Shown one piece after another: positions 1 to 64,000 of a stretch of DNA of 64,000 bases (positions within the stretch are counted from its first letter, which is position 1; every line of letters starts with the position of its first letter). The stretch covers positions 5,084,001 to 5,148,000 of the forward strand of contig OZ281498.1 in NCBI GenBank assembly GCA_965637545.1, written 5' to 3'. The DNA is from Phallusia mammillata. Its lineage: Eukaryota. The notes under the pieces were generated by a model. It was not told the DNA's origin. It ran no database searches and worked only from the letters and a program-made list of their open reading frames with translations. The translations under genes were made by a program, and so were the position numbers.

Positions 1-40
1 ATGACTGTTGGTTGTACAACATCTATTTAGGACAACTAAC

Positions 41-502
41 CTTTGCAAATGCAGCCTTTAGTGAGTCTATTACGTTGTCAATGTATGAATTGATCTGTGG
101 ATGGCAAGACATGAACACTGGAATCCCATACTTTTTACGTTTGACAAAGACAGCTTTTGGATAAAGAGACCTCATGTACAAAATTTGATGAACAGCAACT
201 TGCAAGAATTCGCAAATCAAATCTGCTGTAACTGTAATAAATAAAACAACCAATTGGTTTTAGGGAATTAAAATCTTAACATTTACACTTTAAAGTGCAT
301 TTCAGAAACAGCCTCTTGAATGTCATCAAAGATGTCAGTTTAAAAGATCATCATTTTTGCATTGTTGTTTTTTGTGGTAGACATTTTGTTAAAACATACT
401 TTCATGTTTGCTGCTTTCATCAAGATCTTGTAGCACATTTGAAGGCAATTGAAGCTTGTTTAGGTCATCATCCTTTATGTCAACAGAAAAATCTTCTTCC
501 AT
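41..502 (-). CDS. MAD2L2: MAD2L2/REV7 HORMA-domain protein, first two coding exons (502-400, 231-41); gene continues off the left edge
   Basis: Exon 231-41 reads TADLICEFLQVAVHQILYMRSLYPKAVFVKRKKYGIPVFMSCHPQINSYI, matching REV7 ([23 protein letters not shown]...KRKKYNVPVQMSCHP). Exon 502-400 (MEEDFSVDIKDD...SKHE) ends in a phase-1 GT donor that joins in frame. Confidence 0.9.
295..361 (-). ncRNA. Box C/D snoRNA, SNORD95-like (copy 1), in MAD2L2 coding intron
   Basis: Minus strand: ATGATGA (C box)...CTGA...TGATGA...AGAGGCTGTTT-CTGA (D box), with a tgca terminal stem. The guide is complementary to conserved LSU rRNA AACAGCCTCT, and the 3' end matches vertebrate SNORD95 (AGAGGCTGTTTCTGA) as recalled. 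Confidence 0.85.
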
Positions 503-598
503 CTCATACAACTTCGAGCAGTTCTAAAAGTAAAGAAAACGCATTAGTATCTTTTACAACAAGATGTTGTTTCACTTAATCTTGTTTCTGTTATGCAC

Positions 599-730
599 TC
601 AATTGTACCCAATACTAAGTGATTTGCACTATGGGCAAGTGAGATCAAATAGCAAATGGATTAATATCCCACACAGATGAACACAACATGGCTGTCAAAT
701 GACCAAGTTGTTGCCTGAAATTTGTGTGGC
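599..730 (-). ncRNA. Box H/ACA snoRNA candidate
   Basis: Hairpin (ccacaca/tgtgtgg, acaac/gttgt), H box ATATTA, second hairpin, then ACA-att. The 5' pocket (caggca / gttcatc) pairs with LSU rRNA GGUGAAC-UA-UGCCUG and lies 15 nt from the H box. Confidence 0.7.
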
Positions 731-763
731 TGAAGAACACATAATATACAAACAATAATCTAC

Positions 764-1180
764 CTTAAAAACGAAGATTCTTTGTAAAACATTCAGCTTG
801 GTCATAAAACAAAACAGGACACATGTTACATTTCAAATTCTACACACAAAGGTTGCCGAGCACCTGAAAACAAAACATTGCTTTTGGTAGTTGCAGATTT
901 CATACTATTGTAGCACACTTTTTAATGCTGTGAATCAGAAACAGCCTCTAAAGTTCTTCAATAATATTCAGCAAAAAGATCATCACTTTCACAAGTTATG
1001 AATGTCAATTGCCAAAAAGGTTCACTCACCTTGCAAAACTCAAATATATTTGGTTCCTCATGTCAGTATGGTAAACCTATAACAAAACATTGTTAAAAAA
1101 TGCAACAAGACAGCGAACAACATGTGGAGTTTCACTTACATTGTTGAAACAGTACCTTTATATTAAACTAAAATCTAGGC
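764..1180 (-). other. Short non-coding exons (approx. ?-1140, 1076-1030, 863-830/764) forming a snoRNA-host 5' leader of MAD2L2
   Basis: Canonical ttatag|...|gtgagt, |gtaagt, ttcag| and |gtagat junctions on the minus strand bracket the snoRNAs. No coherent ORF. Confidence 0.55.
930..994 (-). ncRNA. Box C/D snoRNA, SNORD95-like (copy 2)
   Basis: GTGATGA...CTGA...TGAAGA...AGAGGCTGTTT-CTGA with a tgtgaa/ttcaca terminal stem. Same guide as copy 1. Confidence 0.85.
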
Positions 1181-1296
1181 ACTCACACTACAGAACCTCC
1201 TCAAAAATTAAACTTTTTCACAAAATGTTTAGACATTTCTGATTCATCAGCATAGATTTATTTGACAAATCATTCTGAGCATGAAACATGACATTA

Positions 1297-3727
1297 TTAA
1301 TCCTTGTCCTTGGTCCTTGACCCACGGAGCCTTCCAGTTCTTCTGGCTGCAATGAGACCAACTTTGCGACCTGGTGATGCATCACGTCGTACAGTCGATG
1401 GGGTTCCAATATGCTGATGGTTACCACCACCAAAGGGATGCTCCACAGGCTGAAATGAATTCAGCATGTAAACTTTGTGTCACCCAACACATATATATAT
1501 GTTGGCAAATATTATTAATGCTTACATTCATAGCAACACCACGGACTTTAGGCCAACAGTTTCGTTTTGCCTTGTACTTGTGATAAGCAGCTCCAGCTTT
1601 CAACAGAGGCTTATCAATACGTCCACCACCAGCTACAACACCTGAAATGAAAAAAGTGGACTTGGCCATCTCACCACAATACCACCGACTGCTTACAACT
1701 ACTTCATTTATAAGTTTTTCACTAATTACCAAAACTGGACAAAACACCTCAAAAAGATTTCAATTCCTTCTTGCACACAAAGTTGCACTATGGTTGAGAC
1801 TCTTTGTTCCCTAACACATTAACTTGGACAGCGATTTGTTACTGTTAGCAAAAGCACATATCTAGCAAATTCATGAAAAGTAGCCACAAACAAAGATCTT
1901 TGAATTTAAATGCATTTTTTTATTTTAATGAAGTGTACTTGCTAATTTGTTTCCGTCTAACCACATGAAGATCAGACAGCCGTAGGAAGCATAAAATGTT
2001 CTGCCACATTATACGAATAGCATAACTATTGCAAAGATTATGCCATTGTCTGAATGTGGGGGAAAAAACAAACATTTCGAACAACATACCAATGATTGCC
2101 CTGTTGGTTGATGGAATGAGCCTTTTTGCTCCTGAGGGCAACTTTACTCGGGTTTTCTTGGTGTCAGGGTTGTGAGCAATGATCGTAGCATAATTTCCAG
2201 ATGTTTTGGCAAGCTTGCCTCGGTCGCCAGTTTTCTCTTCCATGGCACAGACCACAGTTCCTTCTGGCAAACTGCCAACTGGCAAGACATTTCCAATGGC
2301 AATCTGAGCTGCGCAAAAGCCAAGTAGTTAGAATATTGTTAAAGACATAGTAGTATCTTCAACCATTCTTTAAAACAGTGGTTCTCGAACTTTTTTATTG
2401 TCGGGGCCAAATGGTATTTTTTTAAGTGTGTAGGGAGCCGCAAAAACGAAACCTTGAGAAAATCACTAAAGATTATGACTTTGATAGCTAAAATAGCAAT
2501 CTTTGGTGGTTTTCTGAGGTCTGGTGCGAGCCGCAAAATAAGCAGTTGGGAGCCGCATGCGGCCCCGAAAACCGAGTTTGAGAACCACTGCTTTAAAACC
2601 TTACAAATATATTTGATGACAAAAATAACAGCCCAAATATATGTAGAAAGCGACATGCTTTATTTTTCAAACATTTCGGCAGATGCTCATGCCATCATCA
2701 GTGATATGAAGGCCACATCAGTAACACCCATTTATATCCACTTAAGTCAGGTGAAATAGGGTCAAAAAAGGTGTGAAACAAGCGTCACATACAAACGTGC
2801 GCAGAACACTAAACTTATGAAAATATCTGTATGTAGTCTGACAAATACAAACTGTAAAATTTAATAAATATTAAATTTACAGCAAAACTAACGTTCTTAC
2901 CCTTCTTGCCGCAGTAAATTGACTGCCCCGTGAAATTACCCTCAACTGCGACGAACGTCTCCAAACGTCGCCTGTATTTGTAAGGATCTTGAAACTGAAC
3001 CTTTATGAGTGGTGCACCTCTACCTGGATCATGGACAATGTCCTAAAATTGTACATAAAAGTTTGTGTAACATGAGTTAACCAAATCCTTTCCATTACCA
3101 CAGAAATCTTAAATTAGTGCACAAAAAAGCTTACACTTTTGCTTGTAACATTATTCTAAAACCTGTTTTGAGCTCAGACAAATAGTGATCAGTTAGTAGC
3201 ACCATACATGCACTTATGTCTATTTCCAGAAATGCACATATGATGCTGCAAACATTCACTCGAAGAGCTGCAACAAAATAGACTGTTAAGACTTTCGCAT
3301 GGTTTACTAGCAACAATTGCTGTTCCGTATTCAAATCTGATGTTTCTCGACAAATATGTTGTTTCATGCCAATAAAGAAATTAAAATGGAAGCTTACAAA
3401 AATATGACACTAACGTTCGGAAGAGTGGTATGTGAAATATCTGGAGCACGATATGCACTTATGAAGTTGTGAAGTTGTGAACACAAGTGCACACCGCACC
3501 CTAGGTATCACTAAAACGATTCTTCTAAGCAAGGTAATAACAAGCTTCAAATGTTCAGTAAACGTAGCTGTATTTAATAGGTTCCATACCTTTATTATTC
3601 CCTTAATATAACCATGGCGTTCCGCAAAATCGACAGATCTAAGTTTTGCAGCACCTTTTCGGTGTTTCGTGTGAGCCTTGAAAATGGATCCTGGACCCTT
3701 ACGCTGGGCACGAATGACTCGTCCCAT
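1297..3727 (-). CDS. RPL8: 60S ribosomal protein L8 (uL2); coding exons 3727-3590, 3042-2901, 2308-2090, 1641-1526, 1449-1297
   Basis: [11 protein letters not shown]...[11 protein letters not shown]...[14 protein letters not shown]...[25 protein letters not shown]. All GT-AG junctions are in phase. AATAAA at 1262-1257. Confidence 0.99.
1945..2060 (-). ncRNA. Box H/ACA snoRNA (SNORA4/snR83-like target) in RPL8 intron
   Basis: Stem ccacatt/aatgtgg, upper stem atggcataa/ttatgctat, pocket cagaca/tcgt located 14 nt from H box AGAACA, second hairpin, ACA-aat. The pocket pairs with SSU rRNA GCGA-UU-UGUCUG. Confidence 0.75.
2376..2590. mobile_element. hAT-type MITE in RPL8 intron
   Basis: TIR cagtggttctc / gagaaccactg, 8-bp TSD ctttaaaa on both sides. 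Confidence 0.9.
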
Positions 3728-3994
3728 TGCGTGTTAATGCAGTTCAACCCTATTAAAAGTTTAAACAACGTAAGTAAGGTGACATTACTGCATTAAACAA
3801 GGCATTCTCGAAGCGTTAATGTTGCACGTGTACAAGCACTCATTGAACACACGTCAGCCAATAACTTAGCACACAAACGAGGTTTAGGTCTTCATTAATA
3901 AAAGTAGTAAGATTTAAAATATCTTTCAGAACAATATTGCACACAATCATATGGCAACGAACATGATGTAAACAGATAAACTTTTTCCACCTAC

Positions 3995-4020
3995 CGCTGG
4001 ATCCACACAAAAAGAGAAAG
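3995..4020 (-). promoter_or_regulatory. RPL8 non-coding exon 1 starting with a 5' TOP motif
   Basis: Minus strand CTTTCTCTTTTTGTGTGGATCCAGCG|gtagg: a C followed by a pyrimidine run, typical of ribosomal protein mRNAs. Confidence 0.75.
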
Positions 4021-4319
4021 ATTTAGTTGCGGGACTTGTCATGTCGTGCTCATAATCTCGATTCCAAACTTGTAATTTTTAAATTTGTTTGGGGACTTCA
4101 ACAGCAAATTTGCAAATAAAAAACATACAAATTTACACTGATAAAATTTGATTTTCGTGGAAAATGTATATTAATTACGTTTTGCTTTAAACCTTAAATT
4201 AATTTGAGTAAAAAATGAAATACGACATAGATACCGTATGCATGTATATACAGCCTGGTTCACCATGGCGTTGGATTAAAAGTATTTATTCGAACACACG
4301 CTTCTATAAAACCATAGAT

Positions 4320-4654
4320 CAGGAGTCGGCAACCCCTGGCACGCGTGCTAAGGTTGGCACGCGAGGTGTTTTTTTATGGAACGCCAACCTATTTGCGTGT
4401 TTATATTAAAGTAACAATTTAACCTGTTACACTGCTTGTTTATAGTTTTTATCGTATCATTGTTATAAAATTCAGCCTTACATGCACAAAACACACTGCT
4501 TTATTATTGATATTTTGATATTATTGACTCTTTATTATTGATATCTGCTGGCACGAACCACTATTATTTAGAAAAACTTTGGCACGCGAGGTCATTAACA
4601 CATGGAAATAACAAGTAAATTGGCACGCGTCGCCTAAAAGGTTGCCGACCCCTG
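4320..4654. mobile_element. hAT-type MITE
   Basis: TIR caggagtcggcaacc / ggttgccgacccctg, 8-bp TSD ccatagat, internal ggcacgcg repeats. Confidence 0.9.
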
Positions 4655-6462
4655 CCATAGATACTATAATACTTTATAATATCTATGATAAAACAGATAC
4701 AAGGTTGTTTTTAAAATGTCTGTGAGATATACAACCGCACGATACAATCTCGGCAGCTGCCAATCAATTTATGACCCATTCGGTCAGTTCTGAATCGACT
4801 GTTTAATGATCCGTTAGAACGATACTCGTTAAAACATTTTCTATCAATAAAAAGGGCAGCTTATAGCAGTGGCCGAAGAACGGTTATTATAGGAAAGGTT
4901 ATGAGAAATAGTTTTGAGATCGCAAGAAGTAAAACGTTTCACAAGTCTGGCCTTGATGTTTTCATCGACATTATCTTTATTTGGGCGTAAAGATGAGCTA
5001 TACATTTTTTGAATAAAAGACTTCGGACCATCGTGTTATAGCCTATATAGCCTTGACTAACGAACTTAAACGTAAAATTAGCCACAATGTGTTTACGTTA
5101 GTCAATTTGGCTGTCAACAAATATTGACGGAAATCAGTCGGTATCACTGCAGCGCGTTTAGCCATTCTCCTCCAAATGTGCTCACGCCGTTGCGTCCCAA
5201 CGTTGCATGCCCATGTGCTTTAGAGGAGATGATTGTTTATGAGCAGTATTTCTCAACGTTTTTTTCCCTCTTGGAGCTTGTTCGTTTTAAAGCGCCTCCT
5301 TGGTAGAAAAAAGCTCAATGACGGTTTAACCCAGTGATTCCCAACCTTTCTGGGGCAGGCTACGCATCGTTACCGCTTACCACATGGCTTTTGAATTGAT
5401 CTGCGCGCAATGTACGGCTATCTCTATAAAAGAAACTTCTAAACAATAATATCTCATCAATTGCCCCCAAATGTTGTCAGGGCAGTCATTTTTTCAGAAG
5501 TAATTCGGAGCCACTGTTTCGTGTAACAAAATCTACAAAAATAGAAAGGTGGCCTTTTTTAAAGACACTATTTGCAGTTTCACGTGATCGTGCTATTTAG
5601 TGATATACCAGTTATGTCAAAACATTTTATAACGGATATGGAGTTAATTGTTAACTTATTTGAATTGTGTCCTTATAGCTATATGTTTGTGGCTTTTTGG
5701 AACATAATCGTTTATGCGAGCAGAAATGAAAGGGTCCCCACACAAGTGTTTTTGCAATTTGGTAATGGTATTAATAGGGTGTAAAACAGGCACGTAAAAA
5801 TTTGTTGAAATACGAAGAAGATGGAACAAATCAGAACTTCTCCTTTTTTCTTTATTAGCATCATATTTTTAATTAGGAATTAAATCAAGTGTGTTGGCTG
5901 TTTTGCAATTGTGAAATACAGAAAAAATTCTTTCCACATTTTGTAGCGAGAGATATGGGAAAATATTAAAAACCTTATTGTGACTTTGATTTTAATTTGT
6001 TTGTTTGATGCCTAGCTGGTTGGTGGTTTTAAGGAAAACAACAGAAAAAAAGTCACAAAAATTGTATTGGTATAAAATCACACAAATAAGTTTAAACACT
6101 TAGTTCATAATTTGTGAAAAATATTAAAGCAACTTGCATAAAAACATTCATTATAATTAGAACTTTATTCTGACCCATTGAACTTAATTAAAGTTTGAAC
6201 AAACCAACATGATTCACAATAAAAGCAGTAAATGGTAAAGATACTGATATTTATAGTTGTTAAAAGTAGTAGCGCCAAAAATCAGTATTATTAAAGTAAA
6301 AAAGGAAACAGATAAATTATTTGTCGTTTAACACACAACATAAGAAATTGGGTTAAAAAATAATTAGAAACAAAGATTTGCATAGAAATATATATTATAC
6401 AGACAATTATTTGCTAATACCTGCTTCAGCACACAAGATTACATATGTTAAACATAAGAAAA

Positions 6463-8175
6463 CTAAAGCCTTGAATTTGGCGCACTTTCATTGGTATGTA
6501 TGGACTTCAACCATTTTATGAGGCCATCATTCAACTGATCTGGGCACTCCTGACCAGTCCAGTGACTGCAATTTTTTATATGAAGCCTATCCAGTTTGTG
6601 GATTCGATTTTCCATTCCTTCTGTATATCTTGGCTTTAAAATAACATCATGCGAAGCAGTAACCATCAAAGCTGGAATACTGATTTTTCTCCCAGCAAAA
6701 TGCCTCAGCCAGTTCCATGTCAACTCATAATTGCGATACCAATTTAATGGACCAGTGAAACCGGACTTCTCAAACTGCTGCACATAGTAGTTGAGTTCTT
6801 CATCAGTGAGAAAGCGTCCAGGTTTGATGTTGGGTGGGGCACCAACAAACATGCCACCACGTTTTCTCACATCACTTGCTTTCAGAGTAAGTTTTGAATC
6901 AAAAGCCTGAAACATGATTGAAATGGACCGTTTAATGTCTGACTCAAATTCTCTATCTGCATTGCCTGGCTCCATGAAATATAACTGGTAATCAAAAACA
7001 CCAGGATTCTTTTGCATGCTCACCAGGGGACTTTGCTTAGGATTAATTGGGTAAAAAGGAGTGTTTACTCCACACACACCATTGAATCTATTAGGATATA
7101 CCAGAGCTAAAGCCCAGGCAATTGAGCCACCCCAATCATGACCAACTACTGTTGCTTGAGCCACACCAATAACATCCATGAGGTTTAAAATATCGCTACA
7201 CAGCTGTTTATGGTTGTAATCATCCATATTTGTTGAACTAATGGAGTCGCCATAGCCCCTCTGGTCAGGAACAATGACTCTGTATCCTGCACATACCAAT
7301 GCTGGAATTTGGTGTCTCCATCCATACCAGGTGTCTGGAAAGCCATGAAGAAGAATCACAACAGGTCCTTCACCGGCATCAATGTAATGTAGTGTTGTAT
7401 CTGCACTAACCTTGGCATAACAGTGTGACATATTGTTGGGTTTACATGGGGGAGGAAAAAGGCAGTCACCAGCAGTATGACATAGACTTAGGCCTGTTAA
7501 CTTTTCCAGATCCTTTACTGCTTGCATTGGTTCAACAACTTTTATACACGAAATACCAAGTTTCTGTGCAGCTTTCAAGTTTAAACCTATATCATCAAGA
7601 AAAGCAGTTTCCAGTGGCTGAACTCCAAGTTTGTTGCAGGCATGAAGATAAATTAATGGATCTGGTTTTCTTAGGTTAATATGAGAAGACTGAACAACTT
7701 CACCAAAGTAGAATTTCAGTTGAAGCATAAAGTGCTCGGCTCTTCCTTTTTCAGGCTCTTTGTCTGATATCCAGTTGTTAGTTAGAATGCAAGTTTTAAT
7801 ACCATTCTTTTGCAGCTTTACTGCAGCTGAAATCACATCCAAATATGCCATCTTGACTATATCACTGTTTTGGTTTTCAGCTGATTGAAAACTGTGGAAA
7901 AGTTTTTCTGCACTAAATTCCACTGGCAATGTTAAACCGATGTCCAGGGCTATTTGGTTTGCCTCTTTTTCGAACATCTTATAAAATTCAGTGGTTGTAT
8001 AAACACCAGTCTCAAGTTTGCAAAAGGAGTTGTTTGGCACTCCACTGGTGAAAACTTTAGGAAGAAAACTAGGTGGTAGACCCAAATTTCTGCCATAAGC
8101 AGCAATTGCTTTCTGTGGCTGTGGTAGGACCACACCACCCAGATCAAATAAAACAGCTTTTATATTTTTAATCAT
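6463..8175 (-). CDS. EPHX2: Bifunctional (soluble) epoxide hydrolase 2: HAD-like domain plus alpha/beta hydrolase; single coding exon
   Basis: 570-aa ORF with FDLGGV HAD motif, HGFP, nucleophile motif GHDWGG, Tyr motifs DYQLYF and WYRN, and His in SHW. C-terminus -SRL. Confidence 0.95.
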   Translation of the reverse strand: MIKNIKAVLFDLGGVVLPQPQKAIAAYGRNLGLPPSFLPKVFTSGVPNNSFCKLETGVYTTTEFYKMFEKEANQIALDIGLTLPVEFSAEKLFHSFQSAENQNSDIVKMAYLDVISAAVKLQKNGIKTCILTNNWISDKEPEKGRAEHFMLQLKFYFGEVVQSSHINLRKPDPLIYLHACNKLGVQPLETAFLDDIGLNLKAAQKLGISCIKVVEPMQAVKDLEKLTGLSLCHTAGDCLFPPPCKPNNMSHCYAKVSADTTLHYIDAGEGPVVILLHGFPDTWYGWRHQIPALVCAGYRVIVPDQRGYGDSISSTNMDDYNHKQLCSDILNLMDVIGVAQATVVGHDWGGSIAWALALVYPNRFNGVCGVNTPFYPINPKQSPLVSMQKNPGVFDYQLYFMEPGNADREFESDIKRSISIMFQAFDSKLTLKASDVRKRGGMFVGAPPNIKPGRFLTDEELNYYVQQFEKSGFTGPLNWYRNYELTWNWLRHFAGRKISIPALMVTASHDVILKPRYTEGMENRIHKLDRLHIKNCSHWTGQECPDQLNDGLIKWLKSIHTNESAPNSRL

Positions 8176-9502
8176 ATTTGCTTCAGGTACAACCGCTTAG
8201 TGCATTAACAGCTCTATGATGATACAGTGATGTATTTGTCTGAGATCTGAAATATGCAACCAAGCATATCTGTTAATAATTAACTACAAGCACAAACAGA
8301 TGACTAGCAGAAAAGTTTTGGACAGCTTAGGTTTGTCAATTAGTGGCTGGTTTTGTCCTACTTATCAACTTTTATTTATAATCAAAGTTTAAAACCATCA
8401 AACATTTGAAAAACCTTAATTTTGTTTAAATAAATATTGCCATGAAAAACAATCTGAGCAATTGAATACACACATATATGTATTTGCAATACTCTATTCA
8501 ACAAACTAAATTTAAATAAAAAGTAGAAACGATAAACTAAACACAAACTAACAAATTGCAACGGTATGTAAATAGTTTTTTTGACCACAAATTTATCGTT
8601 TGGTCATGTCAGCTTTTATTAAACAAAACAAGAACTTCGCGGAAACAAGTTGACCAAAACAGAAAAGTTATTTATCTCTTACGAAAGTTGAAGAATTTAA
8701 GTTATCTTCCACTGCAATTGCAAAATTTTACTTACTTTTGACGACCTTGCGCAATCAGAACAGACTCACATGCATTGTCTATTGGGGAATCCCCTATTTT
8801 TATAATCAAGGAACAACAACAATAAATAAAACGGTGTGTTATAAAGCTGTAAGAATCAAATTTCCTGTTGGAAAGATACATAAAAAGTAAAATGACAAAT
8901 AAATACACGGCTTGAAGTTAAGCAGTTAAAAAGAATCGTTGAGTGACTGGAATTTATTTGTCTACGATAAACAAAATACTATTTTCGAAGATTTAAAAGT
9001 TCATAACAAATTGTTTGCTTTTTTAAGTAGTGTTATAGCTCTTCGACAATAGCAGACATATCTGAGATAAAATACAAAATACTCCGTGGTATGATTTCTG
9101 TTGAATAAATAATTCACCAATTCCGACCAATGTTTGCTGATTGGTTGCAGAAGTGGCACTTGCGCGTTCTGTTTTGATGCACGTAAAACGTGCATACCAG
9201 GCTGTAGAAAAACTTTAAGTTTTGCTTAGACTTTGTGGTATCTCTCTGGTGAAAATCAACACAAAGTGTTTTACTCATTTACTGTGTACTAAGCCTCATA
9301 ATTTTGTTTCATCGTAAGCTTATTCTAGCTATTTAGCCTTTTGAAAGGGTATGGCACGTGCTTTTGGATGTATTGGTGTGCATGCTTCGTTTCATATTTC
9401 GATGTTTGCAATTCTCACAATTTATTATTTATTTAGGTGCTGCAGATTTATTCCTGCAATGGTACAAAAAACAAAAATACAGGCGTTATTGCTGTAATTT
9501 TA

Positions 9503-12500
9503 ATGATGTCTCCATCAAGTGGGCATTCCTCGGCCAGTGGAGAGTTATGGGGCTTCCCGTTAATGCCAAATAAAATCACTGTGGATATTCTTTTGCCCAC
9601 TGGAATCTACATTTCCGTTGACACCACCCGTGAGTGTGGCCTCATACAATTAAAGAGCAAAGCCTGGGAGCTTGCCCGTGATCAACCTCTTTTCCAGCTG
9701 TTATCCGATCAAAGTTCCTATGTATTTGTTGGCATAACAAAGGATGCAAAGCGAGAGGAATTTTATGATGAACAACGCCGGATATGCGATATTCATTTGT
9801 TTCAGCCTGTGATAAAATTGGTTGAGGCCGAGGGCAATCGAGAGGAAAAAATTCTAAAAAGAGCCATAACACAAGCCATTGGAGTGTCAGTCAGTGAATT
9901 TGAACGCACCAAGAACCCAGAAGTTGAAGATTTCAGAAGAAATATTGGTGCAATGTGTAAGGCAGCTGTTGAAAAACGGAATTCGTCCACAAATCCACAT
10001 GACATGATTGCATACTCTCATCCACCCAAGGTTGAATCATCTCCAAATTTACCTAAACACACTTGTGAAAATTTGCTTGGAAAAAACTCTGTCGTGATTC
10101 GTGTGTGGATGACACAGAAAAACTCATATCAAACAAATAAGTCTGTTTGTGTTGCTTACAATGCTACACCTACTGCCATTATTAATGAGGTTTTAAGGAA
10201 GAAATCCCGTTCGATGATAAAGCAAAATAGTAATTCGGACATGCAGAAAATCTATGTGCTTAAAGTTTCCGGCCTAAATGAATATTTGGAAGGAAACTAC
10301 CCCATCAGCCAGTATAAATACGTTCGACAGTGTATTAACAGGGATGAGCTACCTGATTTGGTCCTGGTACAGACACATGATGTTTTAAAGACCCTTTCCA
10401 AGTGCCAAGATTACATGCCAGCAAAAATTCCCAAATACAAACAGGAAACAAGAGTTCACAAAAGCTTTTTTGCTGTGTCAGTGACAGACAACTTTCGACT
10501 CCGTGTTAGCTCTGGAAGTTACCTAAATGTTGGCGATAATCTCTATGTATATGTATGTTTGTACCATGGTACAACCGCACTGTGTTTACCTCAGAAAACA
10601 GTGGAACTTGACAGCACAGAAGCGCCTAAATGGAATCAGTGGCTTGAGTTTAACATTTCTGTTTGTGACATTCCAAGAGCCGCAAAACTGTGCTTATCAG
10701 TTTGTGGTGTCAGAAAGAAGAAGGATGAACATTGGCCACTCGCTTGGGTAAACATTCCTCTGTTCAATTACTGTGGTCAGTTGGTCCAAGGTCAGTACAC
10801 TGTCGGCTTGTGGCACCCGCCATGTCATATGGATGGATTTCTTCATCCTATTGGTATCAGTGGATCCAATCCATGCAAAGAGATGCCCTGCCTTAAACTT
10901 GAATTTGACACCTTTGGAGCTGTAGTCAAGTTTGCGAATGACAATCCAGGCAATGATGATGTGGATGAATATGCATTTCTTGACACATCTCCACAAAGCA
11001 ATCAGAGTCCCAATGATTTTGATGACAGAAATACCAAAGAAACCATCATGCATGTGATTCAGAACATTGCTAATCGTGATCCTTTATACCAACTTACAGC
11101 TGATGAAAAGTCAATGTTGTGGAATTACAGAATTATGTGCATGAGCATACCAGAATCTTTGCCTAAGCTGTTGCAATCTGTACAATGGGAGAAAAGGGAA
11201 AGTGTGAAAGAGATGTATGGAATACTAAGAAATTGGAAGCATGTAGCACCAGAGGTTGCTCTTGAATTACTAGATAGCAACTATCCAGACCCTGTGGTAC
11301 GTCAGTTTGCAACAAAATGTCTGGATATAGGATTGACGGATGATGGTTTGCTGATGTATTTGCTGCAACTCGTAACTGCTTTAAAGTTTGAGGCCTATTT
11401 GGATAATGCTTTATTTCGGTTTTTGCTGTCAAAAGCTTTCACTAATATGAGAATTGGGCATTATCTATTTTGGCATTTAAAGTCTGAAATGCATGATGTA
11501 CAGGTGTCAATGAGATTTGGTCTGTTTCTTGAAGCATATTGCCGATCATGTGGAGCTTACCTTCCACAACTGGTGCGACAAACTGAGATAGTTGAAAAGC
11601 TTGTGAATGTCAGCACCATTTTACAAAAAGAAGATACTGTGTCACAGAAATCTCTCAGAGATCATTTAATGAAGCCTGATTACGAGGAGCTTTTGAACCA
11701 CAATTTAAGTGCCCTAAACCCTGCATGTGAACTGAAAGACCTGTGTGTGGATATGTGTGAGGTCAAGTCCTCAGCAAAGAAACCAATTATTCTTCAGTGG
11801 AAAAGTAGCAACACCATTACTGACTGCACCCCATCAATTCATGGAATACTATTTAAAAATGGGGATGACCTTCGACAAGATATGCTAACTTTGCAGATTT
11901 TGCGAGTCATGGATGATATATGGCAAACTGACAACCTGGACCTCTGTATTTCTCCCTACATGTGTATCTCCATGGGTCAAAATGTTGGCATGATTGAGAT
12001 TGTTAAACATGCTGAAACAATTATGAGTGTGCAAAAGAAGGGTGGTGTTGTTGGATCGCTGCAACTTAGATCAGGTACACTACACCAGTGGCTTAAAGAC
12101 CACAATCAAGGTGAAAAGCAATATCACAAAGCTGTGTACAACTTCACACGATCATGTGCTGGCTATTGTGTAGCAACTTTGGTGCTTGGGATTGCTGACA
12201 GACATAATGACAACATCATGATTAAAAAGAATGGCCAAATGTTTCATATTGATTTTGGCCACTTTTTAAACCACAAGAAAAAGAAGTACGGAATCTGCAG
12301 AAATCGTGTCCCATTTGTTCTGCCAGGTGATTTTATGCGCATAATTTGCAGAGGTGCTGCATCAGATATTGCTAAAACGGATGACTACAAGAACTTTGAG
12401 GATCTTTGTTGCCGTGCCTACCTCTCCCTTCGAGCCAAGGCAAATGTCATAATCAACTTATTGTCAATGATGCTTGGTGCTGGAATTCCTGAACTTACCT

Positions 12501-12664
12501 GCTTTGAAGACATTGAATATGTTCGCAATTCACTTGCTTTAGAGAAAAGCACAGAAGAAGCAGTTTCCTACTTCTTGGGCTGCCTATCTGCTGCTCAGCA
12601 AAAGCAGTGGACCACCAAAGTTGATTGGGTTTGCCATGCTGTCCGACACAGTGTCAGAAAGTGA
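9503..12664 (+). CDS. PIK3CA: Class IA phosphoinositide 3-kinase catalytic subunit (p110alpha-like); single coding exon
   Basis: Uninterrupted ORF with SGELWG N-terminus, ABD/RBD/C2/helical domains, FKNGDDLRQD, DRHNDN, HIDFGHFL and WTTKVDW. An acceptor at 9436 marks a 5' UTR intron. The alpha versus beta/delta assignment is less certain than the family. Confidence 0.88.
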   Translation: MMSPSSGHSSASGELWGFPLMPNKITVDILLPTGIYISVDTTRECGLIQLKSKAWELARDQPLFQLLSDQSSYVFVGITKDAKREEFYDEQRRICDIHLFQPVIKLVEAEGNREEKILKRAITQAIGVSVSEFERTKNPEVEDFRRNIGAMCKAAVEKRNSSTNPHDMIAYSHPPKVESSPNLPKHTCENLLGKNSVVIRVWMTQKNSYQTNKSVCVAYNATPTAIINEVLRKKSRSMIKQNSNSDMQKIYVLKVSGLNEYLEGNYPISQYKYVRQCINRDELPDLVLVQTHDVLKTLSKCQDYMPAKIPKYKQETRVHKSFFAVSVTDNFRLRVSSGSYLNVGDNLYVYVCLYHGTTALCLPQKTVELDSTEAPKWNQWLEFNISVCDIPRAAKLCLSVCGVRKKKDEHWPLAWVNIPLFNYCGQLVQGQYTVGLWHPPCHMDGFLHPIGISGSNPCKEMPCLKLEFDTFGAVVKFANDNPGNDDVDEYAFLDTSPQSNQSPNDFDDRNTKETIMHVIQNIANRDPLYQLTADEKSMLWNYRIMCMSIPESLPKLLQSVQWEKRESVKEMYGILRNWKHVAPEVALELLDSNYPDPVVRQFATKCLDIGLTDDGLLMYLLQLVTALKFEAYLDNALFRFLLSKAFTNMRIGHYLFWHLKSEMHDVQVSMRFGLFLEAYCRSCGAYLPQLVRQTEIVEKLVNVSTILQKEDTVSQKSLRDHLMKPDYEELLNHNLSALNPACELKDLCVDMCEVKSSAKKPIILQWKSSNTITDCTPSIHGILFKNGDDLRQDMLTLQILRVMDDIWQTDNLDLCISPYMCISMGQNVGMIEIVKHAETIMSVQKKGGVVGSLQLRSGTLHQWLKDHNQGEKQYHKAVYNFTRSCAGYCVATLVLGIADRHNDNIMIKKNGQMFHIDFGHFLNHKKKKYGICRNRVPFVLPGDFMRIICRGAASDIAKTDDYKNFEDLCCRAYLSLRAKANVIINLLSMMLGAGIPELTCFEDIEYVRNSLALEKSTEEAVSYFLGCLSAAQQKQWTTKVDWVCHAVRHSVRK

Positions 12665-14484
12665 CTTCTGTGTTTGAACTTGTTTATTTTGTGTCTGAGA
12701 TGTAATGCATCCATTACATGTTGCTCCCCAATGTAAAAGGCAATACCTATTTTTTGTTGGTTTCTAAGTTTCATTGGTTCCAAATAACAACTGGACCACA
12801 AAACTGAGAAAATAGCACACACTTTTGTCCCGGGCCAATAATGCTAAATGCATGGTACTCTATATTTCAGGATTGGTAATCTTTGTCTTTAATTATAACA
12901 CAAGTTAAAAGATCCTTGAACATTCCCATTTATTTGATAGAAGGTATGCTATTTGATGCAGGATTTTATTGTGTGGTACAATATACATTATTGATGTGTT
13001 TTTATATTTTTTTTACTTAAATGAGTGCTTTTGTTTGGCCTAAAACAGTTTCAAATGTGTTCTGTGCGCCTTAGTACAGTGCCGGAACTTTAATGTTCCA
13101 TTTTGTACATATATATACCAGTTCCAAATGTACGTGCTAAAAATGTCCTTTTTTGTGTTTCATATTTTTTGTGCAATTATTTGGTTTGTTCTTCCTGATT
13201 GTTACTGTTTAAATGAAACCACTAACATCACAGTTTTGCAATTTGGTAAATCTTGAAGCCTCTTTGTGTGATGGTATGATTTACAGATAATATGGCTCAA
13301 AAAAAATTAAAATTTGGTGCCAAAAAGTTGAAGGTGTAAATATATGTATATTTGTTTTATTTTGCACATCTACATACGTTTTTTGGTGGTAAAAAAGATG
13401 GTCACAAAGGTGTTAAATGGTAACTGTATTACCAAGTTATAATGGCCATTGCTGAAATCTACTTCCAACCACTGGCTTAAGTGTGGCAATTTTGCAAGAA
13501 AAATATAACTTGAATATCTTTCATTTTTGCACTTGAGTGATGTGTATGGTTGTATGACAGTTGTCCTTTACTGATTGTCATGCCGTACATGTTTTGACCT
13601 GTAACAGCCGCTGGTATGTGGGTACGTTTCCATTGACGTACCTCACTGTTCTGAGATTTTCGTCTTCAATGTCTATATCTGTGACCTTCTCCATCCATCC
13701 ATTCACCTTTATCAGCATACTTGTGTGCGTTTATGATTCTTTCGTTATTCGTTAGTGGCGTTCTTATTAAACAAATTTCTGCGTATTTGTGTGCGTCAAA
13801 ACGTTGAGTTGTTTGGGACAGATTTTTGCCAGACAAAAAATGCTAATCTTTGGGCAAATAGTCTTCACCAAAACCGATATGTTGTTGCTAAGACTGGCCG
13901 TACGATATGTAGCTAAAATCATCAAAAAGTACGGTATGCAAAGAACAATGAAGTACGGGTACATTGTGATGGTACACAGAATCAATTATGGTTGATGAAA
14001 TGGTTGTTTTTCGGTCGTTTCCATTTGCGAAGGATATTGCAGCTTTGCAATTGACCAAAACATTTTAACCTGTTTACCACGTGATTTCATCGCAATCTCA
14101 CCGTACCCTGCAATGTAATTCCCGGTCACATAACGCTTGTAGTAACGGTGCAGCTGCAGCGCGTTTACCATCCATACACCAAATGTCCCGTCAACTTTGT
14201 CGCGCTTGTACGTATCAACGCTGCGCACCTGGCAAAACAAACTCAACTACTAAACCAGAAGAAATAAATGTTGCTGACGTCATGGCTTTATATTTGGTGC
14301 TTATAGTTGGATGATAGCTTTGTAAAAAAATATTCGCGCTCTTTGGCTGCAGTTGCATTGCCCTTAATGATACAACAAATCTGTCTCTTAACCTGGCTCA
14401 AAAATTAGAGTGTGAACTCAAAAATCCCTGAGCGTGTCAAGGTTACAGGTTTGTCAACTGTATTATCAAAAAATCGCACATGAA

Positions 14485-14940
14485 AATAACAGAGACGGTT
14501 GGCCGAAACATTTTGGCCAAATATGCTGTTTTCAATAATTCGGTTTCGGCCCCAACTTTTTTGAAAACTCGGCCGAAACCGAACTTTTTGACTGCATGGA
14601 ATTAATGCATAAACTTTCATTTTCGCCAAAACGAAACACCATAAATTAACTAATTGCTGTATCTATTTTGCAGACAACGTGGCTCGTATTTTTTATAGAT
14701 TCTATATAAAATACGAGCATGGGCGCCGCCACCTATGGGCAAGAGGGGTCACTTTCTGCCGGCGCCCATGAATACGAGCCACGTTGTCTGCAAAATTTTA
14801 CAAGTTTAGTAAAGCTTCCGCATTGTGAAAGTGATTTGAAGTGTCATAATTGAGTGAACTCTCATCAACAACACAAGGTGTAATTGAAAACAACTTCCAA
14901 AAGGGATTCTAGGTTCGGCCTAAATTATCCGGCCCGGTTT
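14485..14940. mobile_element. Degenerate copy of the ttcggccgaa-rich hAT-like MITE family (intact copy at 42659-43073)
   Basis: Shares long blocks with the 42.7-kb copy (ggttggccgaaacatt, ggccgaaaccgaacttttt, tacgagccacgttgtctgcaaaat). Confidence 0.8.
14718..14770. mobile_element. 53-bp mini-MITE nested in the larger MITE
   Basis: TIR catgggcgcc / ggcgcccatg, 8-bp TSD aatacgag. Absent from the 42.7-kb copy. Confidence 0.8.
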
Positions 14941-15479
14941 TTACAACTCTTCAAAAGATCAAGCTTTTTTTGTAACATTTCAGAAACGACAAAAGTGTTG
15001 CCAGGCATTTGCACAAGCAAATACCAAGCTAACTTTCGCCGAAAAACAATTCGTTTAGGTTTGTTGCATGAAAAACACTGAGGAAAACTCACATTTACAG
15101 TACTATCACAGGCTGTACACAATTCGCACAGAAAGAAATTAGCGACCTGGTGTTGTAGTAGAATGTAGACCAATGACAATTTTGTTTGCAGTACGACTGG
15201 AAGTGGGTTAAGATTTTAACATTATTCTGCTTCAGTACCTTAATCACAGTTACTCATGCGTCACGAAATACGTATCGGCACGTGACAACTGACAAGTTTC
15301 TCTTGCTTTCGGATCAAAATAAATAAATAATAGGACGTTGCAAGCAAAATAAAAACTTAAAATGCTTAATTAAAAATGTTAAAAAAGTTGGAGTTACAAA
15401 ATACTACGTCGAAACACCAAAGGAGGTTATAAGTGTTATGCATTGTACTTTCAGGCATTTGTTTGCGATGAAATAGAAC

Positions 15480-16968
15480 ATGTATAAAACGATTTGGGTA
15501 TTGTTAATTGTCCATTGTGTGCAAATTTCATGTGAATGTATTTTGAAAGATCCGTCAGACAAATTGTCACAGTCGCTTTTGAAGAAACTTGACCCACTAA
15601 AAGAATATGTGTAAGTTAAACTTGTTTAGAACTTCGTAAAATATACATTTATTTGTGCTTTTCTTATATCATAACTTCATACATTACCATAACACCACTT
15701 GCTAGGAGTCAAGGACCAACAACATGTCTTCTTACCTAGCAATAGTCTGTATTCTTTCACCGTTATTTGCCAACATCACTTACCGGGTATTAGTTCATTG
15801 CATCAAATTTTATGAAAAATCGGAGCAAAAAAATCAGAGCCAGTATATTGGTGTATAACATAACAACGTTACACCAATATACTGGCTCTGATTTTTTTGC
15901 TCAGATTATTCAAAACCGTGAATAGTGTACCTAAGTTTATGAAAAATATAGTTACAGTTATGTGTAATGGGTGCCATTCTTCCTTTGCAACATTTAATTG
16001 CAGCAGATACATCTTTACAGTCATTGCACATTCAACATTGTTAATTTTCCACCCAAACCGTCAGATCTAAAACACTGTTTACACCTAACTTTAGGTTTAA
16101 GGACACCTATAAAGATGAAGAACAAGACAAATATATTTATACAATGAGGATCTGTGAGTCTGTTTCTTCAAAATTAGAATATGTGGGGGTTATCCAAGAA
16201 GATGTTGTTGCACCTCCAGATGGTCTCTCAACGAGAAAAATTGGCCTGACCAACAGCACTGTTATAAAAGGAGGCAGAGACTGGATAATGCTTACATACA
16301 TGAATGGCGACAACTACCATAGTCATTGTAGTAAATCAAAAAGGCAGGCTCATATTATGATTGTATGTGATCCATATCACCTCAAGGTATGTTGATTATG
16401 GAAAAGAGAATTTCATATTTGATTGTAAACAGCAACCCCTTCTCAGGGAAGATTTAAAGTGCTGTATGAAGAGCCTGACTTGGAAACTGAAAGTGAATGC
16501 TTTTACATGATGGAGGTTGCCAGCAGTGTGGCTTGTTCCCAGCAAGGTCTTAGTACTGGTTCAGTTATGTTAATAGTGTAAGTATTTTATTTGGCGTTAC
16601 TACACAAAATGAGAACCATTTTAGCTTGAAAACATATTTTGTGCAGATTTTTTAGTGTGCTTGGTACATACTTGATTATTGGAGCAATCTACAAACGATG
16701 CATGTACGGATCAAAAGGCAAAGACCAAATACCTAACATCGGTTTTTGGAAATCATGTGGTACATTACAGGCTGTATGTCAATTGGAAGCTGTTAAAACG
16801 GTTAATCAATTTTTCCAGTAATACTGTTTCTATTGTTTATTGTAGGATGGATGCAACTTTCTATGCAGATGTCAAGAAGGGGCATACAGTGATAGTAGAC
16901 CTTACCATGGTATTGCCGATGATCAGCTAGATGATGAAATAGATGACGAACACTTGTTACCCATGTGA
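15480..16968 (+). CDS. M6PR: Cation-dependent mannose-6-phosphate receptor (P-type lectin); exons 15480-15610, 16095-16386, 16447-16577, 16647-16773, 16846-16968
   Basis: Signal peptide, WIMLTYMNGD..HC, CFY..E..SSVAC, TM segment, QIPNIGFW, and C-terminus YHGIADDQL...DEHLLPM matching CD-MPR. Phases consistent. Confidence 0.93.
15823..15902. repeat. Perfect 33-bp inverted repeat with 14-nt spacer in M6PR intron 1
   Basis: gagcaaaaaaatcagagccagtatattggtgta ... tacaccaatatactggctctgatttttttgctc. Confidence 0.9.
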
Positions 16969-17313
16969 AGATGTTTTTTATTTGTGGCCTTGGAAATGGC
17001 CAAATCAAATTGTGCAATACTGGTAACAGAGGCAGTAATTTAAATCCCCAGAAATTGCCTTTTTTTAATTTTTTGACTGCAACATTTAAGATTAAATGCT
17101 GCCCTGATTTATCTACTGCTTGTTATTAGGTACAATATAATTTTGAGTATTCCAGGTTGTCAGTTTGAAATTCATGAAGTAAATACTATATCTATGTACC
17201 AACGAATTCACACCAAATATCCATGTGCACTATGCAGTTATTTCATCTGATGTGAATAAATCCACAATTTATTTTGTGCTGTGGTGTGTTATTTCCGACT
17301 GAACGCCATCATA

Positions 17314-19171
17314 TCAGAAGGTGGGGATTTCAAACATAATGAAAACAACAGCTTTATTTTTTATCAGTGCGATTTCGAACAATTCTTACTCGCATAAATT
17401 CTCTTAATTCAGCCTCAGTAAGAGTCTCTTTCCATAGGTTTTGCTCAAACCAGTTATTGACAAGTTTACTTTTCTCTTCTTCTGTCAGCTTTGGTGGTTC
17501 TTTTTTCAATCCTAATTTTTTCCATTCTCTGCAAAAGGAAACAGTTGTTTAATGTAGTACAAAATTCAGTTAAGTGAGGTCCTTATATTTTATGTAAAGT
17601 TGTTTTAACATTTTTTCTAAAAATAAAAACAGAAGAGCCTAAGATATAGAAGGCTTTTGCCTAAGTATGTGAATTTATGGTTGAAGTTGTAATAGCGAAT
17701 CATAGCAAACATTCCAAGACAATTTCTGACCAATCTTTAAATATGAACCTCAAAAGGTTATGTGTGAATAAATCCTCGTTCACCTTTTGTTGGTTAACAG
17801 GCAAAACTGGGTAATTATAAGCAGTTCACAACTTTAAGAAACCTAAAGTTTAAATAGATTTGATCCACTTTTTCAGGCAATGGGTAAAAGGTAGACCAGA
17901 CCAGACCAAAGAAAAACTTGGACCAAACAATCATTATTTAAAGGTAGAAAGATGATTTTCATTTAAAACTACCTTTAAACCACACGCTTAAAAAAATCCC
18001 AAGTCCCCATCCTCCCGGAAGAGGAATGGAAGTAAGATGAACTTTACATTCATTAACCCCTTGTAAATCCTCAAACTCATTGTTAGATAACAAATTATAC
18101 ATCATCTGAAAGGTATTTAAAATATCTTTCGTTTGGTGTAAGTTTCATACTTCAGCAAAGATGTTACGACAGCAAACACGCAGGAAAACTGAAAAAAAGT
18201 CCTCATTAATGATCGAAGCAGGAAAAGACCACCTATACCTCCATTTTTATCATAAAATCATACAGTTTCTACCTTTAAATAATGATTTTATTGTTTTAAT
18301 AAATACAACATATCCACAGCGCTACAAGGCGCCACTGGTCCAAGTTTTTCTTTGGTCTGGTCTGGTCTACCTTTTACCCATTGCCACTTTTTCATGATCA
18401 AAACAGGAAAAACATGCTACACCACACAGAAAAAAAATATAAAAACAAGATATGTCCCTTTATTAAAGACAACCCATAATAAATTAGACACAATGCCTCA
18501 GTGTACTTTGGGAAAAGAGGGCCTTCTTTTATAGGTCCAGGCAAATAGTATTTGCAAACCCATGCCTTACGACAATTGTAATGTTTCGTAGAAAGTATTA
18601 ATGTAGAAAAATTACAATGAAACATACAGTTTAAGCTCCTGTGCATGCTTTTTCTTTCTGTTTCTCAGTTTTGCAGTAATTTGTTGAACATAAAGTTTTT
18701 TATGTTGCTGTCTCCATCTTAGAAGTCTATAACAATAAAAAAATAGGCAATTTTATGGCAAACAAAATTCTTTGCAAAACCAAACCTGTGTCTTCTCATC
18801 CTTCTTTGTCGCCAAAATAAATCCTGTTTGTTTGCTTTAATTCCATTGTTACTATTAGAAACAGGACAATCACCAATCACTGTTTTTTCATTTTCAAAAG
18901 CCGAATTGTTATCAGTACGAGGGACTTCATATTCAAAAATGAATCTGTCTAAAATACTTGGACACATTTTTTCTTTTGCAGTGTGTGGTAGGAAAGGTAT
19001 AGTCTTTGCCTCCTTTACAAGGTTATTTGTTAGAATTGGATTTTTCGGTGGAATTGTATGTGGAACAATTTTTGGAATAGATATTGAGCATCCATTGATG
19101 AATGTTGATAAAAATCTTGTGTATACACTCACTACATTCTTTTTGACCAGAACTTTGTTAATTGTGTTCAT
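17314..19171 (-). CDS. AURKAIP1: AURKAIP1 / mitochondrial ribosomal protein mS38-like; exons 19171-18786, 18717-18628, 17528-17314
   Basis: Presequence-like N-terminus, then basic RQRRMRRHRRWRQQHKK...RKKKHAQELKLEWKKLGLKKEPP, resembling mS38 (RRRKMNHHKYRK...IWLKAGLKEAP). Phases consistent. Confidence 0.7.
17876..18385. mobile_element. Mutator/foldback-like MITE in AURKAIP1 intron
   Basis: About 50-bp TIR ggcaatgggtaaaaggtagaccagaccagaccaaagaaaaacttggacca, an inner IR aatcattatttaaaggtagaaa, and 9-bp TSD actttttca. Confidence 0.85.
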
Positions 19172-19408
19172 TTTTATTTCAAGGCAAAATCCACATGTTA
19201 ATGAGTTGTTAGAAAATCAAGAAACACCTAAAAAACATAACCAACTGTTTATGGACATGTCCCAGGTTTTCTAAATAAACAACATCAATAAATATATTGC
19301 TAAACAACACACCTACAATATTATTAATGATTTTTAACAATCAAGTGTCTAAATATAGTGTCAGATTACGACAGTTTATAATTGGCCATGTAGCTCATTA
19401 CAACAAAT

Positions 19409-21245
19409 GGTTGCAGGCAGTCGGATAAAAGTGCCGATTTTTAAAACGGTCATAACATTACCAAAACAAGATGGAAAGATCTGAAATGTGCAGAAGTACT
19501 AGATATAACATCAAATTAGGAAGCCATACCCCAAAAATTGCAAAAAATAAAATATATTGGTTCGAAAGTCTCAGAGAAGGCAGAAAAATATGAACAATTG
19601 ACCTGTTTAAAATGTTAAATAAAACACTGTTACGGACAATCGATTTTTATGAAATTTACAGCATTTATTAATAAGGTATACAACTATGTTTGTGCAAAAT
19701 TTCATTACCTACCTATTTGTACAACAAAAGTTATGGAAGTTCAAACTTCACACCTTATCGACGGCTATTTCCAAAGCCACGAGCCGCTGCCCGTCTTAAC
19801 GACCTATCAACACCTTTCCAAAATAAAACACTGTTACGGCCAATCGATTTTTATGAAATTTACAGCATTTATTAATGAGGTATACAACTATGTTTGTGCA
19901 AAATTTCATTACCTACCTATTTGTACAACAAAAGTTATGGAAGCTCAAACTTCACACCTTATCGACGGCTATCTCCAAAGCCACGAGCCGCTGCCCGTCA
20001 TAACGACCTATCAACACCTTTCCAAAACCTATCAACACCAAAAAGGTTTATGAAAGCTTACCTAGCATAATGCCTGACCACAGCAAAAACCATGGCAGAA
20101 CATGAGTTTGAATGGCATCTATGAACTTTGGTGCATGATAAGGGTTGTTTTTTGGTGCGATTGTCCGCTGTCTTTTGCTTTTGAAATTATCTCCGCAAAG
20201 TACTGTTTGTTTTTTTCTGATTGGTGGCCGTCGGTGTTTGATAGAAACTCCCCCGAATCCTGCTAAATAAACAAATATCACGATATTGTTACGATGAAAA
20301 ATTCGATGCCAACTTACATCACTTGGATTTGATTCTATTAGGTCTTTAAGTTCCGCGAAGCTTGCTTCAGCTATTTCTTTACACTTTGTTGTGCACACCA
20401 CGGCCAGATGGTGAACTACAAAGGAAAGATCAGCCAGCGAGGTTGATAAGACCATCATACCAAAGGTGTGCATCCCGAATTTGTAATGCCGGGGAAAGCT
20501 GAAAAAAGAAATGAAAAAAGGGTTAGTTTTGCAACATTTACTACAACTTAAAAAGGATTTTTTACAACATTCACTTACTTTTGTTTTGTCATTCGTTTAG
20601 CATTCTTCATTATGTGACTTGCACAAAGATGAAGAAATGGTTGATCAACAAAGGTTTCTTCATGTTTCCCCGTAGCGATTTGCCAGCAAGTCGTCAAATA
20701 TAAGTCAATTTGTGTTTGAAACACAGATGAAATAATGGCGTTTATAAACGCCATACTTCCGTCGCAAATCATCATTCATTAATAAATGCTGTAAATTTCA
20801 TAAAAATCGATTGGCCGTGACAGTGTTTTATTTTGGAAAGGTGTTGATAGGTCGTTAAGACGGGCAGCGGCTCGTGGCTTTGGAGATAGCCGTCGATAAG
20901 GTGTGAAGTTTGAACTTCTATAACTTTTGTTGTACAAATAGGTAGATAATGAAATTTTGCACAAACATAGTTGTATACCTCATTAATAAATGCTGTAAAT
21001 TTCATAAAAATCGATTGGCCGTAACAGTGTTTTATTTAACATTTTAAACAGGTCAATTGTTCATATTTTTCTGCCTTCTCTGAGATTTTCGAACAAATAT
21101 ATTTTATTTTTTGCAATTTTTTGGGTATGGCTTCCTAATTTGATGTTATATCTAGTACTTCTGCTCATTTCAGATCTTTCCATCTTGTTTTGGTAATGTT
21201 ATGACTGTTTTAAAAATCGGCACTTTTATCCGACTGCCTGCAACC
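19409..21245. mobile_element. Long-TIR (foldback-type) DNA transposon derivative with internal transposase fragments
   Basis: TIRs of roughly 470-630 bp starting ggttgcaggcagtcggataaaag and containing a 203-bp tandem unit. Flanked by AT. Minus-strand fragments CDGSMAFINAI...HLCASHIMKN (CxxH) and HVLPWFLLWSGIML. Confidence 0.85.
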
Positions 21246-21931
21246 ATGCGGCTGGCGAAAGTGCGGCTGGGGAACCTTTGGTGTTGCAGTTAGTGTGCCT
21301 GGGTATACTCAGTAAGTATAGAATTAAAAGCTAAAAAAACAAATATATCCCCAACTTTCAAATAGATGCCCAACGTTCATTAGAAACTTGGCAATAAGAA
21401 TTCGGTCAACTTCAACAACTTGCAAAACACGATAAGAATCACCACACCAGTATCATGTCGGATTGTCGGTGTTGAAATTGAACACAGGAACCCGGCACTC
21501 CAGTCTTTACTCTCGTTCATCTGGAACATTTTGCAATATATCCTAACGTTGTTTAATTAGGATTTAAATTGTATGTATACGGCCGCCGGCCGGATTTTCT
21601 CCGTTAACATGAATAAAAAAATTTTGCAATGTTTTCCGGGTCGAGCTATCTGCTTTGCGCAGTGTTATGTTTGTTTGTACGCCGAATTTGTGCAACGTTT
21701 GTGGGAGTGATGATCGCAAAAGTACAAATGCTTATGTTTAAAATGACGGAACGATCACATAGCTACATACCGTTATTTCTATTCCGGTATTTCGTTTTGG
21801 ACATTTGACATGAAACAGCTGCTTACAATTTCTCGTCGTCGCGCCAGAATAGTAAATAAGAGATCCAACGATGTTGTTTTGGGGTCAATCTTTTAATTTT
21901 AAATGACAAATGTTGTGTGACGTTATAACGT

Positions 21932-22525
21932 TGTAGCGGTTGCGACATAATTTGTGCAAACTTTGCAATATTTGTTTACCAAAATAGCTCGTTTTTGATT
22001 CGCTAGCTCAAAGGCTGCGAGGAAGTTAAAATGTATAGCAACCAAATCCCACTGTAATGACAAATCGTGTTCGGACTTTGTAATATTTCCTGTCGCAGTT
22101 AATTAGGATGCAGATGCAACTTTGTGATCTGGTGTTTATGTGCTTTAACCGTATGTTTTGTCTCGTGCTGTGATTGGACGATGCTTTATGTGGTAATTGT
22201 GCAAGAGCCAATCGCAAGAGCACATGTGTACGATTTAACGCCTTTATCCGGAGTATATATATAAACCGCACTCGTTCATTTCGATCTTTTCTCTTGCCTC
22301 TCTTTCTGTCTCTTCTCCTGCAATAAACAAACGAACCGAAGTGCAAGACACGTGTGTGGAGTTTTTAGGACTCCGGTCCTGACAAGCCGAGGGGCTTGGG
22401 AGATAAAGGACGGTGGTATACCTCTTTAATTTGTAGTGACGCGGTTGTAACCTTGAGACTCATCAGCGAACGTTTATAGTGACTCGGTTTATAGCTTGTA
22501 CCGAGACAACTTATTTAACACTACA
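21932..22525 (+). mobile_element. Solo LTR (594 bp)
   Basis: TGTAG...CTACA termini, 4-bp TSD acgt, internal TATATATAAA (about 22255) and AATAAA (about 22323). Confidence 0.8.
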
Positions 22526-23586
22526 ACGTCTCGACAAAAATGGTATTGTGTGCCAACTTTCTTTCTTTGCTCGGTGAAGAGTTGCAAACGCCACAAAAAG
22601 ATATTATTTTAAAGGCCGAAATACAACCAAAACGGGTCGCCGTATTTTGTCAAGAAGTAATAAATTCACAAACAGAAGTGCAAGACACCTGTTTTAAGTT
22701 AAAAAACGTCCAGAATAAAAACATGTCGTTCCGAATCCAATAAAAAGCCGCCTGATTCATACCGGCAACGTTGTTTGGTCAGGAATTTGGCCGATTAGCT
22801 CGATGCGTCTAACCACCTAATAAATTTGTGAAAGGGGGTTGTTACCAAAAGGTTGAGAAACGCACTGGTATAAAGAAAAGGCACACATAATTTACTTACT
22901 TTCATCAGACATTTTTTCCTTTTCGACGCCCTAAAATATCTTGTAATTTATTCACCACATGCACTGCGAAAGTGTCGTCATAGTGCGCATAATTTTATTA
23001 CAATGTGACGTAATAGACAGCCAAAATAGAAACGATGCAGACACAAATAACAACATTCACAATACTACATGATGTCGTAGTGAAAAAGAGGCTTACCTTT
23101 TCACTAATTGAGAATAGAATGCGGGTAAACATAGAGTTACACAATTTCCATATCTTTATGACCCCCTTTTCCGTTAAGTAGGTAGTACGTACTACGTACG
23201 AATCATAGAAAACATGATAGACAGACTTTGCTGTGGTTCCCTGTAGCGTTGATGCCTTGATGGTAGCCTGGTAGGCGTGCAGTGCACATAAAGCGCAATC
23301 AGTTGAGGACACTAAAGCTACATGTTAGCTAAATCAGCTTACCACCAAACGAACGTTAAACCAATTTTGGTCATTTGGTTTCTGTGCTACAGATTTTTTT
23401 TTGATCAGACAGTGGCAATAGCGTAACATTCAGAGATATGTCTCGCATTGTAACAAGTAGCAGTTTGCAATGTAAAAACCTGCTAACCAATCATTATTAG
23501 ACATGTAATTTATGTGTTTGTTTATATTTAACATTAAAGTTTAAAATAGTTTCTTGAAGAAAGTAGTTGCTGTAGCTAATAAAATA

Positions 23587-24267
23587 ATGGATCCTAATCG
23601 ACATGAACATCATGATGAAGATTTTGGTGCCATGGATGCCTCCATGATATCCAGCACAAGTCCTTACCAGCCGACTACAGAAAGGGTGCCAGACCGGAGA
23701 CCTTTTGTTGCTGGTTTTATCTTGGACATGCAGTATGTCAAGTCTTTAAGTGGTACGTAGGTGAAATGTAGGTAGTCTCTGTTCATCAGTTAGGTTTCAC
23801 TGATAAAAAACTATCTTTCAGGTGTTCTCAAGATGATTGAAATTGTGTTGGATATAATTGTTGCCATTTGTATTGGTACAATTGGTTTATGTTCCACTTC
23901 ATGTTCAGCAGCATCGTTTTTGCAGTTTGTCTGTATTTCTGCTATGATTGTTACTACTGGAATTTTTATTATATATGCTTTTGGTCTGCAGCAAAAAATT
24001 GCAATTATTAATTGGCCACTGACAGATTTTATTAATTGTGCTTTATTTACTCTACTGTACTTTATTGGAAGTTGTTTTATGGCGGCTAGAGCTATTACTG
24101 ATTCTGGAAAAGCTGCAACTGCATTTGGATTTCTTGCTTTTATTTTGTATGCTATGAATTCATGGCGTTCATACACTGTATTTAGGGTTGACTGCATGAA
24201 ACGGCAGTCACCTGTATCACACATTGAGGGTGTAGATGAAAACCCTGAAACAAGAGACCTTGCATAA
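23587..24267 (+). CDS. CMTM4: CMTM4-like MARVEL-domain membrane protein; exons 23587-23752, 23822-24267
   Basis: SMISSTSPYQPTTERV matches the CMTM4 N-terminal motif SMISGASSPYQPTTEPV. Four hydrophobic helices, INWPLTD and AATAFGFLA. Confidence 0.8.
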
Positions 24268-25992
24268 AAATCAGAATTCAAATTTATTATTTATTTAGCC
24301 TCCATTATCCATGGTGCTATGTCGTCACTTTAGTGGGACCCACAGCAATGCTCACCTACCAAACCCACAAACAAAATCAGAACATTTCCTGTTAGGGCAA
24401 ACATTAAACATAATGCAAAACATGGCTTTAGTATGCTATTTGCTCTATATTATTTTAATATCTGCTGTTTATCTATTTTTGAAAAGAAAACAAATAAGGG
24501 TAAAATTTATACAGAACAGTCCAAAAAATCCAAATGGGTTAAGTGCTAAAATATTTTTGGTGCCTTTGGAAACATTTTTTTGGTGCCAATGGAAATTACA
24601 GCTTCCACGAACATTCCTGATCAAAAATCTAAAGTCCTAATGTTTGTAAATGTATTAAAATGTGTCAACTGATTGTTTTACATATATATTAAACTGATGT
24701 TTATAACTTTGTTGTAATGTACTAGTCTTTAATAACCATTGTGTGCATGCAGTCAAGAATTTTATAATTTTCTAATCATCACTACAAAAAAGCTACATCC
24801 TAATCATTCTTACTTGTTATTATTTTTTACTTTTAGGGTTTTGTATTGTACTGGTGTTTTGTTAACATGCACATTTCTGTAATGAGGCATCAAGTCACAA
24901 AATTTAACTATGATAACCTCATGATTGATTTTTTTCCCTTTAAGCAACAAACTGGTTGGAAAATATGCTGCAGAAATATATTTAGTTGAGAATAATTATA
25001 CTTTTGTTGCTCAGTGTGTTTCGTGTAAATTCTGTTGTTTCCATCATGTAAAACGGCTCTAGTTGTTATCTTTTATTTTGTTTCTTTATTCACCATTTTC
25101 AAGTGATTGTATTGCAAACATTGTAGTAAGTCAGTGCAACGTTTCTTTTGTTTTTGTCTCAAATGTGAAGGGGATCACTAAATGGCAGCCTTTTAAATAT
25201 CTTTTTTTCCTGTACAATGTTGCTATTCAGTAGCCTACGTAGGACCGTTATTCTATGGTAGATCGTGTTGGAAGTCATATATGCGCTCAGCTTGAAAACA
25301 AACTACTGACCTTACTGCCCTTTAGATCAGTGGCATCTTATATACTATGCTTTTTTGTGCAAAAACATTAAAGCGCAATTCACCAACGTATAAAGTCTTT
25401 CCGCATCAAGTTACATGAAAGTTGATCCGTCAAAATCGACGTTCAATTATGTTGAGTATTAGACAGCAAATATCGATGATAAATCTGCAATTAGCCATAA
25501 AATCACCTCAGATGTACCCATGGGCGTCTGCAGGAAAAAAGTGGCAGGGCAATACTATTGTTACAGCGTCGTTCGAGATGGAAGTGCCCTAATGTTGTGA
25601 GAAGATGAACGATTACGGTCGACATCTGGACATCTGGGATGACGACCGTAGATTTGAAAGTCCACTTTTTTGTCACCTAATTTTGTAGCCCACCGACCAC
25701 CTTTCCGGGAAAAAACGAGGTAACCAACCAATACCCTGATATAGTTTTTCTTCGAGAGTTAGGGGTTGGGGGTATCGGAAGTGTAGGCTAGCCTACGGCT
25801 CGGTGACCGGATGTAGCGCGCGAAATTCTTATCTCGCCCATCTTGTTCATTAAAAAGAGAAACAAAACCCTTGCTGATGTCAGCAATTAATTGTATTTGG
25901 AACGCCAGCAATATAATTTTACACTTCCAAAAGGAATGAGCTTCTAACATATCTATGTGATTTATCTTTATTTTCACAATGACTAATGTACT

Positions 25993-26012
25993 CTTATTGC
26001 TATGGCAATAAG
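25993..26012. promoter_or_regulatory. Candidate RFX X-box upstream of CFAP206
   Basis: Near-palindrome cttattgctatggcaataag (compare GTTGCCATGGCAAC) about 90 bp upstream of the ATG of a ciliary gene. Confidence 0.6.
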
Positions 26013-26096
26013 CACAGCGCATTAAATCTAGGCCTCCACTGTAAAATTCGAATTAGTTTACTGAAAAAATCTGAAACTTCAGCACATCAATTAATC

Positions 26097-29000
26097 ATGT
26101 CCCGAGCTCAAGCAGAAAGCGTGATAAAAAATATTATCAGAGAAATAGTGCAAGAATGTGCGAGCAAGGGACACAGTCTATCGGAAACATTAGTAGCATT
26201 TATGGTCAAAGCTGTGGTCTTGGACCCTCGGAATGAGTTTAATGTTGACAGAACGTTAACGAAGGACGATGTTCAAAAGTTAATCAAGGTAACGAATATT
26301 TTAATGCTAATCTTAGGCAATTCTTTAATACCTTGTTTTTGTGTTCTTCAGTACTGTGTAGAGAGATTGATTGATGTGAGATCACCAAGTCTTGACACCA
26401 TAAAAATGCAAGTTTACTTTGACATGAATTATACAAGTCGCCGTGAGTTTCTTGATGAACATCGAAGAGTATTAGATGCAAGGTTGACTCCTGTAACAAG
26501 GGAAATAACTGACAGCAGAGCAAGGTACCATTAATTAAAAAAATGTAGCACATCACTAAGTTTGCCAACAAATTAAAACTTGGTGCGAAATTGTTTTGTC
26601 AAATCTTATGTCCACAAATTTTTTTGTTTAAGAATTAAACAACAATTGATGACTTGACTTATGATTTACACCGCTTGATTGTTTTTCGTTTAGAACAAGA
26701 GAAGAATTGGAAAGTTTGTATCGCAAAATTGTTTCCTATGTGCTCTTAAGATCTGGGCTTGGTTCACCCACGGACATTGCTGTGGTTCGAGAAGCTACTG
26801 GTAACTGAAGTATATATAATAATAAGAATTTATTTTTTAATAAATAATATTCACTACAACTCTCAACAGCTGCACTGCAGAGTGTTTTCCCACAAACTGA
26901 ACTTGGAACTTTTATGTCTCTTACAAAAAGAGACAAAGAAAGGCAGCTTCAGGAATTGACTTTAATTGTTTCTGGAATCAGACTGTTTAACAAGGAATGT
27001 GGAAAGGGTGGAGAAGGAATTGATGATTGTAAGTTGTTTAGTGCAATGCAATTCCAAATATGTACCATAAACTGCAGATTATTTTATCTAAATTGCATCG
27101 CTGTGTAGTGCCTGGAATTTTGAATGAAGCAATACCAGCTACAACACAAAATGTTGACATTGAAATTCAAAACAGCCAGCAAGCAGCATTTAGGTAGGTA
27201 TAACTGTGCGATCAAAATAGCACCATTACCATACCATTTGTTACAAACAGGTACACAACCTTGGTAGAATCCTTGCAACAGCATGACCCCCTTCCTTCAC
27301 CAAGTGAATTTCCAATTCAGCTGTTAAAGGATTCCCTAATAAATGTCAGACAACATGAAGCATTTTTAAGAATTTTGCTGGTAGGTTTAGTGATGCACAG
27401 ATTTTTCCTAACGATGCTTTTAAAATATGAATATTTTGTCAAAGAATGACATTATTGGATGTGCACAACAAGTTGAAATGTTAGTAAACCAACTTAGCGC
27501 AAGAATGGAACAACTTCAACAAACTGTTCAGTCAAAAACTGCAGTCCCCACAGCACAAGTCTATGTAAGTACAACTCGTATACAGGTATTGATTGTTTTG
27601 TTTGCAAATTGTGATTATTTATCTGTTGTAGCCTCAATTCATCAGCATTTCACACTTGTGGACATGTTTTCAAGATGAAATGGTTCTTCTCAGTGTGTTG
27701 AGCAATATTTTAGCTAGCATTGAACCTTTTACGAGGTAAGATGATTGTAAAACTTTCAAAATTTCATTATTGTAGCAATGATATTTTAAAGGACTCAGCG
27801 GGACATGTTTCCCGAAGAACTGGTTGCACCACACATACAGAACCTGGAAGTAAAAACAGATGAACAAAGGATTTTAGAGACCATGGGTGGGTGGGTTTCG
27901 TCATATGTTACATCCATTGTTGAAAAAACTTTTGAACTTGTAAAGTAATTATTGCAAAAGATAAGAATTAATTTCTTGTGCAAAGGTAGTTGCACAATTG
28001 AGCCTTATGATTTTGTAAACTTATACACAAAAATAGGAAATCGGGTGGATCCAGCAGACTTTAAAGACAACCCTGCGATACAGTGGTTGTTCCCAGAGAC
28101 AACCAAAAATTATGACAGATTACTTCTACAATACAGAGGATGTTGTGGATATGCAATTGTCAAATATGACAGATTGCTATTGCCTGGTAAATACCAAGGA
28201 TTATTTGTGTGGTCAATATTTACATGACTCCTTGATGTATGTTACTCCTTTTTAGGAAATCCTGATATTGGAATCATGCAATACCAGGAAAAGCTGTACG
28301 TGTTTAGCTCCAAAGCTGCAGCATATGAATTTGCCCGAAATCCAGAAGAGTATATTACACTTGTTGGTGAAGCTGCTAAAAAGTCACCAGAGTTGATTCA
28401 GCTGCTTGAGTTGCATCAGCAGTTTGCGGCTATTTCACCATATTCACAGGTACGTTTAAACGTAACGCCACTATAATTTTAATAATGAAACGTTGGCAGG
28501 TTTTTTGCCCTTTGCAAGAAACCTACACTCACTATTTACTTTGCCCATGTATTTAAGAGCAAGTGTGGCCAAATGTAGTCATGCTTAGTGGCCGGTTGAT
28601 TTTCGTTATAATACTCTCAATTGGCTTGGCGTATTATGAATTGTATATGAGTGTGCCGTGATCGCTGATCTGCGTTAACGCTTCGGGGCTGATCCCAGTT
28701 TTAAAATTTATGTTTATCTTAACAAAAAACTGCAAAAGTTTGACTTTTATCAAAAAGTGTGTAATAATCAGCACTCAAATCGTGCGTACCAGGTGTTTCT
28801 GACTCTAGTTTAGGGCAATCCAATCTTCTTACACACACAAGTAGCCTAGTTGCTTCTTCTTGGACTAAAGTAAAGAATGTTTTTTTGCAGGGAGAAGGTG
28901 GTAAGTTAATTGAAAAGCCAGTTACCAAATCTGACAGTGGAACTCAAACGGACACTCACATTCTTGAAGAAAATATTGTTAAGGACTATGAGTGGAATGA

Positions 29001-29476
29001 ATGGGAGTTACGGCGCAAGGCACTAAAACTGGTAATTAGTAAACAACTATTGCAGATATCGCGGTTGTGTTTTTAAATAGTTGGAATTATTTACACGTTT
29101 CTACTGGCAGGCCAATCTTCGTTCCAAGATAACGAAATCTTCGCAAACCAACTTAAGCAACTTACGTCGACAAAACGCCACCCAGGTCTACCTTCCTAAA
29201 GATCAAATTTCTCAAACTAAAACCACAGGCCAAAGTAATGTACCCAAACCACAGGTAAGTGCAACAATCAGTAATAAACACCTAGTCTAATAAATTAAAA
29301 TTATAATCCGTTTTTTTTTTAGAATTTGGCAACTGTATTTGAGCGGTAACTGATAGCTGCATTATCGGTGCCAACGAATTTTGTATTTTTAGGTTTTTCT
29401 TGCCGGATTACGTGGAATCCGAGGCATTCGTACAATGGTAAAGGTTGATTTGACGCGAGACGTTGATGAAATATGA
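26097..29476 (+). CDS. CFAP206: Cilia- and flagella-associated protein 206 (C6orf165), about 14 exons
   Basis: MSRAQAESVIKNIIREIVQEC...SETLVAFMVKAVVLDP, TIKMQVYFD, YEWNEWELRRKALKL, SQTNLSNLRRQNATQVYLPKD, and C-terminus KVDLTRDVDEI. Confidence 0.95.
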
Positions 29477-30737
29477 AGTAAATTTATCTTCAAATTACAA
29501 CTGACAACAAAAAAATCTCTTTATTTTTCAAAACAAACCAACTTGAATTTACTGATACTTTTTGTCGATAGCGGTGGCGAATCACTGCGATATAACGCCA
29601 CTGACACAATGGAAAGGAAATATTAAATTCACCCAACATCGAAACCCCAAAACAAGCAAATAAATTATACAATTTCGTTTACATTTTGAAATGGACATTT
29701 CTGTTGGGTGTTCATGTGCCGTACCATCAAACCAATGCTTGTCCGTGTTGGCTGCGCATATGTCGTACCATCGTCAAATTAGTGTCACACTTTCAAACTC
29801 ACAATGTTGTGCGTCGGAAAAACTCAAGCGCCCCAAAATCCCAAAGATTGCATGATGTTTTTAAGCTGAAAGTTTGATCTGTTGTTGCTGACACACTATT
29901 TGTGCCAATTCTGGCAAATTATTGTACTGTTAAAGTGTTGCGTTCCGATTTGGGCATATTTGTTAAAGCAATAAAAAAGCCTTTGCGATAAGTAAAGGGT
30001 GTAATATGTGACAGGTGCACTGCTTCACAAATATCGTTTTCGTTGGGCTTTTATTGCACAAACAACAACAACTGATCCGGTAAAAAAGTTGTTATTGTAT
30101 CTGATATTACGTGAGGTCGACAAACAGTAGTCGTAAAACTGCGAACGTGGAAGAAATTGCGTCATCAGATTGACACCAACAGCTGGCTGTATTGGATTTC
30201 TTACCACTTTTATAGTTACAGGGACGGAATGTTACATACATAACTACACTGTATTGTAGGTTATTCACAAATCAACTCAATCGCCCAAATGGCCCCTTGG
30301 TTAATTGCTACCCAAAACCAGCTGACCAATATGACGTAATAGAAAATCGACAAACCGTGACGTTATAAACATTGGTAAACATTGCAGAATCGTCTCTGAC
30401 TCTCTGTCACACAACTGCTGTAGAGTTCGTGTGAAGAAAGAGGAAGCGGTTATGAGCTAGGTACAAAGCCAGTCATTATATGATTTGAAAGACAACTGCG
30501 TTAGTTAACACTAACTTTAAAACAGTAATAGATGGTAAAAACCAAAATATTCGTGTTTGTTTAACCGAAGTTCAGACTCAGAACACGTTTACAATTGCAA
30601 TTCATATTCACAATTGCTACTTGCAAGACTTATAATTGTCACGCAGATATTTGCAAACATGTTAGAAAAGAATGTATTGTTAAAACGTGGCTAATGTGGC
30701 CTAGTGTGGACATACACATATCTAGAAAACGTGGGAA

Positions 30738-33184
30738 ATGTTTTTCCTCAAATTATTCTTATTCCTGTCATACTTTATAGCACTGCTGTTGGTGTTTTTT
30801 GTGCTTGATTTCTTTGCATGGTGAGTATACCTGCTAACGGAAGTATGTAATGTCTGAAAATTTGTTTCATAAAACCATATGATTCTTGATACAAGTTCTT
30901 GATGCATACACAAATTATTGCAGGAATGGTCCACATATTGTGACTTCACTGATCGATCCTCTGTCCCTCAGTGTAAAGCAACTTCGCTGGCTTTTACACT
31001 CAAGGGGAATTAGCTATAATCAAGCTGTTGAGAAAAATGATCTTACAGACTTGATTTTGGCATCCGGCTCAGTGACTAAGGTAACGATTTTGGACCAATA
31101 TTTTCTACAAAGTAAATATATTTGCAGATATACATTTAGTCTGAAACGGTGTTTATTTATGATAAATGTTTCAACAAATGTCCAAAAGCATAAAATTTAA
31201 GACATACTGTAGGAAAAAGTCACATTTGCCCAGTTTGTTGATGAAAACCAGCCTGAAAGCACAAGATTTTACACAAGCAGTGAACTTGATGAAAGCTTGA
31301 ACAAAGCTGGAGATGTTTGGCTTGTGCAGGTCTGTATAATATTAGATTTACCAAATATATATGTTTAATTCCTGCACCTAATTTGTAACACGGATTGATT
31401 TATGCAGGTAATTACCGAGGACAACAATGGAAACATTTCACCTTTAGAATGGAAAAAGCTGATTAAAAGAACGGCAATGATAGGGGTCAATGCAGGACAG
31501 ATATTCTGCAAGGTATTTGGTACAAGTCATCACCTAGACATAGCCGTTGGACTTTAAAAATAAACTAAATCCATTGCTGAAGCTAATGATGTATTGCTTT
31601 CGGTTAAACTTTTTTAAATAATGTGACTAATTTTAGGATTCACCTGATTTATGTGAATCAAGATCTTTTTTGACTTCCCAACTAATTCTTGGCTACCATT
31701 ATGGCGGTTATCATAAGCTTCATCTACACACTTTAACTCTTCCAACAAAGTAAGTGGTGTTCAAAATTTGTGATTTATTGTTAGCAATGTATCTTACCTT
31801 TAACCTAAATTAAACATTTTTGTGTCTAAATAGGAAAAAGTATGGTTTGATAGTAAAAAACTATCTTTTGGTTTTTAGTTGTGGTTCTGCTTTCAAATGG
31901 ATCAACACAATTTTCAATCAAAAGTTGGAAGTGTCCTCAAGTTTGTCAGATTTTAAACATAGCTTGGTAAACAAAAAGCCTGACAAGAATCACATTCAAG
32001 TTTTGTACATTTCGGCAGCAAAATTGACTCCTGCTGTTTTTGGTTCCTTGCAACTTCACTTTGGCAAAATTTCAGTGGGCAAATTAGATTTTTCTGCTGA
32101 TAGTGTTGATGTAAATAGTTTATTATCACCAGATACTTTTGTTTCAAACTCTATTGTACATTTTAAAACACATAAAACTGAGTTTCTATATGGGAACAAA
32201 ACTGCAGAACACATGACATTTTCCCATTTATCAATGTATTTAATGATGCTTAATCCTGACATAAATCTATTTTTTACATTCAGTGTGTACATGTGCAATG
32301 TATTGGGTGCTTTATCCATTTTCACCTGTCAAGGTTATGTTGTGTCTCGCGGATTTGCGGTGTTAAAATCCTTACTTGCCTACAATATTGTTTTGCTTGG
32401 TGCATGGTTGTTGTTTTCAAGTGTACATTTTCAACCTTTAAATGAACTCATAGAAAATTTCACAGGAATTTTACAAAAAGCAAATTCAACAGATGTTGCA
32501 GCTTTCATTCGCTCTGGTGTGATAAGGGCTATGCAAATGCCTTACCTTTTTCTCACTGGGTTTATTGTATTTTTTAACTTTGCGTTTATTGCTCTACAAA
32601 GGTTGGGCCTAATTTCCTACGAACATGAATATGAACTTACAGAATTGCTGCTGGACAATGATGCCCAAGGGACAAATGATATTTCTCATCGCTGGATACA
32701 AAGACTGGCCACACCTGAACTATGGCTACAACCTCTTATTCCTAATGATTACATTGATGAACTGCCTGTTTGGGAGTACTCTCCAATTGCTAATAGTTCT
32801 GATGCTCCAGAAAATGACAGATGTCTATCTGACAGAACATCATCAGTGTCTCCAGTACGTTCCAATGAACCAAACCAAGAAAGAGGAAGACCTTGTTTTC
32901 CATCCAGCCCAAGACAAACACCAACTTTATCACATGGAATACTTAGATCGATTCGCACTTGCCTGCGGGGAAGAAGTCCACGACTAAAAAGAACAAAGGG
33001 TCCCCCCAAAAATATGAGGAGAGACACCTCATGTGCCATATGCTTGGATCATTTCAGGTGTCGCGTATTGGTTTGCGGCCTTCCTTGTAGTCATGTGTTT
33101 CACAATAGTTGCATTCAAGAGTGGTTGTACAATGATAAACACTGTTGTCCTGTTTGTCGTTGGCCGGCATTTAAGGCCAAGTAA
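30738..33184 (+). CDS. RNF103: E3 ubiquitin ligase RNF103; exons 30738-30820, 30924-31080, 31213-31329, 31408-31512, 31637-31749, 31834-33184
   Basis: N-terminal TM, LIDPLSLSVKQLRWLLHSRG, WIQRLATPELWLQPLIP.DYI, and RING-H2 CAICL...CSHVFH..C...CCPVCRW. Phases consistent. Confidence 0.92.
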
Positions 33185-33897
33185 ACGATAGAAAACATGC
33201 AAATTGTCATAAAGCTTTAATTATGATACTTTTGATGATGTAATATAGTGTTTTGCGGTGCACATTTATCTATGATGCTTCAAAAAGTATTGGAAACCCG
33301 AAATATAAATATTTTCGCAATGGTTGTTCACCTATGTTGCTTAACGTATTTATGTATTTTTTGATCAGAAAGGTAAAAAAAGATCACTAAAAGTGCATCG
33401 TTACCTTCAACTGAGTTTGTACGGATAATGACTCTGTTAACATGTTGACTAATATAACATGTTTAAGATAACCTAGTTTAGGCGCGGCAAAGTTTTTTGC
33501 GTTACCGACTTGTTGGGTCCGGCATTGATAAGGAACCAACATTTAATATAATACTGAAAATTTGTTACCTTCAAACTCATCAGTCTTCATGAATCGATGT
33601 AGAGTCCTGGGTTTTTTGCCGCCTTCAAGTTAAAAATTCAAAATTATAAACCCTTTTACTGTATATCACGACAGGGCCCGCACCGTCTCAAATTTAAGTT
33701 ACCCCCAACGAGAATCACCGTTTTCTAAAAATATTGTCTGCGGGAACGATGAGCGTTTTCACGAGAGGCCTCTCTTTTCACGTGCCCTTTTTACACATTA
33801 AGTGGCACGGTTTGTAAAAATGTCACATTAAAAAAACATTCCTACACATGAACTTTATTTTTCATAAACAATCGGAAAGGGTATAGTGCAGCATATT

Positions 33898-34895
33898 CCA
33901 CAGCAACCTAGCGGACATACGACGTCCTATCGACGTCGAATGGATGTCGAAATGTCGTCGCGACGTCGAATCGACGAATTTCGACGTTCGGTTGTTGTCT
34001 GTAATAACTTCGTTTATTAGACGTCCAGTTTTGGTAACTATCAGACCAAACCAGAGCGTCAAAGTTTGGACGTATTTTTGACGTACATATTTGGTCAATT
34101 TTTACCTACTGTGTTCCCCATTTTAAAATTGACCTACTTTCTCGTGCGTTGTTGCACATATTGTATCTTATAGATTTGCTTGTTTTTTTCACAAAACCTT
34201 TTTTGGCGGAGGCAGTGCGGGTACTCCATCCAAGTGTGCTGGAGGTGGCAAGGGACGTTGGTGGTTACTTGAAACATGTGCCTGCTAGAAAACGAGGTCG
34301 CTTGTCCTCCAATTCAAGTTCGCCCGCTTGAACTTTGCATGTGGGGTTCCAGCAAAAAACTGGAACAGTGGTGTTGTTCATTTTACCTTTTCGCGTTCTT
34401 TTCACACATCTTCGTTTCCTTTTATTAAATATTTTTAACTGGAAGCTGGTGGACTACTTACGAAGACTATTTGACGTCTTGTACAGACGAAAAATGGACG
34501 TCGATAGGCGAGAACAAGCGTCTTTTGGACATGAGTTTTCGACTAAAAATCGATGCAGAATAGGCATCCGAAAGAGAATCAATGAATGAATTTCAACGTC
34601 AATATGACGTCCAGCTAAATACGTCTTAATTTTGGACCGTATCGACATCTTTTACGTTTGCACTTTCGACCAATAATGTACCAGGTTTCGACCACTAGTT
34701 ACTAGTATCTACTAGTCTAGTAGATAAAACGAATAAGTTTCGACGTCAACGTAAACACGTCTCAATTTGGGAACGTTATGTCTTTGAATTCTTTTGAATC
34801 TTTTGAATTTGCATTTTCACCAAAAATGTACCAATTTGCGACCACTGGTCGTGACAACAATTCGACGTCTACATGACGTATACGAATCTGCTGGG
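33898..34895. mobile_element. Degenerate non-autonomous DNA element with GACGTC-rich subterminal repeats
   Basis: Arrays of cgacgtc/gacgt at both ends and imperfect termini ccacagca / tgctggg. Internal fragment reads VARDVGGYLKHVPARKRGR. Confidence 0.55.
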
Positions 34896-36003
34896 AAACC
34901 ACTATCTGAGATATCCACCATCCGATCTAACGAAGAAAGTGTAGGAAATGCGCAATAGCAGCTGCCGAAACATTTGCCCCACCCAGTTGCTGACTGTCCT
35001 CGGGACACCCCGGCCTACAGAACACGTGCCGAGGAACTGCACTGGTGGTTTTGTTTAGGCGGGTTTCCATCAGCCAGCCAAATTAGCGGGTTTACCCACC
35101 CGCCCTACCGTTTTACATAAACCGTTCTACCCCTTCAGGTTTTCGGTCGGTACAGCAGAACATGCCCAGTATAAAAACATCATACAAAAACACTTAACAC
35201 GACAACCTCTGTTTTTTGGTGTCATTGTTGTTTTGCGAAACCGTTCAATGAAAAAACTAATAGCGATAATGCAATTATAATTTGACTTGAACCGGCCTGA
35301 CTTTTTCTTTGAAAAATCTTATCCGGTCCTGTAGTCAAAAGATCAATCAAAGACAAATGAAACGATGTAACAAAAAGGATTTTTTCGGGACCCTTTCTTC
35401 CAATTGCACCTGGTGTAAGTTTGCTAAGTGTAACTTCTTTGGTTTGTTTAATTAACATCGGACTGTTCTCGTATGCGTGTAGTATTAATGCGTCTGATTC
35501 CGGTATATCTTACTGTTAACAACCAACAGCGGCAAAACAATCCTTGCCGAAATCAGCGTCGTGGTTTGTGTAAATCAACGTCATAACTATCGTTGGGTCA
35601 AACGGTTGTTACACGTGTTGCATACCATATCATTCAACAAAGGAAATGTTATGCAAAATGGTAATATGGATGCTTTATATTGACACTCAGGAGACATTTT
35701 CTGTTTGTTTGTTTGTTTATGTACCGTTTACTACATTCACAGATAATATATTTAAGGTTGATTACCATTTTTCAAATTATTTGAAACAGACTTTATAGCT
35801 ATACACTTTGATTCGACTTTTCCAGAAATTTTTATATTCACAACGTTTTTAGTGGTGTTTTTACCTTTTAAATTTAAATAATCAATTAAGAATTCTTCCG
35901 TTTTGCCTTTCCGACTATTCCGCCAATTCCGTAAATGGCTGTCTTCTCCGTTTGTTTCGTTCCATGCAATTTTGGTCAAGAATAACAAAACTTTCCACTA
36001 CAC

Positions 36004-36292
36004 CAGTGGTTCACAAACTATGCGCCGAGATGTCATTAGGTGTGCCGCAAAAAATATTGAAATTAAAATCAATCAAGTAGAGTAGTAGTACCAGGTGCTT
36101 AGACCACTAGGCCAACATGCTCCACGTCTCTGAGATGCTATTTAACTATGAGAGTGACCTGTATAGCGGCTTTATGACCTCATAGTTAGTGCCTTTGTCA
36201 GCTAAAAAATTTATTCAAATGTTGGAAGTGCGCCAAATAATTTTTGTTTTTTCTAAAATGCGCCTTAAAAGAAAAAAGTTTGGGAACCACTG
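36004..36292. mobile_element. hAT-type MITE
   Basis: TIR cagtggttc / gaaccactg, 8-bp TSD cactacac. Confidence 0.9.
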
Positions 36293-36339
36293 CACTACAC
36301 ACACAAATGCTGGTTCCTTATTTAGAAAAGTAGTTAATC

Positions 36340-39300
36340 ATGGCCTCGCGAATGGATCAGGCGATTGAAACCAAGAACTTACGACCTGTAAACGAAGGCA
36401 AGTTGTTGTATCTTCTATCCAACGATATATGAAATACAAATGTTAATCAGTTTAAGTATTTGTGCCCCTGACAACATGACAAATTGTGTAATAATAGAAG
36501 CTTAACCTTGTTTCACCCGTTTGGTAATCTGCTTGTATACTTGCAGCTGTTGTGGAATACAGAGTTATTGAAGATGGAGCACTTGCACATTATCTACAGG
36601 AAAGAGAAAGTAATATGAATTTAAAACTATTTGTTTTCAAATTTTTATGACCTGTGTTAATATGCAAGACCAAATTCAATCGATTTATTGTAAATTTGTG
36701 TTTAACGAAATCTTTTTTGGGGTGTACGTTGTAGTTGAACATCATTTTGAGAATAATGTCAGTGAAAGAAGAAGAGTTATGGGTGACATCAAGACTGCGA
36801 AAGAACTTCAAGATGAAGAGGACAGAAAAGCAAGAATCCTAACTTTGGATGAACAAGAACAATTGTAAGCATCAATATCTGTATATGCTATTTTTATTTA
36901 TTGAATAAAAACATTTTTTCTGTTTTTATTGAAACATTAGAAAAGAAATGGACGAGCAATTAGCAGAAGATGTTCAAAAAAAGTTGATATTAGAAGAGAG
37001 GGAGAGAAAGGAGCGCGAGGCTAAGGACAATGTAAATTTTTGTTTTCAGAATCAAAAATGTATTGTTATGTTTAAATTTGTGTATGTGTAGGAAATTGCT
37101 ATGATGATAAGAGAGCGGGACAGAAGAAGAGGTATGTAGACAAATTATAGTTTTACAAGGGCTACTCTAAAATATGCAATCTATACGCAATCTACTAAAA
37201 AAAACTAACTAAGATGTTGACGGTTTAGGGCTATTAGGGCCAGGGTGAAGGTTTTTAATACAAATAACTATATAGTTTAATCTCAGATACCTTTTGGGCT
37301 TAATTTTCTTACAAGTGTTAACATGCGGCACTATAGGTATTTAGTACCACTCTCAACACACATGTGAATATTAAGCCTAAACTGGGCATCTAAAACTAAA
37401 TTATAGTGTTATTTTTATTATAAACCCTCACCCAGACCCTAAAAGCCATAACAGTCAACATTTTTAAAAGTTGCATACGTTTTATAAGTAGATTGCGTAT
37501 TTTAGAGGAGCCCGTTTTACAACATAAAATTTTGTGCTTCAAATTTAAAAAATATTTTCTAAAGGTTTAAAATACAATATATTAAGTTAATTATGGGTCC
37601 CCTTCCATGAAGGGGACACATATTGTTTTTGTCCGTATTTTTTTTTCTTTTTTCTGTCTAACGCTGGTTTGTGAGACGCGTTTGGTCAAGAAAGAGTGCT
37701 TTAAATTGATTTAAATTTACAGAGATGTTATTTAATAATCCAAATTTGATCCTCCTGAAGTTTGACCCCGATTGACCCAGCGGTTCACCCACAGGCCCCC
37801 AAAACGTATTTTTTTTAAACGGCTGTACTGACTACAGTACAGCATCTTGGAGTTTCATGCTTTGTTGTTTGGTGCAATGTAAAGTTTTTTAAAGAATTTT
37901 GTATCTTTTTTTCGGATTCACCCATTTTTTACCCTTTAAACCCCGAAATAATCGGTTTTAGTTTTAAGGCAGAAATGCATGCCCTATGGTGCAGAAATAT
38001 TTGAAAAAGTTAACAATTGTTTAAGCAGGGTATTCGTTTAGTATTTAAAATTTTGCCAGTTACCTTTACAACCCATAATATGTGTACGCTATCAGTCAGG
38101 TATAAGTCCCAAGGGTGGAATTCACTGGTTTACGATTAAGGTGGCAGAGCGGGAGTGCTCAGCTTGACGTCTGGACAGACGTTTTACGAGACAGTCGTTT
38201 TGGTGATTAGTAATCAGTTTTTTTGTGCAGCAATGCTGATTGAGTTATTACGCGCATTTTCAGTTTTGGCGAAGGTTTTACACCTAAGACGTAGTTTAAA
38301 CTCGATAAACGTACTTCGGTTTCGTTTATGTCAGGCAAAACATCGTTGATCAACATAAATATGAAATTTAATAAACTTGACTGTTTCGAACGCCGTGATA
38401 AATGGTCTTTAAATTCTCGTTGTCAGCTTGACCGTCTCATAACCACGGGTCACTAAAGGTCAACTTGTAGGCATTACAACACCGTTACGAATTTTTCGTC
38501 ATAATGTATCTTCTTTATTTTTGACAAATCAGTTCAAGAATCAGTACTTAAGTCATGTATAAATTAGGCCGAACGGTATTGTTGAACACTAAGGACTGCA
38601 TGCTATTAAAAACAGTGTCAAAAGGTGATTAAACGGTCGTTTTTGCGAAACAAAGTTAAGTGAAAAACAAGTTGTTATGTATACCTTTGTAGCAAACGAC
38701 TTTTTTATATAGTGTCTAATACAACAGTTAAGGCTTTCTAGGAAAATTTGTGTTTAAAAACTGAACTTGAACCACAATATCAAGGTCAAAGCAAGAGATT
38801 AAATTGAATGTATTTTCCCCGTTCTTTTTTCACCGATTTTTTGTAATTAAATGACAATAATGATGCTAAAGGGATACGGAAAAGAACTTTTAAAGTTAAG
38901 TTGATGCTTTGTGAAAAATTTGTCCTTAAGAATATAAAAATAACCGCCACATAGGTTTACCGTAAATCCGCATAAACACCCGTGTGGGGACCCATTCGTT
39001 TTTGCTTGCAAAAACAATCATGTATGTAGATAAAATTGTGTATAGTGTAGTAAATTGGTAAATATCATATAGAATATATAAAAAGGAAGTATATCAGAAA
39101 CCCACTTTTCTAGTTTAGGTGCAGATCATTCAATTGAAATTATTTTTGGTTGTGGCTTTGTAAAAAAAGAAATTGTTTAGTTCGTGTTCAAAAAGTCAAA
39201 TCATATTTCATGGAACTAGCGAACCCCATTACATACACATTAACATTAATTAGCTGACAAATTCAGCACACACTTAAATCAGTCTGTATATTTCTTATGC

Positions 39301-42300
39301 GAAACACTTTGGAAATCGATTTCGCCCAAATATATGGCATCGTCAGTCCTAAACAGGAAACAAATAAATCACGATGTAAAAAGATAAAAATGTAAAAGAA
39401 TAAAAACGGATACAGGTATGTTGCAGTTAAACCACACAAGACCCTTATGTTGGTTGGTTCATCTGAGAGGTGTGTTGCGTTGCTGAGGCGGTTTGTGTTT
39501 TTCCGTTTTTCCCATTACATACAATTTCAAAGGGGATAATACAGTTAAATGTCTTTTTTGATGAGTATTATAGGCAGTGTGGTTAAATGTGACTACAAAC
39601 TGTTATGGTGTATTTATAGAACAACACACTTATTGGTACAACAGGATTTTATATGGCTTGTTTGTTTCATTTGTGATTTAAAATCATTTCATACCTATGT
39701 GATATGCTAAGCACCACAGAACCTCACACAGGAAGTAATTTAAATCAACTCATTTTGTTTTGACTGCATATTTTTTAGCATTCTGTATTTTCAAACGATG
39801 CAAACCATTACAAAATTTTGCAAAAAAACTGACTAATTTAGGTGATTGATGTACTATACTTTAGCTGCAATGTGATAAAACATATATGTCACATTTTTTT
39901 ATAAAAGAATTGCGGCAGAAACGATCAGACCATGAGTTAGCACAAAAGCTAAGCGAGCTTGACATGTCCCCCAGCGACCACTCCCGGATGAGAGAAATGT
40001 CAGATGAGGTTGGTAAATACAAATCCTGTCAAACTAAATTCTTAGTAGACAAGTGCACCTTTTGTTCACTAAAAAATTCTGTTGTATAAACTTGTATGTG
40101 GGTCTTTTAATTAACTCAAGTTAATCCATTTTAGTTTTATTGACATTTATACATAACATTTTTATTGTCGCACATGTCTTGTACACCCACGCGTCAGTTG
40201 ACAGTAATAGGAAATTATTTTAGCCCATATGTTTGTCATACACATGCCCACGTAAATTTGATGACAACGAGAGTGTGCAATGACGTATTGAGACCAAATT
40301 TTAAAGTTTGTGACTCATTTATTTTTGGTGCAAAACTAAATATGTAAACGGCCATATGTATAGTTACAAGACATTAAATAGAGGTTTATTTGTGAACAGG
40401 AACTCGCAAAGCGTTTGCAAGAAGAGGAAAAGTTGCGGTTACGACGAACGGAGGCGCGGCACAAAAACATTAAAACCGTTGTGGAAATGCAAGACGAAGA
40501 ACTTGCGAGGTTAGCCGATCCCGTCGCTGCTCATGCCTGATAGCGATTTGTTTTACCTGTTGTAGTTCATCCATTTTTTAGATACATTCACGAACGGGAT
40601 ATGTACGAAGCCGAGATGATGCACCGTCAGCAGCGTTCCAAAAGCAAACGTACAAAAATGGTGAGATAATCCCTTTCGATCAAAATATTTTGTTCATAAA
40701 GAATTCCCCCGAAAATTGTTGACCTGTTAACTTACAACCATTAGAATTGTTCTGGTTAGAGTGTTTGTTTTGTACGTCCGTTATATGCTTTATATATGCT
40801 GTAACAAAAGCCTACGTCCTAAAATAGTAAGTTAATCCCTTGTGATTAATAGTTTTTGTTTGTTAAGAGTTTACACTGAAAAGTGTTGACCTGTTTACTT
40901 ACAACCCTGTCTTTTCAGAAAAAAATGTTTGTTTTTTTACGTATGATGTCCGTTATATTCTTTACAAATGCTATATCAAACCGCTAAAATGCATTACCAA
41001 ATCTGCTGGATTTTTTTAACCTACGCCTTGCCATATAATGGATGCTAGTGACCGGCTGATAAAACGCTTTCAATAGTCCTGCCGTACTATGATTTGTATC
41101 TGTTTATGTGATGATTTGCAGCCTCGTGGTGAACCACCTCCGGGTTATCATCGGCCAGACGAGCGTTACGAGCCACGACCCAGCTCCTCAAGACATCGAG
41201 ATGAGCATCATTCGCGGCAACCGGACAGTCACCATAGTCATGGCCGTCCAGAGGAGCATTCTTCCTCCAGACATCCTGGGGAGCAGGGAAAACGCCCGGG
41301 ACCCCGTCGACCTCCGCAACCGTCCGGCCGTGATAGAGACGAGACGGTTCCGAAATCAATCGAAGCTGATTTGCCTGACAGGTTACTAATCTTCACATGG
41401 TCACAGTTAGGATTGTAAAATCACAACACATCCACAAAAATGACAAATTCGAATTTTTTATTGTTGCTAATAAACACATTTTGATTTTTAAATCCAGTTG
41501 TTACAAAAAAAAAAAAAACGGTCGGCAGATTATGGAAGCAACAAATAAAACGCGATTTTTAACGATAAGAAAACTAATAATGTAAATTGTCTGATCTCAT
41601 TTGTTCTAATATGATACTTGGTAAGAGTTGCCAAAACTCCAACGTAGTAACATTTTCCTTTCTATATTAAGCCATTTATTATGCCTCAGTGCACGGCTGT
41701 GTGCGCTTGACATTTTTAATATAACTTGACTTGTTACGCTTCGACAAACATAATTGACCAATTAATACCTTTAGCTTTCGTAAACTTTTTGATTATATAC
41801 AAGTGGTTAAGATTCTGTGCCTATATATTTTTTTAAACTCAAGTTATAACTTACATCTGCGACGAACAATTTGTCGGTTTTGCTTGCGCACCTCTTGCAA
41901 AGCTGCGCGTACCAGCAGTGGTACGTCAGGGCTTTTCAGGTAGTACGCGAATATCATTTTGCAATATATACTCGATTCAAGTCAGATTAGCTGACCCAAC
42001 ACAGCCTGTGTTTTTGTACATAAACCGTATTCTGACGTTTTCCAGGAATTTGCTAACCTAGCTGGTTTCATAAATTTGCTAGTGCAGTCAAGAATAACTC
42101 TTGGTCTATCCATTCAAACTAGTTTAGGTGCTACTGATTGACAAAAAAGTCGTCAGGTGGTACGCGATCGGTATGAGGTTGAGAACCACTGCTTTACAAC
42201 CTCAAGTTCATATCAAACAAACTAGTACTTTTTGTTGTCAATGGTTGACTTTAAAATAAGCTGTAAAAACATTTTGCAGTCCTGCTTCCCATCGACGACA

Positions 42301-43325
42301 CACTGTTCGCCAACAGACTACTCCTAGTTTCGAAGAAGAGCGACCAAAGCGAAGAACAAACAGCGAGCGACCACGACGACCACCGCCCCCTTCAAGCTCC
42401 TCTCGCAACGGCGAAGATATGAATCAGAGAGATTTACAGCGACGGCGTTACGAAGAAAATTCGCGGACAAGGTCTGAGGAACATCCCCGATTAGGTAAGC
42501 AGACGTGTCCAGCAGTCATGACATGTTGCAGTAAAGACAGCCAAAGTTCGTGCCTTTAAACCCGTTGCCCCTTGTGGTATCATAAAAACATCATTTGTCA
42601 CGTGATATTTCAACACGAAAAAAATTGTATTACTTCAAGTAAACTTTTGTGTTTTGACTAGTGATGCACCGAAGTTTCGGTTGGCCGAAACATTTCGGCC
42701 GAATCCGTTGTTTTCCAATGTTTCGGTTTCGGCCCGAACTTTTTTGAAAATTCGGCCGAAACCGAACTTTTTTGTTGTATGGAATTAAAGCCTTAAATTT
42801 CATTTTCGCCCATACGAAACATCATAAATTAACTATTTGTTGTATTTATAAATTACGAGCCACGTTGTCTGCAAAATATTACAAGTTTAGCAAAGCTTAT
42901 GCATTGTGAAAGTTATTTTGGTTTGTCATAATTGAGGTCACTCGCATCAACAACACAAGTTACAGTTAAAAACATTCATAAGAATGGGGATTTTAGGTTC
43001 GGTCTGATTCGGCCTCAAGGCCGAATATTCGGTTTCGGCCCGAACCTTTTTAGGCGGGTTCGGTGCATCACTAGTTCTGACCACAAAAAATTCAAATCGC
43101 TTTCTCAACGAATTGTTTAAAATTACGAACTTTAAATGTTTTGTACTGTGTTACTCATTTGGTGGGCGAATCTGTTGTTACGCAGCTGGTGACGTAGATC
43201 CGGATGACATCACGTACGGTCCCGGCTTTGCGCGCTTGGCAGAGGAAGAAGTTCGAATGCGACAAGAGGAAGAAGCCTATCTCAGAGAGCGAAAGAAAAA
43301 CAAAGGCGATTGTAAACAACAATAG
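36340..43325 (+). CDS. CCDC50: CCDC50 (Ymer)-like coiled-coil protein, 11 exons (36340-36397, 36547-36609, 36735-36864, 36941-37031, 37092-37131, 39908-40008, 40400-40509, 40582-40660, 41122-41381, 42280-42494, 43186-43325)
   Basis: YRVIEDGALAHYLQEREIEHHFENNVSERRRVMGDIKTAKELQDEE matches the CCDC50 N-terminus ([22 protein letters not shown]...VAKQLQEE). Repeated DEELAxxL motifs. All phases consistent; first intron is GC-AG. Confidence 0.85.
37159..37513. mobile_element. Mutator-like MITE
   Basis: TIR gggctactctaaaata / tattttagaggagccc, 9-bp TSD gttttacaa. Confidence 0.8.
37591..39020. mobile_element. Helentron-associated (HINE/DINE-1-like) element, tentative
   Basis: 5' atgggtcccc followed by a partial IR ggggac; 3' gggacccat followed by a tttttgc-tt-gcaaaaa stem-loop. 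Confidence 0.45.
41880..42190. mobile_element. One-ended hAT MITE fragment (related end also at about 47585-47660)
   Basis: gtggtacgc...ggttgagaaccactg terminus. No matching left TIR or TSD found. Confidence 0.55.
42659..43073. mobile_element. hAT-like MITE
   Basis: TIR tagtgatgcaccgaa / ttcggtgcatcacta, TSD gttttgac / gttctgac (7 of 8), internal ttcggccgaa repeats. Confidence 0.88.
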
Positions 43326-43464
43326 GATGTATGGTTTTGTATCGATAAGTCATGTACACATGCGCTGTATCAGACCTTTTTTCGGTTTTGGGTATCAATC
43401 CTAGAGTTATTGTGATTTGTATGTCTCATATAATTGATTAATCATTTTTTAATTGAATCACTGT

Positions 43465-43635
43465 TTTATTATCAAGCCAGTACATCACCTATCATATGCC
43501 CCTTGTTTCCCCACATGTAAAGAATCAATTTATTTGATAACAATTTTGTAATTGCATGGCTGTTTTTTTAACAAGCCTGTACATCACATATCATATGCCC
43601 CCTGCTTCTCTACTACATGCAAAGAATCAATTTAT
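43465..43635 (+). repeat. Two-copy imperfect tandem duplication (about 95-bp period) in CCDC50 3' region
   Basis: caagcc.gtacatcac.tatcatatgcccc...aaagaatcaatttatttg occurs twice. Confidence 0.7.
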
Positions 43636-44497
43636 TTGGTATCATTTATGTGTGGAGTTCCTTTTTACTTACTGCCAACAAAATACCAAGAAAGCTATAG
43701 CTTAAAACTCAAGAAAATTTTGATTTTTTATGCGGCCTTAACTTTACCTATGCTTGTCGCTTTTTGTTGCAACTACAGTATTTAGTGTTCTCCTGACTGT
43801 TTTATTGTATTTCATATGTTAATCGCCATGTATGTACTGTTTTTATACCTTTTCATGTGTGGCAATATGTACATATTTCTCTCACTAGGGACCAATAACG
43901 TATTGCTGATTCCAAAAGTTTCATATCATGTCGATTTGTTATGAGTCGTCACTAATAAAATGTCAGTAACGTTAAAATCCACAGATATCTTTTTTTGATT
44001 ATGTCAGCCACAGCGACAAAACACAATCCACAATCAAACAAAGGTATAAGATATTGCAAGTGCTGACAAAACAGAGCAATGTATGTACATTCAGGTCCAA
44101 CTTTTAACTTTTACTGGATTTTTGTCTACCTCTTATAGAACTTAATATTAACATGAACACCATGCTTTTACATGTGACTTTTGTGCACAACAAAAGTTGG
44201 TTGGTAAACAAAAACTCACAGACATGCTCAACACACAATTAGAGCCGCAGAGATGTTTTGTAGCAAATTGTTTCACAGTTAATTATAATAAAAAACTGGA
44301 CTGAGTCTTGGTTAAAAGTGAAAATGAAGCTAAAACTCAAGCCGGACACCAAATAAAACAGCTAAGATGACAACTTTAGGGCGACACAAGAATACAAATC
44401 AAAAGCAATGGTGTAAACTCTGCCCAACAGAGCTTTACAATTAAAAAAGTAACAACTGAAAACCTATCCGTACAACACGGTTGGATTTATGTCCCAA

Positions 44498-46323
<1,826 letters not shown>

Positions 46324-48685
46324 TCATACTAAAGTTTTTAGTCCACAAACTTCTACTACGTATTTAAGTGATACACACTAAATCTTTTAACAAATTATTT
46401 TAACCAGATTACCAGGTTTGCTCGTGTATGCAAAAATACAATTTCAACAAGGTACAAAAAATAAACACAAAGTGAGGCTACAACTGTACAAAAACGTGTT
46501 GATCTACAATCACGCCAGCGAAAACATGACATGGTAACACATAATATCAACTTTTAATGTGAAACAAGCCTAACTACACGTAACTAATGTTTCATAACTT
46601 CCCTAAACATTCCATCATTAACAAAATGCAAACAACAAGCACAGAAGGTCAGCTGACTGAAACATAACAAAGCATGACGTCACATGCAATAGCAAAGACA
46701 CTGATATTCATCCGCGCATGATTTTATTTGCATGGAAAAGCTTTTTACTTGCAATATACACGATTTTAGCTTTTGTTTAATAAACGCAAATTTTATGTTT
46801 TACGATGGTTGCAGGTTTTTACGTATTTAATTTCAATACGTGTCCAATTCCGTAATTGATTCGTTCATGGTACATCCAGTTGTTTTTTTAAGGTGTTTTT
46901 GCAAATTTCTCCAGCGGTTTCCCAAAATTTGCCAGTAGCCTAATAAATAATTCGTTTAAGCAAATATGGCTATTTTTTGGTATTTAAATGAAACGCTTGC
47001 GGTCTCTTAAAACTACTTAGCGGTCACCCAAACTAAACCTTAAAAAAAAACCTGGTCATAGGCATTAAACAAGTGTAAATCACATTTGTCACAAACTTAA
47101 AAAATAAATAAATATTACGTTCACGTTTGAAAATATAGACATTTTTTAAAACCCGAAAACGTGACATTTTCTATTGGCTCCAGGTATCTACGAGGTCCGA
47201 AATCTTAAAAATTGTATAGCTGACCGGGCTTCAAAATCAACCAAGGTCTAGCAATGAAAATTTATTACAGCTCATATAAGTTAATACACCTTCGATTCAA
47301 TGCGAAAGTTTACAGGCCTGGTAATGAACTCTTCAACCCTCCAGTGGTTGTCGATCACCGGCCTAATCTTGCATCTCTATGCACCTCAGTGACCAGTACA
47401 AATAACTACGTTTGCGTAAAGTCAAAAATATGAAGGTAAATAGTTATGTTATGACGAACTTACAGAGGTAAGGTTTGGGATGAAAAGGTGTTTTGTAGAC
47501 ATTTTTTTTAAATTGTTAACTTTGTTGGTAATATGCTGGCCTGGTGAAGAAAAACAGACCTGTCTCTTGGTCTGTCCATCCAAACAGGATTTAGGTGGTA
47601 CGCAAGGATGGAAAAAGTCGTTGGGTGGTACGAGATCTCTACAAGGTTGAGAACCACTGTCTTAAGTGAACAAAAACTTGCAAAATTTAATTTTGAAAGG
47701 GTAATGAATTACTACGTTATCCCCCCGAGATTTACACTCTGCAATAAGAGAAGCCAGTGGATCGAATAGGTCGCAGTTCGGCAGTTCTTCAACGGGCACG
47801 ACAAGTCCGTATTTCACTTTACTCTTTTAGCACTTGGACATGAGATTTCGCACTGTATCTATGGATAGAAATTGAAGTAGTACCCTTTTTTAAGCACACC
47901 AAAACTGAAAGCCATTATTTTTTTTAAGTTGTGAAACAAAAAATACCACATCGAATTTGAACGCAATAGTTTTACAAAGACAACCGATAAATTCAGATTG
48001 CCCGAGGCAGAGTGGTTTAAGTATCGTGTAAGAGAAAAGAATCGGCGAGTAAAGCACACTTTTTTCACAACACAACGGCGACAATTACGATGCGCCCCAG
48101 GTTATACTTCAAGAGACAACGATATAGTGCCCAGGCACAAAAGCGCGGCGAGAAAATCAATACGGTCGAGGGCGCGTTTTTCATCGACTCAAAACTTTGC
48201 TCTTAGACAATTTGAGAGATGCAGAAGTTGAAGCCATGTTGTATATTTCGTTGCATTACAGACCGGTGAAACTCTCGCCTACTCTGCGATATCGGTATTT
48301 TTTACCCAAGGCTTTGATAATTGAGTTTATAATCCCATGCAGTGACAGAGTTAGAATTAGGACCGGAATTTTACCTTTTTAACAAACCTCTGCGAGTGTA
48401 GGATATACAAAGCTATTGACAAAAAGTCAATACATTTGAACAGCTTTGTTGCATTCAAACAGGCGACCAAACAGTGATGGCGTAAGCCTCTTCGACGATG
48501 CTTTGACAATCAATATTATAAATCGCAGTAAACACATGAAGGCATTGGTTGGAAAAGGTAATACCCAAACAGCAGTTTGTTTAAATTTTCAGCAAAGAAG
48601 TGGGTTCTTTGTTTAGCAAACTGGAAAGTGTACAGACTGTCGTTGTTGTCTATTTTGTACGACAAATTGGATTATCATAAGAAAA

Positions 48686-50401
48686 ATGATGTCCACCGTT
48701 TTACAAGTGATTGGCTTCATACTTGGAATTCTTGCTTGGGTTGGAATGATAGGAACGTGCGCCTCGCCGGAATGGAGAAAGAACAGCAACGGGCAGACAA
48801 TTATAGACAGTACTTTGAGGTATGAAATGGTAACATATAGTACATAATTAGTAACCTAAAGAAATGGATAGCACGGTTTGGAAACTGGATCGTTTTATGG
48901 ATGTACGTTGGCAAAAAAAAACATCTTGCAAGTATTGGTGCCCTAAAAATTGCTTTCTAAAATGTCGACTATTAGATTGAAAGCCGCTTTTTGTTACGTT
49001 TGGTTTCAAACAAATTTGTTATTCAATCGGTGTGATGTACTACTTGTTTTTCAAGAACAATTGGTTTTAACATGTGTTTTTGTTACACAGGATCCATTGC
49101 CGACTAAACCTAAAACGTGTGGTTAACTTTAAATTAACAATTTGCTGCACAAACGCATGTTGTTTACAATGTCGTTTATATTGCTACTTATAAGAGTAAT
49201 TTTCTTGTGTAGGTATGACGGTCTATGGATGAAATGCAAAGCTTTTGTTACTGGGCAAACGCAGTGTGATTCATACAATGCCGTGTTCTTCGGTTTGCCA
49301 GGTAAAGAAAGTTTGGACATTCACTTTAACGTTTTTGGAAACTTGGGTGCCAAGTTTTATGGGTATTACCTATTCAATAGCGGAAAACGCATGTTTAACG
49401 CTGCCTAATTACGCAAACTGCAGAGATTTCTTTAAAGGGAGCTAGGGCCGCGGCCGAACGGTAAAATCAATACATCTGCTCATAAATTGAAAATGCACAT
49501 AGCCACCGAACGAGGAGCGGGTTGCATGAACTCGCCAAACTCATAAGCGAACCCAGAGCAACAACAACTGTCAAAGTATATTTTTCTTTAAAAGTTTTTG
49601 TCGCAAAATCAATTTTGATCTGCCAGCGATCTGAAGTAATTCAGTGCTTAACGGTAACTTGAAACGATTTCCCTTAGCGTCATTCGCATCCATTATTGAT
49701 TCGAAGAGTTTTAATGCCGTAAGATGCAGTAAAGTTTAATGAGCCGCTGGCCCAATTGGCCCAATGAAGTTTATTAATTGTTGACGAGGTTGCACTTAGG
49801 CCGCAAACTTCAACACTCGAAAGCTGTGTTCCAGGAAGCGTCAACAAAGAGGACAAACTTTATGTTAAAACGTAGCCGACACATTGGTACGAAGTTGCAC
49901 TAACAAACTCATTTATTTTTTTTTGAAATTTAAACAATTGCAGTAAATATTAATTCTCTTTTTTTCACATGTGTGATATCATGCCCCGCGCTTAGTCCGT
50001 GTGATAAAACATCTTGTCAATTTTGCTACTGAAAATTCATCATTAGCACGGAGTAACATTGCGGCAATGTTTAGTTGACGTTTGATATTTTCACGGACCG
50101 GTGTCATATTTCGCTTGTGCATGCTAATCGATATCTCAGTAAGCTCGGCCCAAATGGACGCACATAGGCGACAGTATGACCTGCAAATAAAACGTCCAAT
50201 GCATCAAATGATTTTATTTCGTTTTGTATTTTACAGAGGTCCTCCAGATATGCCGGGCTTTGGTAATTACCTCTATTGGCGTAGGCTTCATCGCTATTCT
50301 TGTTACTATCTTCGGGTTAAAATGCGTCAACGCAGGTTGCGGTAGCGGCCGTGTAAAACCAAGAATATCTTTAATTGGAGGATTGTTGTTCGGTATAGCA
50401 G
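48686..50401 (+). CDS. Claudin, shared N-terminal exons 1-3 (48686-48819, 49213-49301, 50237-50401): TM1, ECL1, TM2
   Basis: MMSTVLQVIGFILGILAWVGMIGTCASPEW...YDGLWMKC...TGQTQC..LQICRAL...GLKC carries the claudin W-GLW-C-C signature. Ends in a phase-1 donor at 50401. Confidence 0.93.
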
Positions 50402-51069
50402 GTAAGTCTGATTACGAATCCATTCTGTTTTCAAGTAAAAGTCATCTGTTGTGTTTGTCCAAAGCATGAAAGGTGCTGGTGTGTAGGCTGCTAATGCATG
50501 GAGGTGAAATAGTTCATCAGTTATTGGCATGTCATTCATTTGCTTAAATATGGGCTGGGCCTTTCTTCAAATGAGTGGAATTTAATAGCCTTCAGCGCAG
50601 GATTACTCAAAACCTGGTTGCTTTTAATTGGAGGCTTTATTAGGCCTTATGTGCGCTTTCAGTGTTTTGACTTTTATTTATTTTACAGCCGTTTTGAAAT
50701 ATCAACTCACTTGTCACAAGAGGGTATTAATGCAAGTAACAACATTGAAAACATTTTAATGCTCACAAAATACTTTTTATTTTGGCCGCAGTTTTTTGGT
50801 TTGTTTTTGGGCTGGTTTAGATTAAAGTTCTTCACCCCTTTAGCCACAAACGTCTCTTTGTTTTGATGACCAAAAGAAAACCAAAAACGTTTCCAAACGA
50901 TTGTTAATTAACCATTCATGGTATTGTTAAGCAATTTGTTGTAATATTTTCTGATTACACCGCTAGTAAAGACTCCTACACTAAATAAACAGCGAAACTC
51001 TTCATAAAGAAACCATAAACGTTTCAAAGAAACTATAACAAGAGTTGTACATTCATTTTACGAAATTAG

Positions 51070-51386
51070 GACTTTGTACTGGAGGTACAGTCTATTTCGC
51101 TTATCAATGGTCATCGCAAGACGGCTACAGTGTAATGAACGGATTTTACGTGGCCATGGGTACAGCTTTTGATGCTTTGTTGGCATCAGCTCTTCTCATC
51201 GCTGGGTCACTCTCATCGTGTTCCAACGCAAAGGAGACAATTAAATCACAAGCATATTCCTTCCGACGAAGATCGGTAAACTTACTGACCCGTCGTGAGG
51301 ATCGCCGGGACTGTATTGCCGATAACTCCAAACCTAGTCGAATTCGCGGAGCTCAGAACCCTGTGTGCATCACAGATTATGTATAG
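51070..51386 (+). CDS. Claudin alternative terminal module A (TM3-ECL2-TM4-tail, ends -DYV)
   Basis: ttag| phase-1 acceptor; GLCTGGTVYFAY...LLASALLIAGSL...ITDYV-stop. Confidence 0.75.
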
Positions 51387-51697
51387 AAAATGTTATGATA
51401 CCTTAATAGCCTGTAGACTGCTGTTTTTTTCCAAACGCCATTACCTCCCTTGGCCCCACCCCATCCAACAAATCAAAGTGTGCAAGCCACTAGTCCCCTC
51501 ATAAATATTTTATTACTATAGTCGCATTTTATCTTTTGCTTGTGGCTTCTTTGACTTTACTAACCCCATTCACTCGACATTGACTAATATTGCATCGCTG
51601 AAGCACGAAGTTTCAGACTTGTATATCGTACCTTAGAATTTTAGATAGCTGCACATATTATGCAACACACGCGTACTCAGCATATATATTACGCAAG

Positions 51698-52158
51698 GCA
51701 TTCACTGTGGAACAGCAGCTTGGGTTTTCGCGAAGTGCGTGAACGAAAATTGTCTTGACATCGAGCAAATCACTGGGGCACGCTTTCCTCCACGCGGAAC
51801 AACCATCGGGAGGGGGATCTATTTGGGTTGGATTTCAGCAGCTCTGTCGTTTTTATCTTGTTTATGTTCACTACAGCTTTGTCACAATAAAGAAGTATCT
51901 GTATCCCTAACCCACTATGAACCACGAAACAGTTTACCTATGGGTACTTATTATACACACCACTTGTCCTCTGTGTCAAATAATAGTTGCGTTGGGAGCG
52001 CTTTAAAATCAAACCCTTTGGCAACTTGCCAGACTTTGACTTCAAATGGTCTGGATAAATGGCTAACCCTAGCTGGTTCCATGTCAACAATGAGCGACAG
52101 CAGTTCTAATGTGAACGTGGAAGTATTTTCGCCCTACCTTTGTACTACCCGTGTTTAA
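51698..52158 (+). CDS. Claudin alternative terminal module B (ends -TRV)
   Basis: caag| phase-1 acceptor (weak pyrimidine tract); GIHCGTAAWVFAK...GRGIYLGWISAALSFL (claudin TM4 motif)...CTTRV-stop; AATAAA at 52267. Confidence 0.7.
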
Positions 52159-52676
52159 CTTTATATATTTTTGTGCATGTTTAATGTTTTGCATGTTTTC
52201 TGTTGGTGTGATCTGTTTGTGGTGTTGTATATTTTTCTGAATTTGACTAATTTTATACTCGTGCGCAATAAATCGTAAAAAATTACAATAACTAGTGCAT
52301 ATTCATTAAATATAACGATGATTAATAGTGGTGGTTTGAATCGGTGCTTCTAAAATTCGGCCAGACACTTGAGGAGCTATATCTAATTGGCTTGCCATTC
52401 ACTTAATCTAAAACCTACTGAATTGCTTAAACACTCGCAAATTGAAAGCATGTTATGTTGTCGTCCGCTATCGATCGGCGAATTTGCTTGATTAACTAGC
52501 TCCCCGCCCAGGTCCGTTTTCAAGTCTCTGGAGAACCTGCAAATGTAATGTTATTGTTGCAAGCCAACTGTCACTGTCTGTCGTTGGTGTAGCCTCACCT
52601 CACGTGCAAGCTTGCGCGAGAGCGGCGTTGTTTGCATCTGACATAAAACTTACATAGTTTAAAATTTACCCTTTAG

Positions 52677-53370
52677 CCGCCCTGATCGGAGGCGCCGTGT
52701 CGTACTATGCGCACGGCGTTGTCCAGGAGTACTACAACCCCATATTGGAGGACAAAAGGCCCAAATTCCTTCGTTTAGAGTACGGATATGCTTTGTTTAT
52801 CGGTAAGTTTAAGCGCATATATGTCAATAAGTACGTGTGATTTGACACAGTAATATCAGGTTATTATCTCTTCCAGGTTGGGCAAGTTTAGTCGTTGGCA
52901 TTCTCGGAAGCGTCCTTATTTGTGCGGCTAGCATCACTATGTTGGTAAAACATAAGCCACAACCACATACCACCCATGTTCACGAGCTTAGGCCTTTAAG
53001 CATCGTACCAAACCCGACGAAATTGGATCCAGTACCCGTGCAAGTTTACCGCGCCACACCGCAGTCCTCCGGCAGGCAAGTAAGAATTCAGAAAAATCCA
53101 ACGGCTTCTTCATCCCACAACGGAACGGACAGACCGAGAACAAGCTCCGGCTCGTCCACAAACAAATCTTCCACATTAACTCAAAACGCCAAGGCCGCAC
53201 ATCATCCACGCCACAACCATCATACACACCAACATCATGGTACTGTACCACGCGAAAGGGCCATCGCGGTAGATCAAAACTCATCGAGGTCTAGGCGGCG
53301 TCGAAGCTACGACGAAGAGATGCCCAGGCGTTCGCGACCGGCAAGAGGACAAATAAAGCAATATGTGTAG
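52677..53370 (+). CDS. Claudin alternative terminal module C (exons 52677-52802, 52877-53370; ends -QYV)
   Basis: ctttag| phase-1 acceptor; AALIGGAVSYYAHGVVQEYYNP...LEYGYALFIGWASLVVGILG (canonical claudin TM3/ECL2/TM4); long His/Arg/Ser-rich tail; QYV-stop. Confidence 0.88.
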
Positions 53371-53979
53371 CAATACAAAAGGGCCAAATGTCATGATCAA
53401 TACCTGGTGTATGGGAGCAAAATTTAGCTCCTAGGTTTGTACACCACAACCTCAATTTTTATGCAAACCAAAGTGGAGTAAAATTACATTTGACTCCGGA
53501 CACCTTACCAGTGAAAGTGATTTCCACACAAACAAACATTATCACAAATCATGCCGTAAAATATTTCAGACATAAAAAGTTTCTATTCCATAACTTAAAC
53601 AACCACGGGTCTGAAACTTATGTCAGCATTCTGTAACATGCGTTGCCTGCCCTGCCTTGTGTATTTAAATACGTTTTATCACTTTCTAGCAAAATGTGCA
53701 TGCTACACAGCTGGCTGTTAAAAGAATGAAAATCTTTTGAAATCCATAACCTATTTTTCAGTCATCCATGCCAAAATAAGGGTAACAATTGATTTTGACC
53801 CTGCATGTCAGTCCAGCAATCTAGAGAAAATCTGAACATTTATTGAAAAAAGGCACCAGAAAGTAAGAAAAATGTTTACATAGTAAACAACTCATTGAGA
53901 CCTAGGAGATTTGGACCATCTCGTTTCCCTTTTACTTTAGGTTTTTTTTTACTCCAGTTTTGTGCACATCTTTACCATT

Positions 53980-55066
53980 TCTACTTTTTTCCTGCTTGAT
54001 TCTCACACAATAAAGTCTCAAAATGTTTGCTTTTGTAGGTATCATGTTGGCAACCCATCACTGGTGTCATACCTTTGCAAATTTTGCAGTTGATTGCTTA
54101 GCCTTTTTCACAAATAGTGGAAGATTATACTTGTATTCAGCTGCCTGTAAAATGATCATTCAACATGAGGTTCAAGACTTTAAATGGCATTAAAAACAGA
54201 AATTTTTAAGAGGATGAAACACAACAATCAACACTCTACAATGCCACATCCACCAAACTGTCCAAACTTCAATCAATTGGAATATTGTTTTAAAACTGTA
54301 CCTCTTAATCATTGGATGCTAGTGGGGTTAAACTAATAAAATACCGAACCACAATGACCCAAACTAGTTCTGTAAAATTGTCCCAATCAGCTGCTATTTA
54401 AAATTTTTGACCATTATAGGCATTTTGGGCAACAACTAGTCACAGGTTTGAGGTCATCAGGAAGGTTTATTTTATATATGCTCAGTTGCACTTGAGAATA
54501 GATCACAGAAACCAGAAAGCCTACTATATAGTCAAGAAAGCCTACTATATCAGCCATAAGGGGGTCATCTGGGTTTGGTTCATTCATGAGAAGTTGAAGG
54601 GATGTAAGAACAGAACTTATGTTTAATGAAGGCTTCCAAGAACCCTGTTGATGAAAAAACAACAACATTGAAACCAATCATTGTGGCAAATAAAAAACAA
54701 AACTACCTGTGGTGGGCTTTTTAATATATCCAGGCAAATTCTACCATTTGAATCAATGTTTGGGTGATATATTGGTGTTTTAAATTGCAACAAAGGTGGC
54801 TCAAATGGATAACGATCTGGTAGAATGATATCAATAGAAAATACTCCATTTTCATATGGTGTCCCTTCACACCCAATAATCTCTGTGGTAAATAACATTT
54901 TTTTAATCAAATGTATCTGATTTATGTGAAAAACATACATATTGACAACATACATACGTGCTTTTAAATGAAATTTGTCAGGCTCCTCTAGCCAGCAGGA
55001 AATGCATGGTGGAGGATGTGTAGTCAGCATTTGAATCTCTCTCTTTAGCCTAAGTGTCCTTTGCAT
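53980..55066 (-). CDS. UBE2T: Ubiquitin-conjugating enzyme E2 T; exons 55066-54958, 54882-54707, 54644-54546, 54144-54073, plus an unresolved short last exon near 54000
   Basis: [10 protein letters not shown]...GTPYENGVF...YPFEPP...[62 protein letters not shown]. Stop position uncertain. Confidence 0.9.
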
Positions 55067-55638
55067 GTTTTACTGTTTTCGCCTGATTAGCAAAGTTGCA
55101 AGCCAACTGCCACTGTCTGAGACTAGCAAAGACCGGTCAACTTTGCGTTATTTTGTTGGGATTGGTTTCGATTGAATACACCCAACGACTCCACAATTTC
55201 AGTGACAAGGTAGAGGAAAGTGACGTGTGGGGGTTTTCCCTGTTTGCGTATAGCGTACGCTCTATTAAACGTGTTTTACAGTCTTTGGTAACCGTAATTT
55301 GTACTATAAAAGACAAACTGCTTTTGCTTCAGATGTTAAGGTTTGATCGGATACGCATGAATGCTGCTATTTATTTTTTGCTGTAAACAAACCGTAGTTT
55401 GTAGTTTGAACACTCTCATCGTCAGGTTGCTGGTTTTGCGGTAAAGCGGATGAGTCTTATTATCACTCGTTTTAACATCTAATTTTGTATGAAAAGTAAT
55501 GTTTATGTTAAAAACCTCATTGGTTCTTTATGGAAACCTTTTGCATGAAGCGCAAGTCGCCACAACCCAAAAACTTCCGCCGCGGCGTCGCACTTTGGAC
55601 ACCATGGCATAAACAAAACATGAAAAAGCTGAACTTTA

Positions 55639-56403
55639 CAGTGCCGGCAAAAAAATCTTTTCATTCGGTTGGCAAAAAAAAATTACATGTAAATTCTGCA
55701 TAAGTTCTTAGCTTACTGTTTCCGCCAAAAGCATTGTGTTGCAAAAACGCTTCTAGTTATGTCATAAGCTACTGTTTGGCTACACTTTGCCGCAAAGCCA
55801 TTGCTCTGCGTGCCTAATGTTGCTTTACAGCTTCGTGATTAGTAAGGTCGGTGAAATCACACAATATTTTTTATATTCCTAAAATTTCGAGGTCTTGCAA
55901 AATTTTTTTTAAGCACTAAAGTGGGTCGATAAAAGATTCAAATGGAAGAAAAATCTTGTGCCTTGACTTTGTTAAAGAAGGGAGATTCTTTGATTGCTGC
56001 ACTGAGCATGGGCTTCTTTGCTGCCTGGCGACATGGTAGCTAAAGATCCTTCTAAAATCGATGACGATTGTCCTGTTTAAAACGTTGTGGAGAAGCTCAG
56101 GGTGCTTGTTTTTGTACTTCAACGGCGGTTATAGATGGATATGAGGTTACTTCACACTTCAAAAGCTTACCCGTACTTGGCGAAGTCTTCTTAGGTGCGC
56201 CAGAACCTGAATTTCTCTTCTGAACCATCCCGTGTGGCAATTACACCGCTGACCTTTTAATTGATAAATTGCCTCTTTTGAGACCCCTCATATCTCTGGC
56301 TACAACAGTCACAGAATCTCCATTCTCTAACAAAGTCAAGGCATAAGGTTTTTCTTCCATTTGCATCTTCTTTCGACCCATTTTCGTGTTTTTGCCGGCA
56401 CTG
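55639..56403 (-). mobile_element. Tc1/mariner derivative with disrupted transposase N-terminus
   Basis: TIR cagtgccggcaaaaa at both ends, TA TSD. Minus strand from 56381 reads MGRKK..EEK..ALTLLENG...GSGAPKKTS...LLHNV..RTI...LPCRQAAKKP with stops and frameshifts. Confidence 0.88.
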
Positions 56404-58199
56404 TATATAGCGAACAAACACAGTTGAATAGCAGTTGAAGCAAGAGCATTCCACTTTAGCCTATACTTCAACATGGTATCATTTTTTACTTTAGTTTTAA
56501 TTCTTACATTAACAAATAACCAATCTGGCGATCACACTCACAAGCTGGCAAATAATCAAGTCTTTTAAAAAAACATTTTCAAAACATTTGTGGTGGATCC
56601 CAAATATTTTAATGGGCTACTATAATTTATAGGACGATCCAGCGCCACAAAACGCCAGTTTAGACAACTACGTTTTCCCAGTATAGCCTATACCTGGACA
56701 GGAATATATACTCAAAATAAATGATACGTGTTTGTTGCATATAACCCCTACCACTAAAATTGTACAGATTAGCATCTATAATCCAAGTTTTAAATACTAT
56801 CGTTTAAAAAATAGCTCAAAATTTAAATTGCCTCAATTCATTTTCTTGTTTAGTCGGCAGCTGATTGTTGGTTGATGCAAAAAAACGTAGGCTATGCAAT
56901 TTTACCTTTGAAAAACTCCATAGATACCGGTAATTGAGTAGTGGGAATAGTCGCGATACGGCACTATAATAGTCGGCGTGATTTTTACTTTTTTTGCCAA
57001 GGGGCTATAATGGTAATTGGCACCACATTTTTAAACGATTTCTAAACTTTAGAAAGTTGATCGGGCGATAGTTTTCTATGTACAAATGGGATTTTTCTGG
57101 TTTACGGATAGAAATTACGACACCCTATTTGTCTCAAAAACTACACCAGCCTCGAAAGCATGGCTGCGTTAATTAGTGTAAAGTTCATATTATTCAAGAA
57201 AACTTTGATCCCGCATAACAATTTTTGGTGGTCATAGTTTACCTTCGAAAGCGTTTGTCTCATCCAATCTTGGAAGCATTCCCTAATGTGAGTGTAGCCT
57301 ACTAATTTTTTACTTTTGATGGTGCAGCATTTTTTTGCTTGTACTAACGTTGTAAATTAATTGTTTTTTTATTGTATTTTTCGACAATCAGGCGGCAAAT
57401 TGTCGAAAAAATTAATTGTTTTGAAGCCCTAAGGTAATCTTGTATTGCGTTTTACTTCTGATATTAAATTTAGTGTGGTTATGGCCATTTTCTCCATTCT
57501 ACGCACCTCAGCGATCCACTTTTTAGTTTTTTTCGACAATTTTCGCGTCTTCTTTCAAGCACGTTTTCATTCCAGTGGCACTATGCCTGAATGCGTGCTA
57601 AGATCAAATTGAACTTGTTAGTGTACTTGATTGTGTAGTTCGTGTGTGACGCTTACAAAGCCAAGACGACTTCGGGGCGTTTTTGTGTGTCGATGTAGTG
57701 TTTTGATATTGGATGTTTAATGCGAAACCCGTGGTATAGATTAAACTTATCCATTGGTTGAAAATGCTTGTTTTGTGTTACTCTCCCATTAGTTCATACA
57801 ATTAAAATCGCCATCTAAAGAAAATATTATGGTACATTACACAGAATTGAAACACGATGCTGGAGTGTGCACTTCCTGCACAAACATAGCCAAATATAAA
57901 TTGGGTTAAAAACAACAATTCGATAGTTTTGCAACCCAGCGACGTTATAGGATTTTGTAATGTGGTACATTTAAATACGATTTACACCTATATCACTATC
58001 GCATTTGCATAAATACGACATGTCGGACCATAGCTGACATCCTTTGCTTTCCAACCACAATGTACACGTGCGTAATTGGCAATATGAACACAATTAGGCA
58101 ATATTAACACAAATAGCTGTAATGGTAAATTTTGGGATAGCATTAACTGTTTTACTGACACTAAACATTGAGTACATTTTGCACTGCGTTTGCATTCGC

Positions 58200-58535
58200 A
58201 TGTTCTCTCGATCGTCGTATTGGTGTCCGGATTTGTGTTTTTTTCTCCGCCACGCCGCTCTTTTCGCCACATTTCGGCAAAATATTGGTATTCAAGCTGA
58301 GACTTTAGCTCGGTTGTGTTCCCCCTTGATTCGTTCTTGTGGCCCAGACGGAGCTTGTTCTCGGCCTGTCCTTTCCGTTGTGGGACGAAGTAGCCATTTG
58401 ATTTTTCTGTATTTGGACGTGCATGCAGGAGGATTGTTGGGTGGCGCGGTAGACTAGTACGGGTACCAGTAGATTAGTACGGGTTCCAATTTGGTAGTAT
58501 TTGGTACAATGCTTAAGGGCCTGAGAAACATTGCG
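58200..58535 (-). pseudogene. Inverted degenerate duplicate of the claudin module C tail exon
   Basis: Minus strand encodes RPLSIVPNTTKLEPV...VYRATQQSS..VQIQKNQMATSSHNGKDRPRTSS, versus RPLSIVPNPTKLDPV..VYRATPQSS..VRIQKNPTASSSHNGTDRPRTSS at 52990-53160. It carries a 20-nt frameshifting duplication and an in-frame TAA at 58307. Confidence 0.85.
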
Positions 58536-58591
58536 TCATTAAACAATACATGACCTGTACTTGCAGTAATTCAGAGTTTGAACTGTGAAAG

Positions 58592-61500
58592 TCAACTTAT
58601 AGAACATCGCTTCTTTGGTTGTGCAACTTCACGAGGCCTCCCACCACTGCTTGCTGCAGTTGCTTTTGGTATGTCTGGAAGGCCACCAATGTGGCGTTTC
58701 TGCAAAAATAACCAACTTCTGACACTACACTCGGTCAAGATTAACCAAGTTTTAACACCTACACAGATACAATCCAAGCACAAAAATCAGAAAGAGAATG
58801 TTTGGCGTTTTGACCACAGATTTAAAATTTAAATTTATTTATTTACAGTGCACAATAAAAAAATTCTATGGTAAACAAAGTGAAGAAAAGGTTAGCAAAG
58901 TGAATAAATTATGGCAATAGTGTAAGAGGATGACATAAGATATAACATAGGTCACAAACAAACTCTGGTGCAAAACTGGCATGCAACATGTATTGGTTAT
59001 AAAGTATGAAAGTCATGCAAATATTTCAAAGAACCAGACACTAGATGCGTTTCTACTGATGAAATTACACCTTTTTAACTGTTTTGTTAAGGAATAACTA
59101 CTTACCCATTTGAAGTTAGCTGTTTGCAAAGCTTTTGCTCCTACAACTGTAATAGCACACCTAAAAACATCAAGGTTTTCAAGATTGCTCAAACAATCGG
59201 CCAGAACAATTGCACCCTCATCACCAAACCTGTTGTCTCTTAGATTCAAATAGACCATCTGTAAATATACATGCAGTTTTGTCAGGTTAAATTCAATGTA
59301 ATTTGTGACATGTGTGCTGTGATGCATGTTTTCTATTTATTTTAAACAACAACAAAAAGACAAAAACAAATGAAACCAACGACAGAAGAAAATATGATGA
59401 GAAAAATGGTTGGGGATTTAAAAAAGCGAATTATTCCACTGAACCTTAATCTTCTTTAAAATTCGTGGTTCAGCCATTGAAATTCAACAAACCAAAGCTT
59501 TGGTACATCACTGCTACCACCATTCAAACACATCGTCTATCGAATATGGTTTGTCACATAATGTGATGATGAAAATGATATTGTGTGTGCCTTTCCCACA
59601 AAAATCTTGTAACTTAACAAATGCAACTACTATCGACTTTCAATCAGAGCATGAACAATTCACAAAACATTTTTCCTCCAACATTAGTTTTGTGGTTCAC
59701 TTTCACAATTGGAAACTTAAAAGTAGCTTTCTCACTGAGTGGTCCATGTCAAGGATGGCAGCAACCAATGCTCGCAAGCAAGTGATGGTCAAATTACATT
59801 TACACAACAACAGTTGACGAATGTTGTTGATACAAGACAACACAAGATTGACACCAATCGACTCAATGTTGTTTCCTCCCACACCAAGGATATTCATCTG
59901 CAAACAGATTGGTTGAAATTCGAACCATCTGCTGTGGAATTTGAACCTACAACAGGGGTTTATCTTGGGCTGGCTTTTGAGCTAAGTAGGTATATGTGGG
60001 GATGGCTCTTGAGCTTAATCTTAAAAATCACACACACTTGCAGGGTTTGGATGGTGAGACAAATTAGATTGGTACTGTTTTTTTATTAATTTATTATTGT
60101 ATTTATTTTTTATTTATAATTTATTAATTTATGCTCAGAATAGTATTAAAAACAAAATCTCTAGAATGAAAAAGAAAATGGTGACCACAAACATATAAAG
60201 AGCAAAACCCTAAATGTGCCAACCAAAAATAAAAACATGAAAACTTTTTTTGATATGTAAAAAATCGGGTTAACATTAGTAGTAGTGATGGGACGGGTAC
60301 CCAGTATCGATGGTATCGAACGATTTCAGTGGTTTCGATACTCGTACTCGGTATCGAAATATTTTGCCTCAGTTTTCGATACCAACGTGCGAGTACCAAA
60401 GGCCGATTTACACCATAAGAATACGGGGAACTTTATGCCAATATTTGCTTCGGACAGCACAAAACTGGAAAAAAGTTCCGCCAGTTTACGCATATCTTTT
60501 TCGCTATCACGTGGAGATTACATTTTTCGGCATGTGTGTGTGCACGCCTGTACCCCGACCATGGCAGATAAATTAGCCAGTGATATACAACTAAGTACAA
60601 CACTACACCTAAGTACTCGATAATCGTACTCGGTACTCGGTATCGAAGGTATATACATGTGGTACTCGTACTCGGTATCGGTACTCGCTTCAAAACCTGG
60701 TATCGTCCCATCACTAATTAGTAGCTTACTGGTTTTTGCCGCTTGCTGATTTCATGGCACAGTTGTTCAAGACCATCACCTGTGACTGAACAACTATCCA
60801 AACCCAGCCCATCAAGTTTATGGACACCAGATGCAAAATTGTCCAAAGCACTCTTTGACATCACATTTTCACTGAAATTCAACCAGATCATCTACAAATC
60901 ACCAAAATGCATATGTTATCTGATAAATATCTGCATTGTTTAATTTCTGTCAAAAATACTTATCCTAATGAACAACGCTAAATATTGGCACACAATTACT
61001 TTTTTCATTGCTTTTGTTACAACAATACTGTTATGTAAACTAGCAATCTATTTGCATTGGCATAAAGGAGCTTAATTATTATTATTTTTCTAAACACATT
61101 GGAAGTTAAAAACAACAAAGTAGCATTGCAATTGTTTATGAAGTTTCGTTAAAAACTATGTGATTGGAACTATGTTGTATCTTGTTACATAAAACCTAAC
61201 AAACTTCAAAAGTTGTGTTAAAAAGGAATGTTAAAAAGTTAAACACAACAAATGTTACATTTGTATCTCGTTTTGTTGTGGCTTCTGCTATTGCATTGAA
61301 ATCTTCCTCTTGCAAGTTGCAACTATAAAGTGATAATACTTGCAACATGTGCATGGATTTAGCCACATACTTCCCAATACCATCGAGTTTGTTGCTAGAC
61401 AAGTCAAGAAAAAGTAACTGTAAGACACAAATATGAAATTTGAAATTTTATAAAATGTAAAATGACCCTTTGCATTTTGTGAAGATTGTGTTATTGATTA

Positions 61501-63700
61501 GATTTACAGTCAGTCATCAATAACCTGCAAACTATAAAATCACATACATGGATGTTATGTTCTGTGATGACATCAAATAGATTTTCCACCATGGGAATTG
61601 TCAAACCACAAGCTCGTAGTGTCAATTCAGTGATACCAGGAAGAAGCTCCATAATAATTTCAAAATGGAGTGTTAAATTAAATTCCTTTAAATGCAACTT
61701 GGGAATCTAACAAAAAAGTGTATAAGCACATCATAATATTTGGCCTACCTACAAGCTGCAAAAATAACAAGTAGCAATTAATATTTTAAATCTTATCATA
61801 ATACTTTCGATTTCAAGTTTCTTGTAATACCCTTTAATACCACAATAGAGTTGATGTTGCAAACCCATTATTTACAAAATTAACATTTAAAAAAAATGTT
61901 TTTTACTTTGTATTTGGATTGTTGAACAGGGCCAAGTAACATATGTAGACCTAATTCAGTGAAAGTGTCTGGATTCCACCAATCCCCCACTTGAAGCTGG
62001 CGAGGTTCTTTCGAAGCTGATAAGACATGACAGGAACTCATTATTTGGTGGGGAAGAAAATTTCCTGACAGTAACAATGAGCCAGGAAGGGAATTGGCAA
62101 CAGCCTTGGTAAACTCATCATCTTTGGACTCATTTGCCCAACTGCACATGTTAAAAAGAGTGGGATCTTTGTCTCTTGAATTGAACTTGTTTACATGTGG
62201 AGATGTTTTTTTGACGTTATGAAAGTATTCTCTTGGTGTAATAGGGAAATCATTAGGTAACTCACTCAAATGGGGGAGAAGCTTTTTGGCTTGGGTTTTC
62301 ACAATCTTTTCCTTATTTTTTGATTGCTGGGTATGAGGAAATAATATTTTCAGTTTGTCTTGGACTTCTCGATGACAAAACCCAAATAGAAAGCGGACAA
62401 CCACATCCCAGGAACTTTGTTGAAATATCTGTTCAATCTTGGACAAAAATTCCTCATAAGATGCAAATACCATGAGATGAAGTGCAGCCAAAAACTCCTG
62501 CCATGTGGCATGAATGAAAAAAAAAGTTTTTTTCCCATCTAAAATCAACAAACCATGTTGTTGTGGATTTTTAGCATGAGTACACATAAATGGCTCAATA
62601 AATTTAATTTCTATGCCATGTTTCTCAAAATCGCTGCTGGGAAACGAAAACTGTCTATTTTCAACACCACTAAAAGCCAGCTTTGTTAGTTGTTTTAAAT
62701 GCTTTCTATCAGTATGAAATTTTTGCTTGTGCTGCCATCGCTCAAGTTGACTCAGAAATACATCAGAAGTTGACAAAACCGGTTTGTTTGACATCAAGTT
62801 GTCAACAAAGTATGGAATGATCAGTTTCGCAAAGATTGGAATAAACAACAATGCAGATACGTTGGGTTGTTTTTCCAGCTCATCTTGGACATGTTTAAGT
62901 TGCTCTTCAGTTTTAGAATACTGTTTGCAGAGAAGATTTTGAGATTCTTTGCTGAGACCTAAAACTTGTAACATAAATTCCGGCTTGCATTTTGGGTTAA
63001 AGTTCAAAAATGCATTAGGTCGAGAAGCAATCAACTTTTTTGCTTTGGGAAGTAAGCGACATTTTACCAAATTCATCAGGATACAGTAAGCTGGTTTCTC
63101 TTCATAAAGTGACATGCCATATGGATGTTTGGAGAAATCACCAGTTATTTCTGCTTCATCCAGCCCATCAATCACAATCAATGTGTTTACAGATTCATTA
63201 ATTTCTTTTAAAATTAAATCATCTTTTTTCTGTTTAAATTTGTGGTCATGATCAGTGGACACAAGAAGGAACTTCAGAACACTGATTTTTTCTGCAAAGT
63301 CAACATCACGTATAGAAATATAGAACACAAATGAATGAGGATATGACTCAATCCAATGCTTCAAAACAAATTTACAAAATGTGGTTTTTCCTATTCCTGC
63401 AATTCCGACTAGTCCAGTCACATTTTGCTTGCTACTGTTTTCATGTGATGATTCCCTTTTCTCATTGTATGCACAGGCTGCTTCCTCAAAAATATTTTCT
63501 GGCATTATATTTTTTTTGTCAGATTGTTTTTTGAACAACCAGCTGCTTGAGTTTCCAAATTCTTCTTCACTCACATTTTCTTGTTTTGTTGCTAGCAGAG
63601 GAACGCGGTCTTTTAGTTTGGATAATGAGCATTTCAGGAAATTTCTCCAAGATTGTTTTTCGGAGTATGTGACTGCTTTTTTCAAAAAACAATCAGTTAA
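58592..63700 (-). CDS. NACHT-LRR (NLR-like) protein, 3' part; exons 63700-61907, 61706-61548, 61417-61259, 60891-60730, 59897-59736, 59258-59106, 58699-58592; N-terminus upstream or off-window
   Basis: Walker A GIAGIGKT, Walker B LIVIDGLDE, sensor IASRP, winged-helix FIHATWQEFLAA, and phase-0 LRR exons (LDLSSNKL, LNLRDNRFGDEGA). Confidence 0.88.
60283..60716. mobile_element. hAT-like MITE in NLR intron
   Basis: TIR tagtgatgggacg / cgtcccatcacta, 8-bp TSD attagtag, internal tactcggtatcg repeats. Confidence 0.9.
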
Positions 63701-64000
63701 CTATGGGTAAAACTTGATTTAGTTGTTTTATAGTGTTTGCAAATGTGTTTTTTAACTATATTTTTTTAATTTTAATAAACATAAATTTGATATCATACTA
63801 GAACAAAAAAGCAAGCTGCAACACACAGAAATGATTTTAAAACATCGGTACATCTTGTCCACTTTTTTGCAGTACATGCGAAATTTGCTTTCATATCATA
63901 GAAATGCTCATAAGACCGTCTATTGCAGTAGGCTAAAGTTATGTAGGCCTAAAGTTAAAAACAACAACTTGAATTTAAACACTGAACTAACCTTCAGCTG

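What the first reader, a model, noticed from the sequence alone, without database searches (positions are those of the whole stretch)
48686..53370. One claudin N-terminal half with three interchangeable C-terminal halves (alternative TM3-ECL2-TM4-tail modules)
Seen: exons 1-3 (TM1, ECL1 with W-GLW-C-C, TM2) end in a phase-1 donor at 50401. Three downstream units each begin with a phase-1 acceptor (51070, 51698, 52677). Each encodes its own TM3-like, ECL2 and TM4-like segment and a different tail, and stops at a PDZ-type terminus (-DYV, -TRV, -QYV). I found no second ATG/TM1/GLW exon between them, so B and C cannot be independent genes. Known: vertebrate CLDN10 and CLDN18 swap their FIRST exon (ECL1); ECL2 mediates trans-adhesion and C. 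perfringens enterotoxin binding, and the tail binds ZO/MUPP1 PDZ domains. Inference: alternative splicing/polyadenylation yields three claudins with the same ECL1 pore selectivity but different adhesion loops and scaffolding, the mirror image of the vertebrate strategy. I do not know of this being described.
Basis: partly seen in the sequence, partly recalled or inferred. Interest (0 to 1): 0.82.

Follow-up and report, generated by a model that had tools for sequence, protein, structure and literature searches.

The report
Sea-squirt claudin with alternative C-terminal halves
One sea-squirt tight-junction (claudin) gene joins a single front half to at least two, probably three, different back halves, an arrangement shared by distant sea squirts that I found in no paper.

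Summary
Exons 1-3 (48686-48819, 49213-49301, 50237-50401) encode TM1, ECL1 with W-GLW-C-C, TM2 and the first half of TM3, and end in phase 1. Three downstream units (A 51070-51386, B 51698-52158, C 52677-52802 plus 52877-53370) each join in frame, complete a four-TM protein and end -DYV, -TRV, -QYV.

RNA contigs from three studies show e3>C in all four runs laid, and e3>A in one run. In that run the A and C contig depths (35.8 and 27.6) add up to the depth of the shared exons (62.9). No e3>B junction was seen. The A transcript runs on through B, so here B lies in A's 3'UTR, and A and B share one terminal exon and probably one poly(A) site.

Both extra modules are old:
- A matches the C-half of Ciona "claudin-7-like isoform X2".
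- A also matches an unannotated, splice-ready ORF in Styela clava.
- B matches Styela "isoform X2", including tail motifs.
- Styela keeps the order N-A-B-C and the same downstream UBC gene.

AlphaFold models of the A-type and B-type orthologues match solved claudin structures over all four helices.

Verdict: a real alternative-last-exon claudin. A and C are shown; B is inferred from conservation. It is a new variant of claudin isoform diversity. The scan had not reported it before on other DNA.

The parts
48686..48819 (+). Exon 1 coding part: start codon, TM1 and the start of ECL1. The 5'UTR extends upstream.
   Evidence: Translation. Joint 48819>49213 in all 4 runs; RNA contigs start at or before 48300 (X2) and at 48404 (X14).
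49213..49301 (+). Exon 2: ECL1 core with the GLW-x2-C-x10-C signature.
   Evidence: Joints 48819>49213 and 49301>50237 in all 4 runs.
50237..50401 (+). Exon 3 (165 nt): end of ECL1, TM2, intracellular loop and the first half of TM3. It ends in phase 1 before a GTAAGT donor and is shared by all isoforms.
   Evidence: It is the only PF00822 match near this place in the genome scan.
51070..51386 (+). Module A coding part: outer half of TM3, short ECL2, TM4 and a 55-aa tail ending -DYV, plus the stop codon.
   Evidence: e3>A junction in X7, seen from both sides (loose ends 'ACTTTGTACT' behind 50402; contig 17 starts with the last 17 nt of e3). 38% identical to the Ciona X2 C-half and 25% to the Styela ORF, with a shared NPV-x5-V end.
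51070..52230 (+). Terminal exon of the A isoform as transcribed. It runs through A's stop, the spacer and the whole of module B.
   Evidence: X7 contig 17 is continuous over 51068-52230 at depth 35.8, while the e3-A intron has depth 0 in that run.
51698..52158 (+). Module B open frame: outer half of TM3, ECL2 with C-x4-C, TM4 and a 95-aa tail ending -TTRV, plus the stop codon. Its use in this species is not shown.
   Evidence: Open for 153 codons from the acceptor caag|G. It raises the Pfam match to full length. Aligns with the Styela X2 C-half including tail motifs and the -TT-x-[VL] end. hhalign to canonical claudin C-halves: probability 82%, E 1e-5. No junction.
52267..52272 (+). First AATAAA after modules A and B; the likely shared poly(A) signal.
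   Evidence: Pattern scan. X7 contig 17 ends at 52230.
52677..52802 (+). Module C, exon C1: outer half of TM3, canonical ECL2 (YYNP) and the start of TM4.
   Evidence: Joint 50401>52677 as contigs in X2 and X14 and as loose ends in X5 and X7; joint 52802>52877 in all 4 runs. 59% identical to Styela over the core.
52877..53370 (+). Module C, exon C2 coding part: TM4 and a long tail ending -QYV, plus the stop codon. The 3'UTR runs on to at least 53941; AATAAA at 54009.

Best explanation
This is a single ascidian claudin gene that uses alternative last exons. Exons 1-3 make a constant front half: TM1, the ECL1 sheet that sets paracellular ion selectivity, TM2 and the inner half of TM3.

The phase-1 donor at 50401 has at least two fates:
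- It is joined to C1 and C2. This gives the canonical claudin, which is the only or main spliced form assembled in two of the runs laid.
- It is joined to the proximal terminal exon at 51070. This gives isoform A, with a very short ECL2, a different TM4 and a different -DYV tail. Its mRNA ends after module B.

A second acceptor inside that same terminal exon (51698) would give isoform B, with a C-x4-C ECL2 and a -TTRV tail. That use is inferred, not seen.

In solved claudin structures (established knowledge), the outer TM3, ECL2 and TM4 form the groove for cis contacts and the loop for trans contacts, and the tail binds PDZ scaffolds. The isoforms should therefore keep one pore-lining ECL1 but differ in which partners they polymerise and pair with, and in how they are anchored.

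Shown: the exon structure, the e3>C and e3>A junctions, the conservation of A and B, and the compatibility of the fold. Inferred: use of B and the functional consequences.
For: - Frames and termini.
- Pfam PF00822 is passed by all three products.
- RNA: all constitutive joints appear in 4 runs from 3 studies. e3>C appears in 4 runs. e3>A appears in X7, where depths of 35.8 (A) and 27.6 (C) add up to about 62.9 (e1-e3), and the e3-A intron has no cover.
- Module A is conserved in Ciona intestinalis isoform X2 (P0007) and as an unannotated ORF in Styela clava. That ORF has a pyrimidine-rich phase-1 acceptor and a -HSV end (L001 27728-28047).
- Module B is conserved in Styela isoform X2 (P0008), including tail motifs.
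- The order N-A-B-C and the downstream convergent UBC gene are the same in Styela.
- A and B are single-copy in this genome.
- AlphaFold models of the A-type and B-type orthologues were built with no alignment cover in the C half. They give four helices plus the ECL1 sheet (pTM 0.64 and 0.65). Their best PDB matches are claudin-3, -4, -9, -19 and -15 over 181-197 columns.
Against: - No e3>B junction in the four runs. Contigs cross the B acceptor unbroken in X5 and X7, so B use is rare or absent in those samples.
- All the RNA data are assembled contigs. Depths are rough, and tissue and stage are hidden.
- In X2, X5 and X14 the whole e3-C1 interval is covered without splicing, so part of the cover over A and B there is retained intron.
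- Module A shows no detectable sequence homology to canonical claudin C-halves (hhalign probability 5%).
- The structural models are of orthologues, not of this window's products, and are of moderate confidence (pLDDT 55-85 in the C half).
- No protein-level or functional data exist.
Confidence: 0.78

Rival explanations
1. There are only two real isoforms in this species, C and A. Module B is no longer used as coding sequence here and survives merely as part of A's 3'UTR. It may still be used in stolidobranchs such as Styela.
For: No e3>B junction and no contig break at 51698 in four runs from three studies. The A transcript reads straight through B. The B acceptor (tacgcaag|G) has a poor pyrimidine tract. 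No further B-type protein appeared among the best 150 of 922 hits in 1.84 billion representatives.
Against: The frame is open for 153 codons exactly from the acceptor. B keeps similarity to Styela B in the TM3-ECL2-TM4 core (37%), in the tail motifs (MG-x-Y, T-x-TSN, D-x-W-x-TL) and in the -TT-x-[VL] end. An unconstrained UTR would not keep these over such a divergence. The Styela B acceptor is equally weak (acaag|G), yet it is used in a RefSeq model. Contigs drop rare variants, and only four samples were laid.
Confidence: 0.28
2. A and B are decaying leftovers of old tandem duplications of the gene's 3' part. The e3>A join is splicing noise, and its product is not functional.
For: A and B evolve much faster than the N half or C (25-38% identity against 60-67% and 59%). 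A is not recognisable as a claudin C-half by profile comparison. In three of the four runs, the cover over A and B is continuous with retained intron.
Against: In X7 the A form is about as abundant as C and is cleanly spliced. The A frame, its acceptor phase and its NPV-x5-V end are kept in three ascidian lineages. The stop lies in a terminal exon, so nonsense-mediated decay is not expected. The model of the A-type orthologue folds as a claudin.
Confidence: 0.06
3. A and B belong to separate neighbouring claudin genes whose own 5' exons were missed.
For: Claudin genes do lie in clusters elsewhere in this genome.
Against: No other TM1/ECL1/TM2-like exon exists in the 64-kb window. The RNA contig carrying A begins with the last 17 nt of e3. 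RefSeq isoforms in Ciona and Styela share identical N halves.
Confidence: 0.01

Closest known systems
Vertebrate CLDN10 (10a/10b) and CLDN18 (18.1/18.2) alternative first exons
   Same: One claudin gene yields full-length four-TM isoforms by swapping a block that includes an extracellular loop. The CLDN10 variants differ in the first exon (PMC7140793).
   Different: In those genes the swapped block is TM1 and ECL1 (ion selectivity), and the choice is made by alternative promoters. Here the single first exon is constant. The swapped block is the outer TM3, ECL2, TM4 and tail, and the choice is made by alternative last exons.
C-terminal claudin variants in vertebrates (from memory, not checked here): CLDN19a/b tail variants, truncated CLDN18 and CLDN7 forms, CLDN10 forms lacking exon 4
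   Same: Alternative 3' processing changes the cytoplasmic tail or the PDZ motif.
   Different: As far as I recall, those variants change or delete the tail or a TM segment. They do not replace it with an alternative, conserved TM3-ECL2-TM4 module that restores a complete claudin fold.
Alternative last exon (skipped terminal exon) genes such as calcitonin/CGRP and membrane/secreted IgM (textbook knowledge)
   Same: One donor chooses between a proximal terminal exon with its own poly(A) site and distal exons. The outcome is two proteins with a common N part.
   Different: Here both outcomes rebuild the same membrane-protein fold from paralogous or analogous halves. The proximal terminal exon holds two nested coding modules, A and B.
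RefSeq automatic models: Ciona intestinalis claudin-7-like X1/X2 and Styela clava LOC120327612 X1/X2
   Same: They are orthologues of this gene. Ciona X2 carries the A module, Styela X2 carries the B module, and the X1 models carry C.
   Different: They are database predictions only. Neither species has all three modules annotated, the Styela A-like exon is unannotated, and no paper I found discusses them.

Membership tests
Claudin (Pfam PF00822 PMP22_Claudin, classic claudins) | Score above the curated Pfam cut-off (26.7 bits) | tested here: met
   A 47.2, B 54.3 and C 67.4 bits. B and C align to model positions 2-157 and 2-160 of 161; A aligns to positions 2-114 only.
Claudin (Pfam PF00822 PMP22_Claudin, classic claudins) | ECL1 signature W-x(n)-GLW-x2-C-x(8-10)-C | tested here: met
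   The PEW...YDGLWMKC...C signature is present in exons 1-2. W30, G48, L49, W50, C53 and C63 are invariant in the 61-sequence alignment.
Claudin (Pfam PF00822 PMP22_Claudin, classic claudins) | Four transmembrane helices with the claudin fold | tested here: met
   Four hydrophobic segments in each product. The A-type (Ciona) and B-type (Styela) orthologue models best match claudin-3, -4, -9, -19 and -15 structures, with target TM-score 0.63-0.75 over 181-197 columns. The models are of orthologues, not of the window's own proteins.
Claudin (Pfam PF00822 PMP22_Claudin, classic claudins) | C-terminal -YV PDZ-binding motif | tested here: met
   A ends -DYV and C ends -QYV. B ends -TRV, which is class-I-like but not -YV. 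Orthologue ends: A -DFV and -HSV; B -THL; C -EYV.
Claudin (Pfam PF00822 PMP22_Claudin, classic claudins) | Forms tight-junction strands or a paracellular barrier | not testable with these tools
   Needs expression and freeze-fracture or electrophysiology.
Alternative last exon splicing | One donor joined in RNA to two or more alternative downstream terminal units | tested here: met
   50401>52677 and 50401>51070 were both seen. 50401>51698 was not seen.
Alternative last exon splicing | Separate poly(A) sites for each terminal unit | tested here: inconclusive
   The A contig ends at 52230 and the C contigs end at 53903 and 53941. AATAAA lies at 52267 and 54009, and there is none between A and B. 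Contigs cannot show true 3' ends.
CLDN10/CLDN18-type alternative first exons | Two or more alternative TM1-ECL1 exons | tested here: not met
   There is only one such exon set in the window. Other claudin loci of this genome do seem to have them.
Tandem-duplicated alternative exons | The alternative units are recognisably homologous to one another | tested here: inconclusive
   B against canonical C-halves: hhalign probability 82%, E 1e-5, in register. A against C: 5%. A against B: 1%.

The most novel reading that the evidence does not exclude
Ascidian claudin genes may in general be built as exon arrays, giving many claudins from few genes by combination. The arrays would hold several alternative first exons (TM1-ECL1), mutually exclusive ECL2 exons and alternative C-terminal halves. 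This would be the compact-genome counterpart of the vertebrate expansion to about 27 separate genes.

The gene in this window would be one conserved example. Two other loci of the same genome show N,N,(N),M,C,C exon orders. One of them has an ECL2 exon pair only 44 nt apart whose joint inclusion would break the frame.
Probability: 0.35. Interest if true: 0.78.

Novelty: new variant of a known kind. Interest (0 to 1): 0.6.

Why it matters
Claudins decide what passes between epithelial cells. Which claudins can polymerise side by side and pair across cells is thought to depend on the outer TM3, ECL2 and TM4, and anchoring depends on the tail. So far this has been studied mostly with man-made chimeras.

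Here evolution has kept natural chimeras: the same ECL1 on two or three different back halves, shared by distantly related ascidian lineages. This gives a direct way to ask what the back half alone contributes to strand compatibility, adhesion and scaffolding.

It also shows that the closest invertebrate relatives of vertebrates may diversify tight junctions by RNA processing rather than by gene number. In addition, it corrects annotation: there is an unannotated A exon in Styela, and B lies inside A's 3'UTR here.

Tried and rejected
- Word-index protein searches with the A module and the B module alone found nothing. The index needs shared 5-residue words, and even the known Ciona and Styela relatives were missed, so this blank means nothing.
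- An exact look-up of the three spliced products found none in the 15-billion-protein collection.
- The profile search of 1.84 billion representatives (Styela B-type plus the window's B) gave 922 hits. Among the best 150, only P0008 carries a B module and only P0007 an A module. Tunicates are thinly sampled, so this does not bound the age of the modules.
- The Ciona locus could not be fetched; P0006, P0007 and P0010 are not on record. Whether Ciona has a B module is unknown.
- MAFFT put the module-only rows onto the N half. Those alignments were discarded, and the structures were predicted with N-half-only alignments instead.
- Candidate isoform pairs of the second locus among database proteins (P0085, P0080, P0123) turned out to be separate genes.
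- The reading of separate genes was rejected (see rivals).
- A link to Ciona 'Claudin.j, previously Claudin7', which is expressed in motor neurons (PMC12724666), is only a name resemblance to RefSeq 'claudin-7-like'. It was not tested.
Full report
**What the sequence shows**

The window comes from an ascidian (sea-squirt) genome of 240 Mb. The closest proteins are from Ciona intestinalis and Styela clava.

On the + strand an ATG at 48686 opens exon 1 (to 48819). Exon 2 is 49213-49301 and exon 3 is 50237-50401. Together they are 388 nt, so exon 3 ends in phase 1 before GTAAGT. They encode TM1, an ECL1 with the claudin W...GLW..C...C signature, TM2, the short intracellular loop and the first half of TM3.

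Three acceptors follow, placing first exon bases at 51070 (A), 51698 (B) and 52677 (C). All three accept phase 1 and stay open to a stop:

| Module | Coordinates | Product | C-terminus |
|---|---|---|---|
| A | 51070-51386 | 234 aa | -DYV |
| B | 51698-52158 | 282 aa | -TRV |
| C | 52677-52802 + 52877-53370 | 335 aa | -QYV |

- All three products pass the Pfam PF00822 cut-off. C and B align to the whole model; A aligns through its N half only.
- Each product has four hydrophobic segments.
- No other TM1/ECL1/TM2 exon lies in the window, and modules A and B are single-copy in the genome.

**RNA**

Both run searches listed holders from several studies. Four runs from three studies were laid on 48300-54200. 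All are assembled contigs that carry spliced joints, so they are RNA.

- The joints 48819>49213, 49301>50237 and 52802>52877 are in all four runs.
- 50401>52677 is a contig joint in X2 and X14 and a loose-end joint in X5 and X7.
- 50401>51070 is seen in X7 from both sides. Two contigs ending at e3 continue with the first bases of A. A 1180-nt contig begins with the last 17 nt of e3 and then lies unbroken on 51068-52230.
- In X7 the e3-A intron has no cover. The depths are 62.9 (e1-e3), 35.8 (A contig) and 27.6 (C contig), as expected for two isoforms sharing a front half.
- In X5 a contig starts exactly at 51068, which fits a branch at the A acceptor.
- No joint or loose end marks 51698. The contigs of X5 and X7 cross it unbroken, so B was not used at detectable level in these samples.
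- The A transcript contains all of B. There is no AATAAA or ATTAAA between A's stop and B's stop; the first is at 52267. A and B therefore share a terminal exon and most likely a poly(A) site, giving two 3' ends rather than three.
- In X2, X5 and X14 the whole e3-C1 interval is covered without splicing, while introns 1 and 2 are almost empty. I did not explain this.

**Relatives**

The search with product C returned RefSeq isoform pairs.

- Ciona intestinalis claudin-7-like X2 (P0007) has the same N half as X1 and a C half that aligns with module A. Identity is 38%, with shared W, Y-[ST]-[VL]-M, FY[VI] and a G-[AS]-x-NPV-x5-V end.
- Styela clava LOC120327612 X2 (P0008) has a C half that aligns with module B: 37% in the core, with the same C-x4-C-x-D-x2-Q-I-x-G and IY-x-GWI. 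The tail shares MG-x-Y, T-x-TSN, D-x-W-x-TL and a P-x-L-x-TT-x-[VL] end.

In the Styela locus (L001) the order of parts is:

| Part | L001 coordinates |
|---|---|
| N exons | 10001-10135, 10693-10782, 21713-21895 |
| A-like ORF (unannotated) | 27728-28047 |
| B | from 28713 |
| C | 33192 onward |

The A-like ORF has a pyrimidine-rich acceptor in phase 1 and ends -HSV. A convergent UBC-fold gene follows the claudin in both species.

The N-A-B-C layout therefore predates the split of these ascidian lineages. A and B evolve faster (24-38% identity) than the N half (60-67%) or the C core (59%). I could not fetch the Ciona locus, so whether Ciona has a B module is unknown.

**Are A and B claudin halves?**

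- The B profile matches canonical claudin C-halves in register (hhalign probability 82%, E 1e-5).
- A does not (probability 5%), nor does A match B.
- AlphaFold models were built for the A-type orthologue (P0007) and the B-type orthologue (P0008 residues 1-215). Their alignments covered only the N half, so the C half was not guided by canonical claudins. Both models give TM1, three ECL1 strands, TM2, a long TM3, a short loop and TM4, with pTM 0.64 and 0.65 and C-half pLDDT of about 55-85.
- In both cases the best PDB matches are claudin-3, -4, -9, -19 and -15 over 181-197 columns.

**Mechanism**

The gene works by alternative last exons. The e3 donor either skips the proximal terminal exon and joins C1-C2, or joins that exon at 51070 (A), with cleavage after B. 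Use of the inner acceptor at 51698 would give B.

From published claudin structures (established knowledge, not tested here), the outer TM3 and ECL2 receive the neighbour's extracellular helix in cis. ECL2 also takes part in trans pairing, and the -YV end binds ZO PDZ1. I therefore infer that the isoforms keep one ECL1 pore lining but differ in strand partners, adhesion and anchoring. None of that is shown.

**Comparison and novelty**

- CLDN10 and CLDN18 swap the first exon (PMC7140793).
- The vertebrate C-terminal variants that I recall alter or delete tails rather than replace TM3-ECL2-TM4.
- Full-text searches for claudin together with ascidian, Ciona, tunicate, splice variant or mutually exclusive exon found no description.
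- The isoforms do exist as automatic RefSeq models in two other species.

I class this as a new variant of a known kind.

**Wider lead**

A genome-wide PF00822 scan and a look at four other loci showed two more claudin genes whose exons lie as arrays.

- On contig C2 there are two first exons, each with its own ATG, then one TM2 exon, then two ECL2 exons and one last exon. The two ECL2 exons are only 44 nt apart and each is 3n+2 long, so including both would break the frame.
- On contig C4 there are three first-exon types and two ECL2 exons.

No RNA check was possible for these loci. Alternative ECL2 units may therefore be a general habit of claudin genes in this animal.

**Limits**

- Only one reads call was allowed, and it returned contigs. 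Depths are rough, rare junctions are lost, and sample identities are coded.
- The structure models are of orthologues.
- The species name is not established. It is an ascidian, judged from its closest proteins.

Noticed in passing
G000:C2:9795001-9805000 (L010), local about 2014-8080: A second claudin gene with exon arrays. It has two first exons with their own ATG, one TM2 exon ending in phase 1, two adjacent ECL2 exons and one shared last exon ending -EYV. The E3a donor and E3b acceptor are only 44 nt apart, and each ECL2 exon is 3n+2 long, so the pair looks like a classic mutually exclusive pair.
   Followed up: partly
G000:C4:22300001-22316000 (L008+L012): A third claudin locus with three first-exon-type ORFs (local 168, 1803, 4254), a TM2 exon at 5503, a second TM2 copy at 6872 that contains stops, and two ECL2-type exons (8310, 9943). 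The order N,N,N,M,M,C,C is not what tandem whole genes would give.
   Followed up: partly
window 58337-58525 (- strand) against 52987-53161: An inverted 189-nt copy (76% identical) of part of the C2 tail-coding region lies 5 kb downstream. The one frame I translated has stops, and no claudin exons lie around it. It is probably a decayed fragment.
   Followed up: partly
window 54414-55066 (- strand): A convergent ubiquitin-conjugating enzyme gene (PF00179, E 1e-25) lies just downstream of the claudin. A UQ_con gene sits in the same position and orientation in the Styela locus, so synteny is conserved.
   Followed up: yes
window 50402-52676: In runs X2, X5 and X14 the whole e3-C1 interval is covered by unspliced contigs at roughly 15-35% of the exon depth, while introns 1 and 2 are nearly empty. 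This could be selective retention or slow removal of the intron that holds A and B. It is unexplained.
   Followed up: no
window 59013-59327 and 61880-63685 (- strand): A 601-aa open frame with a GxxGxGKT P-loop and a downstream leucine-rich-repeat-like ORF. It looks like an NLR/NACHT-type gene.
   Followed up: no
P0006 (Ciona intestinalis claudin-7-like X1): After the C1 exon the RefSeq model ends in a sequence that looks like TM4 read out of frame, and it lacks a -YV end. This is probably a model or assembly error rather than a fourth module.
   Followed up: no
window 52556-52580 and 55095-55119: A 25-nt direct repeat (96% identical). An X2 contig leaves the locus at 52580 with 153 unrelated letters, possibly an assembly jump at this repeat.
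   Followed up: no
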